Source: a virus (lineage: Duplodnaviria; Heunggongvirae; Uroviricota; Caudoviricetes). From it: a DNA stretch of 64,000 nucleotides. Below are positions 1-64,000 of the stretch, piece by piece. The stretch is from the IMG/VR virus record IMGVR_UViG_3300029305_004082, one strand, 5' to 3'. Both the position numbers and the translations under genes were made by a program. Numbering within the stretch: the stretch's first letter is position 1; each line of letters begins with the position of its first letter. The notes beneath the pieces were generated by a model. It did no database searches. It saw nothing but the letters and a program-made list of their open reading frames with translations, and was not told the DNA's origin.

Positions 1-223
1 TCAAATGCCACCAAGAGAACCCGGAGTTGCGGTATGCCTTAAAATAAACCTCACGCAGTTTGATGAGGTCAAGGCTGTAGTCCAGAGTATTAATAAAACG
101 CCGATAGTTATAATTACCATCGGCGAATTTTAATGTATATTCTTTTTTTCCAGAGATAGTGGCAAGGTACAAATCCTTGGCATCAATGCTTGCTATATAA
201 ACTGCGTTGTTCGCCGTAATACA

Positions 224-460
224 TCACTCCTTAATAAATAGTGGGCATTCGTGTATCATGTAAGAATGTTCAAAGCCGTCGTTACTTTTTATATATGTGG
301 GCGTTGCTTTCCAACCAGGAACAGGAGTTCCATTCCGCACCCAAGGGCACAGGTTGACATTGGTGGAACGCCTACACTTCCAACAAGGTTGCGCAAACAC
401 AATTTCGTCAGGTATCTTATTAGCCATTGTTACTCCTTGAAGCAGCCAACCTTGCCGCAC
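224..460 (-). CDS. hypothetical small Cys-containing protein
   Basis: 78-aa ORF in the leftward operon; CxxC pairs; no recognisable domain. Confidence 0.35.
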   Translation of the reverse strand: MRQGWLLQGVTMANKIPDEIVFAQPCWKCRRSTNVNLCPWVRNGTPVPGWKATPTYIKSNDGFEHSYMIHECPLFIKE

Positions 461-716
461 GTTGCTGCCGCTGTTCTTCCGTTAAGTTAACCTTGCGGGG
501 AGGTGCTACCTTCATCCAATTGCGGGGGATATGTGCAATTAAACCCCAACCATTGTCCTGTTGGATACGTACCTCGTTGGGGTACTGTTCTGCATAGCGC
601 CGCATCTTATTTATCCATTTGGTTTCGCCGGAATAAAACACGGCGTGATTGTCGCAGGTCAGGTAATCAATAGAAGTTTCCTTGAAATTATCGCTCATCT
701 TAATCTCCTTCCGCAC
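420..716 (-). CDS. hypothetical protein
   Basis: 98-aa ORF, tight overlap with neighbours in minus-strand operon. Confidence 0.35.
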   Translation of the reverse strand: MRKEIKMSDNFKETSIDYLTCDNHAVFYSGETKWINKMRRYAEQYPNEVRIQQDNGWGLIAHIPRNWMKVAPPRKVNLTEEQRQQRAARLAASRSNNG

Positions 717-898
717 ACGGGATAATGCTTAATCTTTGCGGCTCCAACATCATTTTCTGTTTCGCAAATCAGCCACCAATCGTTGTAATCGTGGTGCAGA
801 CAAAAAGAAAACAGAGCGTTTTTCTCAAACACTCTGTAATAATCCCCGATGCCGGAACTCCATTCAATTTCGGTGCAATGCTTACATTTTCTTCTCAT
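695..898 (-). CDS. hypothetical Cys/His-rich small protein
   Basis: 67-aa ORF, CKHC...CGRR motifs. Confidence 0.3.
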   Translation of the reverse strand: MRRKCKHCTEIEWSSGIGDYYRVFEKNALFSFCLHHDYNDWWLICETENDVGAAKIKHYPVCGRRLR

Positions 899-1113
899 AC
901 GGACTCCATGAAAATCTTATTATTAATTTCCAGAGGGGTGAATTCTTGGCTTGCCATAACACTGTTGCCAATATCCATCCGCAACACAATAGGCTTACCG
1001 AATTCAATCCTGCCAATATTCACATAACGTGTGCCGCAATGCGCACACTCAGTTGCGTCTAATTCGTTAAAGCCGTTACACACCAAACACGGTATTGAAA
1101 TCATGCGTGCCAA
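895..1113 (-). CDS. zinc-ribbon protein
   Basis: 72 aa, CLVCNG...CAHCGT four-Cys ribbon. Confidence 0.4.
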   Translation of the reverse strand: MARMISIPCLVCNGFNELDATECAHCGTRYVNIGRIEFGKPIVLRMDIGNSVMASQEFTPLEINNKIFMESV

Positions 1114-1352
1114 ACCTCCTCTAAGTTGCCGTATATACCCTCTATCTTATAAAAAGAGCTGAGCGCATTACACGCCTCAACTGCCTCAGCTATGCTTATA
1201 TTGCGCACCATTTTTTCAAACAATTCCTGCGAGAGTGCGCCGCCACCAATAAATTTATAGAAATCTGTGACAACCTGTTTTACGGAACTGCCAATAAAAA
1301 CCTCGAAGTCGCTACGCTCCGAGCTCGTAAATATAACCATATAAATATTCAT
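1101..1352 (-). CDS. hypothetical protein
   Basis: 83-aa ORF; the ATGA start/stop overlap with the adjacent minus-strand gene is exact. Confidence 0.4.
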   Translation of the reverse strand: MNIYMVIFTSSERSDFEVFIGSSVKQVVTDFYKFIGGGALSQELFEKMVRNISIAEAVEACNALSSFYKIEGIYGNLEEVWHA

Positions 1353-1588
1353 TTGTTTTTGCCTCGTTTACAATAAAATTCGGAATCCACGTATATACCA
1401 AGCAACCTACAGATATGGTCGGGTTTGCCACCCGCAGGGTCGTAACTTACCACATGATGTTTACATTGGAAGCATCGCACAGGCTCAGTCAAAATACCGC
1501 TACTAATTTTCCAACAAGGATATATGCAATTATTCGCACAACCATCACAGGGATTCATTTCCGCACCTCCTCTGGCGTAAATGCCCAT
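1349..1588 (-). CDS. Cys-rich hypothetical protein
   Basis: 79 aa, CDGCANNC...CFQCKHH motifs. Confidence 0.35.
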   Translation of the reverse strand: MGIYARGGAEMNPCDGCANNCIYPCWKISSGILTEPVRCFQCKHHVVSYDPAGGKPDHICRLLGIYVDSEFYCKRGKNK

Positions 1589-1890
1589 GTGTCGCCATAT
1601 TCCTCGGCAACGTATTCGTTAAAGTCTGGACCAGGACCACCCCACCGATAAAAGAACTTCTGCCTGTCTTTAGCCCATGTGAGTTTTGACGTTTTTATTT
1701 TGACCAAATCAGCATCCCACGGCGTCCTGTGCGGCGCATACGGTATTGAGTAAATGACATCGTGTCGCATTACCTCTTTATACAAATTCATCACCGCATC
1801 TCCTCCGCATCGGGTGTTGCGCATTCGCCGCAGTAGGGATATGTCCACGCCGTTCCTCTGTGTGTAGCAGGCTTGCCGCACTTGCCGCAA
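1555..1890 (-). CDS. hypothetical protein
   Basis: 111-aa ORF in operon. Confidence 0.4.
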   Translation of the reverse strand: MRQVRQACYTQRNGVDISLLRRMRNTRCGGDAVMNLYKEVMRHDVIYSIPYAPHRTPWDADLVKIKTSKLTWAKDRQKFFYRWGGPGPDFNEYVAEEYGDTWAFTPEEVRK

Positions 1891-2201
1891 ATCTTGCGGG
1901 ACAGCAGCAGGTAATTCTTTTCAATCTCATGAGTACCATTTGCACCGCCCCAACTATACCACCGCAGTTCGCCCCATTTTTCTTTAATGTCGCCCACCTG
2001 ATATCTGTCCAGCGCATCAGCCGCAATCAGCGCCGCACGCAGCTCTTCGCACATCTGGATACCAAACGCTTTCCGCCAACCAGGTTCCATGTTATCCAGA
2101 AGGGTACGTTCATATTTCCAATCATAAATCGAAATACGGCCTTCCCGCACTTTCCAAGGAATGAGGAAAGGGTAGCGTTCACACAATTCTTTATTCGTCA
2201 T
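1791..2201 (-). CDS. hypothetical protein with C-terminal CxxC...CxxC zinc ribbon
   Basis: 136 aa; C-terminal CGKCGK...CGEC; weak similarity (YDWKYER) to the two downstream paralogs. Confidence 0.45.
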   Translation of the reverse strand: MTNKELCERYPFLIPWKVREGRISIYDWKYERTLLDNMEPGWRKAFGIQMCEELRAALIAADALDRYQVGDIKEKWGELRWYSWGGANGTHEIEKNYLLLSRKICGKCGKPATHRGTAWTYPYCGECATPDAEEMR

Positions 2202-2490
2202 ATGTCAAGTCCTTTCTTATTTCGCAAAAACTACTCGGGGATATCACATAAGGGGCACCACCACAGGTAAACCTGTACTTCCATTCGTCATACCTCGGAA
2301 TCAATTTGGTGTTAACCTTGAACGACTTCCAGTATTCATCCCGCTTTTTCTCCATTGCCTTCAAAAATTCATCGTACCAGTAAAGCGCTCGTATCGCTAT
2401 ACAGAGTGCTTCACGCTGTTGCCAATCATTATTAATAAATGCGTCATGTTGCATCTCTTCCAACATATCTATCGCTTCTCTATTCGTCAT
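2191..2490 (-). CDS. hypothetical protein, tandem paralog A
   Basis: 99 aa; shares EAI..LE...ALC.AIRAL and YDEWKY[KR]FTCGG motifs with the 2480..2728 ORF. Confidence 0.5.
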   Translation of the reverse strand: MTNREAIDMLEEMQHDAFINNDWQQREALCIAIRALYWYDEFLKAMEKKRDEYWKSFKVNTKLIPRYDEWKYRFTCGGAPYVISPSSFCEIRKDLTYDE

Positions 2491-2728
2491 GTGTTAAATC
2501 CTTTCCGCCACAAGTAAACTTATACTTCCATTCATCATATTCTTCGGGAAACCGCACAATCCATTCGGGCTCGGGCGCAGGCTCAATTGGCCACCGAAAC
2601 CAAGTCTCTTGCTCTTTTTCAAGTGCCCGTATCGCCATATATAAAGCATTGCATAACTCGATATTTCCCATTCTAACTGCAGAGAATTTTAGCCTTTCCA
2701 ATTGCTGTATTGCTTCTTTAATTGTCAT
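2480..2728 (-). CDS. hypothetical protein, tandem paralog B
   Basis: 82 aa; same motifs as 2191..2490, arranged in tandem. Confidence 0.5.
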   Translation of the reverse strand: MTIKEAIQQLERLKFSAVRMGNIELCNALYMAIRALEKEQETWFRWPIEPAPEPEWIVRFPEEYDEWKYKFTCGGKDLTHDE

Positions 2729-2984
2729 ACTTTGCTCCTTCCGTGGGGGTAAAACTTATAACATCCTTATTGGTAAACATAAAGGTGTCGGTTTTTCCAT
2801 TTAACATATCGAACAGCAATGATTCCGCAAAACCGCACTTCTCGATTTCAATAATTCCTTTTTGTATTATCTTAGTGCCGTCTCCTAAAGTGACTTCGAA
2901 AACAACGGGTGCGCCCTCAGCCGGTATTTCATCAAGGTTAAACTTAATTGTCATAAACAACCCACCTTCCGTTTTCATCCACAC
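2718..2984 (-). CDS. hypothetical protein
   Basis: 88-aa ORF, tight overlap with both neighbours. Confidence 0.4.
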   Translation of the reverse strand: MWMKTEGGLFMTIKFNLDEIPAEGAPVVFEVTLGDGTKIIQKGIIEIEKCGFAESLLFDMLNGKTDTFMFTNKDVISFTPTEGAKYDN

Positions 2985-3318
2985 ATTCGACCCGAATATT
3001 AGAAGGGCACATTTGACGCTCTACTTCTTCAAGCATCACAGCGTATTCGCCTGTTCGCCGCATTGTTTCCAGACGAAACCACTGTTTAAAAGACTCTTTT
3101 TCAACAAGGCGCTCAAATGCCTTCTTTTTGTTCTGTTCAAAAGAGCGTTCTTCTTGACATTCTGAAACCGTACCACTGGCGGGATGCGTGATGCGGCACG
3201 CCGACATTGTTTTATTGCGCTTCTGACCGCCATTACCACTTCCTTTAAACGGTTGCACTATAAAATCCCCTTTTTCTTTGGAAAGAGAAAAGAGTAGTTC
3301 TTTATTATTCACAAACAA
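2944..3318 (-). CDS. peptidyl-tRNA hydrolase / class-I release-factor GGQ-domain protein (ArfB/ICT1-like)
   Basis: GSGNGGQKRNKTMSACRITH...VSECQEERSFEQNKKKAFERL matches the GGQ catalytic domain of RF1/ArfB (GxGPGGQxVNKxxS.V.L.H...V.VQ.ERSQ.KN+.KA); 124 aa, about ArfB size. Confidence 0.65.
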   Translation of the reverse strand: MFVNNKELLFSLSKEKGDFIVQPFKGSGNGGQKRNKTMSACRITHPASGTVSECQEERSFEQNKKKAFERLVEKESFKQWFRLETMRRTGEYAVMLEEVERQMCPSNIRVECVDENGRWVVYDN

Positions 3319-3679
3319 TTACCTCCATCAAACTACCTTTGCCGGGACGCCGCAATGCCTCAAATTGTATGTTGATTTCCGCATAACGGTTTAAAGTCGC
3401 ACTGTAACCGACAGTGCCATACGGCCCAATCATATCAACTGTGTCGCAGCCGTACTCCACGTTGCCGCACACCGGCCGCACAAGCTGCGTGATTATCATA
3501 TTGCCGTTGCGTATCTTCAACGCCACAGGCTCGCGGCTGTTAAAGTCAATGGCCGTCATATCAAAATAGCTTGTCTTGCAATACGGACACCTATCCGCAT
3601 CAATATCAATAGGTGCGCCGCAATTAATACAGTTTCTTTTCATCCCGCAGCTCCTCAATAATCTGTAATGTATCTTCAT
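3305..3679 (-). CDS. zinc-ribbon protein (paralog of 49660..50010)
   Basis: CINCGAPI...CPYCKTSY motif, also present as CSNCGAPI...CPYCKTQY in the 49660 gene. Confidence 0.45.
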   Translation of the reverse strand: MKIHYRLLRSCGMKRNCINCGAPIDIDADRCPYCKTSYFDMTAIDFNSREPVALKIRNGNMIITQLVRPVCGNVEYGCDTVDMIGPYGTVGYSATLNRYAEINIQFEALRRPGKGSLMEVIVCE

Positions 3680-4001
3680 ATTTCCTCAACATCGGGGCAA
3701 AAACCTCATTCTTAATATCTTCCGGCACTGCTTCATCTATTATCAGCATGTGACAGCGAGTGCCTCGGGCTGTTGCCGTAGGCCGAACACACCACAAAAT
3801 ACTTCCATTGAGGAACGTTACCGTAATATCGTTTCTGCAATTGCGCACCCATGCGGTATTTTCCAGAGAAGAAAGGATTGAATTTCTTTCCTTATCTAAG
3901 TCTGCGCACACAACCAGTGCGCGGAACCGCTTTTTTGTGAGGCATTCCGTTATTGCTTCCTGTATCTTATTTATCACCGCATTTCCTCCAACCATTCGCA
4001 A
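3624..4001 (-). CDS. hypothetical protein with a Walker-B-like LIIDEA motif
   Basis: 125 aa, HMLIIDEAV; immediately downstream of the P-loop NTPase. Confidence 0.35.
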   Translation of the reverse strand: MRMVGGNAVINKIQEAITECLTKKRFRALVVCADLDKERNSILSSLENTAWVRNCRNDITVTFLNGSILWCVRPTATARGTRCHMLIIDEAVPEDIKNEVFAPMLRKYEDTLQIIEELRDEKKLY

Positions 4002-5173
4002 AATAAGCCGCGCATTCTACTGCTCGGCACGTACAACCAAATTTCTTCGCCACGCCGAATGGCGCTGCGCCACACCCACTGTATCATTTCGGACAGCGCA
4101 TATTTATCTTCGTCAACCCGCACACCTTGTGATTCAAAATAATGTTTTAGTGAAGGCCGCAAAAATATGTTAACGCAATATCCAAGGTAATGTCTGTCGG
4201 CGTAATTGTTGCAAGCCCTTGCGTTATAACTTAGGAACGACTTTGCGTATCCTTTACCTTTAAGTAGCCCCGTATAATCTTTGTATGTAGTCCACAGTAT
4301 GTCGCCGGATGCCGCATTAAACTTATTGCGGAAGGCGTTATACAAATTCTTTTTTAACTTATCTATGGTGGGGTGCCCCAACACAGACCGCTCACGCTCA
4401 TGCCATTTAACAGACAAATCGTAAAACCCGCCCCCAACTTCATTTAGCGCCGCATCTTCCAATATGTGTATTTTTCCAGAAAGAGAAGGAGAGGGGTCGG
4501 CATCTTCAACGGCGCAAAACTCGTAATCAATGCCTGTTATGCGGCGAGTGCCAATCTGCTCGTATGTGTGGCCGTGCAAGTCAAAGTAATATTTCTGCAT
4601 CTGGGCATCAAACATGTAGGTCAGTATGATTACTTCCTCGAACGCCTCAAACACTTCCACTGGAAATAACCAAAGCAGTAACTTATCGTCGTCGCCTATT
4701 ATGACGTAGCCGGATTGTATCTGTTGTTTGAACCGCTTGAAATACCCGCGGTATTCTTCGTCAATCCAAAACACCCTGCCATTCTCACCTACGGCAATGT
4801 GGCGACGTTCAATAGCGTCCCGCACATCATCTGGATGCACGTCCAACGGTTCAACCACATCTGCAACTTCGTCCAAAATTAAAGTGTAGCCACCCTGTTT
4901 GATGAGGGAGGCTACATATTTATCGTACCGCCGGAACAATGCATGGGTACTCGCAATATTATGTTTGTTTTCCAGAAGAGAAAGAAGGTTGCTGAACTTG
5001 CCGCCGTCATCAAGTGCCATTGGCTCGACAAACTTGAGCGCTGGACAACTGCTGCGAATGCGGTCAACCTCATCCAAGAATGGGGTGATGAACAAGAACT
5101 TGCGGTCTGGGTTTTCGTTCATTAAATGAATGGCGGCTTGGGTTTTACCCGCCCCACACATTGCGTCACACAC
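3974..5173 (-). CDS. P-loop NTPase (SF2-helicase / terminase-like ATPase)
   Basis: Walker A MCGAGKT at residues 5-11, ITP motif, Walker B/DExx LILDEVAD; 399 aa. Confidence 0.5.
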   Translation of the reverse strand: MCDAMCGAGKTQAAIHLMNENPDRKFLFITPFLDEVDRIRSSCPALKFVEPMALDDGGKFSNLLSLLENKHNIASTHALFRRYDKYVASLIKQGGYTLILDEVADVVEPLDVHPDDVRDAIERRHIAVGENGRVFWIDEEYRGYFKRFKQQIQSGYVIIGDDDKLLLWLFPVEVFEAFEEVIILTYMFDAQMQKYYFDLHGHTYEQIGTRRITGIDYEFCAVEDADPSPSLSGKIHILEDAALNEVGGGFYDLSVKWHERERSVLGHPTIDKLKKNLYNAFRNKFNAASGDILWTTYKDYTGLLKGKGYAKSFLSYNARACNNYADRHYLGYCVNIFLRPSLKHYFESQGVRVDEDKYALSEMIQWVWRSAIRRGEEIWLYVPSSRMRGLFCEWLEEMR

Positions 5174-6350
5174 TTTTAAATTGATAAGACATCATCCTTT
5201 CTGAACTTGTTCTAAGTTCGTTCGCGCTGCTCACTCACTGATAACTGCGTTCAGTGGTACTGCGTTCAGTGGTGATGTGGCGAACTTACAATTACACAAC
5301 TAACCAAGCGACGCCGTTTTAAGCGAGCGAAAACGAAACCAAGGGCGAAGTTTTTGAAGTCAAAAACGAGCCCTTAGCACCAAAAAAATAAGGTTTAGCA
5401 CGTTTGAGGTGCTAAATCCGAAAAAAAGTGTAGGTATTTAGGGAAAAAATCGACCTACCCCGTAATAGAGGGGGTAGAAAAAATAATTAAGTTCTTTACT
5501 ATAGAAAGAGCATTAGGAGAACTACGGTTCGCGCAATAAATTAGGACTTTGCGCTCACCGATAATAGGTGGGCAATACTCACAACTTCAACATAGTCTCG
5601 TTGTTCGTATTGCCTTGCATAGCAAGGCCAATGTCAGCAGTTCGGGACGAGGCGATACAGTGCAAATTCCTCCCCGTACCGAACAATGACATTCCAACTC
5701 CTCGGCAAAGCCTCGTCGTTGGGGAAAATCACTGACGGAAGGCTGTCCTCAGCCAACGTCAGTATTATACCACAAAAGACTTGTTTTGTCAAGTTGGCGA
5801 TAAGGTGGGGTTATACCTCTATTTAAGACTGACTCATTTGTTTTTGCACAAATTATCACCCATTGTTATACCATTCTTGTCAAGATGGGAGTGTTTTGAC
5901 ATGATTGTGGGGTGATTTTTATGCAATTTTGGATTGAATTTGTATACTTGAATTGAAAGAACACCCTGGTCGACAGTCTCCGGCTGCGCTACAATCAGGT
6001 GCAAACTCACCCCCTATCATAGGCGATATAATGGCGGTTAATTCGCCTATCGGCCGTTGTATCGGTTGCGTGGCTGTACTGCGTCCATGATACAGGGGAT
6101 ACCATGCAGGGGGAAAGCAGGGATTAATGATTATTCATATTTAAAAGCAAAGGCATATCCTTATCAATTCCATTTCAATTCCATCAAATTATCAGATATA
6201 ACCTAAATTTATATAAGCCATAAATAATCCGTATAATCCATCCTTATATTTAACCCTGCGTTTTGTTGTCTTTTATTACTATTATCGTTTATACTATTAG
6301 TTAGCAAGGTACACCACAGCCTTGACTAAATTTTAAGTGAGGTTTTTACC
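5174..6350. promoter_or_regulatory. 1.2-kb non-coding region between the leftward (minus) and rightward (plus) gene blocks
   Basis: No ORF; direct repeat CTGCGTTCAGTGGT x2 (5244-5273); palindromes GTTTTTGAAGTCAAAAAC, CCTTGCATAGCAAGG, TTTAGCACgtttgagGTGCTAAA; repeated TTGTCAAG.TGG...GTGGGGT motifs; several TTGACA-like hexamers. Confidence 0.4.
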
Positions 6351-7241
6351 ATGAAGAACAACAACACAATCAGTATCATCGAGTTTGCCGCCGCTATGCG
6401 TGCTATGCCCACTGTAAGCAAGGCTGTATCTATGGATACAGAGCGCAGGGAAAAGCGCATAGCAACCGAATTAGAGCGTGCCGCCGCACGTAACGCCGCC
6501 GAACGTGCCGCCGCACAGCCTCAAATTATTGCCGCCGCTGAACGTGAGTATACCAACGATAATACGTTAATCGGCCACGCCTCAAAGGTTGCATATTGCG
6601 CTGTTCGTACATGCCGCAATAAAGCAGGCGAGAATCCTGTATTGCGTCAGCTTACATATGGCTTTGCGTTTGACGCAAGAGAAAAGCGCAAGCTGTCTGT
6701 ATTGTACAATGCTGACAGCAACAAGCAAGGCACAGATATTCCCTTTGATGGTACATTATCCACCCTATCCGACAGTGCCGAATTAGTTAATATCGCCGCT
6801 CTTGCTATGATTGAAACGGACGGCGAACAGGCCACAGGCAAAGAGTATCAGCCCACCGAAAACGCTATTAAAGCCGCCTATAAAGCCGTATATCATGCCA
6901 TTTATGAAAGCCGTAATAAACGTGGTAGTATCAAGTCTGTATATGTTGATGACTTACAGCAAAATGATGACGGTGAAATAATAGATACTGACTATGTACG
7001 TGTTACCAAATACTACGATATCGACAATATCGTTGACTACCATTATACCATGGGCATTCTTGAAGGCGTTTCCGACAGGCTCACAACAAGACAGGCGGAA
7101 ATACTGCATTTACGCATGCAGGGGTTGAGCCATGATACCATAGCGGAACGGCTGAACATCCGCCGCCAAACGGTTGCGGAACATATGGAATGCATACAGC
7201 AAATAACAATGCGCTATATCGCAATGGTTAACCGTGATTAA
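6351..7241 (+). CDS. sigma-70 region-4 / HTH_LuxR-like transcription regulator with Ala-rich N-terminus
   Basis: C-terminus LTTRQAEILHLRMQGLSHDTIAERLNIRRQTVAEHMECIQQ resembles sigma-70 region 4; first plus-strand gene after the switch region. Confidence 0.55.
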   Translation: MKNNNTISIIEFAAAMRAMPTVSKAVSMDTERREKRIATELERAAARNAAERAAAQPQIIAAAEREYTNDNTLIGHASKVAYCAVRTCRNKAGENPVLRQLTYGFAFDAREKRKLSVLYNADSNKQGTDIPFDGTLSTLSDSAELVNIAALAMIETDGEQATGKEYQPTENAIKAAYKAVYHAIYESRNKRGSIKSVYVDDLQQNDDGEIIDTDYVRVTKYYDIDNIVDYHYTMGILEGVSDRLTTRQAEILHLRMQGLSHDTIAERLNIRRQTVAEHMECIQQITMRYIAMVNRD

Positions 7242-7250
7242 AACACATTC

Positions 7251-7313
7251 AGCCCTCATTATGGGGGCTTTTCTTTTTACAGCCCCTTACAGCCCTCTGT
7301 AAGGGGTTTTTGC
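7251..7313 (+). terminator. two tandem rho-independent terminators
   Basis: AGCCCtcattatgGGGCT+TTTCTTTTT, then CCTTACAGccctCTGTAAGG+GGTTTTTGC. Confidence 0.6.
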
Positions 7314-7454
7314 TTTGCGTTGATATAAATATCAAGGGGGCAACAAAACGGCCCACAGGGCAAATATGGGGCTTATGCGGCGTTTTGCTATATTTCACCC
7401 ATCTATTTATGCAAATAGATATGTTAGAATGTTACAATATAATTCTTTAAAAAT

Positions 7455-7505
7455 TTTTTTTATTTTCACCCTGCGTTTTTGCCGTTTTCGTTACTATATA
7501 CACGC
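7455..7505 (+). promoter_or_regulatory. repeated upstream motif (copy 2), similar to 6244-6292
   Basis: ACCCTGCGTTTT(T)G...TTACTAT(T)AT... occurs upstream of both the 6351 and 7910 genes, each followed about 90 nt later by CCTTGAC. Confidence 0.3.
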
Positions 7506-7909
7506 AGAGCAGGAACGCAAGCGAAAGCAAGCGCCGCCTTGCATTGCCGTATTGCTTGACGAAAGCAAGCAAGCAAAGCCTTGAGCGAATAGGCTTGACT
7601 GTATCAGGGTTAGTCACCAACAGGCATAAGGCCATAAATGCATGCTGTGCAGTTTGTCGCAGGCTGTCTGTTGTGTTCCGCACAACAGGAACAACAGTCC
7701 ATTAAATAGGGATGTTCCGCATTTACTATTTAAGCGTGGCGAACGGCACAAAAGGCTTTGTTGGCTAAATGTTGAGGTTAATCAATGGTTTATTATGGGA
7801 TGGTTTATACCGTCCCTTTTTAATCCTATACACGGCGCTATGCTGTAAGGTATAGCGCCCCATATAGGGTTAAGGCTCTAAATAAAAAACACACAAGGAG
7901 AAAACTACA

Positions 7910-8692
7910 ATGACTAAAAGTGCATCCGAACTCCGCATCGAACTTAACGCCGCCTGTGAAAAGGTGAACGAACTTACTCTTGAAAATGCCGCCAATGACA
8001 GGGTGGAAAAGGCTATCGCAATCGCCAAAGACCTTGCAAGCGATTACAATGCCGCAAAGTGCAAGGAAGTTTTCGCTGAGCTGAGGGATAAGGAAAATCC
8101 CATGTATGAGGCAATCATGCTGCTTGAAGTCCCCTGTGTAAACTTCAAGGGTGTATCCGATAAGGATACCGACATCAAGACATACATCGTTGAGGACGAT
8201 ACAAAGCTCATCGACATCGCTGCATTTGACAGGTTCTGTGGGGCAATGTCAATCACGCCTGTGGCCGGTTGGCAGAGTGAGGCAGAGCATTTCGCAAAAC
8301 TGCTTGCGGCAAGGGCAACAAAGGATATGGGTGGCGATTACAAGAAACTGCTCAATACATGGGCTTTGTCCAAAAAGGCAAAGGCTTGGGAAGCAAGCAA
8401 TGCCGTTCCCTTCAGTAATAAACAGCTCACCAAAGACCTCCAGAAATTCATCGACATGATTATCTTCAAGCCCTATTCTGGTGATGAGTCCCTTAATGAG
8501 TACAAAGTTACATCTCAGGATGTGGCATTCCTGCTGTATACTGCTTGTAAGGCAGGCAAAAAGCCCCTGACCGTTGTAATGCCCCGTGGCAATACCATAA
8601 TCAAGCTTGCTACCCAGATTATCAACCGCATCATGACTGGTGGAACCTATGAATCCCTGTACAAGCGTGCCGAAAAGGAAGTAGGCAAGTAA
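7910..8692 (+). CDS. hypothetical protein (260 aa)
   Basis: Strong RBS AAGGAGAAAAC; no start-less extension; no recognisable motif. Confidence 0.55.
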   Translation: MTKSASELRIELNAACEKVNELTLENAANDRVEKAIAIAKDLASDYNAAKCKEVFAELRDKENPMYEAIMLLEVPCVNFKGVSDKDTDIKTYIVEDDTKLIDIAAFDRFCGAMSITPVAGWQSEAEHFAKLLAARATKDMGGDYKKLLNTWALSKKAKAWEASNAVPFSNKQLTKDLQKFIDMIIFKPYSGDESLNEYKVTSQDVAFLLYTACKAGKKPLTVVMPRGNTIIKLATQIINRIMTGGTYESLYKRAEKEVGK

Positions 8693-8702
8693 AGCACAAA
8701 TC

Positions 8703-8745
8703 AATGGGCATGGGGTTTACAAATTCATGCCCATGAATTTGGGTT
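8703..8745 (+). terminator. putative terminator hairpin
   Basis: ATGGGCATGgggtttacaaattCATGCCCAT followed by a T-rich run. Confidence 0.45.
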
Positions 8746-8753
8746 TTGCAAAA

Positions 8754-8782
8754 TTGACAATCAAATTCGGAAATCGTATAAT
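8754..8782 (+). promoter_or_regulatory. consensus sigma-70 promoter
   Basis: TTGACA - 17 nt - TATAAT (8754-8759, 8777-8782). Confidence 0.55.
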
Positions 8783-8912
8783 AATTTTGCCCCGCTTCTT
8801 AGCATTGTGAAAATGCAAACTGGATACCTCACCCAGTTTACATATAAAAGGCGTTTGGTGGTGCATTCGCCGTCAATGCGGCGGGGCGTTTTAATAATTA
8901 CGGAAGGACTTT

Positions 8913-9308
8913 TTGCCTATGGACAAAGAAATCATAGACATAACCCCACCTACGGACGAAGAAATCTTTCTTGCTGCAATGCAAAAATATGTGGCACAAA
9001 CCGAAAAGGGGTTGTATGTCTTTAATGATAAGCGGTATAAGGAATTGCAACGGGCCTATAATCTGTTGCGCAAACTGCTGTTGGAATACGACCCAGAAGC
9101 AGAAATTGAAATTGAGCCATCACCGATAAATAAAAAGAATTGGCAAATCCAGTTCAAAACAACGGAAATAACCGTGATGACCGATGAAATGCCGGTGTGG
9201 ACGGAAATTACGAATTTGGCCGATAATTTCTGTTGCGACCCAATGACAAGAGGAAAACGGCTGCGGGGCGGCTTTGTATTCCTCGATGTTATGACAAAAA
9301 GAAGATAG
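8913..9308 (+). CDS. hypothetical protein
   Basis: 131-aa ORF. Confidence 0.45.
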   Translation: MPMDKEIIDITPPTDEEIFLAAMQKYVAQTEKGLYVFNDKRYKELQRAYNLLRKLLLEYDPEAEIEIEPSPINKKNWQIQFKTTEITVMTDEMPVWTEITNLADNFCCDPMTRGKRLRGGFVFLDVMTKRR

Positions 9309-9378
9309 AGAAATTGTGCCCAGAAATAAGGAACAGCGAAAGCTGTTCTTTTATATTGCCGAAAGGGGAAATTCAAAA

Positions 9379-9633
9379 ATGAAAACTGCAGATGAAATGC
9401 GCACAATCGCAACCCGTGTCCAGGAAGAAGAACAGGCTCGTATAAGAAATCGTTCCCTTGATGTTCTGAAAAACAGGATTGCCCCGCAAATTGAAGTGGC
9501 CGCAAATGAGGGGAAAATGTACATAAAGTACATAGTGGGTGCCGATGTGGATACTCAAATTGTGGTGGACGAACTCAGAAAAATCGGGTACGAAATCGAA
9601 TATCTCGGTAACACAATAGAAATCTGTTGGTAA
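9379..9633 (+). CDS. hypothetical protein
   Basis: Internal ATG with RBS AAAGGGGAAAT; 84 aa. Confidence 0.45.
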   Translation: MKTADEMRTIATRVQEEEQARIRNRSLDVLKNRIAPQIEVAANEGKMYIKYIVGADVDTQIVVDELRKIGYEIEYLGNTIEICW

Positions 9634-9649
9634 AGGAGAAATCGCAAAA

Positions 9650-9835
9650 ATGAAAAAGGAAATGCAAGAGCTTATCGACCGCATTCATTATTTCGATGTT
9701 GCTTTTCAAGAATACTTTCTGAATGGCAAAACCAACGCCGCACTTTATAAAATGCTTGATGCGAAAATGAAAATGGACTTTGCTGTTGTAGATGTTGAAT
9801 TTGAGGAAGGCGTAGCCGCCATAATTAAAATCTAA
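9650..9835 (+). CDS. hypothetical small protein
   Basis: RBS AAAGGAGAAAT; 61 aa. Confidence 0.45.
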   Translation: MKKEMQELIDRIHYFDVAFQEYFLNGKTNAALYKMLDAKMKMDFAVVDVEFEEGVAAIIKI

Positions 9836-9848
9836 AGGAGAATTTATC

Positions 9849-10118
9849 ATGTACAAATCATTACTTTCCATTCTGGAAAAAGAAAAGGCAACAGTTGAAA
9901 AAGTTAACGCTCTTATTGGAGTGCGGAACTATCACATCGCAGAACTCACAAAAATAACGGATGACTGCGATGATTGGGAAATGCAACGTAGAAAATGCCA
10001 TTGTGAAGGACTTGCGGCTGTTAATGCAGAAATTGAAACGCAAAAGAAGACGCTTGCTGAAATCCGCAGCGAAATGCAGGCATACCTACGGCGTACACTT
10101 GAAGACTGGTTGCTGTAA
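9849..10118 (+). CDS. hypothetical small protein
   Basis: RBS AAAGGAGAAT; 89 aa. Confidence 0.45.
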   Translation: MYKSLLSILEKEKATVEKVNALIGVRNYHIAELTKITDDCDDWEMQRRKCHCEGLAAVNAEIETQKKTLAEIRSEMQAYLRRTLEDWLL

Positions 10119-10236
10119 ATCGAAATTGATTCTCTGGAAATTCTGCGTGCGGTGTGCCAAATCAAGGACGATGTGGGACGCATGATTGCAAAATGAGTCT
10201 CGTAATGTTAAACTACTTAAAAAGGAGGTTGTTATT

Positions 10237-10452
10237 ATGAAATGCTTGTGCGGAAATGATACATTTTACGCTTGCCAAGTTATCAAAACAATGATAATTG
10301 TGGACGAAGAAAATAACTTTGTGAGCAACCCTATGCGGGAAAACCCTTTTACAAAGATGCATGAAGAGTTTATGGATGTTTGTGAATACGAGAGCCCCTG
10401 TGGTCCTTATGTTTGTACCGCTTGCGGCAGAGAATACGAAAATATTGAATAA
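10237..10452 (+). CDS. zinc-ribbon small protein
   Basis: Start MKCLCGND with RBS AAAAGGAGG; CxC...CxxC motifs. Confidence 0.45.
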   Translation: MKCLCGNDTFYACQVIKTMIIVDEENNFVSNPMRENPFTKMHEEFMDVCEYESPCGPYVCTACGREYENIE

Positions 10453-10455
10453 GAG

Positions 10456-10487
10456 TGGGCGTAGGAAATCCACGCCTATTTTTTTTA
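10456..10487 (+). terminator. rho-independent terminator
   Basis: GGGCGTAGGaaatcCACGCCTA + TTTTTTTT. Confidence 0.6.
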
Positions 10488-10710
10488 CCCATAAAGTTTC
10501 TGCTCAGGAAATCTGCTCCTAAAATTACAAATTTTAGTCGCAGGAATATCCAAATAGGAAAGAATCGGACATGGCAAAAGTCATGTTCTTTTCTTTGCCA
10601 TTTGGTTTGGCAAAACGAAAGTGAGGAAAGAGAAGGGCGAAGCCCCCTTCTCGACGAACGAATTTAACCCAGAAAACCATTACAAAATTAATGAAAGTGA
10701 GGAAGAGAAG

Positions 10711-10863
10711 ATGAGTAAGTTTGATGCACTCAGAATCGTAAAGGAGTACGAAGCACGCAAGGAAAACTGGAAGAACGTTCCCAAGGGTTGTTCTTTCGTA
10801 AAGGAAGATGAACGTGAAATGCGGCGGCAGTACAATGCGGCGCTGCGTGTGCTGAGTTGCTAA
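10711..10863 (+). CDS. hypothetical small protein
   Basis: RBS GAAAGTGAGGAAGAGAAG; this RBS-like motif also occurs 75 nt upstream. Confidence 0.35.
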   Translation: MSKFDALRIVKEYEARKENWKNVPKGCSFVKEDEREMRRQYNAALRVLSC

Positions 10864-10878
10864 TGTGAGGTGCAAAAA

Positions 10879-11016
10879 ATGAAGAATCGTATTCTGGATA
10901 TCAAAATCGGCAAATACAATCTGCGCACCTTCAGCATTGTGTGGTGGATTGCGGTCGGCGGTGTTGTGGCCGCCGGTTATGCGTGGTGCTTGGGAATGTG
11001 TGTGCTGCTTGTATAG
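10879..11016 (+). CDS. small hydrophobic (membrane) peptide, 45 aa
   Basis: RBS GAGGTGCAAAAA; MKNRILDIKIGKYNLRTFSIVWWIAVGGVVAAGYAWCLGMCVLLV; below the ORF-track size cutoff. Confidence 0.3.
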   Translation: MKNRILDIKIGKYNLRTFSIVWWIAVGGVVAAGYAWCLGMCVLLV

Positions 11017-11028
11017 CGAGGTAAAAGC

Positions 11029-11281
11029 TATGTGGAAAATCCGCTCGTTTTATGAGCAGTTCGTCAAGGAATACGAATTCCTGTACGACAACGATGATAT
11101 GGTGGCAGGCTATACCGAAGCAGTTGAAGCATTTGATGATTTCGTCAAGTGGTTCCCTGAATTCGTAAGGGAATTCGCCCGTTTTCGTGGGGATTTCATT
11201 TCCAGCGACAGAGAAGCAGCGGCGTTCATGTTTGCACTTGATGTGCTTGTGGACGATGGTGAGGAATTAGAAAATGACTGA
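11029..11281 (+). CDS. hypothetical acidic protein
   Basis: Start MWKIRSF with RBS GCGAGGTAAAAG. Confidence 0.45.
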
Positions 11282-11711
11282 TGCATTAGCAAAAGCAACT
11301 ATTGTAACATTGGCGGCCGTCATATTTTTCCTGCTTGTTGTGTTTGGCGGCAAGCTTGTCATCGACCGAGATGATTTCATCGAGAAAAATGTAATTTCTC
11401 TTCTGGAAAGTGCGGGATTTGAAAACGTAAAAGTGTACGACTCCAGTGAAATAACCCCCGACATTCTGGAAAATCGGGAAGGCAAAACCATTGTGGAGCG
11501 TTGCTACGGCGTTGTTCTGGACATGGAAACTGGTGACGGCCGGATTATCAATGCGGCGGACGGTGCGGGAAACTATATTAGTTATCGCAGTGTGTACCAA
11601 ACCCATGATGAAAACTCAATAATGCTGACCTATCTGGTATACAATCCCGAAAACAATTACTGCGACGACATCATAATAAGATACGATTTTGTACTTGAAA
11701 AGGAGCAATAA
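11274..11711 (+). CDS. membrane-anchored hypothetical protein
   Basis: N-terminal transmembrane segment TIVTLAAVIFFLLVVFGG; 145 aa. Confidence 0.45.
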   Translation: MTDALAKATIVTLAAVIFFLLVVFGGKLVIDRDDFIEKNVISLLESAGFENVKVYDSSEITPDILENREGKTIVERCYGVVLDMETGDGRIINAADGAGNYISYRSVYQTHDENSIMLTYLVYNPENNYCDDIIIRYDFVLEKEQ

Positions 11712-12085
11712 AAATGTGTTACAAAAAAATTGCGGCAAACCTTATATCCTTCATTGTGAAAAACTGGCATTATTGCCCGATTGATAGCAACGTTAACGTC
11801 CCAAACTGTCAGTGTTGGCACAGCGAACACTGCAAGGAATGCTTGTTAAAACATGCCGCGCATATAAGGTAATTTCTTATGAGAAAACGGAAAACCACGC
11901 GGCGTTATCCAGGCGTTGAAGAAGCCGAAAAGCAAAGGTGCATTACCTCTGTTGAAATCGAGGAAGAACCCGATTGGAAAGCAGGGGCACCCAATTATGA
12001 AAAGTGGCCGAGCAAATCACCCGAAGAAGTGTTGGTTTGGCTGAATGTGGATTAGAAAACGGATGTTAGAAGGAGGAACGCAAAA

Positions 12086-12397
12086 ATGCTTAGAAAAATA
12101 ATGCGGAACATCGACCAAAACCTTAATGAATATGCGGATGACGAATCCGACATGAGCAGTTACCTTAATGACGTTAAGGATTACGAATTTATCGTGAGTA
12201 AATATGGTGAATTCAGTGGAGTGCGGGTTTGGTTTGCGGTTGGCAGCCTGAGTATTTATCTGGACACTTCCACTGGAGAATTCAATGGTGCGCTTATGGA
12301 AGAACGTGTGAGGTGGAGAACCCTCAACCGTGTGTGCGAGGGAATCAATCAGATATTCAAGGAGATTTACAAAAATGAAATACAAAATAAGAGTTGA
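12086..12397 (+). CDS. hypothetical protein
   Basis: 103-aa ORF with RBS GAAGGAGGAACG. Confidence 0.45.
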   Translation: MLRKIMRNIDQNLNEYADDESDMSSYLNDVKDYEFIVSKYGEFSGVRVWFAVGSLSIYLDTSTGEFNGALMEERVRWRTLNRVCEGINQIFKEIYKNEIQNKS

Positions 12398-12650
12398 ATA
12401 TGAAGTGGCACCAATTCGCAATTTGGTGGTGCAGTGCCCTCACTGCGGCGAGTGGTTCGCCGCATGCGACATAACGGACAGAGAAAATAAGAGTCCAAAC
12501 TATAATTATGAACTCGCATACGCGGAATATGTTTGTCCAATTTGCAAACTTGGTTTCGGTTTTGAAGAGGGTATGGATTATGAAGAAGACCCCATTCCGG
12601 TCGAGGGAATTCATCACGGAGTATTGCGTAAAAAGGTGATGTGGGAATGA
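12375..12650 (+). CDS. zinc-ribbon small protein
   Basis: MKYKIRV...CPHCGEW...CPICK. Confidence 0.45.
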   Translation: MKYKIRVEYEVAPIRNLVVQCPHCGEWFAACDITDRENKSPNYNYELAYAEYVCPICKLGFGFEEGMDYEEDPIPVEGIHHGVLRKKVMWE

Positions 12651-12869
12651 ACTACAAAATCAACATAAGCGTTAACGGAAAGGAAAAGAAATGATAGGAA
12701 AGATGTTATTGTTCAGCGACCACACATGGTTCTACTGTTACGAACATCAGGTTGATGAATTTATTCGTAACCACAAGTGGAAGCTGCCCGACAATGCATT
12801 AAAGTACGTTATGGTTTATGACGGAGATATGGATAATACGCTAATCAAAATAAAGGAGTAGAATTACGA

Positions 12870-13073
12870 ATGACAACAGAAACGCATGATTACATTGCCA
12901 AACTGGAAAAATGGGTGGTTGATTTGATGGACTTGTATGCAGATATGTGTCTTGATAGCTGTTATACAGACAACGATTTCATTGAATCGCTTATCGACAT
13001 TGGATTTACCGAAAAGGATTTCCAGACGTTTGGTTACGGAGAATTTGTAAAGGAGTATTTTGCAGATGAATAG
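12870..13073 (+). CDS. hypothetical acidic protein
   Basis: 67-aa ORF. Confidence 0.4.
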   Translation: MTTETHDYIAKLEKWVVDLMDLYADMCLDSCYTDNDFIESLIDIGFTEKDFQTFGYGEFVKEYFADE

Positions 13074-13326
13074 ACGTGAATTCTATATCGAAACCCCGAT
13101 GGGCAAACTGAAGGTGTACGCAAAGCACCCCGATGGTGATTGTGAGCAGGATTATCCTGGAATATTTGTTGACATTGTGAGAGAAGGAAGCGTGGACGAA
13201 TTCGTTGCTTGTATAGAATACGACTCCAACATGGGCGGCATTCTCACTACAGTATACGAATTCGGAAGTGATTGCCCCTCGGTATGCACAAGGATTGACG
13301 AAAACGGCAATCTGGTTGAGGAGTAA
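13060..13326 (+). CDS. hypothetical protein
   Basis: 88-aa ORF. Confidence 0.45.
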   Translation: MQMNRREFYIETPMGKLKVYAKHPDGDCEQDYPGIFVDIVREGSVDEFVACIEYDSNMGGILTTVYEFGSDCPSVCTRIDENGNLVEE

Positions 13327-13429
13327 AACATGAAAATAATACAGGAATTTGGGCATTACGCCGCTTATACCACGAGCGGTGTTTTTGTTTGCTCTGGCGA
13401 CACATACAACGAAGTGGAGAGAGAACTTG

Positions 13430-13603
13430 ATGAGTGGGAAGCAGAAAACAGCAAAGGTGGACAGAATGCTGCGTGATTCGGGGTTTGAATTTCATCGCGA
13501 AAATCACGGCGTAATCATTTACGAAAATAAATTCACCGGAACGATGCTTGAACGACGTGGCAATAAGTTGTCCAGCCCGAAGAAGTTGCGGCAAACCTCG
13601 TGA
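13430..13603 (+). CDS. small basic protein, faint HicA/YcfA-like resemblance
   Basis: RBS GGAGAGAG; MSGKQKTAKVDRMLRDSGFEFHRENHGVIIYEN...; low-confidence similarity only. Confidence 0.25.
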   Translation: MSGKQKTAKVDRMLRDSGFEFHRENHGVIIYENKFTGTMLERRGNKLSSPKKLRQTS

Positions 13604-13872
13604 CGAACGAAGGGAGGAACGAGATGGGACATTATTACGAAACTGCAAATTACGATTACGGCAATTATATGACCGCAAAGGCGCACGATACTCTGGATGG
13701 CGCAATCGAGTACGCCAACATGTATGACATCAATATGATATATGAAATCGGCGGCAATTGGATGGAATTCGGCAGATGCGCAATCTGCGGCGAATTCGTT
13801 GATGTGTGTGAATTGAACAGCGAAGAAATATGCGAATCTTGTGTAGCAAGGGGGTATGAACATGGATTCTAA
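13600..13872 (+). CDS. hypothetical Cys-containing protein
   Basis: 90 aa, CAICGEF...CESC. Confidence 0.4.
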   Translation: MTNEGRNEMGHYYETANYDYGNYMTAKAHDTLDGAIEYANMYDINMIYEIGGNWMEFGRCAICGEFVDVCELNSEEICESCVARGYEHGF

Positions 13873-14110
13873 ATACAAGGTTTGGTTCCGTGTAGGAATG
13901 GAGTTTGAATTCACCGAAGAAGAGTTACGACGTATGCATAACGGTGATGTCAAACCCCTTATGTACAAGATTGTGGCAGAAAACTACACAATAACGGGCG
14001 ACACATACGCTCCCGACAACGAGTGCAACGAAGAAGTTTATGCGCTTCTCGGAACATACGAAGCCGATGGTTACCGTTATGCCGTAGATGAAATTGGATT
14101 TGAGTTGTAA
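13856..14110 (+). CDS. hypothetical protein
   Basis: 84-aa ORF. Confidence 0.4.
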   Translation: MNMDSKYKVWFRVGMEFEFTEEELRRMHNGDVKPLMYKIVAENYTITGDTYAPDNECNEEVYALLGTYEADGYRYAVDEIGFEL

Positions 14111-14124
14111 AGGAGAAAAGAAAA

Positions 14125-14325
14125 ATGTTTGAAAAGCCTGTTGAAATTTATATTGGTAAGGAATACGGCGTTGTTTTGCACAAGCAGAGCAACGCTCCTT
14201 TTGAAATGTGGGCAACACACGAGTTCCGCACAGATGCGCCAGACGATTACTACTGGGGAAATTACACACCCAGTTTTGAAGAAGCCAAAAATGACTTTGC
14301 AAATCGAGTAAGGGGGATGCTGTGA
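14125..14325 (+). CDS. hypothetical protein
   Basis: RBS AAAGGAGAAAAG; 66 aa. Confidence 0.4.
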   Translation: MFEKPVEIYIGKEYGVVLHKQSNAPFEMWATHEFRTDAPDDYYWGNYTPSFEEAKNDFANRVRGML

Positions 14326-14654
14326 TGACAATAATGGAATTCAGCGAAAAATTGCACGAGTTTTGCGGCAAGCAGGAGGATTGTGAATATTGTCCGTTAT
14401 TTCACGTTTCGTGTTATACAGATTTAACAAAAGAAGGAATAGAAAAAACCGCTAAAATTATATTTCCTCCAACCTACAAAGAAGAATTCATTCGGAGGAT
14501 TGAACAGGTGTTCCCAAATTGTGTTTCGAAAGAGATTACTCCGGAGTATTGGGAAGGTATATGCGTTAAATCTTTCTTTGGCGACGTACTTACCGATGCT
14601 TGCCGCGATGGAGATTTGTGTTCAGACTGTTGGAACGAAAGGATGAAATCATAA
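14322..14654 (+). CDS. hypothetical Cys-rich protein
   Basis: 110 aa, multiple Cys. Confidence 0.4.
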   Translation: MMTIMEFSEKLHEFCGKQEDCEYCPLFHVSCYTDLTKEGIEKTAKIIFPPTYKEEFIRRIEQVFPNCVSKEITPEYWEGICVKSFFGDVLTDACRDGDLCSDCWNERMKS

Positions 14655-14690
14655 AAATCACCCGCAAAAACGAGGAAGGAGAATGGAATT

Positions 14691-15032
14691 ATGACAGTTG
14701 CAGAAATGCGCCGCAGGTCGGTACGCGAATTAGCTGAACGCCGCAACCCCAATCCCACTGAGGAAGACATAGCACTCGCTAAGAAGACCATGAATCGGTA
14801 TTACAGGCTGTGCGGCATGGATGAAAGGCTGCTGTATCTGGAAAACGATTATAAGATGCATGATAAGCCATACACCATTGCGCTTGCGGAAAAGAGAGAC
14901 AAGTTGCTCGACAGCCTTAATTCCGTATTCAAAAACGAATTCAACGCTCGTTTGATTTACTTTGGATATCTGCCTACTATATGCGAAGTAACATCAACGA
15001 GGGATTTGTATCTGGCACACTTCTACAATTAA
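14691..15032 (+). CDS. hypothetical protein
   Basis: RBS GAGGAAGGAGAATGG; 113 aa. Confidence 0.45.
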   Translation: MTVAEMRRRSVRELAERRNPNPTEEDIALAKKTMNRYYRLCGMDERLLYLENDYKMHDKPYTIALAEKRDKLLDSLNSVFKNEFNARLIYFGYLPTICEVTSTRDLYLAHFYN

Positions 15033-15117
15033 GCGAGGAATCTAAAGTATGACTTCATTTCTCTCAATGTTTGCTGTTGTTGTAACCCTTTTAGTAATGA
15101 GTGAGGAGGTATTTTAA

Positions 15118-15516
15118 ATGAAGAATGAAGCAATCCGCAGAATGCGTGAACTGGACATTTTTGAACCCGCAATTGAAATGTTCGAGAAGGACGGAATCGT
15201 AATGGTATCCGAGCCTCCCTTTGGAGCACTGTACGAACTGGATGATAACCAGAAGGAAATGGTGCGCAAGTTTGAGGAAGAAAGTGGTGGGCTGGTTTAT
15301 CTGGTAATCAGAACCTATGCCGAATTCGGCATCTGCGACAACCTGCTGTTCGTCAGCAAGTACGAGGACGAATGGGAAAGTGAGGTCGAAAAGACTGACG
15401 ACCCCAACAAGTTCTACGTATTCAGTTACGTTGTAAACCATACCTGCGAATGGTGCAGTGAGTACGGCACCATTGGTGTAAAGAAAGTGTTCGGCGGCCT
15501 GCTCCGCTGGTGCTAA
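15118..15516 (+). CDS. hypothetical protein
   Basis: RBS GAGGAGG; 132 aa. Confidence 0.45.
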   Translation: MKNEAIRRMRELDIFEPAIEMFEKDGIVMVSEPPFGALYELDDNQKEMVRKFEEESGGLVYLVIRTYAEFGICDNLLFVSKYEDEWESEVEKTDDPNKFYVFSYVVNHTCEWCSEYGTIGVKKVFGGLLRWC

Positions 15517-15544
15517 CAACAAAAATTAATAGGAGGAATTAAAT

Positions 15545-16360
15545 ATGTCTAACGCTGCAATTCTGGAAAACGCTCACAATATCGGTGGCAAGAAGTTCGC
15601 CACCATTCCCGTTTCTGAAATCAAGATTGACGCAGGGTATCAGCGCCGTCTGCGGGAGAAGGTAAACAGAATGGTTGCAAATTGGGATTACAACCTTTGC
15701 GACGTGGTTCTTGTAAGTTACCGCAACAATAAGTTCTATGTAATCGACGGTCAGCACAGGGTTGCGGCGGCAAAGCGTGTTGGTGCTGAATTCCTGCCTT
15801 GCCAGATTGTCGAAGGACTTTCCAGAGAAGATGAAGCCGCTCGTTTTGTGGCACTTAATTCCGCAACCAGTCCTCTCAGCCAGTATGACACATGGAAAGC
15901 AAATCTGTTGTGCGGCGACCCCGTAGATACTGAGGTAAAGCGTATTTGTGACAAGTGGGGAATTGAAGTTTCCGACCGCAGGGGCGGTGTTTACGGCAGG
16001 CTCGGTAATCTGAGGGAAGCACGCAAGATTGTGCGCGGTCAGGGCGGCGCGGCGTTTGATTGGATAATGGAAGCACTGTACACCGCACAGTGGCATATTG
16101 TGCGTGGCGGGTATTGCAGTGAAGTGCTGGCCGCCCTTTCAAATGTGTATAAGAAATTTGGTCCCGACACAATGGAATATGTGGTTTCCATTATCAAATC
16201 CAAGAATCCCAATACTCTGCGTGCTGTTGCTCAGGACAGATATACCGAATACGGCATACACAAGTCTCTGGTTAAGTACATGGAAGATGAAGTGCTGAAT
16301 GCAATTGCCCGTGCTTCGTCCACGACAACCGAAACCGAGAATATTTTCATGGCTGCGTAA
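15545..16360 (+). CDS. ParB-like nuclease (ParB N-terminal domain, DGQHR-type) protein
   Basis: VIDGQHRVAAAKRVGAEFLPCQIV matches the ParB/Srx-fold DGQHR motif; RBS AGGAGG. Confidence 0.6.
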   Translation: MSNAAILENAHNIGGKKFATIPVSEIKIDAGYQRRLREKVNRMVANWDYNLCDVVLVSYRNNKFYVIDGQHRVAAAKRVGAEFLPCQIVEGLSREDEAARFVALNSATSPLSQYDTWKANLLCGDPVDTEVKRICDKWGIEVSDRRGGVYGRLGNLREARKIVRGQGGAAFDWIMEALYTAQWHIVRGGYCSEVLAALSNVYKKFGPDTMEYVVSIIKSKNPNTLRAVAQDRYTEYGIHKSLVKYMEDEVLNAIARASSTTTETENIFMAA

Positions 16361-16376
16361 AGGAGGAAAACTAAAT

Positions 16377-17927
16377 ATGGATAAGGTTTGTAACTCTTGT
16401 GGTTGCGTAATCGAAACCGAGGCCGTCGAAATCGACGGTCTCTTTTATTGCCTCGAATGTATGGAAGATGAAAGCCTGTGGGGGGAATGCAAGGCCTGCG
16501 GCAAAAAGATATTCCTCGATAATGTCGAGTATCAAGCCGAAGACGGAGCCGTATTTTGCTCCGAGGAGTGTGTAGCGGACGCAGGCTATTTCATTTGCGC
16601 ATACTGCGAAGAAATTTACAATAAAGACGAGATTGAACCTATTGCCATTGACGAATTTACTTATTGCAGTGAAGAGTGTGCTCTCGATGATGGTTTCGAA
16701 AAATGCTCTGATTGTGGCAAATGGTGTAACTCATATGATGTGGAATTCGTAGAGAGTATTGATGCTTGTGTTTGCGATGAGTGTCTTCGTTATAGTGGCA
16801 ATTATTTCAAATGTGACCATTGCAACAAATGGTATAGAGAGAATGATTTGTGGCAAGTAGACGATAGGATTGCAATATGCGATAACTGCAGTGACCATTA
16901 TTATGTTTGTGCAGACTGTGACTGTATTGTGTATGAAGACGATGTATATTGGGTAGGCGATGATTATCCTCATTGTGAGTCTTGTTATTACGACAATCAT
17001 AACCGTGACGATGATGACGATGATGACGATGAAGGCGGCGACATCAACAGTTGGAATTACAGACCGAGTTTCCGTTTCTATCCCGATATGATTCCTGTTG
17101 CTGGACAGTTGTATATGGGTGTTGAACGTGAGGTTGACGGTGGCAATGGCCCTCGCGGACTTGCAAGTGAACTTGTTGATTACAGGGAAATCTATTGTAA
17201 GCATGACGGTAGTCTGAATTGCGGCGTTGAAATCATATCCCATCCTTGTACGCTGGATTATCACACCAACAAACTCCCTTGGGAAGAAATCGAAAATCTT
17301 GCTCTGGGACGCAATTTCAAGTCTCACGATACAAGCACCTGCGGTCTTCACGTCCATGTAAATAGGAGCTTCTTTGGAGACAATAGGGATGAACAGGATT
17401 TAAATATTGCAAAGGTAATCCTTATTGTGAATCGCTTCTGGGATTCTCACATCGTCCCCTTCACACGTCGCCAAACCGGCAACATTAACCAGTGGGCTAA
17501 GAAAAATGAAGTCGGCACGATTTATGATAGAGATGCGGTAGCGGTAAAGAGGAGGAAGACCATTGACGGGTCGAGTAGAATGGGACGATATGTTGCCGTA
17601 AACCTGCAGAATTACGAAACCATTGAATTCCGCATATTCCGCGGCACGCTGAAGCACTCCACATTTATTGCCACCCTGCAGTTTGTTGATACTCTCTGCC
17701 GTTTCGTTAAGAGTATCTCCATTGATGATGTGGACAACCTTACATGGGAAGACATCTTTGCCGGAACTGACTATCCCGAACTCAACGCTTATCTTGCGGA
17801 GCGTACGGATTTTAATCCTGCGTCAGTCAAAAAGGTATTTATCGAGCATAAACCCGCCACCATCAAGGAGAGGTTTGGTAATGAAAAAGAATTATCTTAT
17901 TACGAGCGAAATGATACGGTTCTTTAA
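16377..17927 (+). CDS. multi-FCS-zinc-finger protein fused to an Amidoligase_2-type domain
   Basis: Four to five repeats of CxxC-x(8-14)-[YF]C[SL]EEC (FCS/MYM-type zinc fingers); poly-Asp linker; C-terminal YMGVEREVDG...HDGSL.CGVEIISHP...CGLHVHV resembles the amidoligase (GS-like) family. Confidence 0.55.
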   Translation: MDKVCNSCGCVIETEAVEIDGLFYCLECMEDESLWGECKACGKKIFLDNVEYQAEDGAVFCSEECVADAGYFICAYCEEIYNKDEIEPIAIDEFTYCSEECALDDGFEKCSDCGKWCNSYDVEFVESIDACVCDECLRYSGNYFKCDHCNKWYRENDLWQVDDRIAICDNCSDHYYVCADCDCIVYEDDVYWVGDDYPHCESCYYDNHNRDDDDDDDDEGGDINSWNYRPSFRFYPDMIPVAGQLYMGVEREVDGGNGPRGLASELVDYREIYCKHDGSLNCGVEIISHPCTLDYHTNKLPWEEIENLALGRNFKSHDTSTCGLHVHVNRSFFGDNRDEQDLNIAKVILIVNRFWDSHIVPFTRRQTGNINQWAKKNEVGTIYDRDAVAVKRRKTIDGSSRMGRYVAVNLQNYETIEFRIFRGTLKHSTFIATLQFVDTLCRFVKSISIDDVDNLTWEDIFAGTDYPELNAYLAERTDFNPASVKKVFIEHKPATIKERFGNEKELSYYERNDTVL

Positions 17928-17988
17928 AAACCCATACGACGCTCTGGACAACATTTACCCCGAAGAGCTATACCCCTATAAAGGATAG
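17881..17988 (+). CDS. small ORF (35 aa) overlapping the amidoligase 3' end
   Basis: RBS AAGGAGAGG then ATG; ends at TAG 17986-17988; the +1 frame continues into the start-less N-terminus of the repeat protein. Confidence 0.3.
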   Translation: MKKNYLITSEMIRFFKNPYDALDNIYPEELYPYKG

Positions 17989-18037
17989 GCGCAATGTTGC
18001 TGTAGGAGACCGTGTTATAATTCGCAGCTGGGAAAAC

Positions 18038-18502
18038 ATGTGTAGTGAGTATGAATATGATTCAATAGCAATTATCACGGGGTGTTATCCTTTCGTTGAT
18101 GGCATGAAGCATCTTTGCGGCAGAACTGCAACCGTAATCCGTGTTACTGGCTCCGTATTGAGTCTTGACTTCGACGATAAGAGCGGAGATATAAGCTGGA
18201 ATTTCACGGCAGAAATGATTGATGTAATTGCTAAGAGGGATAGAAATGATGTACAGGTCGGTGACCGTGTAATATTCCGAAACTGGGATGACATGGCCGC
18301 AGAATTTGGTGTTCGTGATGACTTTATTACGAGTCCTATTGTTGTATCCCCAGCAATGATGGAGTTCTGCGGAAAGAAGGCAACAGTAACAGATATTGAC
18401 CGTGGTTATTCAAACACTTATATAAGCCTTGAATTTGACGACCAGAGTATTTCACAAAGCTTCTATTCCATAACCACTGATATGATTGCATTGCTTAGTT
18501 AA
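18038..18502 (+). CDS. tandem-repeat protein (2 x ~75-aa repeat); true 5' end probably upstream of the annotated ATG
   Basis: Repeat 2 begins VGDRVIFRNWDDM; an in-frame copy VGDRVIIRSWENM lies immediately upstream of the ATG with no canonical start codon. Confidence 0.45.
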   Translation: MCSEYEYDSIAIITGCYPFVDGMKHLCGRTATVIRVTGSVLSLDFDDKSGDISWNFTAEMIDVIAKRDRNDVQVGDRVIFRNWDDMAAEFGVRDDFITSPIVVSPAMMEFCGKKATVTDIDRGYSNTYISLEFDDQSISQSFYSITTDMIALLS

Positions 18503-18518
18503 GAGAGGAGAAATTGAT

Positions 18519-19643
18519 ATGTGTATTATTTGTGCAAAGAATAAGGGAATTGAAATGCCTTCTTGGGACATCATTGAAAATATGTGGTATAATAACACCG
18601 ACGGCGCAGGTCTGATGTGGGTAGAAGACGGCGCTGTTCGTATTTCCAAAGGATATATGAAGTATGAGGACTTTGAGGCCGAGCTGAATAGACTTGGTGA
18701 ACGCCTCGACCTTAAGGAAACCCCTGTTGTAATGCATTTTCGCATAACAACCCATGGCGGAACAAAGCCCGAAAACTGCCATCCGTTTCCTATTACCGAC
18801 CAGATTGGTCTTCTCCAGAAGCTGAGGTGTAATACCGACGTTGGTGTTGCTCACAACGGTATCCTGTCTTTCACCCCCAGAAAGGGGATTTCGGACACGA
18901 TGGAATATATCGCCACACAGCTCGCCATAATCAAGAAAATGAATCGCAAATTCCTCAAGCACGACTACCTGATGCAGCTTATCAAAAATGCTACAGAAGG
19001 AAGTCGTCTTTGTTTTCTGGATAAGTATGGCAAGATTTACACCACGGGCAATTTCATAGAAGACAACGGCATCCTATATAGTAACGGCAACTATAAGTCC
19101 ACGTATTTCTATAGTAGAAAGAAAAATTCCGACAGCACAGAAAAGCTGCTTTGCCACATCGACGACGTTGATATGTTCATAGAGGATAAGGACGGCAAGA
19201 AGGTAGATTCTTTTGCGGCTGATTTCTACGTGGACTACAGCAACAATGTATACTCCTACAGTTATGCAAAGGACGCATTCTATCGGATGTCCGATATGAC
19301 TGCTCGCAAATACCTTGGCAGTGAGGGATTCTGTTATAGTCAGGCGATAATTGCCGATGTGGTAAATGAAAAGGACAACGGCGATATACCCGATTACTGG
19401 TTTGATTACCTCTGCCCTTTTGATGGCGTGGTTCAGTACACCCCGGAAGAAGAGGAATGGGGTGGCAATTTTTACATTGACTCAAAGGGCAGGGTGTATG
19501 AGGAGCTTGAATACGGCATTGCGGTGCTTCTGGAAAATGCTAAGGCGTGTACCTACGATGGTCTTGCTCCTATTTATGCCGATAGAAACGCACTCGAGTT
19601 TACCTGCTGTACGGAGGAAGCATATTATGCTTGGAATAGTTAA
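18519..19643 (+). CDS. class-II (Ntn) glutamine amidotransferase-like protein
   Basis: Starts Met-Cys (MCIICAKNKG) with RBS AGAGAGGAG; HFRITTHG, CHPF, AHNGIL motifs typical of GATase_4/6 / YafJ-type. Confidence 0.6.
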   Translation: MCIICAKNKGIEMPSWDIIENMWYNNTDGAGLMWVEDGAVRISKGYMKYEDFEAELNRLGERLDLKETPVVMHFRITTHGGTKPENCHPFPITDQIGLLQKLRCNTDVGVAHNGILSFTPRKGISDTMEYIATQLAIIKKMNRKFLKHDYLMQLIKNATEGSRLCFLDKYGKIYTTGNFIEDNGILYSNGNYKSTYFYSRKKNSDSTEKLLCHIDDVDMFIEDKDGKKVDSFAADFYVDYSNNVYSYSYAKDAFYRMSDMTARKYLGSEGFCYSQAIIADVVNEKDNGDIPDYWFDYLCPFDGVVQYTPEEEEWGGNFYIDSKGRVYEELEYGIAVLLENAKACTYDGLAPIYADRNALEFTCCTEEAYYAWNS

Positions 19644-19854
19644 ACCATTCCTTTGGAAATTGCGCAAACGGTTTGCGCTGTATTATTACGAATATAAGGA
19701 GTTGTTTGTCCAGGAATACAGTAAGCCGCCCGATACAACAGGCGGCATGATTTTTAAATACGCAGACAGAGAGTTGTACGATACAGCTCTCTTTGTTTTT
19801 AACGTAAAAATGCGGCCTGTGTACGAAGTTAAGGGGATAAAGGTAAGGTTTTAG
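19627..19854 (+). CDS. hypothetical small protein
   Basis: 75 aa, overlaps the 3' end of the GATase gene. Confidence 0.3.
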   Translation: MLGIVKPFLWKLRKRFALYYYEYKELFVQEYSKPPDTTGGMIFKYADRELYDTALFVFNVKMRPVYEVKGIKVRF

Positions 19855-19856
19855 AA

Positions 19857-20072
19857 ATGAAAGTTGTTGATACGTATAACGTAAACCCTCACAGCAAAAT
19901 CTACGGGGTGGAGGTTGATGAAAACAAGTTTGTTGATGTATTCCACAATGAGCACACAGGGCTTATTTATGTAATGAATAATCACGATGGCACTTTAGTT
20001 TACGATAACGAAGGAAAGACATTCGATGCTGATGTAGACGAAGAAGAGATTTTTAAGAGTATTAAGGAATGA
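19857..20072 (+). CDS. hypothetical acidic small protein
   Basis: 71-aa ORF. Confidence 0.4.
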   Translation: MKVVDTYNVNPHSKIYGVEVDENKFVDVFHNEHTGLIYVMNNHDGTLVYDNEGKTFDADVDEEEIFKSIKE

Positions 20073-20075
20073 ATT

Positions 20076-20306
20076 ATGGATACTAATTACATTATGTTAA
20101 GAACAATTGCGGGGCTGATTTGTGACGCGATGGAAGAAGACTACTGGATGGAAGACAGTGCTTTGCTTGATGCATATGGAGAAATAGACAAGGGGGACGA
20201 AATGTCTTGTTCTTGTTGGATTGAAGACATGAGTAACAATGAAGCAAGATGTGTCCTTGAAATTAACGATGACAAATATTATATAGACATTATGCGTAGC
20301 AAATAG
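20076..20306 (+). CDS. hypothetical acidic small protein
   Basis: 76-aa ORF. Confidence 0.4.
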   Translation: MDTNYIMLRTIAGLICDAMEEDYWMEDSALLDAYGEIDKGDEMSCSCWIEDMSNNEARCVLEINDDKYYIDIMRSK

Positions 20307-20317
20307 GGGTTTGTGTT

Positions 20318-20566
20318 ATGGATTGGTACGAGGAAATCGCGAAAAGACTGTGCGAAGGCCGGATGCTTGATGTGTATTCGGACGGTTACGTAATCCTGTG
20401 TCGCAATGAATACGCTTCAAATCTTATGGCTGACCTAATAGAAAGCTTTTATTTATCCGATGGTGAGGAAGTGATTGTTAACACTGGTTACTTTGACCCC
20501 GATGAGGATGAACGAAATGGCGAAACCGACCGTTTTACTGGTTGGTGGTATGTGGATTTGGATTGA
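20318..20566 (+). CDS. hypothetical acidic small protein
   Basis: 82-aa ORF. Confidence 0.4.
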   Translation: MDWYEEIAKRLCEGRMLDVYSDGYVILCRNEYASNLMADLIESFYLSDGEEVIVNTGYFDPDEDERNGETDRFTGWWYVDLD

Positions 20567-20578
20567 TGGAGGTATAAA

Positions 20579-20881
20579 ATGATTGAGAAAACATTGCAAC
20601 TCACACTTCGCTTAAACGAAAACGGTTGGTTTGACGTAGATATATATGAGCTCGAAAGTGGAAGCTCCTTTCAACTAAACTATCCGTACTGCCCCGATGA
20701 ACACCCTGAGTTCAATGAGGACATTGGCGATGAAGTTTATTCGTGGCTTGGTATTATGGTGGAAGATTTGGAAGCACAGCTCACGGACGTTATTAATGCG
20801 AGGGAGAATTCGGAAGATTATCAGAGCCTTCTGGATGAAAGATATCTTGAAATCACAAACTTTTTGGAGGCGATAAAGTAA
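20579..20881 (+). CDS. hypothetical acidic protein
   Basis: RBS GGAGG; 100 aa. Confidence 0.4.
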   Translation: MIEKTLQLTLRLNENGWFDVDIYELESGSSFQLNYPYCPDEHPEFNEDIGDEVYSWLGIMVEDLEAQLTDVINARENSEDYQSLLDERYLEITNFLEAIK

Positions 20882-20884
20882 TTT

Positions 20885-21097
20885 ATGTCATTATGGGATG
20901 ATTTCGAAGCCGATGCCGCGTTTGTATGGGACTTTCCGTTCGGCATACCCTGCGACCACTGGACAACGCGAGATGGCACATTAATTCCTCTTGAAGAAAT
21001 GACAACATCCCACATACGAAACTGTATGCGGCTTGTTGGTGAAGATGATGCATGGTACGGACATTTCCAGAAAGAATTGGAAAGGAGAGGAGTATGA
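20885..21097 (+). CDS. hypothetical protein
   Basis: 70-aa ORF. Confidence 0.4.
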   Translation: MSLWDDFEADAAFVWDFPFGIPCDHWTTRDGTLIPLEEMTTSHIRNCMRLVGEDDAWYGHFQKELERRGV

Positions 21098-21324
21098 ATA
21101 AATATTATAGTTTGCTTATTCGTGGTGGCCGCGCCAGTTATCAAAGCTTTGATACTCTCACTGAATTAACCGAGGAGATTCGTCGTCATTTATCCCCTCG
21201 TGAAATAAATAGCGGTATTTTGGATAAACTCACAAACTTCGATATTCGACGCAAAGACGAAGATGGGCGTGTAGTAAATCATTACCAGAATATCGAAGCT
21301 GACTGCGTTTACTTTGATAAATAA
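21094..21324 (+). CDS. hypothetical protein
   Basis: Start MNKYYSL with RBS AAGGAGAGGAG. Confidence 0.4.
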   Translation: MNKYYSLLIRGGRASYQSFDTLTELTEEIRRHLSPREINSGILDKLTNFDIRRKDEDGRVVNHYQNIEADCVYFDK

Positions 21325-21408
21325 CCTACACAGGAGGTGTTGAAATGAATAACTACATTGTTGGCGGCGTGGCTTGCGGCTTTTGCGTTTAATGCGGGAG
21401 GTAATAAG

Positions 21409-21717
21409 ATGCTCAACTTTGAAAACTATCTGTGTTCTCAAAATGAAACTATCTACGGTTGTGCGTATAGGTTGCTGTGCGCAATGGCCGAGCCGGAAGC
21501 AGACCCATTTGAATCAAGAGATGAGATTATTCCTTGGGATGTAGGAATGATTGTTGAGGTTGTGGAGACAGCAGAAGCTGAACTGGAAAAGCGTGGAATA
21601 CACGCTTGCTATCCTTTCTACGATGATGATGATAAGCCCTGCTATTTGGGTAATGAATGCCAGAAACCTAACTGCCCTATAAAAAGGAGTGCCGCAAATG
21701 AAAATACTGCGTTATAA
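21409..21717 (+). CDS. hypothetical Cys-containing protein
   Basis: Start MLNFENY with RBS GGGAGGT. Confidence 0.4.
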   Translation: MLNFENYLCSQNETIYGCAYRLLCAMAEPEADPFESRDEIIPWDVGMIVEVVETAEAELEKRGIHACYPFYDDDDKPCYLGNECQKPNCPIKRSAANENTAL

Positions 21718-21985
21718 AGGCAAAATTGATTTTGATAATTGGGAAACAGATAGGATGTTTCATGTTGCTACTAATAAACAATATTTGTGGTCTTCAATTT
21801 GTGGTCATTGTATGCGCAAATATGGATTTACAAATGAATCGCCTGAGATTGATTATGATGCCGCAGGTGGAGTTTGTGGATGCTTGGGTTGCCAGCACAC
21901 AACTGAAAGGAATGAGTACCCTGGCTCTATGAGTTATATTGATTTCGATATGGAATTCGTGGAGGTGATTGAGATTGAAGATTAA
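21698..21985 (+). CDS. hypothetical Cys-rich protein
   Basis: Start MKILRYKG with RBS AAAAGGAG; CGHC...CGCLGC. Confidence 0.4.
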   Translation: MKILRYKGKIDFDNWETDRMFHVATNKQYLWSSICGHCMRKYGFTNESPEIDYDAAGGVCGCLGCQHTTERNEYPGSMSYIDFDMEFVEVIEIED

Positions 21986-22328
21986 ATATGGTGAGTGGGT
22001 TTATGGTGAATATGATATGCCGCACTGTTCGGAGTGTGGATATATGGTAACGCCGGATAAAATAACTTCTATGTGCCCCGAATGCAATACGGTTATGGAG
22101 GAAGATGATATGGATAAATTGGCGGCCGCCATTGAAATGGCACTGAACAAATACAGTAGTGATTATATTGACGTGGTATACAATGAAATGTTGGGCTACC
22201 TTGATGTAGTGTATTGCAGTGATAATAATTCATTCCCCATATTTGAAAATGTGGCTAATGTAGACGCAGTAGACAAGCATGAAGTAGCCAAGATGTGCGA
22301 CGATTATTATGTAGGGTTGGTGTGGTAA
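21969..22328 (+). CDS. zinc-ribbon protein
   Basis: Probable TTG start after GGAGGTG; CSECG...CPECN. Confidence 0.35.
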   Translation: MRLKIKYGEWVYGEYDMPHCSECGYMVTPDKITSMCPECNTVMEEDDMDKLAAAIEMALNKYSSDYIDVVYNEMLGYLDVVYCSDNNSFPIFENVANVDAVDKHEVAKMCDDYYVGLVW

Positions 22329-22541
22329 ATATGAATGATGAAAACAGAATTGTGTATGTATCTTATGACGGCGTAGTATTCAGTTCAAACACTGACTGTT
22401 CTGAGTATGAAGGTGATTCCGTAAAGGATATCGTTGGAACGATGGATAGGTTTTAGGAGAAGAAAATATATCTGCGGAAAAGTTTGATGAAGTTGGCAGA
22501 TGGTTTGAAAGTATGGTTTATAAGATAATGGAGGAAAGTTA

Positions 22542-22802
22542 ATGATTTCATTTTCTGATTGGAATGCACTGCTGCTCTACGCCGACGAACTGGAAGAAAA
22601 GTTTGCCGCCGACCACGGAACCAAAATTGTAATTCGCCCCTTCAACAACGTCATGTATGAAAAGTGTATGGCGATTTCTGTTCTGGACTATAAGGGCAAC
22701 GAATTCGGCAAACCCTATTTCACCGTCCCGCTCACCAACCTGCTGGATGGCAAAATAATAATGGCAGAAGCAATAGAGAAGATTGCGAAGTCACTTAAAT
22801 GA
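22542..22802 (+). CDS. hypothetical protein
   Basis: RBS GGAGGAAAG; 86 aa. Confidence 0.45.
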   Translation: MISFSDWNALLLYADELEEKFAADHGTKIVIRPFNNVMYEKCMAISVLDYKGNEFGKPYFTVPLTNLLDGKIIMAEAIEKIAKSLK

Positions 22803-22996
22803 AGACGTACCGCATAGATTACACAACAAGCACCGAGCCCGACAAGGTTCGGTGCGTTTTTATTAAGGCAGAAAGTATGGTGTTGGCAAAACACAAGGTT
22901 GCCAACATGCCATATTGTGACTGGATAGTAAAGAAAATTGAAGCCGATACTGAAAAGAACTACGAAGCGTGGAAGAAATCGTTCGGAGGTAAATGA
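22799..22996 (+). CDS. hypothetical protein
   Basis: 65-aa ORF. Confidence 0.4.
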   Translation: MKTYRIDYTTSTEPDKVRCVFIKAESMVLAKHKVANMPYCDWIVKKIEADTEKNYEAWKKSFGGK

Positions 22997-23283
22997 TGTT
23001 TGTCGTCATTGATTTAAAAACCGATTTGAAATATACAGTGTATGACGTAAGGGTGGATAAAAATGGATACCCCCATTTCCTTATCTATAAAAAAGACGAG
23101 TGGCTCTGGATAAGCGCCAAGCATTTCCGTCCTAAAAATGCATTCGATTAACAGGACAAAATCAGCTCTATTTCAAGAGTAAATGTTTAGACGACCAAGT
23201 TATCGACTAAGGTATGAAACAGGGCTATTTTGCCTAATTTTTCCCAACTGAGTATTCAAAAAATATAAACCAGGAGGTGCAAT

Positions 23284-23742
23284 ATGAGAACTGTAACCGA
23301 AACCATCTATGTAACCAAATATGAAGCGTACGACGGCACCAGATTTGATAATGAAAGTAGTTGCATTGAATATGAAAGAGATATAAAAGCGATACTGAAG
23401 GCGTGGGACGAAATACCCAAGCTCGTGTATAGCAATGAAAGCCTGCCGCTGAATTCCAGTGCAAGCGATGCTAACTTTATTTTGTGGTGCCGAAATGAAA
23501 ACGATATTGATGCCGCTAATGCGTACATAAAGGAATGCAGTGGAACTGATAGAAACTCTTTCCTTACTGATACAGATATTCACAGGCGTGTGATAATTTC
23601 TGTTTGGAATTACTACGATAGCAGAGACGGGTTTGGTGAAGGGACTACTCACTGTGGATATCCGGAGGATATACTTGAATCCTACAAAGAAATGCTGTTT
23701 GCGGCAATACCTGAAGAAATGGAAGGTGGATGGGATGAATGA
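23284..23742 (+). CDS. hypothetical protein
   Basis: RBS CAGGAGGTG; 152 aa. Confidence 0.45.
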   Translation: MRTVTETIYVTKYEAYDGTRFDNESSCIEYERDIKAILKAWDEIPKLVYSNESLPLNSSASDANFILWCRNENDIDAANAYIKECSGTDRNSFLTDTDIHRRVIISVWNYYDSRDGFGEGTTHCGYPEDILESYKEMLFAAIPEEMEGGWDE

Positions 23743-24220
23743 TGAATATTTTGGCGTAGTTCGTTGGTGTAAGGGTGACTTGGAATCCGCCCTTGAAGAC
23801 CACAATATAGCTGTTACAGAAAATAATATTGATAAACTGTTTGGCTTGGTTAACAACCGTTGGTTTACGGATTTTATGATTGAGCGTGGATGGGAATATA
23901 TCAATGAAATGTTCTATATGCATGACGTTGGTTGGGAAGAATACATTATCACGAAAGAAATGATAAGGAAAGAGCTTGAACAGAAAAATGGAACTATAAT
24001 TTTCAATAACGGATACACTGATATATGTTGTTGGATTGGAGACGACTTCGTTTGTCTGGATACAGACAATATGGATTCGGAGCAGTATGAAAGTGAAATA
24101 TCTCTCGATGATAAGGTCAATAATATATTTAATGCGTTAGAAGATTTAAAACACGACAAAGAAGAAGCGGAGCGATACGGCTATTTCTACAGAATATTGA
24201 CGGAGGGATATAATGAGTAA
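23735..24220 (+). CDS. hypothetical protein
   Basis: Start MNDEYFGVVRW overlapping the previous stop; 161 aa. Confidence 0.45.
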   Translation: MNDEYFGVVRWCKGDLESALEDHNIAVTENNIDKLFGLVNNRWFTDFMIERGWEYINEMFYMHDVGWEEYIITKEMIRKELEQKNGTIIFNNGYTDICCWIGDDFVCLDTDNMDSEQYESEISLDDKVNNIFNALEDLKHDKEEAERYGYFYRILTEGYNE

Positions 24221-24527
24221 GAAATGGAAAGATGAAATGAACATCAAGCCCTTTCCTTATACAATAATCACCAACCCTAAGCTCGCAGAATTTATTAGCA
24301 ATAATATGTGGTGGGGATGGTATTTGTCGGCCGATGGAAGTTATTGCTACTCATTTGGAAGATATATTCTTGCTGTTTTTATAAATAGCGACACCGGTGA
24401 ATTAGAAGTAACTGTTGATGATGTAATTACCGACAACAACGTTGCGTGGGAAACCATAGAAAATATCAAAAATCCTTATGAAATAATACGAGGACTAATG
24501 AGGAAATATTGCCTTGAACAAGCATAA
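24213..24527 (+). CDS. hypothetical protein
   Basis: 104-aa ORF. Confidence 0.4.
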   Translation: MSKKWKDEMNIKPFPYTIITNPKLAEFISNNMWWGWYLSADGSYCYSFGRYILAVFINSDTGELEVTVDDVITDNNVAWETIENIKNPYEIIRGLMRKYCLEQA

Positions 24528-24556
24528 ACATATTGCATTAAAAGAGAGGTAGCTAT

Positions 24557-24934
24557 ATGAGCAAAATGTTCATTGTATTATGGATGATTTTCTTCCATAT
24601 CGTAGATGATTATTATCTGCAGGGTTGGTTAGCCTCTTTAAAACAGAAACAGTGGTGGGAAGAAAACGCACCGCAGCCGAAATACAAATATGACTATAGT
24701 TGGGCACTGCTCATGCATAGTTTCAGTTGGGCATTTATGATTATGTTGCCCATTGCCGTAACAATGTCGTTTAATCTGGACAAGGTGTTTATAAGACTCT
24801 TTGTGCTCAATATATGTCTCCATGCGGTTATAGACGATATGAAAGCCAATCGTGGTCTTATAAATCTATGGCAGGACCAGCTCTTACATATAGCACAGAT
24901 AATTCTCACAGCTATTTTCACAATAGGGAGATAA
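24557..24934 (+). CDS. integral membrane protein
   Basis: 125 aa with about 3 hydrophobic helices. Confidence 0.45.
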   Translation: MSKMFIVLWMIFFHIVDDYYLQGWLASLKQKQWWEENAPQPKYKYDYSWALLMHSFSWAFMIMLPIAVTMSFNLDKVFIRLFVLNICLHAVIDDMKANRGLINLWQDQLLHIAQIILTAIFTIGR

Positions 24935-24939
24935 TTAAA

Positions 24940-25695
24940 ATGCGCTATTACGTTCTGGCCGACGTACACGGCTACTACACAAAAATGATAGACAAGCTTA
25001 CCGAGGTGGGGTTCTTTGATGACAAGGAGCCCCACAAACTTATTCTGTGCGGCGACATGATGGACCGTGGCAAAGAAGCTTGCAAGATGCAGGAATTTAT
25101 GTACAAACTCCTGTTGGAAGACAAACTGATATTCATTCGCGGCAACCACGAAGACCTTATGGTAAAAATGCTCGCGGAATTTCCAGAAAGAATGGATGAT
25201 ATTCTGTCGGGATATACGTACCATAATTCAAACCGCACATTCGACACTGCAGTGCAGCTCAGCAAAATGGGCAAAGCCGCCATACGCAACAACCCCTACG
25301 GCTTTATCCGCAAAGTAGCCAATTCTATTTATTGCAAAGACCTCATTCCCGCAAGCATTGATTATTTCGAGGCGCCGCATTACATATTTGTTCATGGCTG
25401 GATACCGCATTGGGGTAACGAGTATCATCACTACTGGCGTGACGCACAACCGCACCAGTGGCGTGAGGCAAGGTGGCACAACGGCATTGACTGCGCTATG
25501 ATGCAAGGCATCACCGAGCCCGGTAAAACCATTGTGTGCGGCCATTGGCATACATCGTATGCTCATTACTATTTTGGAAATCCGCCAGGACAGCAGGAGA
25601 ATTACGCTCCGTTCTATGGCGATGGAATTATCGCACTGGATGGATGTACTGCACTGAGTGGTATCGTGAATTGTGTTGTATTGGAGGACGATTAA
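24940..25695 (+). CDS. metallophosphoesterase (calcineurin-like Ser/Thr phosphatase / diadenosine tetraphosphatase family)
   Basis: DVHG, GDMMDRG, GNHE motifs; RBS AGGGAGATAATTAAA. Confidence 0.65.
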   Translation: MRYYVLADVHGYYTKMIDKLTEVGFFDDKEPHKLILCGDMMDRGKEACKMQEFMYKLLLEDKLIFIRGNHEDLMVKMLAEFPERMDDILSGYTYHNSNRTFDTAVQLSKMGKAAIRNNPYGFIRKVANSIYCKDLIPASIDYFEAPHYIFVHGWIPHWGNEYHHYWRDAQPHQWREARWHNGIDCAMMQGITEPGKTIVCGHWHTSYAHYYFGNPPGQQENYAPFYGDGIIALDGCTALSGIVNCVVLEDD

Positions 25696-25755
25696 TCACC
25701 CCTTTACAGCCCAATCAAAACATGATTTAATGAATTAACAGGAGGATTAATCGAC

Positions 25756-25965
25756 ATGAAAAAACAGGAATACATTGTCAAAAAGTACAACGAGCAGGGC
25801 TGTAATTATGATAATCTCTATTTTGACAACTACAAAGATGCATGGTCGCATACCAACAAGCGGGATATCATGCTTGTGTGCAAACCCGGCAGCGTTTACC
25901 ACGGCGATAACTTCCAAGGATGGACGGCTAAACCCAATGATATAATTAGGACGGTTGCACGATAA
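25756..25965 (+). CDS. hypothetical protein
   Basis: RBS CAGGAGG; 69 aa. Confidence 0.4.
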   Translation: MKKQEYIVKKYNEQGCNYDNLYFDNYKDAWSHTNKRDIMLVCKPGSVYHGDNFQGWTAKPNDIIRTVAR

Positions 25966-25996
25966 CCCACAGCCGCCCATAAAGGAGGATGATACC

Positions 25997-26272
25997 ATGA
26001 AAAACCTTGATAAACACGAATGGGATTTCAGCAAAGAAGAGATATATGCAATTAATTGGCTTGAATCTCATGGGTTTGATGTTGTTCTGAAAAAGCGGTA
26101 CATCTCTAAAGACATTTTTGAGGTCACACGGAACGGAATAAAGGATACTTTTCATCTGCCCCTTGGTGATAAGGATATCAAATACGCAGCCATAATGGAG
26201 CAATTCGATAAATCATTCCAAATGCACGAAGAAATAATACGGCTTCGAGAACAACTAAATGAACGGATATAA
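25997..26272 (+). CDS. hypothetical protein
   Basis: Start MKNLDKHEW with RBS AAAGGAGGATG. Confidence 0.4.
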   Translation: MKNLDKHEWDFSKEEIYAINWLESHGFDVVLKKRYISKDIFEVTRNGIKDTFHLPLGDKDIKYAAIMEQFDKSFQMHEEIIRLREQLNERI

Positions 26273-26275
26273 ATC

Positions 26276-26305
26276 CCATTGCCGCCCGTAGTGGCGGCTT
26301 TTTAA
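26276..26305 (+). terminator. rho-independent terminator
   Basis: GCCGCCCgtagtGGCGGC + TTTTTAATTT. Confidence 0.55.
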
Positions 26306-26321
26306 TTTAAAGGAGGTATCT

Positions 26322-26495
26322 ATGAATCGAGCAGAACATATGCGTACAACAGGCAAGGCGAAGATTGTGCAGGAACGACTGCACGAAAAAGGATTTATAT
26401 GTATAAGCGACACTTGGATGAGGTGGGCAAAGAAATACCTCAACCGCATCGACCGCAGAAAAATAAAGAATATTTATATAGATTTGGAAGACTGA
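26322..26495 (+). CDS. small basic protein (57 aa)
   Basis: RBS AAAGGAGGT; below the ORF-track size cutoff. Confidence 0.35.
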   Translation: MNRAEHMRTTGKAKIVQERLHEKGFICISDTWMRWAKKYLNRIDRRKIKNIYIDLED

Positions 26496-26608
26496 TTTCC
26501 AAAAAAGAAAATGCCGCTACCGGTGGTGCTTGGGGTAGCGGCTAAAAGGTATATGGGCAGTATCGTGCAGAACTGCTTGCCTTATTATACCATAATACGG
26601 CAAAATAA

Positions 26609-26890
26609 TCAAATCGAACGGCGAACATAGGAAGCTATTATTTCAATAAATTGCAACGAAGAAGGTGGCCCATCAAGCTTATATCCAGCTATATCGGATA
26701 AACGAGTTTTATCTACCTGTAAGTTCAAATCTACCGCTGTTGAAAAATAAACATCTCGCATCGCATTATCTAAGCGCGATTCATCTTCGACCACAAGACA
26801 TATGGCGTAAACAAGAGCTGTGAAACCACGGTAACACGGAGTAGCACCAAGGGTTCTGAGAATCTCGGCAATGTAGGACTTCATAAACAA
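26609..26890 (-). CDS. Spo0A C-terminal (DNA-binding, effector) domain homolog, standalone
   Basis: IAEILRTLGATPCYRGFTALVYAICLVVED...YFSTAVDLNLQVDKTRLSDIAGY...PPSSLQFIEIIASYV aligns with B. subtilis Spo0A-C ([23 protein letters not shown]...[23 protein letters not shown]...KPTNSEFIAMVADKL); no receiver domain; a lone minus-strand gene amid plus-strand genes, with its own terminator (hairpin 26507-26536 + T-run on the minus strand). Confidence 0.55.
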   Translation of the reverse strand: MFMKSYIAEILRTLGATPCYRGFTALVYAICLVVEDESRLDNAMRDVYFSTAVDLNLQVDKTRLSDIAGYKLDGPPSSLQFIEIIASYVRRSI

Positions 26891-26980
26891 ACCTTCCTTA
26901 AGGATTTTAGAAAATAATACGACAAAATTGGCGGTAATTGTAGAAAACCGTCAAAAATCGACATACGAAAGGAGCAAGCT

Positions 26981-27226
26981 ATGGAATACAGTATCGTTGG
27001 GTATCTTGGATACAAAGAAGGTGTTGGCGATTTGGTTTTTGAGGATGAAACACAGTTTGTTAACACGGCAAAAGCAGCCGTCGAATATTACAACAGGAAC
27101 GCATTAAAATACAGAGATGCCTGGTGGGGAATAGAGGAAAGTATTTTACAGGCATGTGCTGATAATGGTGTTAAAAACTATAGTTCGGACAGGCGCAAGA
27201 TACTCTTCAGTTCCAGTCTTTCTTGA
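26981..27226 (+). CDS. hypothetical protein
   Basis: 81-aa ORF with RBS AAAGGAG. Confidence 0.4.
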   Translation: MEYSIVGYLGYKEGVGDLVFEDETQFVNTAKAAVEYYNRNALKYRDAWWGIEESILQACADNGVKNYSSDRRKILFSSSLS

Positions 27227-27265
27227 GTTATAATATGAATAAGTAAACGGTAAGAGGTATAAAAT

Positions 27266-27670
27266 ATGATTATTATTCTCGGATTATTTGCGATGGCATT
27301 TCTTTTGAATGGGTTTCTTTCCGACGGTCCAAGCGAAAAAAGAGCATATGCGGAAGTAAAAAAGAATTGCCCGATGTGGAAGCGTGTTGGTTATTTGGAG
27401 AATAACCGAAGTGTGTCAGTGTATGAGATAAACGGTTACTTTTATTCCGCCGAAAATTACAATCCTCAGACAAACACCTATGAGAAATGCCATAAGGCTA
27501 CATGGATAGTTAGTGACAATTACAAGATTTACGACAACGACCTATATACCGCAACAATTATTATGCATGATGATAGGCATGAAGTTAAAAATGTAATCCT
27601 AAAAAATAAGACTAAAATGTGGTCGCGGAAATATTTCAGACAGGAGTGGGGCTGGGTCACATACGAATAA
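27266..27670 (+). CDS. membrane-anchored / secreted hypothetical protein
   Basis: N-terminal hydrophobic segment MIIILGLFAMAFLLNGFL; 134 aa. Confidence 0.45.
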   Translation: MIIILGLFAMAFLLNGFLSDGPSEKRAYAEVKKNCPMWKRVGYLENNRSVSVYEINGYFYSAENYNPQTNTYEKCHKATWIVSDNYKIYDNDLYTATIIMHDDRHEVKNVILKNKTKMWSRKYFRQEWGWVTYE

Positions 27671-27882
27671 CAAAAGAGAAAAGAAAAAGTAACCAAAAAG
27701 AAAAGAGAAAATATTAACTCTATGCTATTACTATAAAATATAGAGAAAATAATAACTCTATACTATTACTATAAAATATTATTAAACCAGCCGTAAAACC
27801 TCTGGCTTGAGCCATGAGGATATAAGGCAGCAGAAGAATATAGTATAATAACAATATCTTTAAGGAAGGAGACCTTAAAAGA

Positions 27883-29001
27883 ATGTGCGAGTACGCATAT
27901 AAATTTCGCATATATCCTACAGATAAGCAGGAACAGCAAATACTTCGCACATTCGGCTGCTGTAGGTATGTCTACAACTATTTCCTCGCGCTGAGGAGAG
28001 ATACGTACGCTGTGGAAAGCAAAACCATAAACTACAATGAGTGTTCCCGACAGCTCACTCTCCTAAAGCCTGCATTGCCCTGGCTGGAGGAAGTAGACGC
28101 AACAGCGCTACAGTCCTCTTTGAGGGCATTGGATACGGCTTATCAGAACTTCTTCGCCAAGATTAAGAAAGGGGAAAAGCCTGGCTATCCTCAGTTCAAG
28201 AGTAAGCGCAGCCCCGACCAGAAATACAAGAGCAAAAACAACAGAGGCACTATCAGAATCGAGGACGGCAAGCTCCGTCTGCCCCTGCTCGGATTTGTCA
28301 AGTGTCGCATATCCAGAGAAGTAAAAGGGCGCATACTCTCAGCTACCGTATCTCGCAATCCCAGCGGTAAGTATTTCGTATCCCTGTGTTGTACTGATGT
28401 AGAAATAGAGCCCTTGCCCCATACTGGTGCTATGGTAGGCGTTGATATGGGAATAAGCTCATATGCTGTCACATCTGACGGGATAGAGTATCCCAATCAT
28501 AAATACTTCGCCCAGTCTGAGAAACAACTGGCGCGACTGCAAAGGCAGCTCTCCCGAAAGACAAAGGGGAGTAATCGGCGCAGTAAGGCCAAAGCAAAGG
28601 TGGCAAGGCTCCATGAACACATACACAACCAGAGGCAGGACATGTTGCACAAGCTGTCTACACAGTTGGTAAGGGAATACGATGTAATCTGCATTGAGGA
28701 CCTGGCACCCAGCGATATGGTTAAGAACCACAAGCTGGCCAAGGACATATCTGACGCAGCATGGGGTGAGTTCAGAAGAATGCTCACCTACAAGGCGGAC
28801 TGGTATGGCAAAGAAGTGGTCACGGTGGACAGGTTCTTCCCATCAAGCCAGCTGTGCTCATGTTGCGGAGCAAAGTGGTCAGGAACCAAAGACCTCTCCG
28901 TAAGAGAGTGGACCTGCCCTGATTGCGGAGCACGTCACAACAGAGACCACAATGCAGCACTAAACATTCTCAACGAAGGTCTGCGCATCTTAGCAACGTA
29001 G
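27883..29001 (+). CDS. tnpB: TnpB (OrfB) RNA-guided endonuclease, IS605 family
   Basis: N-terminal YKFRIYPT...Q...L...FG..RYVYN (OrfB N-terminal HTH), Ruv[21 protein letters not shown], Ruv[14 protein letters not shown]-terminal CxxC...CxxC zinc ribbon. Confidence 0.8.
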
Positions 29002-29145
29002 ACTTAACATCAACGGTAGGGTAGGACATACCCGAACCTTCAACGCTCGGGGACACCGTGTAAGACCTCGCTCAATGCAGGCTGTGGCGAGCGAACCGAG
29101 AATCCCCTGGATTTATCCATGGGGAGTGTCAAATCACTATAGTAT
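29002..29145 (+). ncRNA. putative omega-RNA (reRNA) / right-end region of the TnpB element
   Basis: About 140-nt GC-rich structured sequence immediately 3' of tnpB with terminal hairpin; no ORF. Confidence 0.4.
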
Positions 29146-29162
29146 ATAAGGAGGTAAACAAA

Positions 29163-29393
29163 ATGAACAAAATGAGAAGGTCTGACATAGACGACTTGAT
29201 TACTGCTCTGGAAAAATTAAGAGAGAAGACCGAGGATATTCTGAGTGCGGAGCAGGACTACTATGACAACATGCCCGAAAACCTCCAATCAAGCAGCCGT
29301 GCCGATGCCGCCGAAGAAGCTATTAGCAATTTAGAGGATGCAATATCATCAATAGAAGATGCGATAGGCAGTCTTGAGGAGGCAAAAGCATGA
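29163..29393 (+). CDS. hypothetical acidic coiled-coil small protein
   Basis: RBS AAGGAGGTAAAC; 76 aa. Confidence 0.45.
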   Translation: MNKMRRSDIDDLITALEKLREKTEDILSAEQDYYDNMPENLQSSSRADAAEEAISNLEDAISSIEDAIGSLEEAKA

Positions 29394-30070
29394 GGGGAAC
29401 AACAGCTCCCCTCCTTTCTGGAAAGGTAATACAATTTCCAAAAAGGAAGGTATATAGTAAATCAACCACGGGATATAAATCCACCGGCGGCAGAGTCCCC
29501 CATGCCGCAGACCCGATTCCGCCAGAAGCCCTAAGCCGCATTAAGGATTACTTTTCTGGAAAAGAATTTGGCTTGCGCAACTGGACTTTTTTAATTTTTG
29601 GTATCAATTCGGGCAACAGATGCGGCGATATCGGCAAGTTGCGCATCGGCGATGTGGTAGGATTTGACGGCCAGATTAAGACTGATGTAGAATACATGGC
29701 ACAGAAAACCCGAACGTGGGAACACCTTTATATCCGCGATGAATTAAAGCCAGACATTGCGGCGTACATCAAAACATTACCAGACCAGTCGAGAGGAGCG
29801 TGGTTATTTCCAACAAAGACAGGTTGCCCGATGAGTTCAAAGACGTACTGGAAAATACTTAAAAAAACCAGTGAGGATTTGAATCTGGACTTTCACCTCA
29901 GCACACACTCAATGCGCAAAACATTGGGTAAAGCGGCTTACGAAACATATGGGATGGACGGAGCGAGGGAAATGCTTCGCCACAAGAACAATCAGGTCAC
30001 AGCAAGATATATTGGAGTCACAGAAGAAGCAGTTCGAGAAAAGGCCCTAAAATTACCTACAATCAAATGA
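29390..30070 (+). CDS. short tyrosine site-specific recombinase (catalytic domain)
   Basis: Box motifs: GNRCGDIGKLRIGDV (Arg I), HSMRKT (H-x-x-R), LRHKNNQVTARYIG (H...Y); 226 aa. Confidence 0.65.
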   Translation: MRGTTAPLLSGKVIQFPKRKVYSKSTTGYKSTGGRVPHAADPIPPEALSRIKDYFSGKEFGLRNWTFLIFGINSGNRCGDIGKLRIGDVVGFDGQIKTDVEYMAQKTRTWEHLYIRDELKPDIAAYIKTLPDQSRGAWLFPTKTGCPMSSKTYWKILKKTSEDLNLDFHLSTHSMRKTLGKAAYETYGMDGAREMLRHKNNQVTARYIGVTEEAVREKALKLPTIK

Positions 30071-30100
30071 CGGAGGCGGTAATCCCGCCTCCTTTTTTTG
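30071..30100 (+). terminator. rho-independent terminator
   Basis: CGGAGGCGGtaatcCCGCCTCC + TTTTTTT. Confidence 0.7.
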
Positions 30101-30194
30101 CGGAAAAATTTCTCATTGAGAAACAAATCTATCTGTAGTATAATAAAATACACCAAACAAATGTTCGATAATTTCTGGAAAAGGAGTCAAATAT

Positions 30195-31523
30195 ATGCAG
30201 AACATATCTATTAATTCCCTCAAACCCCATGAAAAGAATGATTACTTCTTCGATGATATGACGGGTTCCAAATGGTATGAATTTATTGAATCAATTCGTA
30301 CAAGCGGTGTAATTGAACCCATCGTTGTAACACGGGACTTCACCATTGTTTCCGGCCATCAGCGGGTCAGGGCGTGCAAGGAACTGGGTATTGAAGAAAT
30401 ACCTGCAAGGGTTAAGGATTACGCCGATGAAGATGCCATTATAAAGGACCTTCTGGAAACCAATGTGCGGCAGCGGGGTAACATCGACGGCAGCGCACTT
30501 AAGCTTGGACGCATTATTGCAGAGTTGGAAAGGATATACGGGATTCAGCATGGTAACAACCAGAGGACTTCCCATAATGGGAACTCCTCGGAACCTAAAT
30601 CACAGGACGAGTTGTTTGCTATGCTTGGTATAAGTTCAAGCTCTTACCATAGAGCTAAAAACCTTATTGAACTTATTCCTGAACTGCAGGATTCTCTTGA
30701 AGAAGGTTTTATTTCGGCTACCGCCGCTTCCAACCTTCTTGCCCGTCTTTCCAAAGAAGAACAGATTGCTGTATTTGCCGCCATGCCCAAGGATGTTAAA
30801 CTGTCTCAGCGTGAAGTAAAGGAATACATTGACGAAATTCGTGAGGAAGACGCAGAGGACTTTGAAGATATGCAGAAGCGTATTAAGCAGGCGAATTCCG
30901 AATTGGAAAAAGCTAAGGCAGAAATCCAGAATGCGAAACTTGAAGTTGCGCAGGTACGCCGCGAAATGGAGCGAGCTGACCGTGATGTTGCGGGAGAAGT
31001 TATGAATAAGCTGAATCTCTCCGAACTACAGCTTCGTGATGAATATGAGAAGCACGAGAAGACAAAAGTTCAGCTTCGTAACATAGCGTCCGAAAACTTC
31101 GAATTAAAAGACCAGAAGAGGAAAGCCGAAGCCCTGCTTGAATCCGCCCGTAAGAGGCTCGATGAACTTAAGAGTGTGGAAGAGTCCGGTCTGAGCATTG
31201 AAAACCAGAAGAAGATGGAAGAGCTCTTCAATCAGATTTCTCTTCTGGAAAAGAAATGCATGGAACTTGAGCGTGAAAATGAAGAACTCGCTGAAGCACA
31301 GCGTGCATATTGCTGTGATGTCGAGGAGCTTCTTAGATTTACCGAGAATGCTTGTAACGTAATTGATGCGTACTCCCGTGATGGCAGTACGATTGACCTT
31401 GTGGCGGCCAATCCCGAAGTAAAGCGCAAGGTAGAAACCCGAGTAAATACCCTGATTGATAGCGCAAAACGAATCATTAATTCTCTCTACGGTACTGAGT
31501 TCGCAGACATCGCCGTGGTTTGA
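30195..31523 (+). CDS. ParB-like nuclease-domain protein with long C-terminal coiled coil
   Basis: N-terminus PHEKNDYFF...EPIVVTRDFTIVSGHQRVRACKELGIEEIPARV (ParB N-terminal domain); C-terminal about 200 aa E/K-rich heptads. Confidence 0.55.
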   Translation: MQNISINSLKPHEKNDYFFDDMTGSKWYEFIESIRTSGVIEPIVVTRDFTIVSGHQRVRACKELGIEEIPARVKDYADEDAIIKDLLETNVRQRGNIDGSALKLGRIIAELERIYGIQHGNNQRTSHNGNSSEPKSQDELFAMLGISSSSYHRAKNLIELIPELQDSLEEGFISATAASNLLARLSKEEQIAVFAAMPKDVKLSQREVKEYIDEIREEDAEDFEDMQKRIKQANSELEKAKAEIQNAKLEVAQVRREMERADRDVAGEVMNKLNLSELQLRDEYEKHEKTKVQLRNIASENFELKDQKRKAEALLESARKRLDELKSVEESGLSIENQKKMEELFNQISLLEKKCMELERENEELAEAQRAYCCDVEELLRFTENACNVIDAYSRDGSTIDLVAANPEVKRKVETRVNTLIDSAKRIINSLYGTEFADIAVV

Positions 31524-31603
31524 TTTTTGTGCCAAAAAGTGCTATAATATAGGTGTAATCGAGGGTTGCAAGAGCGACCTAATTTTTATTTTTGGAGGTA
31601 CTA

Positions 31604-32422
31604 ATGGAAGTTAGTGCAAAAGGTTTTATCGCAATGGTAATTGTTGTTCTGCTTGTAGCAGGTTTGCTTCTTTCTATTGCAAATGTTCCTACTGGACACA
31701 CCGGCATTGTAGTAACATTTGGTAGGGTTGAGAATCGCACTCTGGAAAGTGGCATTCACTTTAAGCTGCCTTGGCAGAGGGTTGTTAAAATGGATAATCG
31801 TGTCCAGAAGGAAACCATACAGCTTGCCTGTTTCAGTTCCGATATCCAGGAAGTCAGCATGGTGTATACTATCAACTACCAGATAGACAGCAGTAATGCG
31901 ATGCAGATTTATCGCAATATTGGTAAGGATTATTACAACACAATTATTCTTCCCAACAGCATGGAATCCATAAAGGTAATTGCAGCACAGTATACCGCCG
32001 AAGAACTTGTTGGTGAACGCAGTAAGATGGCGCAGGATATCGAGGAAAATCTTGCCGCAAAGCTTAAGGATTACAATATTTATCTGGTAAGCACTTCTGT
32101 TGAAGATATGGATTTTACTGACGCATTTACTAATGCAGTTGAAGACAAGCAGGTTGCCGCACAGAATAAGCTGCGTGCCGAGACCGAAGCTGAACAGAAG
32201 ATTATCGAAGCCAACGCCGCCGCAGAAGTTCGCAAGGTAGAGGCAGAGGCAGAAGCTTTTGAGATTATGACTAAGGCAGAAGCAGAAGCGGCCGCCAACG
32301 AAAAGATTGCATCCAGTATTACGAACACCCTTATTGACTATGTTCAGGCAAATAACTGGAATGGCGAATATCCTACTTATTACGGTGGAAACGGCTCCCT
32401 GATTCTGAATGGACTTGAGTAG
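31604..32422 (+). CDS. SPFH/band-7 (stomatin/prohibitin/HflC-like) membrane protein
   Basis: N-terminal TM helix then GHTGIVVTFGRVENRTLESGIHFKLPWQRVVKMDNRVQ (SPFH core) and an Ala/Glu-rich coiled coil; RBS GGAGGT. Confidence 0.6.
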   Translation: MEVSAKGFIAMVIVVLLVAGLLLSIANVPTGHTGIVVTFGRVENRTLESGIHFKLPWQRVVKMDNRVQKETIQLACFSSDIQEVSMVYTINYQIDSSNAMQIYRNIGKDYYNTIILPNSMESIKVIAAQYTAEELVGERSKMAQDIEENLAAKLKDYNIYLVSTSVEDMDFTDAFTNAVEDKQVAAQNKLRAETEAEQKIIEANAAAEVRKVEAEAEAFEIMTKAEAEAAANEKIASSITNTLIDYVQANNWNGEYPTYYGGNGSLILNGLE

Positions 32423-32647
32423 AGGGGATGTGGTAGCATATTAACAGCAAAGCAAAGTCGTCTCGGGCAATACCGAGAAGCGATTGCCGAAACAGAAGTC
32501 CTTCTGCGATGTTTTGAAAAAGAGGTATATCCAGAAGGATTACAAAAATCAATATCTGAAATGAGCGAGGAAGAGTGCGATAAAGAAATGCAACTCTTTT
32601 TTGTTTTGCAAAAACGGTTAAAAAGTAGATTAAATAGGATTAAATAG

Positions 32648-33292
32648 ATGCCACGAATTCACGATTTAACGGGTAATAAATTTGGCAGACTGTTGGTTAT
32701 AAGTAAGGCTCCATCAAAAGGAAAAAATTCGGTGTGGCATTGCCTATGTGATTGCGGGAAAGAGGTAGACGTAAGGGCAGATTGCTTGATGTCTGGCGCA
32801 TCACAATCTTGTGGATGTTTGTGTCGTGAAAAATCAGGAGAAAGGGTAAAACAGATTAAACCTCATACAATACACGGCAAATCAAATACTCGACTATGGG
32901 CAATTTGGATGGGGATGAAAGCGAGGTGCTATAACCCAAATGTTGAAAAGTTTAAAAATTATGGTAGCCGGGGCATTAAAATATGCGATGGTTGGCTATC
33001 TGATTTTAAAAGCTTTTATGATTGGGCGGTGGAAAACGGGTACGATGACTCACTATCTATTGAACGCATAAATGTAGACGGCGATTATTGTCCAGATAAC
33101 TGCACATGGATTCCGATGAGTGAGCAAAGATTAAATAAAACCAATAGCCATTTTGTAACCATAAACGGAGAAACAAAAATATTGCATGAGTGGTTAAAAA
33201 TCACCGGCGTACCACCATGGGTATTTTATAAGAGAGTCAACGATGGTTGGCCTGAAGAATTGGCGGCAACGAAAGAATATAGAAAGGGATAA
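32648..33292 (+). CDS. conserved phage Cys-rich DNA-binding-type protein (LTGxxFGRL...CxCDCG...SCGC family)
   Basis: LTGNKFGRLLVISKAP...WHCLCDCGKE...SQSCGCL...RLWAIWMGMKARCYNP...YGSRGIKIC; family function uncertain. Confidence 0.4.
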   Translation: MPRIHDLTGNKFGRLLVISKAPSKGKNSVWHCLCDCGKEVDVRADCLMSGASQSCGCLCREKSGERVKQIKPHTIHGKSNTRLWAIWMGMKARCYNPNVEKFKNYGSRGIKICDGWLSDFKSFYDWAVENGYDDSLSIERINVDGDYCPDNCTWIPMSEQRLNKTNSHFVTINGETKILHEWLKITGVPPWVFYKRVNDGWPEELAATKEYRKG

Positions 33293-33295
33293 AAT

Positions 33296-34225
33296 ATGGC
33301 ATTTAAAGTTCAGAAAGCGGTTAGAGAAAAGATATTTGTTAAGATTGCACTGATGGGTGCGTCTGGAGCAGGTAAGTCATACAGCGCACTCAAGCTTGCA
33401 ACTGGTATGACTGATGAACTCGAAAAAATGAACAAGAAGGAAGCACGCATCCTTCTGGCAAACACCGAGGATTCTCGTGGCAGGTATTATGCCGATGAAT
33501 TTGAGTATGATATCGTTGATATTGAGCCTCCCCACAACCCCGAAAAGTACGTCGAACTTATTAACTTTGCGGTTGACGAGGGTTATGATGTTCTGATTAT
33601 CGACAGCACATCCCATGAGTGGGAAGGACAGGGTGGTTGTCTTGAACTTCAGCAGAAGGCTGGTGGCAACTATCAGGCTTGGTCAAAGGTTACTCCTCGC
33701 CACAATGCATTCATTGAAGCTATTGCGTCCAGTCCTATTCACATAATTGCAACCATGCGCGGCAAAGACCAGTATGTTATGGAATCCGACGATAAGAATA
33801 AGACTCAGGTAAAGAAGCTTGGCGTTGGTGCAAAGCAGCGTGATGGTTTTGAGTATGAATTCTCCTGCACCTTCCTTATCGACCAGAAGACCCATATGGC
33901 CGAAACTCAGAAGGATAATTCCCACCTATTCGAAGGCTCTATCGGCACCCTGCTGACCGAAGACCATGGCCGCAAGATTATCCAGTGGGCAAACTCCGGT
34001 GAGGGCTATACCCCCAAGGTAAAGAAGCCTGTTGCCACCACCAATCCCAAGGATGTTGTAGATAAGATTTCCGCTGTTGCAAAGGATGCATTTGCAAAGG
34101 GTGTAGATAGGGATGCATTCTACGGTGTGGTCGAGGAAATATGTGGCACCAAGAGTTACAACAAAGTAACTGATGTTGAGCTTCTGGAAAAAACTCTGGA
34201 AGCTGTAAAAAAGCTTAATGTGTAA
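33296..34225 (+). CDS. RecA-like AAA ATPase (Sak4-type recombination ATPase)
   Basis: Walker A GASGAGKS, Walker B VLIIDS; sits beside SSB-like and nuclease genes. Confidence 0.55.
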   Translation: MAFKVQKAVREKIFVKIALMGASGAGKSYSALKLATGMTDELEKMNKKEARILLANTEDSRGRYYADEFEYDIVDIEPPHNPEKYVELINFAVDEGYDVLIIDSTSHEWEGQGGCLELQQKAGGNYQAWSKVTPRHNAFIEAIASSPIHIIATMRGKDQYVMESDDKNKTQVKKLGVGAKQRDGFEYEFSCTFLIDQKTHMAETQKDNSHLFEGSIGTLLTEDHGRKIIQWANSGEGYTPKVKKPVATTNPKDVVDKISAVAKDAFAKGVDRDAFYGVVEEICGTKSYNKVTDVELLEKTLEAVKKLNV

Positions 34226-34237
34226 GGAGAAGTAGAA

Positions 34238-34597
34238 ATGTTTAGTAATGGTAGTTACGCAACTATTTGGGCAAATGAGGACAAGGGTAATTATTCCGTT
34301 CTGGAAATGACTACCAGTAGAAAGGATAAGGAAAGCGGTGAATACAAAACTGATTTTAGCAGTAAGTTTGTACGATTTGTTGGTCAGGCTCATAGCAAAG
34401 CCAAGAAATATAAGCTCGACAGGCAGAGCCGCATAAAGATTGAAAATTGCGGAGTTACTGTGGAGCCCGGTAATAACAACAAATGGTATACCAACTTCGT
34501 CGTATTTGACTTTAGCCTTCCCGAATCCAATAATAAGAGTGCTGATGACGGCGGCTACGATGGCGACTACAACGAAGACGATGAACTCCCCGTATAA
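34238..34597 (+). CDS. putative single-stranded DNA-binding protein (OB fold, acidic tail)
   Basis: 119 aa; acidic C-terminus ...DGDYNEDDELPV reminiscent of SSB tails ending D-D-D-I-P-F. Confidence 0.4.
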   Translation: MFSNGSYATIWANEDKGNYSVLEMTTSRKDKESGEYKTDFSSKFVRFVGQAHSKAKKYKLDRQSRIKIENCGVTVEPGNNNKWYTNFVVFDFSLPESNNKSADDGGYDGDYNEDDELPV

Positions 34598-34979
34598 AAA
34601 CTCCAAAGAAATAGCCGAATTCCTTGATTACATTGACGAGATTTCCAAACATCACGGATATCTGGTTGAAGCATTAGAGGACTGCAATAAGAAACAGCAG
34701 GATTTGCTTCATGCCATCGAAATGAACGAAGATGGTTACAAAGCAAGAAATAAAATGGCGGCACAGTTAGAAACTTGCCGCAAAGAAAGAAGATGGTATA
34801 AGGACAGGGTTGAGGAATCCAACCCTGTCGTATCATTTTTGGCCGACCCGCAAAACAAAGCGGCGATAAATAAACTTAAAAATACGCTGGGCCAGGTGAA
34901 AAAGGCGGAACGGCAACACGAGATGCGCACGTATTGTCCGAGGTCTTTGTCTCCTGAAATAAAAGAATGGTTTCTCTAA
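34581..34979 (+). CDS. hypothetical protein
   Basis: Start MNSPYKNSKEIAEFL; 132 aa. Confidence 0.4.
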   Translation: MNSPYKNSKEIAEFLDYIDEISKHHGYLVEALEDCNKKQQDLLHAIEMNEDGYKARNKMAAQLETCRKERRWYKDRVEESNPVVSFLADPQNKAAINKLKNTLGQVKKAERQHEMRTYCPRSLSPEIKEWFL

Positions 34980-35145
34980 TTTGATTAAGGTTGTGCGAAG
35001 TGAATTGTTACCATTATGCGCTCTCCTTCATGCTCTCGGTTTCCATCTCATAGCCTGTCAGTATGGTACTTACATCAGCAAGAAAAGTATTCGGTATCGC
35101 GCTTCGCACTTCCTTAAGCAAATTGAAGAAGAAAGGATTATAAAC

Positions 35146-36006
35146 ATGGTTGTTTCGTTTTCCAGATTAGGAACGGTAGATAATTGCTGTTACAGCTACT
35201 ACCTACAGTATATCGACGAATGCGGCACTTGCCGTTACTACGATAGGGATTACGGTGTTTGCGACAACACCGAGTGCATTTACTTTGGCAAGGAAATGGC
35301 AAGCAGTAATGTTTGCAATAAATATAAAAAGCTCGAACAGAAGGATAATGCATTTGCTCAGAGCGGCTCATTGGTCCACGAGTTAATGGAAGGCTATGCA
35401 AAAGGATGGCTTGTCGCTGAGGAATTGCCCGAACTGTTTGAAACGTACTTCGACGATTATGTGACCGAGCCATTTCCGTATAATCAATTTGCAGACCTGC
35501 GGGAAAGCTACTTCACTGGAAGTCATGTCTATCTGAGTGAATTTGATGGGTTCGGAGATGATTACGAAGTTGTCGGAAGTGAAATTGATTTTACCATCAA
35601 GATAACCGAAGAAGATTCACTTCATGGATTTATAGACCTTCTGCTGAGAAACAAAAAAACTAATAAACTTGTAGTGTGTGATTACAAATCTAAGGCAAAG
35701 TTCAAAAGCAAAGAAGAACAGGCTCATTACGCAAGGCAGCTCTACTTATACAGCCGTTATATTTTTGAACGGTACGGCGAACTTCCAGAAGAGTTGATAT
35801 TTATCATGTTTCGTAAACAGAATAAGGTACGTATTCCGTTCAATGAAGAGGCTTACGATGAGGCAAACATATGGATGTACACTCAGCTCAACCGCATTAA
35901 AATGCTGAAAGAATTTCCGCCGAAGTACGACGAATTCTTCTGCCGCAACCTTTGCAATTTCTGCAACAGTTGTCCAGAAAAGAAAAAGATAGAAGGAGAA
36001 ATTTAA
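35146..36006 (+). CDS. PD-(D/E)XK nuclease (Cas4/RecB-family exonuclease) with Cys cluster
   Basis: CRYYDRDYGVC (N-terminal Cys), CDYKSKAKFKS (D..K), QLYLYSRY (QxxxY), C-terminal CRNLCNFCNSC. Confidence 0.6.
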   Translation: MVVSFSRLGTVDNCCYSYYLQYIDECGTCRYYDRDYGVCDNTECIYFGKEMASSNVCNKYKKLEQKDNAFAQSGSLVHELMEGYAKGWLVAEELPELFETYFDDYVTEPFPYNQFADLRESYFTGSHVYLSEFDGFGDDYEVVGSEIDFTIKITEEDSLHGFIDLLLRNKKTNKLVVCDYKSKAKFKSKEEQAHYARQLYLYSRYIFERYGELPEELIFIMFRKQNKVRIPFNEEAYDEANIWMYTQLNRIKMLKEFPPKYDEFFCRNLCNFCNSCPEKKKIEGEI

Positions 36007-36007
36007 T

Positions 36008-36295
36008 ATGCGCAACACATGGAAGGTATTTGCGAGCATACTGCTTGCACTATTCATACTGGCAGGCACGCTGATGTTTATAACAAAGGCTGAGGCTTAC
36101 AATGCAACATGGTTTGATACAACTTACCGTTTTGACAAGGCTTGGATTTATATGCCAGACGGCTCCGTTGTAATCGGCGAAGTTGAATCATGGAAGGATT
36201 GGGAAGATAGTGACGCAGTACAGGTGAAGATAAAGAACGGCGGCACATATTACACCCACCTTAGTAACGTAGTGCTGATGGCGAAGAAAAAGTAA
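36008..36295 (+). CDS. membrane-anchored small protein
   Basis: N-terminal TM VFASILLALFILAGTLMFI; 95 aa. Confidence 0.45.
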   Translation: MRNTWKVFASILLALFILAGTLMFITKAEAYNATWFDTTYRFDKAWIYMPDGSVVIGEVESWKDWEDSDAVQVKIKNGGTYYTHLSNVVLMAKKK

Positions 36296-37632
36296 TGGCA
36301 GTAGAAGAGATTGTCGATATCCAGTCCGAAGCCGGTGTGGTTGGCACATTAATATGTCATCCCGAATTTATACATTTTAGTGACGAGCTGTTGCCGAATC
36401 ATTTTAGCAACGACCTCAACCGAATTTATTATGAGTCTGTTGGATATCTGGGCCGAGAAGGTATAAAAGAAATCGACTCGTACAATATATCCACAGCAAT
36501 GAACACGCTGAAAATAAAGAATCAGCCCACCACCTACGAGATAGACGACTTCATCATAAACAGTCAGTTGGTGGCTCGTCACAGCCCCGAGGAATACAAG
36601 ATGCTTGTGCGCAATGTGTCGGACAAGGCTTTCCGCCGTGACCTGCGCCGCAAACTGGTTGAGTGCCAAGGATTGTGCGGCAACGCAAACGAGTTCCAGA
36701 TACAGCAGAAGGTGTATGACACACTGGATTCTGTCATGTTGGATTATTCAAATGCAAAAGATATTCCCGAATACAAGGATGTGGTCGATGAACTGTTTGA
36801 TAAAATAGAGGCGGGTAAGGAAAAGAACCGCAACATTGGTTGGGAATTTGAGTTTCCTTCTTTGCACGAATACCTTTCTATTGACCGTGAAGAACTTTGT
36901 ATCGTTGCGGCGACAGAAAAAACAGGCAAGAGTTTGCTTCTGATGCAGAACGCCGTTAATCTATTGAAGAAGGGAGCGTCAGTTCTGTATCTGGATTCCG
37001 AGCTTAGCTCAGTTCAGTTCACGGCAAGATTGCTCACACATCTCACTGGCATACCGTACCGCAAGATTAAGCACGTCGAGTACAATGAGGAAGAACGAGA
37101 GCGTCTTCTGGCAGCAAAAGAAGAAATGAAGACGTGGAAGTTTACACATCTGTATATGCCGATAATGACCGACAATGATATTTATATGGCTTTCAAGAAA
37201 GTAATGCATCAACGCGGCGTTGATGTTTTTATTTTGGATTACATTAAGTCATCAAGCGATGACAAGGTTACTGAGAACGTAATGGGTAAAAATTACACTG
37301 CACTCGGCAACCGTGTAAATCTGATAAAGAATACTATTTGCGGCCAGTATCATGTTGCAGGTCTGGCAGCAGTACAGCTTACTGCTGGTGGAAAGATTGC
37401 GGACAGTGCCAACATCGCAAGGTTTGCCAGTTCGATTCTGATTCTGCGGGATAAGACGGACGACGAAATAGAAGATGATGGCGACCCAACGCAAACAAAA
37501 GCATTGATTGTTTACCGAAATCGCAATGGTGAACAGATGCGGGGTGAAGATTATATAAGTTTGAAATTTGACCCCATAAGCATACGGTTCTCTGAACCGA
37601 AGGAACAACCCAAGCGAAAGGAACCTGTTTAA
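36295..37632 (+). CDS. dnaB: replicative DNA helicase DnaB
   Basis: DnaB N-terminal domain then Walker A AATEKTGKS, FILDYIKSS, RecA-like C-terminal domain; 445 aa. Confidence 0.75.
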   Translation: MAVEEIVDIQSEAGVVGTLICHPEFIHFSDELLPNHFSNDLNRIYYESVGYLGREGIKEIDSYNISTAMNTLKIKNQPTTYEIDDFIINSQLVARHSPEEYKMLVRNVSDKAFRRDLRRKLVECQGLCGNANEFQIQQKVYDTLDSVMLDYSNAKDIPEYKDVVDELFDKIEAGKEKNRNIGWEFEFPSLHEYLSIDREELCIVAATEKTGKSLLLMQNAVNLLKKGASVLYLDSELSSVQFTARLLTHLTGIPYRKIKHVEYNEEERERLLAAKEEMKTWKFTHLYMPIMTDNDIYMAFKKVMHQRGVDVFILDYIKSSSDDKVTENVMGKNYTALGNRVNLIKNTICGQYHVAGLAAVQLTAGGKIADSANIARFASSILILRDKTDDEIEDDGDPTQTKALIVYRNRNGEQMRGEDYISLKFDPISIRFSEPKEQPKRKEPV

Positions 37633-37817
37633 TGTATATACCCAATGTCAACCACATATTGAAGGCGATAGAGTATATAGAAATGGCGATAATAATCGAC
37701 CCCATAGATAATGGAGTTAGGGAATATACAGCAGAAGAAATCGCCGCATTATATAATCAAACAAGGAATTGCAAAGAGGCTTTGGAATTAATGAGAAAGG
37801 CGGTTGGACTTAATTAA
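37632..37817 (+). CDS. hypothetical small protein
   Basis: 61-aa ORF. Confidence 0.35.
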   Translation: MYIPNVNHILKAIEYIEMAIIIDPIDNGVREYTAEEIAALYNQTRNCKEALELMRKAVGLN

Positions 37818-37818
37818 T

Positions 37819-38016
37819 ATGTTTTGCCCCTGCTGTATGGAAAATCATGAGGTGCAAATACACAAAGTAATAGAGAAAAATGTGTATAAAAACTATGAGA
37901 TTTCATATGATGCTGAGTATTGTTATTGCCCTGTTGCTGATGAATATTACGCCAACGAGGAACAGATACAAAGCAATTTTAAAAATATGGACGATGCATG
38001 GCATGAACTCGTGTAA
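37819..38016 (+). CDS. zinc-finger small protein
   Basis: MFCPCCMENHEV...CYCPV. Confidence 0.4.
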   Translation: MFCPCCMENHEVQIHKVIEKNVYKNYEISYDAEYCYCPVADEYYANEEQIQSNFKNMDDAWHELV

Positions 38017-38382
38017 GGAGAGGATATGACGATGGATGATGAAAGAGAGGTTTGTCCGTGTGAAACTTGCGGTTTAGAAGGTGGGTGCGACGTTTGGGAA
38101 GCGCTATACTGTTGCACATTATGTAAGTGGAATTATGGTGACATTGAGCCACCTTGTGAGGATTGTGACCCATGGGACATATAGATGTTTGCAACGCCCT
38201 GATAAGGGCTCATAAAAGTAGGGCATCAACATGTAGAGAGCTTGTTGAATTGTACGAAAAAATATATGCAGTCTCCGGCCTTACACCCGAAGCTATTCTT
38301 GAAATGTTTCGTATGGGATATACACTCGAAGCCCCCGACAACGACGAGTATTTATGGCAGAAGGTTGAAAGGTTGGCAACGG

Positions 38383-39108
38383 ATGATTGATATAAAGTGT
38401 GGTGATTGTCTGGAACTAATGAAGGATATTCCAGACGAAAGCGTAGACCTGATATTGTGTGACCTGCCGTATGGCGTAACGAATAACAAGAAGGATATTC
38501 AAATCCCTTTCAAGCCGCTCTGGGAACAATATGAGAGAATCATAAAACCCAGGGCGGCAATCCTTCTTTTTGGTCAGGGATTATTCTTTGTGGACCTTGT
38601 GAATAGCAATCGAAAGTTGTTTCGCTACGACTTGGTTTGGGATAAAGAATTGGTTTCTGGTTTCTTAAATGCCAACCGAATGCCGCTTAGACAGCACGAG
38701 CAGATTGCGGTATTCTATAAGGGGTTGCCCACGTACAACCCGCAATTCACTGAGGGCAAACCCCTGCATGGCAAGGGTTCGGCGTATAAGAATAAAGAAA
38801 CGAAAAACCAAAACTACGGCAAATTTGAAACCACAGATGATTCCCGCAAGGGTAGTACAGAAAAGTATCCGACAAGTATTTTGAGGTTCCAGAAACCTCA
38901 TCCATCAATAGCACTTCATAGAACAGAGAAACCCATTTCTCTTCTGGAAAATCTCATACTCACATACACAAATGAAAATGATATCGTCCTCGATAATTGC
39001 ATGGGGAGTGGTAGCACGGGCGTTGCTTGTAAGAATACGGGCAGACGCTTTATTGGTATGGAGTTAGACGAGGATTACTTCAACGTAGCGAAAGAAAGGT
39101 TAGCTTAA
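38383..39108 (+). CDS. DNA N6-adenine/N4-cytosine methyltransferase (beta class)
   Basis: Motif IV LILCDLPYG near the N-terminus, motif I DNCMGSGSTG near the C-terminus. Confidence 0.7.
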   Translation: MIDIKCGDCLELMKDIPDESVDLILCDLPYGVTNNKKDIQIPFKPLWEQYERIIKPRAAILLFGQGLFFVDLVNSNRKLFRYDLVWDKELVSGFLNANRMPLRQHEQIAVFYKGLPTYNPQFTEGKPLHGKGSAYKNKETKNQNYGKFETTDDSRKGSTEKYPTSILRFQKPHPSIALHRTEKPISLLENLILTYTNENDIVLDNCMGSGSTGVACKNTGRRFIGMELDEDYFNVAKERLA

Positions 39109-39110
39109 AT

Positions 39111-40091
39111 GTGGATATACGTGAACTGGTTGAGAAAGCGAGTTTGCTTGATTATGTAGGACAATATATTGAAATGAATCAGGACGGAGACGAGTGGTTT
39201 GGTGTGTGTCCATTCCACGGAGACACAGACCCCTCGTTCTCCATCAGTGAAAGCAGCCCGTATGTATATTACTGCTTCGGTTGCGGTGCCTCCGGCAACA
39301 TACTTCACTTTATGCAAGCCTACCACAAAGTTGGATTTCCAAAGGCAGTGGAGTTGCTTAAAGAGTTTGTTGGGTATACGGGCGAGGTTACGAACAGCGG
39401 AGCATCCGATGTGATGAAGGTGTTTCGGCAGTTTAAGCCACGCACAGAAAAAGAAGTAGTGCCGCATTCCATAATGGATGCAGGTGTAATGCGAAGGTAT
39501 GACGAAGATGCTGTTGAACTTCTGGATTGGGCTGACGAAGGAATAAGTTGGGAGTCTATGAGGCATTACCAAGTAAGGTATGACGCTCGTACGCAAAGAA
39601 TTGTATTTCCAATCCGTGATGTGAACGGAAATATAATCTCGATATCTGGTAGAACTACAGACCCCGAATGGAAAAGCAAGGGGTTAAGGAAATATACTTA
39701 CACAACGAAAATCCATCAGCTCGATACTTTATACGGACTGTACGAGAACAAAGATAAGATAAAAGAGCGGGGTGTTGTATACGTCGTAGAGGGGGCGAAA
39801 AGCGTCATGAAGCTTCGCTCTTACGGATATGAAAATGGCGTTGCTTTACTTACAAGCCATCTGTCTGATTCGCAATTAAAGCTTTTAATACAGCTTGGCT
39901 GCGACGTGGTGTTTGCGCTGGACAAAGGTGTAGATGTGCGGCAAGACAAAAATATAAGTAAGTTGAAACAGTTTTGTAGGGTATATGCGGTTTCTGATAA
40001 AGGCTCGTTGCTTAATATGAAAGACGCACCAGTGGACAAAGGAAAAGAAGTGTGGGAACAGCTTCTTAAAAACAAAACATTGCTTAGGTAA
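39111..40091 (+). CDS. dnaG: DNA primase (DnaG-like: CHC2 zinc finger + TOPRIM)
   Basis: CPFHGDTDPSFSI...CFGCGASGN (CHC2 zinc finger); YVVEGAKSVMKL...DKGVD (TOPRIM); probable GTG start. Confidence 0.75.
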   Translation: MDIRELVEKASLLDYVGQYIEMNQDGDEWFGVCPFHGDTDPSFSISESSPYVYYCFGCGASGNILHFMQAYHKVGFPKAVELLKEFVGYTGEVTNSGASDVMKVFRQFKPRTEKEVVPHSIMDAGVMRRYDEDAVELLDWADEGISWESMRHYQVRYDARTQRIVFPIRDVNGNIISISGRTTDPEWKSKGLRKYTYTTKIHQLDTLYGLYENKDKIKERGVVYVVEGAKSVMKLRSYGYENGVALLTSHLSDSQLKLLIQLGCDVVFALDKGVDVRQDKNISKLKQFCRVYAVSDKGSLLNMKDAPVDKGKEVWEQLLKNKTLLR

Positions 40092-40105
40092 AGGAGGGAG
40101 TCTCG

Positions 40106-41272
40106 ATGAATTATGTAACTTATCATCTGCATAGCGACAGAAGCCTTTTGGATAGCTGTACGCATTATAAGGATTATATAGATAAGGCGGTTGAATTGGG
40201 ACAACCTGCTATTTGCTTTACTGAGCACGGAAGGGTCTTGAACTGGGTAGCAAAGAAATTGTATTGCGCTGAAAAGGGTATAAAGTATATCCATGGTGTT
40301 GAAATATACCTTACAGAAACATTGGAAGAAAAAGTGAGGGATAATTACCATACCATCCTGATTGCTAAAAACTATGAGGGTGTTAAGGAAATTAACTCTC
40401 TGCTGACTCTATCGGAGCAACCCGACCATTTTTACTATAAAAATAGAATTACCTTCGATGAATTCTTAAATATAAGCGATAACATAATAAGTACATCTGC
40501 CTGTTTGGCAGGACCACTTAATAAACTTCATATTAGTCATCCTTACTATGAAAGGTTAGCTGAAAAATATACCTACTATGAAATTCAGCCACACAACCAT
40601 CCTGAACAAATAGCGTATAATCAGCTTCTTAAAATGCTTGCAAGAAAATACCGCAAGTCGCTTATTGCAGGAACTGATACCCACAGTCTTAATGATTATA
40701 AAGCAGAGTGCCGGAGCATTTTGCAGAAAGCAAAGCATATTGCTTATGCCGACGAAGATAGTTTCGACCTAACTTATAAATCATACGACGAACTTGTTGA
40801 TGCGTTTAGGCGTCAGAATTGTTTTGAAGAAAATGTTTATATAGAAGCTATTGGAAACACAGTAGTAATGGCTGAAAGTGTAGAGGACTTTGAATTAGAT
40901 ACAACCTTCAAATACCCTATGCTTTATGGTTCTTATGAAAAGGACGCCGAGGTATATGAGAAAAGGGTTGCAGAAAAGTTTGCTGAAAAGGTTGAGGCAG
41001 GAGTTATTCCCCAAGACCAGATAATAAATTTCCAGAAAGCGATAGACGAAGAGAGCGCCGTATTTGAGCAAATAAACATGAAGGGCTTTATGCTTTCAAT
41101 GAGCGAGTTTGTTTGTTGGTGCAAGGAAAATGGTATTCCTATCGGGTATAACCGTGGTTCTTGCGGCGGCAGCCGAATTGCTTACATTCTGGATATAACG
41201 GACATGAATCCAGAAACTTGGCATACTGTTTTTTCTCGGTTTGCTAATAGCTCACGAAAAGAAATTGGGGAT
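40106..41272 (+). CDS. dnaE: DNA polymerase III alpha subunit (DnaE-type), exon 1 (PHP domain)
   Basis: HLHSDRSLLD...FTEHG (PHP); ends ...FSRFANSSRKEIGD, aligning with E. coli DnaE FERFLNPERVSMPD. Confidence 0.75.
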
Positions 41273-42452
41273 TAAAACTAACGTTTATCTAACAACTATG
41301 AGTAATCAAGAATACAAAATGACGATTTCAAAGTCAGAAATCATAAGAATACATCAAGAAGAATATATGAATGGGATAAGCACTACTAAACTCGGTAAAA
41401 AATACGAAGTAAGTAGCGCATATTTTTCGAGGTGGTTTAAGAAACTTGGGCTACCTGTAAGAAATAACTCGGATAAATCAAGGAAGTATGTTTTCAACGA
41501 AAACGTATTTGAAAAAATAGATACCGAGGAAAAGGCTTACTGGCTTGGTTTCCTATACGCCGATGGCTATATTATGTCTCGTAGAAAGAACGGTAATCCC
41601 AAGGTGGGGATTACGTTGAGCGTGAACGATATAGGTCATCTCGAAAAATTTAGAAAGTTTGTAAGTGGCGACATGCCTATTAAGATTTATAAGCCGTCAA
41701 AAAGTGGTTATGAAGGTTCTGGTGATTATTGCCGAATTTTAATAACAAGCGAAAAAATGGCGTCCGACCTTATAAGGCATGGTGTGTTAGAGCATAAAAC
41801 AAATGTGCTTAAACCACCTAAACTGCCGCCAACATTTATAAAACATTTTATACGTGGTTATTATGATGGGGACGGAAGTATCTGGTGTCAGTCGAATAAG
41901 AGCGGTAAAGACACTCAATATTCCGTGGGATTTGTTGGCACAAAAGACATGCTTGAATTTATACAGCAGGAGTTAATGAGCCGAAGAATTTTGACCCGTG
42001 AATATCCCATGAGCCGCCGCAGGCCAGATAGTGATGTGTTGCAGTGGAAGTTTGGCGGAAATAATATTGTTATTGATTATTTGATGTATTTGTATTCTGA
42101 TGCCTCAGTTTATTTAGAAAGGAAGCTTAGAAAAGCAGACGGTTTAAAAACGTTAGCATATAGTCGTTTATAGTGGAAACATTATAAATTATTAGGCGGT
42201 GAATTGCTGGAAACTCCTTAGAGCCGCACAAACCACAGCATAGCGGGAAACTGCAGGTGCGACGGTTAGAAAATTGTGCGGATTGGACAATCAGCAGCCG
42301 AGCTTCGTACAGAAGAAGGTTCAACGACTATCCGGCCACGGAGTAGGGGAGACCCGAAGTACCGCCCACCCTAACGTAAAGGCGAGGGTGAAGATATAGT
42401 CTATGCCCAACCTGCAGGTTGTTAAAGTACCGCGAAAGCGGGGGTACAACAG
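41273..42452 (+). mobile_element. group I self-splicing intron in dnaE
   Basis: Starts right after exon-1 terminal U with a TAA stop; ends in G before the exon-2 codon ATA; splicing gives ...RKEIGD|IDIDASPDDRDK..., collinear with DnaE PDFDVDF; 3' part contains GC-rich structured core (…TCAACGACTATCCGGCC…). Confidence 0.7.
41298..42173 (+). CDS. LAGLIDADG homing endonuclease encoded in the intron
   Basis: Two LAGLIDADG motifs: YWLGFLYADGYI and FIRGYYDGDGSI. Confidence 0.75.
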   Translation: MSNQEYKMTISKSEIIRIHQEEYMNGISTTKLGKKYEVSSAYFSRWFKKLGLPVRNNSDKSRKYVFNENVFEKIDTEEKAYWLGFLYADGYIMSRRKNGNPKVGITLSVNDIGHLEKFRKFVSGDMPIKIYKPSKSGYEGSGDYCRILITSEKMASDLIRHGVLEHKTNVLKPPKLPPTFIKHFIRGYYDGDGSIWCQSNKSGKDTQYSVGFVGTKDMLEFIQQELMSRRILTREYPMSRRRPDSDVLQWKFGGNNIVIDYLMYLYSDASVYLERKLRKADGLKTLAYSRL

Positions 42453-44408
42453 ATAGACATAGATGCGAGTCCTGATGATAGAGACAAGATTTATAAATAT
42501 ATAATTGACCGATTTGGTCAAGATAGAGCCGCTTACATACTGGCTATCGGAACCATTTCCGATAAAGGAACTATTGATGAAATCGGCAGAGCGTTAGCTG
42601 AACGTTGGAAAGACGAGCATGAGGGTACGTCCAACGAAATAAATCCATATTCATTAAAAGTTATAAAAGAAGTTAAGGCTTTGTATGAAACGGACGAAGA
42701 GGCGGCTCGTAAAAAGTATCCTGACATATTTTATTATTTTGACGGCATGGTTAATACGGCAATATCACAATCAATGCATCCCGCAGGAATCGTGGTTAGC
42801 CCTATTTCACTGCCTGATAATTATGGTTATTTAACCAAAGAAGATAAGTCAATCCTTCAGATTGATATGGAAGAGATTCACGAAATCAGTCTGGTTAAGT
42901 ACGACATTCTGGGATTGAAAAACGTACAGATTATCCGCGATTGTTGCAAATTGGCAGGAATACCTTATCCTAAATCGCACGAAATCAATTGGTGTGACGA
43001 GGCAGTTTGGACGGACATGCTACGTTCTCCTGTTGGTATTTTCCAGTTTGAAAGTGCTTTTGCTTTCCAGTCGCTATGTAAAATGAAACCTAAAAGCATA
43101 GAAGATATGTCTCTTGTAACGGCGGCAATAAGGCCGTCCGGTACATCATATCGAGACTCACTCTTGCGTAGGGAAATAAATAAAAATCCTTCAAAGATTA
43201 TTGACGACATGTTAGAGAAGAACCTTGGGTTCTTGGTGTATCAGGAAGATACTATTAAGTTTCTCCAAGAAGTGTGCGGACTTACTGGTAGTGAAGCTGA
43301 TAATATCCGCCGAGCCATCGGCAGAAAAGATAAGGAGAGGCTTGATAAAGCCTTGCCGCAAATTCTTGAAGGATATTGTTCCAAGTCAAGCAGCCCCAGA
43401 GAAGTAGCCGAGACAGAGGCAAAGGCGTTCTTGAAAATAATTGAGGATAGCGCTTCATATCAGTTTGGTTATAACCATTCGATTGGATACTGTCTTATTG
43501 GTTACACTTGTGCCTATCTTAGACATTATTATCCATACGAATTTATCACTGCGTTTCTCAACAATGCAGATAACGACGAAGATATAGCAAATGGAGCTTC
43601 GTTGTGTAGAGAGTACGGGATTAGGTTAACATCTCCCAGATTTGGTGTGTCCAGAGATAATTATACTTTTGATAAGAACGGCAAAATTATTGCGATGGGA
43701 GTCTCGGCAATTAAGTTCCTTAGCAAAAAGATTGCGAATCAGCTATACAAAACCTATCAGAACAATCGACTGGATACTTTTGTAGATGTTTTATATGCAA
43801 TTACAGAACAAACGGAGATTGATACGAGACAGCGTGACATTCTGATACACACAGACTATTTCGCAGAATTTGGCGAAATGGGGAAGCTTATTGAGGTTGC
43901 CAAGGCTTTTGATTATTTCAAGAGCGGGAAAGCAAAAAAGGTAAGCAAGGAAAAAGAATGCCCGTATATAAAATTTGTTGCCGCATACGGGAGCGACAAA
44001 AACGCAAAAGGCGCTGAGCTTAAGGCGTTTACAATTGCCGACTGCAAAGGGTTGCTTAAAGCTATAGAGCAGGATATTGCTGAGAGCGACAAGAATGTTA
44101 TTACATATGCCGACCGTGTAGCATGGCAAATGGAATATCTTAATTCTATACAGGGTTCTGGAAAACCCGAAGATAGATGGAAGATATATATTAAAGAACT
44201 TCGTCCTGCGTGTCGCAAGGCCGATGGCAGACAGTTCGGATACAACATAAACTACATTTCACTTGGTAGCGGTAAGTCCGGCACTGCAACGATATTTAAT
44301 AAAAATTTCAAGGAAGGAACAAAGGTTGGCTCCGTACTGCAGACTTCTCAGAGCGGGTGGTCTCGCAACGGTAAGTATTTCAACCTCGACAGATATAGTT
44401 TGATATGA
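42453..44408 (+). CDS. dnaE: DNA polymerase III alpha subunit (DnaE-type), exon 2
   Basis: Frame opens at 42426; IDIDASPDDRDKIYKYIIDRFGQDRAAYILAIGT... HPAGIVVSP ... matches the DnaE polymerase core. Confidence 0.7.
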   Translation: MDIDASPDDRDKIYKYIIDRFGQDRAAYILAIGTISDKGTIDEIGRALAERWKDEHEGTSNEINPYSLKVIKEVKALYETDEEAARKKYPDIFYYFDGMVNTAISQSMHPAGIVVSPISLPDNYGYLTKEDKSILQIDMEEIHEISLVKYDILGLKNVQIIRDCCKLAGIPYPKSHEINWCDEAVWTDMLRSPVGIFQFESAFAFQSLCKMKPKSIEDMSLVTAAIRPSGTSYRDSLLRREINKNPSKIIDDMLEKNLGFLVYQEDTIKFLQEVCGLTGSEADNIRRAIGRKDKERLDKALPQILEGYCSKSSSPREVAETEAKAFLKIIEDSASYQFGYNHSIGYCLIGYTCAYLRHYYPYEFITAFLNNADNDEDIANGASLCREYGIRLTSPRFGVSRDNYTFDKNGKIIAMGVSAIKFLSKKIANQLYKTYQNNRLDTFVDVLYAITEQTEIDTRQRDILIHTDYFAEFGEMGKLIEVAKAFDYFKSGKAKKVSKEKECPYIKFVAAYGSDKNAKGAELKAFTIADCKGLLKAIEQDIAESDKNVITYADRVAWQMEYLNSIQGSGKPEDRWKIYIKELRPACRKADGRQFGYNINYISLGSGKSGTATIFNKNFKEGTKVGSVLQTSQSGWSRNGKYFNLDRYSLI

Positions 44409-44635
44409 GAATAGAACCTATTACGCAGGAAAAGTTGTTTACACTTGCTGATGCGGGTGTGTCTGACGAAATAATCGTGGTGGATATCCAAAACAAATGT
44501 CTGCATACAGAAGTGATTCTGGACTACGACGAGAATAATAACAGTGTCGTTGCTGTTTTGGATGACGATGAGGGCGGATATTTTCTTTCCGAGGAGTACG
44601 GCAATACATGGATAGCATTCGACGTAGAGATATAG
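44405..44635 (+). CDS. hypothetical acidic protein
   Basis: 76-aa ORF. Confidence 0.4.
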   Translation: MRIEPITQEKLFTLADAGVSDEIIVVDIQNKCLHTEVILDYDENNNSVVAVLDDDEGGYFLSEEYGNTWIAFDVEI

Positions 44636-44907
44636 AAGAATTCATAAAGCTGTTTGCGGGAACAGAAACGGTATTCACAAGCGGACTATGTTACTGGTTT
44701 GCGCACATTCTTACCAATAAGTTCGGTGGGGAGATTGTTTACGACGCAATCGAAGGACATTTTGTGTCCCGAATAGTAGGTAGAGTTTGGGACGTAACTG
44801 GCGACATTACCGATAAGTATCTGGCGGCACCGCTTGTAGAGTGGAGCACGATTCAGGAATGTGACCCAAAGTGGGCAAAACGACTGAAAGAGGGATGCAA
44901 TATATGA
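44608..44907 (+). CDS. hypothetical protein
   Basis: 99-aa ORF. Confidence 0.4.
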   Translation: MDSIRRRDIEEFIKLFAGTETVFTSGLCYWFAHILTNKFGGEIVYDAIEGHFVSRIVGRVWDVTGDITDKYLAAPLVEWSTIQECDPKWAKRLKEGCNI

Positions 44908-45140
44908 CCGATTATGAAAGAAAAATCAAGGCCGACTATGAGCGAGCAGGATATGAGTTCCGGTATGATACCATTGGAGTAAGCGTGCAACAGGTCAACC
45001 GTAAGATAGCTTATGAGCACGGACTGCCATACGGCAAAATCTTCGCTGTACAGGGTGAAACTGTGGCGTACGACGAAGTTTCTAAGCAATGGCATAAGCG
45101 ATTCCTTGTGTTCTCCAAGAGAAATACTAAACGCTATTAA
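44904..45140 (+). CDS. hypothetical protein
   Basis: Start MTDYERKIK with RBS GAGGGATG. Confidence 0.4.
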   Translation: MTDYERKIKADYERAGYEFRYDTIGVSVQQVNRKIAYEHGLPYGKIFAVQGETVAYDEVSKQWHKRFLVFSKRNTKRY

Positions 45141-45158
45141 CAAAAAACTTAATGATGG

Positions 45159-45192
45159 CAGGGCTGAGTTGTCAGCCCTGTTTTAATTTTTG
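45159..45192 (+). terminator. rho-independent terminator
   Basis: CAGGGCTGAgttgTCAGCCCTG + TTTTAATTTTT. Confidence 0.65.
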
Positions 45193-45200
45193 GAGGAAAA

Positions 45201-45371
45201 ATGAATTCAAAAGAACATTTTATAATTTCTATTATAAAGTCCGTGCTTCGTATTGCTGGTTGTCTTGTTGTTGCAGTCTGGGGCGAAGGCACCGTGTTCA
45301 GAACATTCGCCTATTTATTCTGTATGGCTGAAATGGCGGGTATTCTTGAAGAGGTGTTCGACGGGCGATGA
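45201..45371 (+). CDS. small membrane peptide (56 aa)
   Basis: RBS TGGAGGAAAAATG; hydrophobic core SVLRIAGCLVVAVWG. Confidence 0.4.
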   Translation: MNSKEHFIISIIKSVLRIAGCLVVAVWGEGTVFRTFAYLFCMAEMAGILEEVFDGR

Positions 45372-46579
45372 TAAAGATATTGTTCTGCGGTTTTCCATGT
45401 ACCAAATTCAGCATAGCCAATAACAAAGATAGAGAAACCCATCCTTGCAGTGGCGAAGGATGGGAGCTTTTTTACAACGGCCTTCTTGCCAAAGAAAAGT
45501 GGAAGCCCGACTATATACTGTTTGAAAACAACTACAGCATTGCGCAGCCGATAAAGGATGCCGTAAGCGAATGTCTCGGTGTTGGATATACTATGATTGA
45601 CTCTGCAAAGGTGTCGGCACAGCAGAGAAAGCGCTGTTACTGGACAAACTTTGATGTGCCTCAGCCCGAAGACAGAGGAATTCTTCTGCGTGACATTCTG
45701 GAAAGCGGTATTGTGGACCGAGAAAAGAGTTATGCCCTTAAACATCAGCAGGGAAATGCTCGTGATTATATCAAGAAGAACCACACTCAGGTAGCATTTG
45801 AGCCTATTCGTGTAGGTACAATAGAGAACGAAGCACAGCGTGAGGATTTCGACAGTAAACAGTACCGAGTTTACTCACCCGAAGGTAAAGCAACAACACT
45901 CTGCGGACAGGGTGGTGGCGTGGGAGCTAAAACAGGATTGTACGCCACTCCAATAAAGATGTTAACCGAAGGAGAAATGGATTATATGGTGCGTTCCCTG
46001 GCAGATGGACGCACTCATTTTGATTTTGGATATATACAGGACGCAACAAAGGATAAAGGAAAGTGTCTTACCGCCAATATCCACAAAGGTGTGCCATACA
46101 ACGTTTGCATTGAACGTGCTGATGGCACAATGACACCTGTTTATGAGGTGCGGGATGGAGCTATTAAGTATAAGGACATTTGGTATCCGATAAATCTGCC
46201 TGACGGTTATTACATCATCCGCAAGCTGACGGTGAATGAATGCCGGAGACTGCAGACTATACCTGATTGGTACAAGATGCCTGTGTCGGCAACACAGAGT
46301 TACAAGATGCTTGGCAACGGCTGGACAAATGAAGTAATAATGCACATCTTGAGTCAGATTCCCAATATCCAGAATGAAGAAATTGAGGTTCTGTCAATGT
46401 ATGACGGTATGGCCGGTGCCATGATTGCTCTGCGGGAACTCTGTTGTAACGTGGTGCGGTACGACGCATACGAAATAGATAAGTATTGTATCCAGACAGC
46501 AAAGGCAAATTTCCCCGAAATAATACATCACGGCGATGCATTTGAACTGCGGCGTGATGATTGGAGTTTAGATAGATAA
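45368..46579 (+). CDS. DNA (cytosine-5)-methyltransferase with apparently circularly permuted motif order
   Basis: Order along the protein: IV (ILFCGFPCTKFS), VI (ILFENNYSI), VIII (QQRKRCYW), TRD, IX (RKLTVNECRRLQTIPDWY), X (MLGNGWTNEV), then I (VLSMYDGMAG), II (YEIDKY), III (GDAFEL) at the C-terminus. Confidence 0.6.
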   Translation: MIKILFCGFPCTKFSIANNKDRETHPCSGEGWELFYNGLLAKEKWKPDYILFENNYSIAQPIKDAVSECLGVGYTMIDSAKVSAQQRKRCYWTNFDVPQPEDRGILLRDILESGIVDREKSYALKHQQGNARDYIKKNHTQVAFEPIRVGTIENEAQREDFDSKQYRVYSPEGKATTLCGQGGGVGAKTGLYATPIKMLTEGEMDYMVRSLADGRTHFDFGYIQDATKDKGKCLTANIHKGVPYNVCIERADGTMTPVYEVRDGAIKYKDIWYPINLPDGYYIIRKLTVNECRRLQTIPDWYKMPVSATQSYKMLGNGWTNEVIMHILSQIPNIQNEEIEVLSMYDGMAGAMIALRELCCNVVRYDAYEIDKYCIQTAKANFPEIIHHGDAFELRRDDWSLDR

Positions 46580-46580
46580 T

Positions 46581-46829
46581 ATGGGTGGATTTATATCAAA
46601 GCAACCAAACGGATTATACTGCCGTTTTTCCACGATTATGGATTGTCCTACCGATTGGAACATGACGGAAGATGATTACATCGAGTTGTGCAAACAAAAA
46701 GCAGAAGAGGATGCGAGGTACGTGCTCAAAAATTGTTTGCTGCCGTTTGCCATGGTAGAAGAACGTTTTTTCCCGAACAATATGACGCAGGAAGAATTTG
46801 AGCTATTTTTGAAAGATGTAGCGTTATAG
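46581..46829 (+). CDS. hypothetical protein
   Basis: 82-aa ORF. Confidence 0.4.
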   Translation: MGGFISKQPNGLYCRFSTIMDCPTDWNMTEDDYIELCKQKAEEDARYVLKNCLLPFAMVEERFFPNNMTQEEFELFLKDVAL

Positions 46830-47093
46830 TTTTTGATTTGCGGTGGCGGAATAGACACTATCATCGAGGTGGTAAAGCGAAAAGCGCAATGCCGAGGTGA
46901 CCAAGGTACAGTAAGTCGCAGAAGTAGCAATAGTAGACGCAAGTGGCGAGCCTGTTGGATGTATGCCCTATTGTCACCGATAGGGACGCCATTCGGCCAA
47001 AAGATGGATACGGGCATGTGGGGTGCAAATCCTCACCCGCAAATCAATTTTAAACTTGGAAAGTTGACAAAAAAATACTCGGAGGGTTGGAGA

Positions 47094-47387
47094 ATGACTG
47101 ATAAAGAATTTAAAAGAGCCGTTGAATTAAAAGAAAAAATTGAGTTCTACGAGGAAAACAAAGGGATTCTAAAAAGGTTTCTAAGCACCAATCATCCTAA
47201 CTTCACAATCAGGCTCACAAACAGACGGGGTAAGGCAGGTATATGGGTTTTTCAAAATAGTTGGATGGATTATGCCGATATACCCGTAAATGCTGACACA
47301 GTAAAACTTATCATGGAAAGTCTTGACCTCAGCCTGGAGGAAATGAAAAAGGAGTTTGAGGGCATTGGAAAGGATACTGATAATTGA
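47094..47387 (+). CDS. hypothetical protein
   Basis: Start MTDKEFKRAVEL with RBS GGAGGGTTGGAGA; upstream 260 nt look non-coding. Confidence 0.45.
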   Translation: MTDKEFKRAVELKEKIEFYEENKGILKRFLSTNHPNFTIRLTNRRGKAGIWVFQNSWMDYADIPVNADTVKLIMESLDLSLEEMKKEFEGIGKDTDN

Positions 47388-47803
47388 ATATGAACAAAAT
47401 AATAATGGGCCGAGGTTTCGGCAAAACATATAATCTCGTTAAGCTGTCGGCTGTAATGCAAATCCCTATAATCTGTGCGTACAACAAGGATTATATAATC
47501 AAGATGTCAAAAGAACTTGGTGTTGCAATTCCTAAGCCGTTAACCGCAAGAGAAGTTTTTAGCGGCGGACATAAGGTACGCGAAGGAGATGTTCTTGTTG
47601 ATGACGCAGAGCAAGTTCTTGATTACCTGATGAGAGAAATGCTCGGTGCCAATATTCACACACTAACTATCACATCCACTGATGATTCTCTTAATTCAAT
47701 GATGGATGGCGGGAGAAGTAACCGTAATTTTGCGAGATTGAAGCATAACGAGGTTTCTCCTAATGGTCGATGTGAAATGTTTGATAGAAGGGAGGACATA
47801 TGA
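47384..47803 (+). CDS. hypothetical protein with P-loop-like GRGFGKT
   Basis: 139 aa; MGRGFGKTYNL. Confidence 0.35.
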   Translation: MNMNKIIMGRGFGKTYNLVKLSAVMQIPIICAYNKDYIIKMSKELGVAIPKPLTAREVFSGGHKVREGDVLVDDAEQVLDYLMREMLGANIHTLTITSTDDSLNSMMDGGRSNRNFARLKHNEVSPNGRCEMFDRREDI

Positions 47804-47973
47804 AAATCTTAGTCGATAAATTACCAGACAAACAGGAGAATTGTCTATTTTATAAAATAGAAAGCTCAAGAGACGATTATTCGGGGGCTTTATATGTTTG
47901 GCAAAATTGTTCAATCGACGGTCGTTTTTGTGATGGCGAGTCTTGTGATAAGTTGGCGGCGATACAACCATGA
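47800..47973 (+). CDS. small Cys-containing protein (57 aa)
   Basis: RBS GGGAGGACAT; below ORF-track cutoff. Confidence 0.3.
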   Translation: MKILVDKLPDKQENCLFYKIESSRDDYSGALYVWQNCSIDGRFCDGESCDKLAAIQP

Positions 47974-48227
47974 GGCTTCAGTGCGAAGATTGTAAATTTT
48001 ATGAGCCATACCACAAATATCCCAACCCGCTTGCCACTTCAAAACACTGGTGTCAGAAATGCGGTGAGGAAATACGCCTCGTGAGAATAAACCAACGTGG
48101 GGATAAGGCTGCGTGGCTTCCGAAAGCGTGTTACTTCAATGGATACTTTGAAGAGTCGGAAGAAAGCAAAAGGCGAAGACAACAACGTTACATTTTAGAT
48201 AATGAGTGGTGTCAGATAGAGGATTAA
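47970..48227 (+). CDS. zinc-ribbon protein
   Basis: CEDCKFY...CQKCGEE. Confidence 0.4.
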   Translation: MRLQCEDCKFYEPYHKYPNPLATSKHWCQKCGEEIRLVRINQRGDKAAWLPKACYFNGYFEESEESKRRRQQRYILDNEWCQIED

Positions 48228-48242
48228 TCCAAAGGAGGATAA

Positions 48243-48479
48243 ATGACGATGAAGAGAATTGTTCTGCTGATTGCGGTGTTAATGATGTTGTGTGTTGGAT
48301 GTGCAGCTCCTTCGGATATGGAATATACGGAAGATAACGAACAAACAATGGTCGCGGTTGAGAGAGGTTTAAATTACCTTATCTGTAAACATAGGGCTAC
48401 TGGTGTTTATTATTTTGCGTTTGGCGATGATGTTTGCGTAATGGTTAACGCTGACGGCACTCCGTATACAGGGAGGTAG
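48243..48479 (+). CDS. lipoprotein
   Basis: Signal peptide with lipobox MLCVGC; RBS AAAGGAGGATAA. Confidence 0.5.
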   Translation: MTMKRIVLLIAVLMMLCVGCAAPSDMEYTEDNEQTMVAVERGLNYLICKHRATGVYYFAFGDDVCVMVNADGTPYTGR

Positions 48480-48482
48480 AGT

Positions 48483-48965
48483 ATGGTTTATGTAAATGGT
48501 GATATTTTAACACCTGTTACAGATGACAGACCGACTATTGTTTGTCATCAGGTAAATTGCAAGGGTGTTATGGGGTCTGGGTTGGCAAAACAGGTGCGAG
48601 CAGAACTTCCTGGTGTATACGAGGTTTATAAGGAAAAGTGTGATGCGGGATTTGCTCGTTTGGGGCAGGTACAAGTATGTAGTGCCATACTCACCACTGG
48701 TTATTTGGTGGCGAATGTGTTTGGTCAGTGGGGATATGGCACAGAAAAACGTCATACGGACTATGAAGCTTTGCGTAATGCATTTACATATCTTGCAGAA
48801 GCATATTCCCAGTACACTATTCGAATTCCGTATAAGATGGGGTGCGGTCTTGGTGGTGGTGATTGGGAAATTGTTGAGTCAATCATTAAGGAAACTTTGT
48901 GCGATAAAGGCATAGAAGTTGAAATTTGGAGGTGTGATAGTAGAAGTGAGAGAAAGGCTGATTGA
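48483..48965 (+). CDS. macro-domain (ADP-ribose binding/processing) protein
   Basis: GDILTPVTDDRPTIVCHQVNCKGVMGSGLAKQV ... RIPYKMGCGLGGGDWEIV matches macro/Appr-1''-pase motifs. Confidence 0.6.
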   Translation: MVYVNGDILTPVTDDRPTIVCHQVNCKGVMGSGLAKQVRAELPGVYEVYKEKCDAGFARLGQVQVCSAILTTGYLVANVFGQWGYGTEKRHTDYEALRNAFTYLAEAYSQYTIRIPYKMGCGLGGGDWEIVESIIKETLCDKGIEVEIWRCDSRSERKAD

Positions 48966-49329
48966 TAAGCTAACTGGATACAGCTTGGATACTCCTGCCG
49001 ATGTGGAATATGTGGCGGATGAATTGATAAAAAAGGGAGTGGGGGTGATGGAGTGGGTAAACATTGATGGCGTACAAGATTTGCCAAAGAGTTACGGCAA
49101 GTATCTTGTTGTTATACATCGTGTGAACGATTGGTTTGGAGAGCGTGATGAAGTAGTAGAGGTTGATTCAGCATGTTTTGATTGCACACAAAAGATATGG
49201 GAGATAACACCTCACGAATCAATCAATGCACTGACTTCCATATTCGGTTTGAGCGATGACCTTCCAACAAAGTATGTAACACACTGGTTAGAGCTGCCCG
49301 AATTACCAAAGGAGAAAAATAATGTTTAA
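48919..49329 (+). CDS. hypothetical protein (start uncertain; alternative ATG at 49048 with RBS AAGGGAGTGGGGG)
   Basis: 136-aa ORF overlapping the macro gene end. Confidence 0.35.
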   Translation: MKFGGVIVEVRERLIDKLTGYSLDTPADVEYVADELIKKGVGVMEWVNIDGVQDLPKSYGKYLVVIHRVNDWFGERDEVVEVDSACFDCTQKIWEITPHESINALTSIFGLSDDLPTKYVTHWLELPELPKEKNNV

Positions 49330-49663
49330 TACCTATCATGCAGGAAACCAAAGTTACAGTTCTTCCACAAAAATAAACGCCGTCACAGGTGCGATTTTGA
49401 AGAATCATCCTAAGAGTTGGTTTGAAAGGTTTCACCTTGACAGTGAAAGAGCAAAAAAACTCATGGCAGAGGGCGGCTACAAAGGCAACAAAAGGGAACA
49501 CAGTTGGACAGACTCCAGAGGGTATGACTATTACCGCAATGTCGAAAACCCTGAAAACGCCATAACAATTTTGCAAATGGTTATATGCGGCGATATGGAA
49601 GTAATAGCCGAGTGTGTTTATACAAAGGATTATGAAGAGTCGGTTATAAAGGAGAGCATATGA
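49322..49663 (+). CDS. hypothetical protein
   Basis: 113-aa ORF. Confidence 0.4.
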   Translation: MFNTYHAGNQSYSSSTKINAVTGAILKNHPKSWFERFHLDSERAKKLMAEGGYKGNKREHSWTDSRGYDYYRNVENPENAITILQMVICGDMEVIAECVYTKDYEESVIKESI

Positions 49664-50010
49664 TTATTTCTGGAGCATTAACTTGTTCAAACTGCGGAGC
49701 TCCCATCAATAGGGCTACAATGACGTGCCCGTACTGTAAAACACAGTATTCGTTTCCAAACCCAGAAATAAAGAAGACGGTCATCAAGCCGGGGGTGCAT
49801 AGGATTTATACCCAAACAAAGGTATCAAATCAGGTAATTGCCGTAGCTCCCGAGGCGGCCAAAGATAAAACCCTCGCCCAACTGCGAGAACAACTTGCCG
49901 ATGCGTTGCTTGGCTACATGAAAATAACCACGGCAGAAGAGTGGGATTTTATGGGCGATTCAACCGTTTTTCGTGGCGAAGTAATAGTATTAGACCCTTG
50001 CCTCGAGTAA
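49660..50010 (+). CDS. zinc-ribbon protein (paralog of 3305..3679)
   Basis: CSNCGAPINRATMTCPYCKTQY. Confidence 0.45.
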   Translation: MIISGALTCSNCGAPINRATMTCPYCKTQYSFPNPEIKKTVIKPGVHRIYTQTKVSNQVIAVAPEAAKDKTLAQLREQLADALLGYMKITTAEEWDFMGDSTVFRGEVIVLDPCLE

Positions 50011-50018
50011 GGGTACAT

Positions 50019-50092
50019 TGCCCCATGGTGTAATGGAAGCACATCTGCCTTTGAAGCAGAAGGCCACCGGTCGGTACGGTGTGGGGCAGCCA
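50019..50092 (+). tRNA. tRNA-Gln (anticodon UUG); unusual T-loop
   Basis: Acceptor TGCCCCA/TGGGGCA, D-arm GTGTaatggaaGCAC, anticodon arm TCTGC-cTTTGaa-GCAGA, T-stem CACCG/CGGTG with loop GTCGGTA, G73 then CCA encoded. Confidence 0.6.
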
Positions 50093-50113
50093 TTTATTTT
50101 TTTGGAGGAAATT

Positions 50114-50320
50114 ATGACGAATTTAGAATGGATAAAAGGATTGTCCGTAGAAGAAATGGCAGAATTTTTAACTTACTACAGATGGATTTGTTCTGATTGT
50201 CCTGAAGATAAATTGGTATATTGTAGTTGGGAATGTGAAAAACATCGCCGCGAATGGCTGATGAAAGAGCATGAGATGCGTATAGGTTCAGAATTTGAAA
50301 AGGAATGGCTGCAGGAATGA
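50114..50320 (+). CDS. hypothetical protein
   Basis: Start MTNLEWIKG with RBS GGAGGAAATT (the longer ORF would overlap the tRNA). Confidence 0.4.
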   Translation: MTNLEWIKGLSVEEMAEFLTYYRWICSDCPEDKLVYCSWECEKHRREWLMKEHEMRIGSEFEKEWLQE

Positions 50321-50619
50321 TTACAGATATGGAAACTTTTATGATGGATGAAAGTGACCGCATATGGGGCTTTCATGTTTACCGCCGCATGTTCACACCG
50401 TATGAACAAGATGCGAAGTTTATAGATGAAAGCTACTACGAGAATGGAACAATTATAAGCTACGGCAAAATTGTTGAAGCCATTGACCTTGGCGGCGGCG
50501 AATGGTTGCTCGGTATAAGAGAGTGTTGGGATGAAGGTAAAGAAGAATTAGAATATTCCGACTTTATAACGTATTACATGCTGAGTGAATTAAGGTTGAT
50601 GGCCAAGGTGGAAGAGTAG
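50305..50619 (+). CDS. hypothetical protein (alternative start 50317)
   Basis: 104-aa ORF. Confidence 0.4.
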   Translation: MAAGMITDMETFMMDESDRIWGFHVYRRMFTPYEQDAKFIDESYYENGTIISYGKIVEAIDLGGGEWLLGIRECWDEGKEELEYSDFITYYMLSELRLMAKVEE

Positions 50620-50627
50620 TACAGTGG

Positions 50628-50710
50628 GCGGATGTGGTGGAACGGCATACACAGCAGACTTAAAATCTGCCGGCGAAAGCTTGCGGGTTCAAATCCCGCC
50701 ATCCGCACCA
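50628..50710 (+). tRNA. tRNA-Leu (anticodon UAA)
   Basis: Acceptor GCGGATG/CATCCGC, anticodon arm GCAGA-cTTAAaa-TCTGC, long variable arm, T-arm CGGGTTCAAATCCCG, A73 + CCA. Confidence 0.75.
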
Positions 50711-50713
50711 AAC

Positions 50714-50788
50714 GCTGGTGTAGCTCAATGGCAGAGCAACTGATTTGTAATCAGTAGGTTGTAGGTTCGACTCCTATCACCAGCTCCA
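50714..50788 (+). tRNA. tRNA-Thr (anticodon UGU)
   Basis: Acceptor GCTGGTG/CACCAGC, D-arm TAGCTCAATGGCAGAGCA, anticodon arm ACTGA-tTTGTaa-TCAGT, T-arm TAGGTTCGACTCCTA, CCA encoded. Confidence 0.75.
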
Positions 50789-51043
50789 AAAGGACGGTTC
50801 GATTCCGTCTCGTTGGCAGAGGACTGGCGTGAAGGGAGTAAGGTTCGATTCCTTATGAATGTGGTTTATTAAACCTATCTCTGGTGAGACAAACTGCTCC
50901 GATGGCTCGTCGGTTAAATTACAGTCGGAATACTGTAAGGGAGCACTAATTGGAGAGTGAGACTGGCTGTCATGGGTCGCTCCCAAAGAGAGGTTCGATT
51001 CCTCTGAGGTAATAATGTGGTTCGAATCCACCGCTCTCCACCA
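50789..51043 (+). ncRNA. tRNA-like array: four T-arm-like hairpins, the last ending in a tRNA-type acceptor 3' end (GCTCTCCACCA)
   Basis: GACGGTTCGATTCCGTC (50793), TAAGGTTCGATTCCTTA (50840), AGAGGTTCGATTCCTCT (50988), GTGGTTCGAATCCAC (51017); GGAGAGT (50952) can pair with GCTCTCC (51033); no canonical cloverleaf resolved by eye. Confidence 0.4.
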
Positions 51044-51517
51044 ACGGTTAAACTTCTGCGGCAAACTGTGAAGTCCCTTATGACACCGCATAGTAGAGTA
51101 GGTAAACATTGAGGTGTGTAGCCCGATAAAGACGGTATGGCGGACTTGGATTGTGCTGACGAGCACAAGTATTACGTGGCCCAACGAGTTAGGAGAAAAC
51201 CCTGCTGGCCATACGCGGTCCTAAAATTCCCTTGAGGTCAAGACTACATATCAATAGTCTGTGGAAACAAATCCGTAAGGTTGGTCGTGAGGCAAGTGCA
51301 CTGAGGTCGGCGAGCCTCTAAGTAACGACTGTGAAACAGCTTTGTGAGTTGGGCGTGACAACTACCAAACCAGCGGAATGAGTGGAAAGCTCATAACCCT
51401 ACTCTATTTTTCTACAACTCAGATAGAAAAAATTGCACAAAATAGACGACTTTGTGCTTCGTTTGATAACTTGGTCGTCTAAAACAGAAGAACCGAATTA
51501 GGAGGAATTTTACCCTA

Positions 51518-51682
51518 ATGACAAGGCGTGAAAAGATGGTTAAATGCATCGACGAAATTGAGAATGGCCAGATAAAACTGCAGGAACACGTACAGAATTA
51601 CGGCACAAGTGGTATGAGCGAATTATTGTATTGGTTGTGCGTAGGGATTAGGTTGATATTGGAAAAGGAGTTGAAATCATGA
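51518..51682 (+). CDS. small protein (54 aa)
   Basis: RBS TTAGGAGGAATTTT; below ORF-track cutoff. Confidence 0.35.
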   Translation: MTRREKMVKCIDEIENGQIKLQEHVQNYGTSGMSELLYWLCVGIRLILEKELKS

Positions 51683-52059
51683 CACCTGTAATTAACCCTT
51701 GGGTATTTTATTGGCTATCGGTTAGTGATGGCATAGGCGGCGTCCTTACAACGCTCCTGATAAGCTGCGGACTCATCACAATCTTTTTTATATTAAAAGG
51801 CTTTGCAGAGAAAGAAGATTGGCATGACGAGGAGAAAAGCAAGGAAACCTTTAAGCTTGCAAAGCGACTTGGCGTAATACTGGCAATCCTTATGGTTTTG
51901 GATGTCTTTATTCCCACCGCAGATACCATTACCAAAATGATAGTAGCACAAAACGTCACATACGAACGAGTAGAAACGGCAACCGATGTAGTACAAACAG
52001 TATATGAGGACATAATGGACTTGTTTGCGGAAGGAAAGGGAGAACAGCAAGCGGGGTGA
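51679..52059 (+). CDS. two-TM membrane protein (holin-like topology, unproven)
   Basis: Hydrophobic helices VFYWLSVSDGIGGVLTTLLISCGLITIFFIL and LGVILAILMVLDVFIP; RBS GGAAAAGGAG. Confidence 0.4.
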   Translation: MTPVINPWVFYWLSVSDGIGGVLTTLLISCGLITIFFILKGFAEKEDWHDEEKSKETFKLAKRLGVILAILMVLDVFIPTADTITKMIVAQNVTYERVETATDVVQTVYEDIMDLFAEGKGEQQAG

Positions 52060-52210
52060 TAACATGGGAAGAGTGGCTAATGAAGTCAGGAAAAAGACCT
52101 GGCTTCTTTTATATGAAGCAAGGAATACAAATGACCCCGAATATTTAAAAGCCATTATTCAGGAATGTACCAAATTGTTATTCAAATGTGCGGAAAGGAT
52201 AAACGAATAA

Positions 52211-53389
52211 ATGTACGAATATGAAAAAGCTTTGCTGAAAAAGAAGCTTGGCTCGTTTTATGAAACATTCAAAAAACATGATTGTTTCTTGGCCGGTGGA
52301 GCGATAAACAGTCTTTTTACCCATGCCGAAATAAATGATTACGACCTGTATTTCCGCAGTCAGCAAGACCTATATGGTTTTATGACAGAATCCCCGAGTT
52401 CAACTTGGATAATTGCGGATTCAGATAAGTCATTCACGGTGAATATGGGCGGACTTATTGTGCAGCCCATCTTTTTTAGATACTTTGACAACGCCGAACA
52501 GATATTTGAATCATTTGATTTTACCGTATGCATGGGCGCTTTTGATTTCCAGAAAGAAGAATTTGTGTTGCACGAAGACTTCCTCAAGGACATTGCGGCA
52601 AGGCGTTTAGTATTTAATCCTCGCACCGCATTCCCCATAATATCTGCGCTTCGTATCGCTAAGTACAAAGAGAAGGGGTACGAAATCGACAGGCGGCAGT
52701 TTATGCGGATTATGCTTACTGTATCTATGTTGAAGATTACCAGTCTGGAAATGTTGCGGCGGCATCTTGGTGGTATGTACGGCGAAAGCATTGAAGCGCA
52801 TATCAAGATTGACGAGAACGAACCTTTTAACCTCAATAAGATAATTGAGCGCATGGGAGAGTACACCGTCGAAGGAGACGAACGAGAAATACCTACAGTT
52901 TATTTCGAAGATGATTATGAGCTGTATGTAGCCAAGAGAATCGGCATGAAAATTCCCATTATCCAGATAGACAATAAATATTACACTCGCAACTCGACTG
53001 GACTGCGGCGGATAAAACCTGACGCCATAGACGAGAATTTTGTTCTGGATAGAGGTTTCACCGTAAATGAATTCCCAATGGTTAAGTATAAGTGTGTGAA
53101 GAAGATTGGCGATGGTCTGTATCGAAGCTTCTATGATTCCGATTTTGTGTACGAACTTGGACGTGTGGCTGAGGCAAAGAACTGCTATCACGGCCTGTAC
53201 ATGGTTGGCGAAAGTGGCAAGGAGACGTGTCAGTATAGTGATAAAGAGGGTGCCGTAATGCTGAAATTGCTTATTATGGACGCTCGCGATGTGACACCTC
53301 GTGGACTCGGTACTCTATTCCACGGCAGTACAACGGCAGACAGGGTGTACGTAATGGAAGAAATACCTATAAAGAAGGAGAGCGTATGA
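52211..53389 (+). CDS. Pol-beta-superfamily nucleotidyltransferase of the tRNA CCA-adding / poly(A) polymerase head-domain type
   Basis: CFLAGGAINSLFTHAEINDYDLYF ([G][GS]-x11-DxD) like class-II CCA-enzyme head (LVGGAVRD...DiD); third acidic residue in FDFTVCMG; RRLVFNPRTAFPIISALRIAKYKEKGYEID resembles the CCA-enzyme neck (R.LRA.RFA.+LGF.I). Confidence 0.5.
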   Translation: MYEYEKALLKKKLGSFYETFKKHDCFLAGGAINSLFTHAEINDYDLYFRSQQDLYGFMTESPSSTWIIADSDKSFTVNMGGLIVQPIFFRYFDNAEQIFESFDFTVCMGAFDFQKEEFVLHEDFLKDIAARRLVFNPRTAFPIISALRIAKYKEKGYEIDRRQFMRIMLTVSMLKITSLEMLRRHLGGMYGESIEAHIKIDENEPFNLNKIIERMGEYTVEGDEREIPTVYFEDDYELYVAKRIGMKIPIIQIDNKYYTRNSTGLRRIKPDAIDENFVLDRGFTVNEFPMVKYKCVKKIGDGLYRSFYDSDFVYELGRVAEAKNCYHGLYMVGESGKETCQYSDKEGAVMLKLLIMDARDVTPRGLGTLFHGSTTADRVYVMEEIPIKKESV

Positions 53390-53838
53390 GGATTATAAAT
53401 GACGAACCTAACATAATAAAATGCACTGGCTGCAAGGTTAAGCTTGAATATGACGTTGAGGATATACAAGTTGGGGCATGTGGGTGTGCGTACATTAAGT
53501 GCCCTAAGTGTGGCGAGCTAATTTTTTTAGATAGCGAAGTTCATTCAATTATCCTCACCAAAGATAATATTCGGTTTCCTCAGCATTTCTTTGAAGCTGG
53601 CCCCAATGTGGTTAATCTGTCTAACCAAAAGATTAATCAGTACATAAGAGAGTGTATAGATAGCTTGGAAGAGAGAGAGGAGGATTATGGCGGGTATGCT
53701 CTTGCCGGCTCTGGCAATACACTGGTGTTTGCAGTAAAGTACGAGGACGAATACGCAATTTATGTAACAAAAGGATATTACGAATCCAGTATCCCCCGTC
53801 AATCCATGTCCCAAATCACATTTTGTGATATAATATGA
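53386..53838 (+). CDS. zinc-ribbon domain protein
   Basis: CTGCKVKLEYDVEDIQVGACGCAYIKCPKCGEL at the N-terminus; 150 aa. Confidence 0.45.
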   Translation: MRIINDEPNIIKCTGCKVKLEYDVEDIQVGACGCAYIKCPKCGELIFLDSEVHSIILTKDNIRFPQHFFEAGPNVVNLSNQKINQYIRECIDSLEEREEDYGGYALAGSGNTLVFAVKYEDEYAIYVTKGYYESSIPRQSMSQITFCDII

Positions 53839-53899
53839 TTCCTTCGTCACACAATAAGTTGTGACGCACATCTATAAATTTCCAAAGGAGAATGTATAT

Positions 53900-54145
53900 A
53901 TGAAGATTCAGTATATGTGTGAAGAATGCGGCAAGAGTTTCCCCACAGAAGAAGCAGCACGGGTGTGTGAGGCTAAGCATATCGAAGCGAGAAATAAAGC
54001 TAAGAAAGATAAGGAAGAACTGGATAGGATGATAAGTCAGTATATGGAGGCATCCGCAACTCTGGATAAGCTTGGGCAGGATATCGCAAAGAAGAGTAAG
54101 CTTCCTCTTAGTTGGATGCTGATTAGCCGCATGAGCAGAAGATGA
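53900..54145 (+). CDS. zinc-finger small protein
   Basis: Start MKIQYMCEECGKSF with RBS AAAGGAGAATG. Confidence 0.4.
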   Translation: MKIQYMCEECGKSFPTEEAARVCEAKHIEARNKAKKDKEELDRMISQYMEASATLDKLGQDIAKKSKLPLSWMLISRMSRR

Positions 54146-54320
54146 TAAACAAAGTAGATATGGAATGGGTCAACGAACAGTTGGCTTTTTTTATTGCCAA
54201 AGAAGAAGATAAGTGCGTGGGGTGCGAGAACGCCGAATTGGTCCGCGATGAGTGTGATGAGTGGTGGCGTTGCATCCTGCCCGATGGTAGAAATGCGTGT
54301 CCGTATAAAGGAGTGAAATA

Positions 54321-54944
54321 ATGTCGGGTATAGCAAATGTAAAAGTGTACGATATGGAAGAAAGCATTCGGGCCAGTAAGTATCCGATGTCCACAGACAC
54401 AGAGCTTTGTAATTGTGAAATAACCGATAGAACTGAATCGCTGGCGGCTGCCCCAAGAGGGTCAGGCCACGACTGCTTTCTTAAAGGTGTGTTAGTTGCA
54501 TTTGATTTAACGTTTTCTAATAAAGCATGGGTTGAGGCGGAGCGTTATCATTGGTTTGATTTCGTAAGCTCACAATCTACAATGCACCGCATAACCAAAT
54601 TTGATTTAAGCAAAGGATACAATACGTATGTAGACCCTCGCATTGTTGCGATTATGCAAGAGTTGGTTGATGATTATAACGAACTATTTGAGTATAGCAA
54701 GGCCGTAAAGGATGAGCATGAAAAGAAAAGGATGGGCGAGGAGTTGGCGTTAAAGTACCTGCACATCCTGTACTCAAACCCTGCAGGTTTTGAACTTACA
54801 GCACGAATAACAACCAATTACCTTCAGCTTAAAACGATATACGCCCAGAGGCACAACCATAGGCTGCCGGAATGGAGATGGTTTTGTGAATGGATTAAGC
54901 AGAACCTACCCAACAGTCATTGGATTACAGGAGAGGAGAAGTAA
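54321..54944 (+). CDS. ThyX-like (flavin-dependent thymidylate synthase fold) protein with diverged active-site motif
   Basis: HDCFLKGVLVAFDLTFSNKAWVEAERYHWFDFVSSQSTMHR parallels ThyX HETPFEH...[30 protein letters not shown], but RHR is replaced by RYH; 207 aa, about ThyX size; embedded in a dNTP-metabolism cluster. Confidence 0.4.
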   Translation: MSGIANVKVYDMEESIRASKYPMSTDTELCNCEITDRTESLAAAPRGSGHDCFLKGVLVAFDLTFSNKAWVEAERYHWFDFVSSQSTMHRITKFDLSKGYNTYVDPRIVAIMQELVDDYNELFEYSKAVKDEHEKKRMGEELALKYLHILYSNPAGFELTARITTNYLQLKTIYAQRHNHRLPEWRWFCEWIKQNLPNSHWITGEEK

Positions 54945-54946
54945 TT

Positions 54947-55360
54947 ATGGCCGAAAAAGTAAATCACCCTGCGCATTACGGCGGCGCAATAGAATGTATT
55001 GATGCTATTGCAGTTGCCACCCACGACCTTAGCGGGGAAGAAGCTTTTAACACCGGCAACGCCATCAAGTATTTGTGGCGTTGGAAAAAGAAGAACGGTA
55101 TCGAGGATATTAAAAAGGCCATCTGGTACTGCAATAGAATTATTGAAAAGTCAGAAGAAGAGACTTTAATTGATGCTGAAATGTCAAAAATTATCACAGG
55201 AGAATGGATTCCTGATGTTCTCATAACCAATGGTACTTCAGTAACGAACCTTCCATACGTGCCAACTGATAGTACTTCAACAAAAACCCTTACCAACGGT
55301 ACTTCAGCAAAAACCCTTCCAACGGTGGAGGGGGTAATTAAGATTGTTGATACGGAGTAG
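54947..55360 (+). CDS. DUF3310-like phage protein
   Basis: HPAHYGGAIECIDAI...FNTGNAIKYLWRWKKKNGIEDIKKAIWY pattern typical of the DUF3310 phage family. Confidence 0.5.
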   Translation: MAEKVNHPAHYGGAIECIDAIAVATHDLSGEEAFNTGNAIKYLWRWKKKNGIEDIKKAIWYCNRIIEKSEEETLIDAEMSKIITGEWIPDVLITNGTSVTNLPYVPTDSTSTKTLTNGTSAKTLPTVEGVIKIVDTE

Positions 55361-55363
55361 TGT

Positions 55364-55963
55364 ATGAGCATATATAACAAAAATTGGTCGGTGGTTGTAG
55401 ACGTTGATGAGGTGCTGAACAACCTTATGACGGAAACGATATACCACCTTAAAGAAAGCTTTGCAATTGGAGATGACGAATTATCTCTGGATGACTTTAC
55501 TGAGTACGAGGTAAAGAAATGTGTGACGCCCGATGTTTACAACAAGATGGAAAAGGTTTGGGCCGACAAATCATTCTGGGGTAATCTTGTTCCCTCTGAT
55601 GGAGCAGTTGAAGCAATGCACAAGCTTATCCAGAACGGAATTGAGGTATTTATTATGACTGCTTGTACGCCCGACATTGTTGAAGGGCGCTCAAAATGGT
55701 TTGCAAAATGCTTTCCTTTTATAAAGCAGGAGAACATCATTTATGGCTATCCTAAATGGTTGGTTAAATGTGATTTTATACTCGAGGATAAACTGGAAAC
55801 CGTGATGAGGTCTCCTTCTTGGACGTATCGCGTGCTTGTAGACAAGCCTTGGAATAGGCGCAAATCTGACTTTGATGAAATTCATGGTATTATTCGCACC
55901 AAATCCGTAATGGATGCGGTTGAGCGAATAATTAAGATTGTTGATGATGAGAGGAATTGGTAG
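55364..55963 (+). CDS. 5'(3')-deoxyribonucleotidase (HAD superfamily, NT5C-like)
   Basis: HAD motif I VVVDVDEVLNN (DxDxV); overall size and pattern of phage/bacterial NT5C-type nucleotidases. Confidence 0.6.
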   Translation: MSIYNKNWSVVVDVDEVLNNLMTETIYHLKESFAIGDDELSLDDFTEYEVKKCVTPDVYNKMEKVWADKSFWGNLVPSDGAVEAMHKLIQNGIEVFIMTACTPDIVEGRSKWFAKCFPFIKQENIIYGYPKWLVKCDFILEDKLETVMRSPSWTYRVLVDKPWNRRKSDFDEIHGIIRTKSVMDAVERIIKIVDDERNW

Positions 55964-55965
55964 TT

Positions 55966-58158
55966 ATGGTAGTAAAACGAGACGGAAGGGTTGTGAAGTT
56001 TGATGGTGAAAGGGTTTATGCGGCGGTAATTAAGGCCATGAATGAGTGTGGTGTTAATGACGAGCAGCTTGCAGAAACCATAGCAGAAAAGACAGAAAAG
56101 AAATGTACCGATAAGGATGTTGGTGTTGAACAGATACAGGATTGGGTTGAAGAATACCTGATGGCATCTAAGTACAAGGATGTGGCGAGAGCGTACATTA
56201 AGTATCGTGATAGGCGTAACACGGTGCGTGAACGTAATGCCGAACTGCACCGCAAGATTAAGAATATTCTGGAATGCAATAACACCCAGAACAGCAATGC
56301 CAATGTAGATGAGTTTTCTTATAGTGGCAGAAAGTTTGAGAGCGCAAACGCCATGCATAAGGATTTTGCCCTCAACGAATACATGTCGCCCGAGGTAGCG
56401 GAGGCCCACAGGGAAGGCCGTTTATACAACCATGACCTGAGCGAGTATGACGTAGGTTCCCACAACTGTTTGTTTGCAGACGTAGCAAAACTCCTCAACA
56501 ATGGTTTTACCACCAGAAACGGGGATGTGCGTCCCGCAAACTCATTCTCAACGGCATGTCAGCTTGTGGCTGTTATTTTCCAGATACAGAGTCAAGTACA
56601 GTTTGGCGGCTGTGCTTCTGCGCACCTTGATTATGACCTTGCTTCTTTTGTTCGCAAGAGCTTTGCAAAGAAGTTGCGTGACGGTATCAAATGGGTAGAA
56701 GGTGTTGAGCCTCATGTTCCCGATGAAGTGGATATTGCCGACCCCGTTTGGAGCGAAGGCCATCCTGCGGCACACAGGTATGCTATGAGTATGCTTGAAA
56801 AGGAACTGGCACAGTCTTGTCAGGGTTTATTCCACAACCTCAACACGCTGGAAAGCCGCGCAGGGTCTCAGGTGCCTTTCACCTCTATTAACTTTGGGCG
56901 CGACACTTCTCCAGAGGGAAGGATGGTTATTAAACATCTTCTGGAAGCAAGTTTGGACGGCATTGGCAAGCATCATAGAACCCCCATTTTCCCTATATCT
57001 ATTTTTAACTACAAGAAGGGCGTTAATGATAAGCCCGGTACTCCCAACTACGACATGAAACAGCTTGCCATCAAGTCTCTGTCGAAGCGCATTTATCCTA
57101 ATATTGTTAACGGTGATTGGAGCCGCAACGTGGATGACCCCGACAATCCCGACACCTATATGGCTACTATGGGTTGCCGCACTCTGCTCGGCAAGGATAG
57201 GCACGGTCTTGGCTATTCCAAGATTGGTCGCGGCAACGTGTGTCCTGTAACAATGAATCTTCCCGCAATCGGCATTAACCATGGTATTTGCCTTGGTGAA
57301 AGAACTGAACCCGACCTTGACGGATTCTGGGCCGAGCTGGATGAAGTGCTTGCGCTCACCGAAAAGGCGCTCATCGACAGGTTCTATCACATTTGCAGCC
57401 AGAGTGTTAAGTCCGCGCCTTTCATGTATGATAACGGTACTATTGCGGATGCCGAAGCCGCTCGTGAGAAGGGCATATACGAAGCTATGAAGCATGGCAC
57501 ACTGGCAATCGGCTATATCGGCATTGCGGAAATGTGTAAGGCTTTGTTTGGCAAGTACCACGATGAGGATGAAGATGTGCTCAGGTTTGCTGTGAGTGTT
57601 GTAGAACATATTGCAAACTACGTAAATGAAGCCGCAGAACGTAACAACCTGAACTTCTCCTGTTATGCCACTCCCGCAGAAAGCCTGTGCAAGACTTTTG
57701 CTGAATCCCTTAAAAAGAAGTACGGCGTAATCGAAGGTGTATGTGATAGGGAATACATCACTAATTCTCATCACGTTCCTGTGTGGGAAAAGGTTTCTAT
57801 TTACCGCAAGCTTGAAATCGAAGCTCAGTTCTGTAAGTACCCCACTGGCGGCTGCATTACCTACATTGAACTGGAAAGTTCCGTGGTAAATAACCACAAG
57901 GCTATTGAGGATATTATTGACTACGCTATGTCTCTGGATATCCCTTACCTCGCATTCAATTTCCCCATTGATTCCTGCCTTGCTTGCGGCTATCAGGGCG
58001 AAATCGAAGAAAACTGTCCCGCTTGCAACGGTACAAACATAGAGAGACTGCGCAGAGTAACTGGTTATCTTACTACGGACTATCGTAATTTTAACGATGG
58101 CAAGATTGCTGAGTGTCTCGACAGAGTAAAACATTCTAAATACACGGAGTTTAAGTAA
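55966..58158 (+). CDS. nrdD: anaerobic ribonucleoside-triphosphate reductase NrdD
   Basis: N-terminal ATP-cone (VVKRDGRVVKFDGERVYAAVIKA), C-terminal Zn site CLACGYQGE...CPACNG and glycyl-radical motif RRVTGYL. Confidence 0.85.
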   Translation: MVVKRDGRVVKFDGERVYAAVIKAMNECGVNDEQLAETIAEKTEKKCTDKDVGVEQIQDWVEEYLMASKYKDVARAYIKYRDRRNTVRERNAELHRKIKNILECNNTQNSNANVDEFSYSGRKFESANAMHKDFALNEYMSPEVAEAHREGRLYNHDLSEYDVGSHNCLFADVAKLLNNGFTTRNGDVRPANSFSTACQLVAVIFQIQSQVQFGGCASAHLDYDLASFVRKSFAKKLRDGIKWVEGVEPHVPDEVDIADPVWSEGHPAAHRYAMSMLEKELAQSCQGLFHNLNTLESRAGSQVPFTSINFGRDTSPEGRMVIKHLLEASLDGIGKHHRTPIFPISIFNYKKGVNDKPGTPNYDMKQLAIKSLSKRIYPNIVNGDWSRNVDDPDNPDTYMATMGCRTLLGKDRHGLGYSKIGRGNVCPVTMNLPAIGINHGICLGERTEPDLDGFWAELDEVLALTEKALIDRFYHICSQSVKSAPFMYDNGTIADAEAAREKGIYEAMKHGTLAIGYIGIAEMCKALFGKYHDEDEDVLRFAVSVVEHIANYVNEAAERNNLNFSCYATPAESLCKTFAESLKKKYGVIEGVCDREYITNSHHVPVWEKVSIYRKLEIEAQFCKYPTGGCITYIELESSVVNNHKAIEDIIDYAMSLDIPYLAFNFPIDSCLACGYQGEIEENCPACNGTNIERLRRVTGYLTTDYRNFNDGKIAECLDRVKHSKYTEFK

Positions 58159-58160
58159 TA

Positions 58161-58673
58161 ATGAATATTGTCGGCATAGATTTTGAATCTATTGCTGATG
58201 GCGTAGGCGTAAGGGTTGTAGTATTCGTCGCAGGTTGTAAGCACAACTGCGCAGGGTGCCACAACCCTGATTCGCATTCGTTCACAGCAGGTAAGCCTTT
58301 CACCGAAGATATCCAAAAAGAAATAATTGAATACGTGCGGCAGACACCTTATATCAGCGGCATTACTATGAGCGGAGGAGACCCTGTTTTTAGCATTGAC
58401 GATACTATTTCTTTTCTGGACATGGTGGCTGATGAACTGCCTGACATAGATGTGTGGCTGTACACGGGTTTTACGTTTGAAGAGCTTTATGGCGAAATTG
58501 ACAGAGGTAGGAAGTTGCTTTCCTTGGTTAATGTACTTGTTGACGGCAAATTCGATATAACCAAACGTAGCGTAAACCTGCCGTATCGTGGTAGTTCAAA
58601 CCAGAGGATTATTGACGTATATGAAAGCTGTAAGGCTGAGAAAGCAATATTGGTTAAGGAGTTTGAAGAGTAG
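58161..58673 (+). CDS. nrdG: anaerobic RNR activating enzyme NrdG (radical SAM)
   Basis: CKHNCAGCHNP (CxxxCxxC) near the N-terminus; immediately downstream of nrdD. Confidence 0.8.
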   Translation: MNIVGIDFESIADGVGVRVVVFVAGCKHNCAGCHNPDSHSFTAGKPFTEDIQKEIIEYVRQTPYISGITMSGGDPVFSIDDTISFLDMVADELPDIDVWLYTGFTFEELYGEIDRGRKLLSLVNVLVDGKFDITKRSVNLPYRGSSNQRIIDVYESCKAEKAILVKEFEE

Positions 58674-59210
58674 ATGAATACAAGATTTGAAGTATTACAG
58701 GAAGATGCGGTAATGCCTATCCGCGCTACAAAAACTTCCTGTGGTTATGACTTTTATGCAACTGAGGACATAAAAATTCCTCCGCAGACCGCCGTTAAGT
58801 TTAATACTGGCATTGCGGCGCACATTAACGATGATGAGTTCCTGATGATTGTGCCTCGCAGCAGTATCGGCATTAAGCGTCATCTGATGCTTTCCAATAC
58901 AGTTGGTGTAATCGACAGTGATTTTATTAACGGTGATACCAAGGGTAATATTATTATAAGCCTGTACAATTACGCTCCTGCGATTAAGTATGACGGAGAT
59001 ATGGAAATAGATGTTCGTGATGTTTACATAAATTTTGGTATTAAGAGAATTCCTATTCCCGTAATAATTGACCTTACAGAAGAGAATACTGTTTATATCC
59101 AGAAAGGGGAGCGTGTGGCTCAGGGCATAATACTGAATTACAACGTAATGGATGAAGACAACTGCAGTCAGAGCGAGCGTACAGGCGGCGTTGGCAGTAG
59201 TGGAAAGTAA
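58674..59210 (+). CDS. dut: dUTP diphosphatase (trimeric dUTPase)
   Basis: Motifs PRSSIG, GVIDSDF, GERVAQ, ERTGGVGSSG. Confidence 0.75.
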   Translation: MNTRFEVLQEDAVMPIRATKTSCGYDFYATEDIKIPPQTAVKFNTGIAAHINDDEFLMIVPRSSIGIKRHLMLSNTVGVIDSDFINGDTKGNIIISLYNYAPAIKYDGDMEIDVRDVYINFGIKRIPIPVIIDLTEENTVYIQKGERVAQGIILNYNVMDEDNCSQSERTGGVGSSGK

Positions 59211-59212
59211 CA

Positions 59213-59245
59213 TTACGGCGGGGGCAACCCCGCCTTTTTTATTTT
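59213..59245 (+). terminator. rho-independent terminator
   Basis: GGCGGGGGCAACCCCGCC + TTTTTTATTTT. Confidence 0.7.
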
Positions 59246-59254
59246 GGAGGAAAA

Positions 59255-59394
59255 TGTTTGAAAAAAGCTTTGCGGAAACATTATTAGAATTGTTGTGTGA
59301 TGATTATGTTTTAACAGAAGAAGAAACAGGTCTTGCTATAGCAAACATCCAGGTGTATTATGATAGCATAGAACACAAAAGGAGAGAAACATGA
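59255..59394 (+). CDS. small protein (46 aa)
   Basis: RBS TTGGAGGAAAATG; overlaps the integrase start. Confidence 0.3.
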
Positions 59395-60968
59395 GAGCCT
59401 GTTTTTACGCAAGAGTTTCCACAGAAGAAGAAAAGCAAGCTGACGCTCTGGTAATACAATGCCAAGAGTTGCGGGACTTTATTGCGGAAATGGGATGGGA
59501 ATTGGTGCGGGAGTATGTTGATGAAGGTAAGTCCGGCACAACAATAAAGAAAAGAGATGAATATCGAAACCTGTACAATGACCTCGGGGAAGATATCTTT
59601 GACGTGGTTGTAATTAAGTCGCAGGATAGGTTGATGCGTAGTGCAAAAGACTGGTATACTTTCCTCAGCCGCATGGTTGAAAATGGGAAGAAATTATACT
59701 TTTTTATTGACCGCAAATTCTATCAGTCTGATGATAGCTTGATTACGGGCATTAAGGCGATACTCGCAGAAGATTATAGCCGAGAACTTTCCAAAAAGAT
59801 AAATAATGCAACTCGCACAAGACAAAAGAATGGGTCGAGTATTATAACGAATGGCTCTATGTGGGGGTTCGAGCAGAAAGACGGAGAGCTTATTGTTGTG
59901 CCCAAGGAAGCTGAATTAATACGGCGCATATTTAAAATGTATGCCGACGGTATGGGCGCACGCAGAATAAAGGCTACTCTTGATGAAGAAGGTGTTGTTT
60001 CCAGAAGAGGAACCAAAATTGGCCTTACTACATTAAAGAGGATGATAAGCAATCCTATTTATTATGGCACCGTAGTTCAAAATAAACTCCACTTTGATTT
60101 TGACACAAAGAAGATTAATCGTGTTGACGAAAAGGAGTGGGTATGGCACGAGAATAGGGTTGAACCTATCGTATCAAAAGAATTGTGGGATAAGGCGAAC
60201 GAACAAAGAGTTCGAAACACAACCAGTGACGGAACTGCGCGGCGTGGTATTAAGAGAGGTTCTTATCCACTGTCCAGTAAAATAGTGTGCGGCGATTGCG
60301 GCGCAAAATATCATCACGTATACCGCATTTTTGCCAGAGGAGAGAATTTGCCCTGTTGGATTTGCGGCACCTACCAGAATTATGGAAGGAAGCACCCGCA
60401 AGGAAAACCTGAGCGGACAATGGGTTGCGACAATCCGTTGGTGCGGCAAGATTACCTTGATGAAATATTCGCTAAAATTGCGGAGAATTACGAGGAAGAC
60501 TTCGTGCGTGGCCTGCAGGTTGCTATGAAGGCTATTGCGGCTGCAATTAGTTCCGGCGCGGCAGAAAAAGAGATTGCGGAATTGCGGCAAAGGTTACAGG
60601 AAGTGGAACATAAGAAAGAGCTTTTGCTGGATAATCTGTTAGATGGTACAATAAGTAAAGAAATGTACGCCAGAAGAAATGCTAAGTTTGAAGATGATTG
60701 TGCGGCATTGGAAGAAAAGATTGCCAGACTGGAAGAAACCAATAGGAAGAGAGGAAGCATAGAGAATAGACTTAATAAGATAAAAGAAGAAATAGAAAAT
60801 ACCTATGATAAAAAAGCTCGTGTTGCAACTATAATGAACCACGTTGAGTGCGTTACAGTTTACAGCGACAAGGTGACTATTAAGCTTGATATGTTAAAGG
60901 ATGTTGTGGAAGTTGTTGACGGCAATGTTCCCGCAGAAGAACGCTATAAAATTGTATCGGTAAATTAA
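59391..60968 (+). CDS. large serine recombinase (integrase)
   Basis: N-terminus CFYARVSTEEE (catalytic Ser), resolvase domain, recombinase domain, zinc ribbon (CGDCGAKYHH...CWICG), C-terminal coiled coil; 525 aa. Confidence 0.8.
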   Translation: MRACFYARVSTEEEKQADALVIQCQELRDFIAEMGWELVREYVDEGKSGTTIKKRDEYRNLYNDLGEDIFDVVVIKSQDRLMRSAKDWYTFLSRMVENGKKLYFFIDRKFYQSDDSLITGIKAILAEDYSRELSKKINNATRTRQKNGSSIITNGSMWGFEQKDGELIVVPKEAELIRRIFKMYADGMGARRIKATLDEEGVVSRRGTKIGLTTLKRMISNPIYYGTVVQNKLHFDFDTKKINRVDEKEWVWHENRVEPIVSKELWDKANEQRVRNTTSDGTARRGIKRGSYPLSSKIVCGDCGAKYHHVYRIFARGENLPCWICGTYQNYGRKHPQGKPERTMGCDNPLVRQDYLDEIFAKIAENYEEDFVRGLQVAMKAIAAAISSGAAEKEIAELRQRLQEVEHKKELLLDNLLDGTISKEMYARRNAKFEDDCAALEEKIARLEETNRKRGSIENRLNKIKEEIENTYDKKARVATIMNHVECVTVYSDKVTIKLDMLKDVVEVVDGNVPAEERYKIVSVN

Positions 60969-61025
60969 TGTTCTTTTTGTAGCCTATGCTGGACAGAATA
61001 GGGCACATAAAGAAGGTAAAATAAT

Positions 61026-61080
61026 AGGCTAACGATGTGGCAATGTTTTGTATTGCTATGCCGTTAGCCTTTTTGTTTTT
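61026..61080 (+). promoter_or_regulatory. imperfect 45-bp palindrome + T-run downstream of the integrase: candidate attP core and/or terminator
   Basis: AGGCTAACGATGTGGCAATG ttttgt ATTGCTATGCCGTTAGCCT then TTTTTGTTTTT. Confidence 0.4.
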
Positions 61081-61148
61081 ATTGTAGATTTTTTAATAAT
61101 ATGATAACATGTTTTATGAAAGTATAACGTTAAAGGAGAACTTTGCCG

Positions 61149-62180
61149 ATGCGCCGTTTCTTTTTGGTTATTATATTACTATTATGCTTTACCACTGCCG
61201 CATGTGGAGAATGTGAGCATGAATATATCCAGAAAGAAAGTATTCCGTCTACTTGCGAAGAACAAGAAGTGGTGTATGAATGTACAAAATGTGGACACAC
61301 CATTCATCAAATAAGTGTTGGAGAAGGGCATAAATATTCCGAAACCGTCATAAAAGAAGCAACGTACACTCAGGCCGGTGAGGTTATGTATACTTGTTCT
61401 GTTTGCGGGGATAGTTACACAGAAGCTACACCCATAAAAGAGGAAGAAGTTACTGTTGTTGCTATTGGTAAAAACTCTGTGGACGATGAGCTGTTTGAAT
61501 ATATTGAGATTACTTTTGAGATTACAAACCACACAGATAAGTCCGTTATAGGTATTGATGGCAATGTAGAAATATCTGATTTATACGATAGGCAAATTGC
61601 ATATATACCTTTTACTATTGCGCAGAAAAAGATACAGGCTGGCGAGACCATTACAGTTGTAGGGACTCAATATATGTTCAGTGATGAGTTATGGGATGCA
61701 TATTACAAGGATTTCGACCAACTCATTATTAATTATGATATTGTAGATATTGCTTATCTTGAAGATGAGGTAGAACAGCGTAAGGAAGAGACTTTTATTG
61801 AAACGAATACCTGCGAAAAGGTTACGGTCACTGTTACTGATAAACATAGTCTTGAGGAAAATTGGGATAGGGGTCGGTATTCACCTCGTGTTGAATTTGA
61901 TTTTTCTATAAGCAATAACACCGATAAACCAATAAAAGGGGTTGATGGTACTTTAACTATTTATGATATGTTTGACCAAGAAATAATTGTGGTTAGTGCC
62001 GATTTTACTGAACATATCATAAAACCAACAGAAACGGCTACATATGAAGGGATAGGCATAGATGTTAACCAGTTTAGAACAGAACATGTTCGATTGTATA
62101 GCGAGGATTATGAGAATTTATCCTTTAAATACGATGTGTCAATGATAGTTTATGAAGACGGCACCAAGGAAGAATTTTAA
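61149..62180 (+). CDS. secreted/lipoprotein with two tandem ~120-aa repeat domains
   Basis: Signal peptide MRRFFLVIILLLCFTTAAC; repeats ...ITFEITNHTDKSVIGIDGNVEISDLYDRQI... and ...FDFSISNNTDKPIKGVDGTLTIYDMFDQEI... Confidence 0.5.
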   Translation: MRRFFLVIILLLCFTTAACGECEHEYIQKESIPSTCEEQEVVYECTKCGHTIHQISVGEGHKYSETVIKEATYTQAGEVMYTCSVCGDSYTEATPIKEEEVTVVAIGKNSVDDELFEYIEITFEITNHTDKSVIGIDGNVEISDLYDRQIAYIPFTIAQKKIQAGETITVVGTQYMFSDELWDAYYKDFDQLIINYDIVDIAYLEDEVEQRKEETFIETNTCEKVTVTVTDKHSLEENWDRGRYSPRVEFDFSISNNTDKPIKGVDGTLTIYDMFDQEIIVVSADFTEHIIKPTETATYEGIGIDVNQFRTEHVRLYSEDYENLSFKYDVSMIVYEDGTKEEF

Positions 62181-62192
62181 ATCGTAAAAAAT

Positions 62193-62220
62193 GGGCTAAT
62201 AGCATATTTACTATTAGCCC
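62193..62220 (-). terminator. terminator hairpin serving the convergent minus-strand genes
   Basis: GGGCTAATAGcatatttaCTATTAGCCC with a T-run on the minus-strand side. Confidence 0.5.
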
Positions 62221-62252
62221 AAAATTAAAAATACTCAACCCGGTAGTCAAGT

Positions 62253-62852
62253 TTACTCTGCCTTATTAAATATTGCAGATACGTCGGCAGGGTCATAAAC
62301 AAGTGTGTTAGTTGCATTAGCATAGCAAACATAAATATTGCCATCTTTTGCACTACGCACTTTCATGCCTATTGTAACCGCCATATTTCTTATATAGGGA
62401 TAAACACCTTCGGAATCAGGAGTGGGCCTTATTCCGTACAGTGCTTCTACGCCCAGTGCATCAGGGGGATATACAGAACTGGACGTAAGTTTCTGTTTTG
62501 CAAAATAAGCATTGCCCTTGTATATAAACATATCGTACTGTTCATAATCAGTGTTCTCGTGCCACTCATCGTAAGTAAACACCCCTGCGTTTGCCGAAGG
62601 TTCAGTGCCAGATGATTTTGCTGATGTTTGCACAATTTCCGCTCCTGCGGCGTTCAAAAGGTTTATTCTATTTGCCCCATCGAACCAATAAATATCAACA
62701 TTTCCAATGGGCTCAACAATATCATTTCCAATAACAACACCTTCTGCCTCGGTTTGTTCAACGGGGATATATATATCATTTCTATTCTTTTTTACAAGAA
62801 TGAGTTCATCACACAAGATGAACCTCTCGCCATCCTTTATTATTTCATACAT
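62253..62852 (-). CDS. hypothetical protein downstream of the DGR RT
   Basis: RBS AAGGAG 8 nt upstream; 199 aa; overlaps the RT stop by 13 nt (co-transcribed). Confidence 0.5.
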   Translation of the reverse strand: MYEIIKDGERFILCDELILVKKNRNDIYIPVEQTEAEGVVIGNDIVEPIGNVDIYWFDGANRINLLNAAGAEIVQTSAKSSGTEPSANAGVFTYDEWHENTDYEQYDMFIYKGNAYFAKQKLTSSSVYPPDALGVEALYGIRPTPDSEGVYPYIRNMAVTIGMKVRSAKDGNIYVCYANATNTLVYDPADVSAIFNKAE

Positions 62853-63964
62853 AAGAATAACTCCTTATATAGTTCATTTAGTCTCTGTCGTGTTTTATAA
62901 GCATTATAATAGTTGGCGTACCCAACCCAAGACTTACATGATGTCCAAACATCGTCGATTGTCATTTTGCCGCTATCAACAAATCTTTTAAATTTCTTGA
63001 GTTTTCGACGCATAGTAGTGACCGACCGAGGATTAATTCTTTTTATGACACGTCCTGTATCGGTAAGAAAGAAATGGCCTTTAAGAAAATTTACGCCGCG
63101 AGAAAGCTTTATTATCTGAGTCTTTTTCTCATTAAGTTTAATACCTAACTCATTACATATGGAGCGTATTTCGACCAAACACTTCTGCAGATACTCTTTG
63201 CTTGGGTGAATAAGGTAAGCATCATCCATGTAACGGGCATAACAATGCACACGGAGTTTTTCTTTTATATAGTGGTCAAGACGATTAGGCAGAGCTAAAG
63301 CGGCTATTTGAGACACTTGACTACCCAAACCCAAACCAACATTTCCAAATTGGCGAATAAAATATTTGGTTTGTTCGCATAGCTTTTCGTCGGAGATACA
63401 CCTATCTATTTCCTTAAAAATAGCGTCGTGGTTTGCCAAATCAAAGTATTTAGAAAAGTCAAAGGTGAGCACATAACCCTCTGTGCCGTATCGCCGATAA
63501 TGCCAGCGCATATGCTCGCACAACCTATTCATTGTAAAATGAATTCCTTTACCTTTAAGACTGGCTCCGTTGTCATAAATAAAAGTGCAACTTAATGCGG
63601 AAACAAGGTGGTTATCACACAAACAACGTTGCACGACTCTTTCGCTGATATGTACACTGCGGATGTGTCGAGGTTTGCCTCGTTCCATGATATCAAACTC
63701 AACAAACCCTTTGCTTCTATATGCGCCGTTTATTAGTTCTTTATGTGTGCGGTATGCTTTGGCGAGATGTCCGGCAACATAACCCTGCACACTGGTTTTC
63801 CACATAACGCCATTCTTGCATTTATTAAACGCAGAGTATATGTTTTCAAAGCTAAACACTTCTTCGTATGTCATAGCATTTCGTTTACGCTTTTGCTCTT
63901 CTCGCTTTGCTTTTCTTCTTTGATATCGAGCCTCATGTCTTTCTTCGCTCGTCATAAAAAACAC
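62840..63964 (-). CDS. diversity-generating retroelement (DGR)-type reverse transcriptase
   Basis: N-terminus FENIYSAFNKCKNGVMWK...FDIMERGKPRHIRSVHISERVVQRC (DGR-RT pattern F.NLY.A...A.KGKR...F.I.EPK.R.I.....DRVVHHA); motif 4 GLGSQVSQIAALALPNRLDHYIKEKL (SQ in place of group-II QGG.ISP); YARYMDDAYLI (YxDD); GIKLNEKKTQII; 374 aa, no X/En domains. Confidence 0.7.
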   Translation of the reverse strand: MFFMTSEERHEARYQRRKAKREEQKRKRNAMTYEEVFSFENIYSAFNKCKNGVMWKTSVQGYVAGHLAKAYRTHKELINGAYRSKGFVEFDIMERGKPRHIRSVHISERVVQRCLCDNHLVSALSCTFIYDNGASLKGKGIHFTMNRLCEHMRWHYRRYGTEGYVLTFDFSKYFDLANHDAIFKEIDRCISDEKLCEQTKYFIRQFGNVGLGLGSQVSQIAALALPNRLDHYIKEKLRVHCYARYMDDAYLIHPSKEYLQKCLVEIRSICNELGIKLNEKKTQIIKLSRGVNFLKGHFFLTDTGRVIKRINPRSVTTMRRKLKKFKRFVDSGKMTIDDVWTSCKSWVGYANYYNAYKTRQRLNELYKELFLCMK

Positions 63965-64000
63965 CTCCGTGTATAGCGGGTTAACTATGAAAACGGAATT

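Follow-up and report, generated by a model that had tools for sequence, protein, structure and literature searches.

The DNA analyzed here is a window of 64,000 nucleotides from an uncultured tailed phage of about 110 kb (IMG/VR record IMGVR_UViG_3300029305_004082), and it carries a phage replication module. At positions 52211-53389 of the plus strand lies an ATG-initiated open reading frame of 392 amino acids whose product belongs, as judged by homology, to the Gad2 family (PF26128), and which is thus a further member of a named and experimentally validated family. The ORF did not arise by chance, since it has hundreds of homologues, with identities ranging from 94% down to ~30%, and the exact protein sequence is present on 8 metagenomic contigs. 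Its surroundings are an accessory region that evolves rapidly and separates the replication genes from those of nucleotide metabolism; tRNAs, a DarG-like macro domain and a C5 methylase are found there as well.

Genes surrounding the Gad2-family gene

A 61-aa ORF (52025-52210, plus strand), 92% identical in two relatives (L093 and L094), ends directly before the Gad2 start codon. At the other end, the start of a gene for a 150-aa Zn-ribbon protein (53386-53838, plus strand) overlaps the Gad2 stop codon as ATGA. The Zn-ribbon gene accompanies Gad2 in close relatives with similar divergence (62.7% vs 63.1%) and is absent at 81 other loci; its product is possibly a lineage-specific partner of Gad2. 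The Gad2 gene is itself stand-alone, mobile and fast-evolving, given that no conserved neighbors of Gad2-like genes were found at 81 loci and that it is 63% identical to its syntenic relative, as compared with 85-98% for the flanking genes. Promoter and terminator scans gave counts equal to those of shuffled sequence. No close prophage relative of the phage was found among 185,579 species genomes, and its distant relatives are mainly Bacillota prophages.

In the original prediction, the 392-aa protein was a CCA-adding enzyme that formed, with a neighboring tRNA cluster, a macro-domain protein and an ArfB-like GGQ protein, a module for repairing translation. Three tRNA genes (50019-50788, plus strand) were indeed located by ARAGORN and Rfam 1.4-2.2 kb upstream of the Gad2 gene, namely tRNA-Gln(UUG) at 50019-50092, tRNA-Leu(UAA) at 50628-50710 and tRNA-Thr(UGU) at 50714-50788, and all three sequences include the 3'-CCA. 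The 63% relative has retained two of these tRNAs, and the adjacency holds within this phage lineage only. Linkage to tRNAs was rejected as a family feature because a tRNA lies within 10 kb of the Gad2-like gene at just 7 of 80 related loci. A role for tRNA-Thr(UGU) as a decoy resistant to P2-OLD was considered separately and discarded, as its anticodon stem (ACUGA/UCAGU) retains the paired CNG motif and A37.

A genuine macro domain is encoded at 48483-48965 (plus strand; PF01661, E 1.4e-6), and a homologue occurs near Gad2 at 6 of 81 loci. It best matches the DNA-ADP-ribosyl glycohydrolase DarG (NCBIfam, E 6.7e-16), with a score of 58.5 bits that falls below the equivalog cut-off of 250 because the macro half alone is present. 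The 124-aa GGQ protein (2944-3318, minus strand) does contain an RF-1 domain (PF00472, E 1.8e-16, 60.5 bits), but it was neither identified as ArfB (22.1 bits against a cut-off of 100) nor found close by, its gene being ~49 kb from the NTase gene and on the other strand. In NCBIfam it scores highest against RF1, PrfH and RF2 (~53-54 bits, all under the cut-offs). Membership in a PrfH-RtcB2-type repair pair was also considered for it and dropped, the adjacent 399-aa protein having no Pfam match and matching only a PHROG of unknown function. The lack of a conserved neighbor, the distance and opposite strand of the GGQ gene and the DarG-like nature of the macro domain all argue against a translation-repair module.

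Membership in the Gad2 family

BLASTP aligned residues 2-355 of the 392-aa protein with Gad2 of Bacillus phage SPbetaL7 (WIT28108.1) at 35% identity (E 3e-61), and tblastn with the window protein retrieved coding sequences labelled 'Gad2' in SPbetaL6 and SPbetaL7. The exact protein carries a precomputed PF26128:Gad2 annotation in unmarked form, which denotes E <= 1e-5, and PF26128.2 was present in all 120 homologues among the matches listed. In IMG/VR the gene has 278 relatives. Our own Pfam search returned no family at E <= 1 because the set searched did not include the PF26128 model, and a bona fide Gad2 likewise gave no match. Searches of NCBIfam and of PDB sequences with the window protein and the family profile gave no matches. 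A PADLOC hit to Cas6 (E 0.006, 14.7 bits) was treated as chance.

The window protein and the SPbetaL6/L7 proteins are homologous over their full length and close in size (392 vs 400 aa). They share the invariant GG/DxD/D103 core and the C-terminal motifs YK.V...S.YD..F.Y, and each is encoded by a stand-alone phage gene. They differ in that the identity is only 35% and the anti-Gabija role here a predicted one, and in that the window comes from an unrelated phage to which no deposited phage is a close match. Whereas the SPbeta phages carry Gad2 in a dedicated anti-Gabija locus, the window gene lies between tRNAs and nucleotide-metabolism genes.

Gabija consists of the OLD-type nuclease GajA and the helicase GajB. 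Deletion of gad2 renders SPbetaL7 sensitive to Gabija while leaving the phage otherwise viable, and Gad1 and Gad2 are interchangeable at the same locus of SPbeta-like phages (Yirmiya et al., bioRxiv 10.1101/2023.05.01.538930). Expression of SPbetaL7 Gad2 is toxic to bacteria, a homologue from a Brevibacillus prophage abolishes Gabija defence, and an NTase domain was predicted in Gad2 by AlphaFold (bioRxiv 10.1101/2023.05.01.538930). Strong induction of a Pseudomonas phage NTase annotated as Gad2 is cytotoxic (bioRxiv 10.64898/2026.09.15.751885). Gad1 encloses GajAB in a cage, and how Gad2 blocks Gabija is described as explicitly open (review PMC12904381, Feb 2026). Gad1 and the Gad2 family thus share an anti-Gabija role without sequence similarity, the one as a cage and the other as a predicted enzyme.

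The nucleotidyltransferase head and neck

The AlphaFold2 (AF2) model of the whole protein has a pLDDT of 88.7. Its head domain (residues 1-120; 52211-52570, plus strand; pLDDT mostly >90) is modeled as a Pol-beta NTase alpha/beta core that has class-II CCA-adding enzymes and poly(A) polymerases (CCA/PAP) as best fold matches, and a helical neck follows (residues 121-215; 52571-52855, plus strand), where AF2 helices align with the class-II motif D region. In the model, head and neck together adopt the three-dimensional fold of the class-II CCA/PAP type, and the top 46 Foldseek matches are class-II tRNA NTases. The original prediction had named CD-NTases (cGAS/DncV-like) as a competing assignment; these were the best match in neither structural nor profile comparisons.

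The Pol-beta NTase signature reads A28-G29-G30 ... D43-Y44-D45, and no variation was seen among 68 homologues at G29, G30, D43, D45 or the third acidic residue, D103, which bears out both the signature and the third carboxylate that had been predicted. The GG and DYD elements proposed earlier are present, although the spacer between them is 12 residues and not 11. Motif A (G29-G30-x12-D43-x-D45; 52295-52345, plus strand), which would supply the metal-binding carboxylates, is invariant in 68 of 68 sequences. It follows the class-II pattern GGxVRD-x(6-8)-DxD, with a GG-x12-DxD spacing identical to that of class II (E. coli Cca and PcnB), and the 'VRD' part reads 'I[TN]S' in the Gad2 family. By its sequence, then, the predicted NTase active site is conserved and its metal-binding GG...DxD is intact. 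The Nature version of the work by Yirmiya et al. is said to report that active-site mutants lose anti-Gabija activity.

The elements by which class-II enzymes select nucleotides were traced in hhalign profile alignments, whose probabilities (12% and 6%) are non-significant alone and whose mapping of motifs B and D agrees with the fold match; the register is consistent across the profile-profile comparisons with class-II enzymes. Searching Cca and PcnB by HMM recovered motif A alone. The motif-B equivalent, S101-F102-D103-F-T-V-C-M-G-A-F-D112 (52511-52546, plus strand), falls in register with class-II 'RRDhTINAhA'. The ribose-recognizing RRD, invariant in 6 class-II controls, is replaced by a sequence of the [ST]-F-D type in 68 of 68 homologues, none of which has an Arg at position 101 (T, S, D or A) or 102 (invariant F). 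The neck contains the motif T139-x-F-P142-I-I-S145-x-L-R148-x-x-K151-Y152, in which T139, P142, R148, K151 and Y152 are invariant, and its peptide ISALRIAKYKEKGYEID (residues 144-160) aligns with the class-II 'PLRxLRxxRFxxxLGFxI' helix, in agreement with the likeness to class-II necks noted previously. Motif D (EDxxR), the amino-acid template for CTP and ATP, is lacking: '[ED]DPxR' aligns to 'P--I[IV]S', with E and D falling in a gap and R replaced by S145.

These results bear directly on the reading that a phage enzyme for CCA addition or tRNA 3'-end repair is encoded here and cooperates with the neighboring tRNAs in restoring tRNAs hit by host acceptor-end or anticodon nucleases. The class-II fold of head and neck, the motif A spacing and the tRNAs upstream all speak for it, as does the fact that the Gabija relatives P2-OLD and PARIS AriB are tRNases (PMC12445682). 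We nevertheless regard it as very improbable. The window protein matches neither PF01743 nor PF12627, whereas the E. coli controls Cca (69.8 and 54.8 bits, respectively) and PcnB (141.9 and 73.5 bits) match both, and the RRD and EDxxR motifs are missing, as are the tRNA-binding body and tail. The tRNAs, scarce near related genes, already encode their CCA, and repair at the 3' end cannot undo the damage done by P2-OLD, amputation of the anticodon arm (PMC12445682). No genuine class-II enzyme was found in the window or near Gad2-like genes, and tblastn with six class-II proteins over the Gad2-like loci searched matched no Gad2-like gene. Phage 4MG, moreover, encodes a bona fide tRNA NTase in addition to its Gad2-like gene.

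Set beside class-II tRNA NTases and PAP I (B. stearothermophilus 1miv, T. maritima 3h37/5hc9, E. coli PAP I 3aql), the Gad2-family protein therefore shares motif A, the 'D-F-T-[IV]-x-[AM]' core of motif B and the 'LRxx[KR][FY]' neck helix, but departs from them in having no significant sequence-profile match, [ST]-F for the RRD arginines, and another domain in place of body and tail. The TENT5/FAM46 non-canonical poly(A) polymerases differ in being eukaryotic, in showing no sequence similarity and in having another C-terminal region.

The C-terminal domain

A poorly conserved linker (residues 216-244; 52856-52942, plus strand; pLDDT 50-75, <50 at 222-226) leads to a beta-rich C-terminal domain (residues 245-392; 52943-53386, plus strand; pLDDT 94.7 in the AF2 model). 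Its fold matches are mostly proteins of the ADP-ribosyltransferase (ART) type, with weak similarity, and not class-II bodies. In the model, this conserved, weakly ART-like domain stands where class-II enzymes have their tRNA-binding body and tail. Within it Y293, K294, V296, S306, D309, Y314 and Y342 are conserved, K294, V296 and S306 invariantly. Compared with ART-fold proteins (PARP catalytic domains, Tpt1/KptA, Arr, TreTu, AcrF11), the domain has neither an H-Y-E nor an R-S-E triad. The sole candidate Glu is consensus E352, which is a Lys in the window protein and which shows salt-bridge covariation with residue 383, a pairing that supports the AF2 model of the domain. An exhaustive phmmer search with the domain alone gave 13 matches, essentially all of them Gad2-type, and no other architecture.

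The conserved pocket formed by K294, S306, D309, Y314 and Y342 could hold a nucleotide or NAD-like ligand, and this lends some weight to the idea that Gad2 acts away from nucleic-acid ends, either by protein nucleotidylylation (e.g. AMPylation of GajA or GajB) or by making a small nucleotide that keeps GajA off. The GajA nuclease is inhibited by NTPs, which fits the same idea. So does an active site that is intact while the class-II motifs for base and ribose selection are lost, given which the donor or the acceptor of Gad2 must differ from those of class II. On the other hand, the best fold matches are, by a wide margin, modifiers of polynucleotide 3' ends, and the match extends to the neck, which holds the primer end. 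SPbetaL7 Gad2 is, moreover, toxic to cells that lack Gabija (bioRxiv 10.1101/2023.05.01.538930), which speaks for a substrate in the cell different from GajAB. We judge action on proteins or through small nucleotides to be unlikely.

Discussion

Taken as a whole, the window gene probably encodes a Gad2-family counter-defence enzyme against Gabija with a class-II NTase head and neck, for which we infer a catalytic, end-modifying mechanism. The anti-Gabija role is assigned through homology, at 35% identity, to a validated Gad2. The earlier suggestion of a counter-defence function was right in spirit, but not in its tRNA-repair form.

Unlike Gad1, Gad2 would act catalytically and not through stoichiometric binding, adding a nucleotide, without a template, to a nucleic-acid 3'-OH. 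The likeliest target would be linear DNA ends, at which Gabija reportedly acts (Hong et al., PMC12407980; review PMC12904381); DNA 3' ends are proposed as acceptor from the fold class together with these recent models of Gabija. The C-terminal domain may serve as the substrate-recognition module, and the tailed ends would leave the Gabija target unrecognized or unprocessed.

Toxicity could also be taken to mean that Gad2 is a general RNA-tailing (poly(A)/TENT-like) or MenT-like toxin enzyme for host takeover, which tags host RNAs or tRNAs and affects Gabija only indirectly in some phages. Both the toxic SPbetaL7 protein (bioRxiv 10.1101/2023.05.01.538930) and the cytotoxic Pseudomonas phage NTase (bioRxiv 10.64898/2026.09.15.751885) are consistent with such an activity. 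It is hard to reconcile with the specific phenotype of the gad2 knockout, with the full inhibition of Gabija by a non-toxic homologue (bioRxiv 10.1101/2023.05.01.538930) or with a gene that diverges quickly and lineage by lineage, as arms-race genes typically do, and we consider it improbable.

Returning to end modification by a Gabija antagonist, we propose tentatively, as a possibility that is more speculative than the anti-Gabija assignment, that Gad2 descends from class-II tRNA NTases, having lost the CCA-selection motifs and gained an ART-like module, and that it overcomes an OLD-family defence via covalent 3'-end modification. The modified ends might be phage DNA termini, which would then be concealed from GajAB, or tRNA if Gabija has an as yet unrecognized tRNA-directed activity like that of P2-OLD and PARIS. 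Either version, if true, would make Gad2 the first anti-defence protein with a demonstrated mechanism of template-independent end-tailing.

Conclusions

The fold of a CCA-adding enzyme in a phage, even one adjoining tRNA genes, does not equate to tRNA repair, and annotation should take this into account. The wider value of the finding is mechanistic, in that the anatomy of the protein narrows the hypotheses for Gad2 and names the residues concerned, those of the metal site and of the K294/S306/D309/Y314/Y342 pocket. For this uncultured phage, the Gad2-family gene is a mark that it probably meets hosts armed with Gabija.

Identification of the protein as a member of the Gad2 family

The 392-aa product of the gene at 52211-53389 (+ strand, starting with ATG) adds a new and divergent sequence to the already known Gad2 family of anti-Gabija proteins. 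The original prediction had placed the ORF exactly, spotted a nucleotidyltransferase (NTase) and recognised its fold class; its functional reading, that of a CCA-adding enzyme, is wrong. When 50,697 phage records were searched with tblastn, the protein matched CDS that carry the annotation "Gad2" in the Bacillus phages SPbetaL6 and SPbetaL7; BLASTP against SPbetaL7 Gad2 gave 35% identity across residues 2-355 of 392 (E 3e-61). Among the database matches listed, all of the homologues, at least 120, carry PF26128, and the precomputed annotation for the exact protein, which is present on 8 metagenomic contigs, is "PF26128:Gad2". No match came from local searches of Pfam, NCBIfam or PDB sequences. 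For Pfam this null is uninformative, since the library lacks PF26128 and genuine Gad2 likewise goes unmatched. A PHROGs search returned families of unknown function and one weak "nucleotidyltransferase" match.

The definition of Gad2 comes from Yirmiya et al. (bioRxiv 10.1101/2023.05.01.538930), who found that SPbetaL7 lacking gad2 becomes fully sensitive to Gabija, that Gabija defence is abolished by a homologue from a Brevibacillus prophage, and that SPbetaL7 Gad2 is toxic by itself when expressed in bacteria; an NTase domain was predicted by AlphaFold. Gad2 is unrelated to Gad1, the other anti-Gabija protein, which cages GajAB. According to a February 2026 review (PMC12904381), how Gad2 works is "yet to be elucidated", and literature searches found no later mechanistic Gad2 work.

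Active site and fold

The NTase signature is present as A28-G29-G30 and D43-Y44-D45, with a spacer of twelve residues rather than the predicted eleven, and the third acidic residue is D103. G29, G30, D43, D45 and D103 are all invariant across 68 aligned homologues. The underlying observation holds overall, with spacer length and the strand of a distant GGQ gene as its only two small corrections.

An AlphaFold2 model built from the 68-sequence alignment was confident (mean pLDDT 88.7, pTM 0.80) and comprises an alpha/beta head (~residues 1-120), a helical neck (~121-215) and a beta-rich C-terminal domain (245-392), the last two joined by a poorly conserved linker of low confidence (216-244). 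Class-II CCA-adding enzymes and poly(A) polymerases headed the fold comparison (10.5-12.8), followed by TENT5B (9.7), an isolated CCA head domain (2la3; 7.7) and ANT(2''), LnuA and MenT1 (about 6). Below these came cGLR1 (4.8) and DncV (4.3). The predicted fold class is therefore correct, and assignment to the CD-NTase or kanamycin-NTase families finds no support. The protein has an intact two-metal NTase site within a class-II head and neck.

Evidence against CCA addition

Gad2-family proteins, the window protein included, match neither PF01743 (head) nor PF12627 (neck), whereas E. coli Cca and PcnB matched strongly in the same search; tblastn with six class-II queries recovered no Gad2-like gene at the Gad2-like loci searched. 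The family profile was aligned first to E. coli Cca and PcnB and next to an alignment of six class-II members, four of them phage tRNA NTases. Both alignments agree on the register over about 170-200 columns, and are non-significant by sequence alone (probability 6-12%). Motif A (GG-x12-DxD in class II) has identical spacing in the Gad2 family. Motif B, K-R-R-D-L-T-I-N-A-L-A in class II, reads E-S-F-D-F-T-V-C-M-G-A, and motif D, A-F-G-E-D-P-L-R-V-L-R, reads A-F-P-(gap)-I-I-S-A-L-R. Across the 68 members, position 101 is T, S, D or A and position 102 an invariant Phe, with Arg at neither; the place of the motif-D Arg is taken by S145. Class-II enzymes recognise the ribose through RRD and choose CTP or ATP with EDxxR acting as a protein template. 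These nucleotide-selection motifs are lost in the window protein, and CCA synthesis is not to be expected of an enzyme without them.

Also missing are the body and tail that bind tRNA; in the model a conserved domain with a weak resemblance to an ADP-ribosyltransferase (ART) stands in their place. Bona fide class-II tRNA NTases are encoded in 474-488 phage records, and in Escherichia phage 4MG (KF550303.1 / NC_022968.1) one (101315-102550) coexists with a Gad2-like gene (58730-59590) ~42 kb away.

ARAGORN and Rfam both place three tRNAs 1.4-2.2 kb upstream of the gene: tRNA-Gln-UUG (50019-50092), tRNA-Leu-UAA (50628-50710) and tRNA-Thr-UGU (50714-50788, + strand), the last lying 1.4 kb from the Gad2 gene. 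All three encode their own 3'-CCA. As a feature of the family the linkage fails: a tRNA occurs within 10 kb in just 7 of 80 IMG/VR loci encoding relatives, and none was found at the SPbetaL7 or Klebsiella phage KP13-16 loci. The adjacency is restricted to close relatives of the window phage, and L093, a syntenic 111-kb relative, lacks the tRNA-Thr. Profiles, motifs, domains, genomic association, coexistence and CCA-encoding tRNAs all run contrary to CCA addition.

The C-terminal domain

Conserved residues of this domain are Y293, K294, V296, S306, D309, Y314 and Y342, among which there is no ART-type H-Y-E or R-S-E triad. The sole candidate catalytic Glu is consensus E352, a Lys in the window protein. 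Positions 352 and 383 covary in the family alignment (E-R in 47/68, K-E in 13/68, R-E in 2/68 and E-K in 2/68), a pattern that points to a charge-swapped salt bridge linking neighbouring strands; such a bridge supports the model and argues that residue 352 is structural.

The domain is common to the window protein and SPbetaL7 Gad2; when 1.84 billion representative proteins were searched exhaustively with phmmer, it proved essentially confined to Gad2-type proteins. Among 80 viral loci, 40 gave a match to it, 6 a partial match and 34 head and neck only. The family is thus built around the NTase module, and within it the C-terminal domain marks out the subfamily to which both the validated Gad2 and the window protein belong.

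Genomic context and divergence

The window spans the genes for replication and nucleotide metabolism in a large phage that is uncultured and without a close relative among deposited phages. Genes for a ParB-like nuclease, an exonuclease, a DnaB helicase and an intron-split DNA polymerase III alpha are followed by a C5 DNA methylase (45368-46579), a DarG-like macro domain (48483-48965), the three tRNAs and Gad2, and then by a 150-aa Zn-ribbon protein, DUF3310, NT5C, NrdD, NrdG, a dUTPase and a serine recombinase. The Zn-ribbon gene overlaps the Gad2 gene downstream and is translationally coupled to it. No neighbour conserved across the wider family was found, and a promoter and terminator scan of the window was uninformative.

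The GGQ protein and macro domain had been read with the NTase and the tRNAs as a module serving the translation apparatus, a reading that is not supported. The 124-aa GGQ protein (2944-3318) is confirmed by PF00472 (E 1.8e-16), but its gene is on the minus strand and 49 kb from the NTase. An ArfB-like identity fails, at 22 bits against the ArfB equivalog cut-off of 100; RF1, PrfH and RF2 score near-equally (about 53-54 bits). Its upstream neighbour on the same strand, a 399-aa protein (3974-5173; phrog_2467, function unassigned), is not RtcB and has no Pfam match, leaving the GGQ protein without an RtcB2 partner. The macro-domain ORF (48483-48965, + strand; PF01661) is also real. It best matches DarG, an antitoxin, in the macro half of that protein (NCBIfam NF048014, E 6.7e-16, below cut-off), which suggests that it counters DarT-type DNA ADP-ribosylation rather than serving translation. 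Of 81 loci with a Gad2-like gene, only 6 have a macro homologue within 10 kb of it. The stretch is better viewed, more loosely, as an accessory region rich in counter-defence functions, comprising the methylase, macro domain, tRNAs and Gad2.

Flanking core genes are 85-98% identical to those of L093 (polymerase 97.6%, methylase 98.2%, NT5C 98.0%, dUTPase 88.2%, recombinase 85.0%), against 63.1% for Gad2, 62.7% for its Zn-ribbon partner and 72.7% for the macro protein. Compared over window 52211-53838 and L093 8001-9631, Gad2 and the Zn-ribbon gene may diverge together as one unit. Faster divergence of this sort is as expected for arms-race genes.

The locus is otherwise mosaic relative to L093 (window 54321-54944 and 55957-58158). 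An unrelated 207-aa protein (phrog_6721) takes the place of the L093 ThyX (PF02511), the NrdD proteins share just 23.5% identity over 200 residues, and the C5 methylase of L093, unlike that of the window, contains an intein (Hint_2). The polymerase gene (40106-44408), uninterrupted in L093 (>1040 aa), is two ORFs here (40106-41275 and 42681-44408, covering phrog_405 positions 42-444 and 528-990) with a group I intron between them (42144-42423, + strand; Rfam RF00028, 87.1 bits, E 7.8e-21). Elsewhere on the plus strand are an Amidoligase_2-domain gene (16299-17927; PF12224, E 5.6e-9), adjoined by a weak class-II glutamine amidotransferase match (18486-19643; PF13230, E 2.6e-4, below cut-off), and, within the replication region, a transposase-like gene (27883-29001; phrog_506, E 4.6e-141).

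Proposed mechanism

Gad2 homologues neutralise Gabija (10.1101/2023.05.01.538930), and the window protein would do so catalytically, probably by template-free nucleotide transfer onto a nucleic-acid 3'-OH, the reaction of every close structural relative. Protein nucleotidylylation and synthesis of a small nucleotide inhibitor are both live alternatives to such transfer. Gabija has been placed at linear DNA ends without RecBCD activity, preventing the genome from circularising there (PMC12407980, PMC12904381); for this reason we favour phage DNA termini as the acceptor, with the C-terminal domain as a putative recognition module. The acceptor may instead be tRNA, given that the Gabija relatives P2-OLD and PARIS AriB are tRNases (PMC12445682), although no evidence ties GajA to tRNA. 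P2-OLD, a relative of GajA, destroys the isoacceptor tRNA-Thr(UGU), which phage tRNAs can replace (PMC12445682). In the window tRNA-Thr(UGU) the anticodon stem (ACUGA/UCAGU) has both A37 and the paired CNG motif intact; the determinants for cleavage by P2-OLD are retained, so this tRNA is no obvious decoy and not evidently a resistant variant. The domain-level anatomy described here provides concrete, testable hypotheses for the unsolved mechanism of Gad2.

Follow-up and report, generated by a model that had tools for sequence, protein, structure and literature searches.

Diversity-generating retroelements (DGRs) use reverse transcription to rewrite the tip of the protein by which a phage binds its receptor. 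In Bordetella phage BPP-1, the cassette is ordered mtd-avd-TR-brt, and it combines a target gene carrying a C-terminal VR, an accessory gene for a protein of about 130 aa, a template repeat (TR), a structured spacer RNA, and a reverse transcriptase (RT). Here, TR and VR differ at adenines only, and a small co-directional ORF (bbp4) overlaps the 3′ end of brt by 20 nt. The BPP-1 DGR contains the RNA motif RT-10, and Weinberg et al. (PMC5737381) offered the guess that other RT motifs serve other DGRs. Another described group comprises the DGRs of gut Bacillota phages with DUF6273 targets, namely those of Roseburia phage Shimadzu, the Faecalibacterium phages Lelie, Roos, and Pioen, and nd4 and nd12. 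DUF6273 is described as a C-type-lectin-like DGR target domain of gut phages (PMC10743442), and PMC11792537 describes a target whose VR lies at the C-terminal end of its DUF6273 domain, such that targets of this type are already published for gut phages. In Shimadzu, the order runs tail fibre-Avd-RT-2 RNA-RT, and a small ORF (orf25) then follows that overlaps the RT gene by 4 nt.

We analysed a stretch of 64,000 nucleotides from a tailed phage (Caudoviricetes; IMG/VR record IMGVR_UViG_3300029305_004082), referred to hereafter as the window. With high confidence, we conclude that the window ends in a canonical phage DGR of the layout target(VR)-avd-TR-RT-2 RNA-RT, and that the 199-aa gene found after the RT is a CBM-like late or virion neighbour. 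Of this layout, the window itself includes just the RT gene and the 3′-terminal 59 nt of the RT-2 RNA. Each of the BPP-1 components named above has a counterpart in the same order at this locus, including the adenine-only differences and the small ORF over the RT 3′ end, and the two RTs align over nearly their full length and share the IGxxxSQ and YMDD motifs. In contrast, the RT is only 26% identical to that of BPP-1, the Avd lacks detectable profile similarity, the target is a DUF6273 protein rather than Mtd, the TR measures 107 nt rather than 134 nt, and the spacer RNA is Rfam RT-2 rather than RT-10 (PMC5737381). While the Shimadzu order is the same, the differences from the DGRs of gut Bacillota phages include an RT identity of less than 50%, an Avd identity of about 24%, and a phage-like contig that at ~115 kb is much larger. 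Moreover, the window has anaerobic ribonucleotide reductase genes, tRNAs, and a group I intron, and the 199-aa CBM-like gene after the RT occurs in the present lineage only.

The genes at the window end

Two co-directional ORFs on the minus strand, the RT and the 199-aa gene, fill the final 1.75 kb of the window (Table 1). The RT ORF was listed from a GTG start (62840–63964; 374 aa), though the ATG at 63955, which lies 8 nt 3′ of a GGAGG and gives a product of 371 aa, is probably the better choice and the GTG probably not the start. In fact, five metagenome contigs record the 371-aa product exactly, and an exact look-up of the 374-aa product found none on record. The first-pass annotation, which had been made from the sequence alone, counted 36 nt upstream of the RT start within the window. 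This figure is right for the GTG and becomes 45 nt from the ATG, though the bases concerned are not a spacer, but the 3′ end of the RT-2 RNA, which runs on past the window.

The RT translation carries FSFENIYSAFNKCKNG, FVEFDIMERGKPRHIRSV, GLGLGSQVSQIAALALPNRLDH, and ARYMDDAY, and thereby all the motifs quoted in that annotation, which align with IGSLTSQ and YMDD of Brt. RVT_1 is the sole Pfam domain (E 2.3e-16), and no maturase or endonuclease domain was found by Pfam, which bears out the earlier description of a small RT devoid of both. Against PHROG, the RT matched phrog_1423 (E 2e-81). At the nucleotide level, a megablast search with the last 4 kb of the window gave no match in the phage collection.

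Table 1. Features of the DGR and of the adjoining gene. Virtual positions lie beyond position 64,000 and are taken from metagenome contig L011.
Feature	Position	Strand	Basis and remarks
199-aa gene	62253..62852	(-)	ORF; own AAGGAG site; overlaps RT stop by 13 nt
DGR reverse transcriptase gene, 371 aa from ATG	62840..63955	(-)	ORF, RVT_1, phrog_1423, Brt match
RT Shine-Dalgarno GGAGG, in 3′ strand of RT-2 long-range helix	63964..63968	(-)	sequence, cmscan alignment
RT-2 RNA, 3′ 59 nt within window	63942..64000	(-)	L011 mapping; other 122 nt past window
RT-2 RNA (Rfam RF03077), full	virtual 63942-64122	(-)	L011:806-986, 103.2 bits, E 2.1e-24
TR	virtual 64126-64232	(-)	from L011; 171-277 nt upstream of RT start codon
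avd	virtual 64246-64638	(-)	from L011; 291-683 nt upstream of RT start codon
VR, in target C-terminus	virtual 64701-64807	(-)	from L011; 746-852 nt upstream of RT start codon

The TR, VR, avd, and target beyond the window edge

The first-pass annotation had stated that TR, VR, and Avd are absent from the window and had expected them, together with a hypervariable target, just past position 64,000 on the minus strand. On both counts it proved correct. Within the window, neither a direct-repeat search nor blastn with the true TR revealed a TR/VR pair, and when both strands of the whole window were scanned with the true TR in an adenine-tolerant manner, the best site had more than 45% mismatches at non-A positions. 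Outside it, contigs with the exact RT reach 317–584 nt upstream, where the C-terminus of a small ORF and then an AAC-rich stretch are seen. Foremost among the extending sequences is metagenome contig L011, which equals the window end over 701 of 701 overlapping bases and holds all the predicted parts within about 810 bases of the edge: VR (121–227), target stop (235–237), avd (290–682), TR (696–802), and the RT ATG (973). As the parts past position 64,000 are placed by reference to identical or 95%-identical metagenome contigs, the virtual positions in Table 1 are where they would lie in this genome.

The TR and VR are each 107 nt long, and in L011 all 14 of their 14 mismatches fall at TR adenines, of which there are 31, which is the adenine-restricted repeat pair that had been anticipated for the extended sequence. 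The same layout is found in a 91%-identical element (L012) and in three ~115-kb contigs that are 95% identical to the window (L013–L015). In these four loci, exactly one VR is present each time, with no non-A mismatches over the 107 nt and with 17–24 A mismatches. The shared 3′ end of TR and VR is GC-rich (GGCGTGGCTTGCGG), and a GC hairpin of 8 bp (GCGCCGCC / GGCGGCG(G); −18.5 kcal/mol) is located 3′ of the VR. Exact searches for the avd pattern in viral_contigs and for the A-masked TR pattern in metagenome_contigs both returned 0 matches.

With regard to contig ends (L001–L005, L011, L015), every short contig with the exact RT ends 317–584 nt upstream of it, either in avd or near the TR, and the 115.7-kb contig behind L015 ends in the target gene, just upstream of the VR. 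Such ends at the element probably arose where the TR/VR repeat or the variable VR interrupted assembly. In addition, metagenome gene callers placed an ORF of 85 aa on the strand opposite the TR and RT-2 RNA (L001:260–517 (−), and at the same site in L002, L004, and L005). Since it runs over the TR and a structured RNA, this ORF is most probably not a genuine gene.

The Avd candidate (P0001), recovered by protein search, is a 130-aa protein encoded between the target and TR. It is predicted to be all-helical with four main helices and has a pI of 8.3, and its PHROG match is phrog_3206 ("Avd protein of DGR"), with an E-value of 6.9e-6, or of 9.4e-9 for the version in L013. It thereby resembles the small basic Avd-like protein foreseen for this region. 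A match to the annotated Avd of Shimadzu was also obtained (E 2e-7; about 24% identity), and 3 of 13 homologues weakly touch the NCBIfam model DivGenRetAVD. Here, Pfam and NCBIfam gave no match for P0001 itself, hhalign detected no similarity to BPP-1 Avd, and the Avd profile found no match among PDB sequences. For a 97-aa fragment of the protein, Pfam and PHROG returned nothing, and only the full-length protein matched. An AF2 model built from three sequences (pLDDT 51) is unreliable apart from its all-helical character. Judged by these weak sequence links, the 130-aa ORF is a putative Avd.

The target is a 371-aa protein with Pfam DUF6273 at residues 231–358 (E 1.5e-8), and the VR encodes its residues 334–369. 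By analogy with the description of DUF6273 in PMC10743442, the target would adopt a C-type-lectin-like fold. Elsewhere upstream, a Mtd_N protein (PF18454; E 5.4e-12) is encoded about 5–7 kb from the DGR target (L013:249–1082, L014:1295–2134), and L014 contains a second DUF6273 protein of 226 aa without a VR (L014:2131–2811).

The RT-2 spacer RNA

In L011, the RT-2 RNA begins 4 nt after the TR and runs across the RT start. The cmscan alignment has ACGGAGGUG pairing as the "]" strand of the motif, and an Rfam search with the last 300 nt of the window alone did not detect the truncated RNA. Placement between TR and RT is shared by the present element and 9 of 13 related loci (103–145 bits). More specifically, an RT-2 RNA lies directly 3′ of the TR in L012, L013, Shimadzu, and eight further RT-related loci, and it begins 2–16 nt past the TR end in those loci where both were mapped. 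The RNA may have a role in priming.

The 199-aa gene after the RT

According to its AF2 model (pLDDT 89.6), the 199-aa protein begins with a small β domain, followed by a long helix and then by a C-terminal half resembling a tandem CBM5/12. In a Foldseek search, this half matched the tandem CBM of a Vibrio chitin oligosaccharide deacetylase (E 2.4e-5; probability 1.0), and the protein also matched fibre/receptor-complex chains of the Agrobacterium phages 7-7-1 and Milano (9rkv, 8fqc). While the C-terminal half superposes on all of these, there are differences from the CBM5/12 modules, in that the protein scores below the Pfam threshold for PF02839 (14.4 versus 26.2 bits), its N-terminal 60-aa β domain has no match, and sugar binding is a prediction from the modelled fold. 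PF02839 is carried by many of the homologues. A tblastn search with the protein gave no match in the phage collection.

The first-pass annotation regarded a gene coupled downstream of the RT as unusual, and it proposed that the gene could be either a novel accessory factor or an atypically placed target. The arrangement is, however, a common one: most of the 54 related loci described below have a co-directional ORF at −28 to +13 nt from the RT stop, and bbp4 of BPP-1 and orf25 of Shimadzu are alike in this respect. Neither proposed role found support. If the protein were a lineage-specific DGR accessory factor, it would be made in step with the RT by translational coupling, and the 13-nt overlap with the RT stop is indeed conserved in the 91%-identical L012 and in L013–L015. 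Against this, a homologue with 55% identity starts 10 nt after a 331-aa DUF6273 gene in L016–L018, where no avd, TR, or RT lies between the two genes or anywhere in 16 kb. This DUF6273 gene is 60% identical to the DGR target, with the VR-equivalent end included. Furthermore, more distant homologues (46% identity over the C-terminal domain) sit between the portal and MuF genes of a myovirus-type contig, and RT relatives at 52–58% identity are followed by other, unrelated small ORFs, some of which share the N-domain or a CBM-like C-terminus. The modelled fold itself resembles that of a carbohydrate-binding module and not a nucleic-acid-binding one. Because homologues occur without any RT, whether beside a non-DGR DUF6273 gene or in a head module, the gene is not RT-linked, and we consider an accessory function very unlikely.

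With respect to the DUF6273 gene of L016–L018 (L016:6995–7990, and likewise in L017 and L018), its C-terminus is VR-like (TRSPYTDGSDIFCGVSVSGSPDIIFASKSFGVACGFDI), and no TR for this end, nor any avd or RT, was found within the 11–16.6 kb searched. The gene may have been a target formerly, or a TR located far away on the 100-kb contig may serve it.

We thus view the 199-aa gene as a neighbour and not a component of the DGR, one that, judging from the modelled fold, encodes a sugar-binding virion-type protein. The conservation, fold, and context of the gene together suggest that it belongs to the late or virion gene set. Its function is proposed from the fold and gene context, and a tail location is uncertain because the distant homologues are found in the head module.

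Diversification of the target

L013 and L014 encode targets whose only differences lie in the VR, and since otherwise identical targets carry different VRs, the element appears to diversify in nature. Moreover, the TRs of L011, L012, and L013 differ from each other at non-A positions, and there each VR tracks its own TR. At the level of sequence, this pattern is the signature of information flow from TR to VR and of natural diversification. In a mechanism like that of BPP-1, a transcript spanning the TR and the RT-2 spacer RNA would be bound by the RT together with Avd and then reverse-transcribed, with misincorporation opposite the template adenines. The resulting cDNA would replace the 107-nt VR, that is, residues 334–369 of the DUF6273 (presumably C-type-lectin-like) protein, and the ligand-binding surface of the phage would therefore change. 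The priming step, the contribution of Avd, and homing in this element are likewise modelled on BPP-1 and should be read as presumptive.

Alternatively, the cassette might be a decayed and inactive relic, a view to which the divergence of the Avd lends itself. This is most unlikely, given that the RT ORF is intact with its YMDD and SQ motifs, the RT-2 RNA is present in full, and not one non-A mismatch is seen over 107 nt in five loci, among which the VRs vary between otherwise identical targets. That the 199-aa gene is a second, atypically placed target might be argued from its position adjoining the RT and from its predicted carbohydrate-binding fold, as is often found in receptor-binding proteins. 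We judge this exceedingly improbable: the adenine-tolerant scan revealed no VR in the gene, which is why it is not a target, the five loci have exactly one VR each and always in the DUF6273 gene, and the 199-aa protein is 91–96% conserved among strains without a hypervariable patch.

Structural and sequence relatives of the RT

A search against the PDB identified 8ub7_A as the best solved relative of the RT (E 4.4e-22), with a group II intron RT as the runner-up (E 1.5e-8). By BLASTP, the RT aligned with the product of BPP-1 brt over 349 columns (26% identity; E 4e-27), with LGSQVSQ placed opposite IGSLTSQ of Brt and YMDD opposite YMDD. Because this alignment and that with 8ub7_A are the same, residue for residue, we take 8ub7_A to be Brt; a literature search for a paper on PDB code 8UB7 found none. 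Among annotated phage genomes, matches to the RT included known DGR phages, namely Shimadzu (47%), nd4, nd12, Faecalibacterium phages, and Bordetella phages, the closest RTs being 32–47% identical. For a wider comparison, 54 loci with RT relatives at 24–58% identity were fetched. An adenine-biased TR/VR pair is located upstream of the RT in 43 of them, most of the remainder being too short upstream of the RT, and the order DUF6273 homologue-Avd homologue-RT is kept in most of the 54.

All NCBIfam matches of the RT, none of them to a DGR RT model, were below cut-off, with group_II_RT_mat (TIGR04416) at the top (83 bits versus 300), followed by Drt3a (40 versus 200), retron St85 (33 versus 235), and AbiA (23 versus 250). 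Although these weak matches would favour a group II intron, retron, or defence (Drt, AbiA) RT over a DGR one, the chance of this is virtually nil, as every score is far under its cut-off, the RT is without a maturase or endonuclease domain, no group II intron RNA is found in L011 or near the RT in the window, Brt leads the other solved relatives by 14 orders of magnitude, and the adenine-specific TR/VR pair directly upstream of the RT refutes it by its presence. The original assignment of a DGR-type RT is accordingly upheld by its best solved relative, by the sub-threshold scores of the other RT families, group II intron and retron included, and by the repeat pair.

Other features of the window and related contigs

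Convergent with the DGR is a block of plus-strand genes (55957–60968) for a NrdD-like protein (733 aa), a NrdG-like activase, a dUTPase, and a large serine recombinase (525 aa), with labels taken from Pfam searches on the syntenic L001 and L013. The NrdD ORF is 733 aa long in the window versus 615 aa in L013, and similarity drops in this region. Positioned between this block and the 199-aa gene, and convergent with the latter, is a 345-aa ORF (61143–62180 (+)), whose product is hydrophobic at the N-terminus, contains CxxC pairs, and bears two similar repeats towards the C-terminus; its sole match is phrog_16659 of unknown function. At its position, L012 has a different protein, a 261-aa zinc-ribbon protein on the other strand. 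Farther away, the window contains a group I catalytic intron (42144–42423 (+); Rfam RF00028, 87 bits, E 7.8e-21) and three tRNA genes, Gln(ttg), Leu(taa), and Thr(tgt) (50019–50788 (+)), on which ARAGORN and Rfam agree. In a Clostridiales MAG, a type II hammerhead ribozyme (L023:10035–10099 (+); RF02276, 42.5 bits versus a gathering score of 37) was seen about 3 kb downstream of a related DGR RT.

Implications

The element is one more of a well-described kind, that is, a DGR with a DUF6273 target. It adds one such system in a ~115-kb phage-like genome and matters little beyond correct annotation. An anaerobic member of the Bacillota may be the host, given that most MAGs with the closest relatives of the RT belong to the Clostridia.

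Two further ideas can be put forward, which, taken jointly, we consider unlikely, if still worth stating. For one, the diversified DUF6273 protein and the 199-aa protein could associate physically, the latter serving, for example, as a co-receptor-binding subunit comparable to the small chains in the receptor-binding complex of Milano. On this view, insertion of the avd-TR-RT block would have separated the genes of two partners, and coupling to the RT stop would preserve their co-expression. For another, the RT-2 long-range helix covers the RT Shine-Dalgarno in the aligned sequence, and the folded template RNA could thereby throttle RT translation.

More generally, the orphan Rfam motif RT-2 is situated between TR and RT in this DGR clade, which fits the guess made in PMC5737381. 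The locus pair is also instructive: in one case the DUF6273 gene is followed directly by the CBM gene, and in the other DUF6273-avd-TR-RT precedes it. Since the homologue of the 199-aa gene comes directly after the target homologue in the relative, the avd-TR-RT block sits between two virion genes that are otherwise adjacent.
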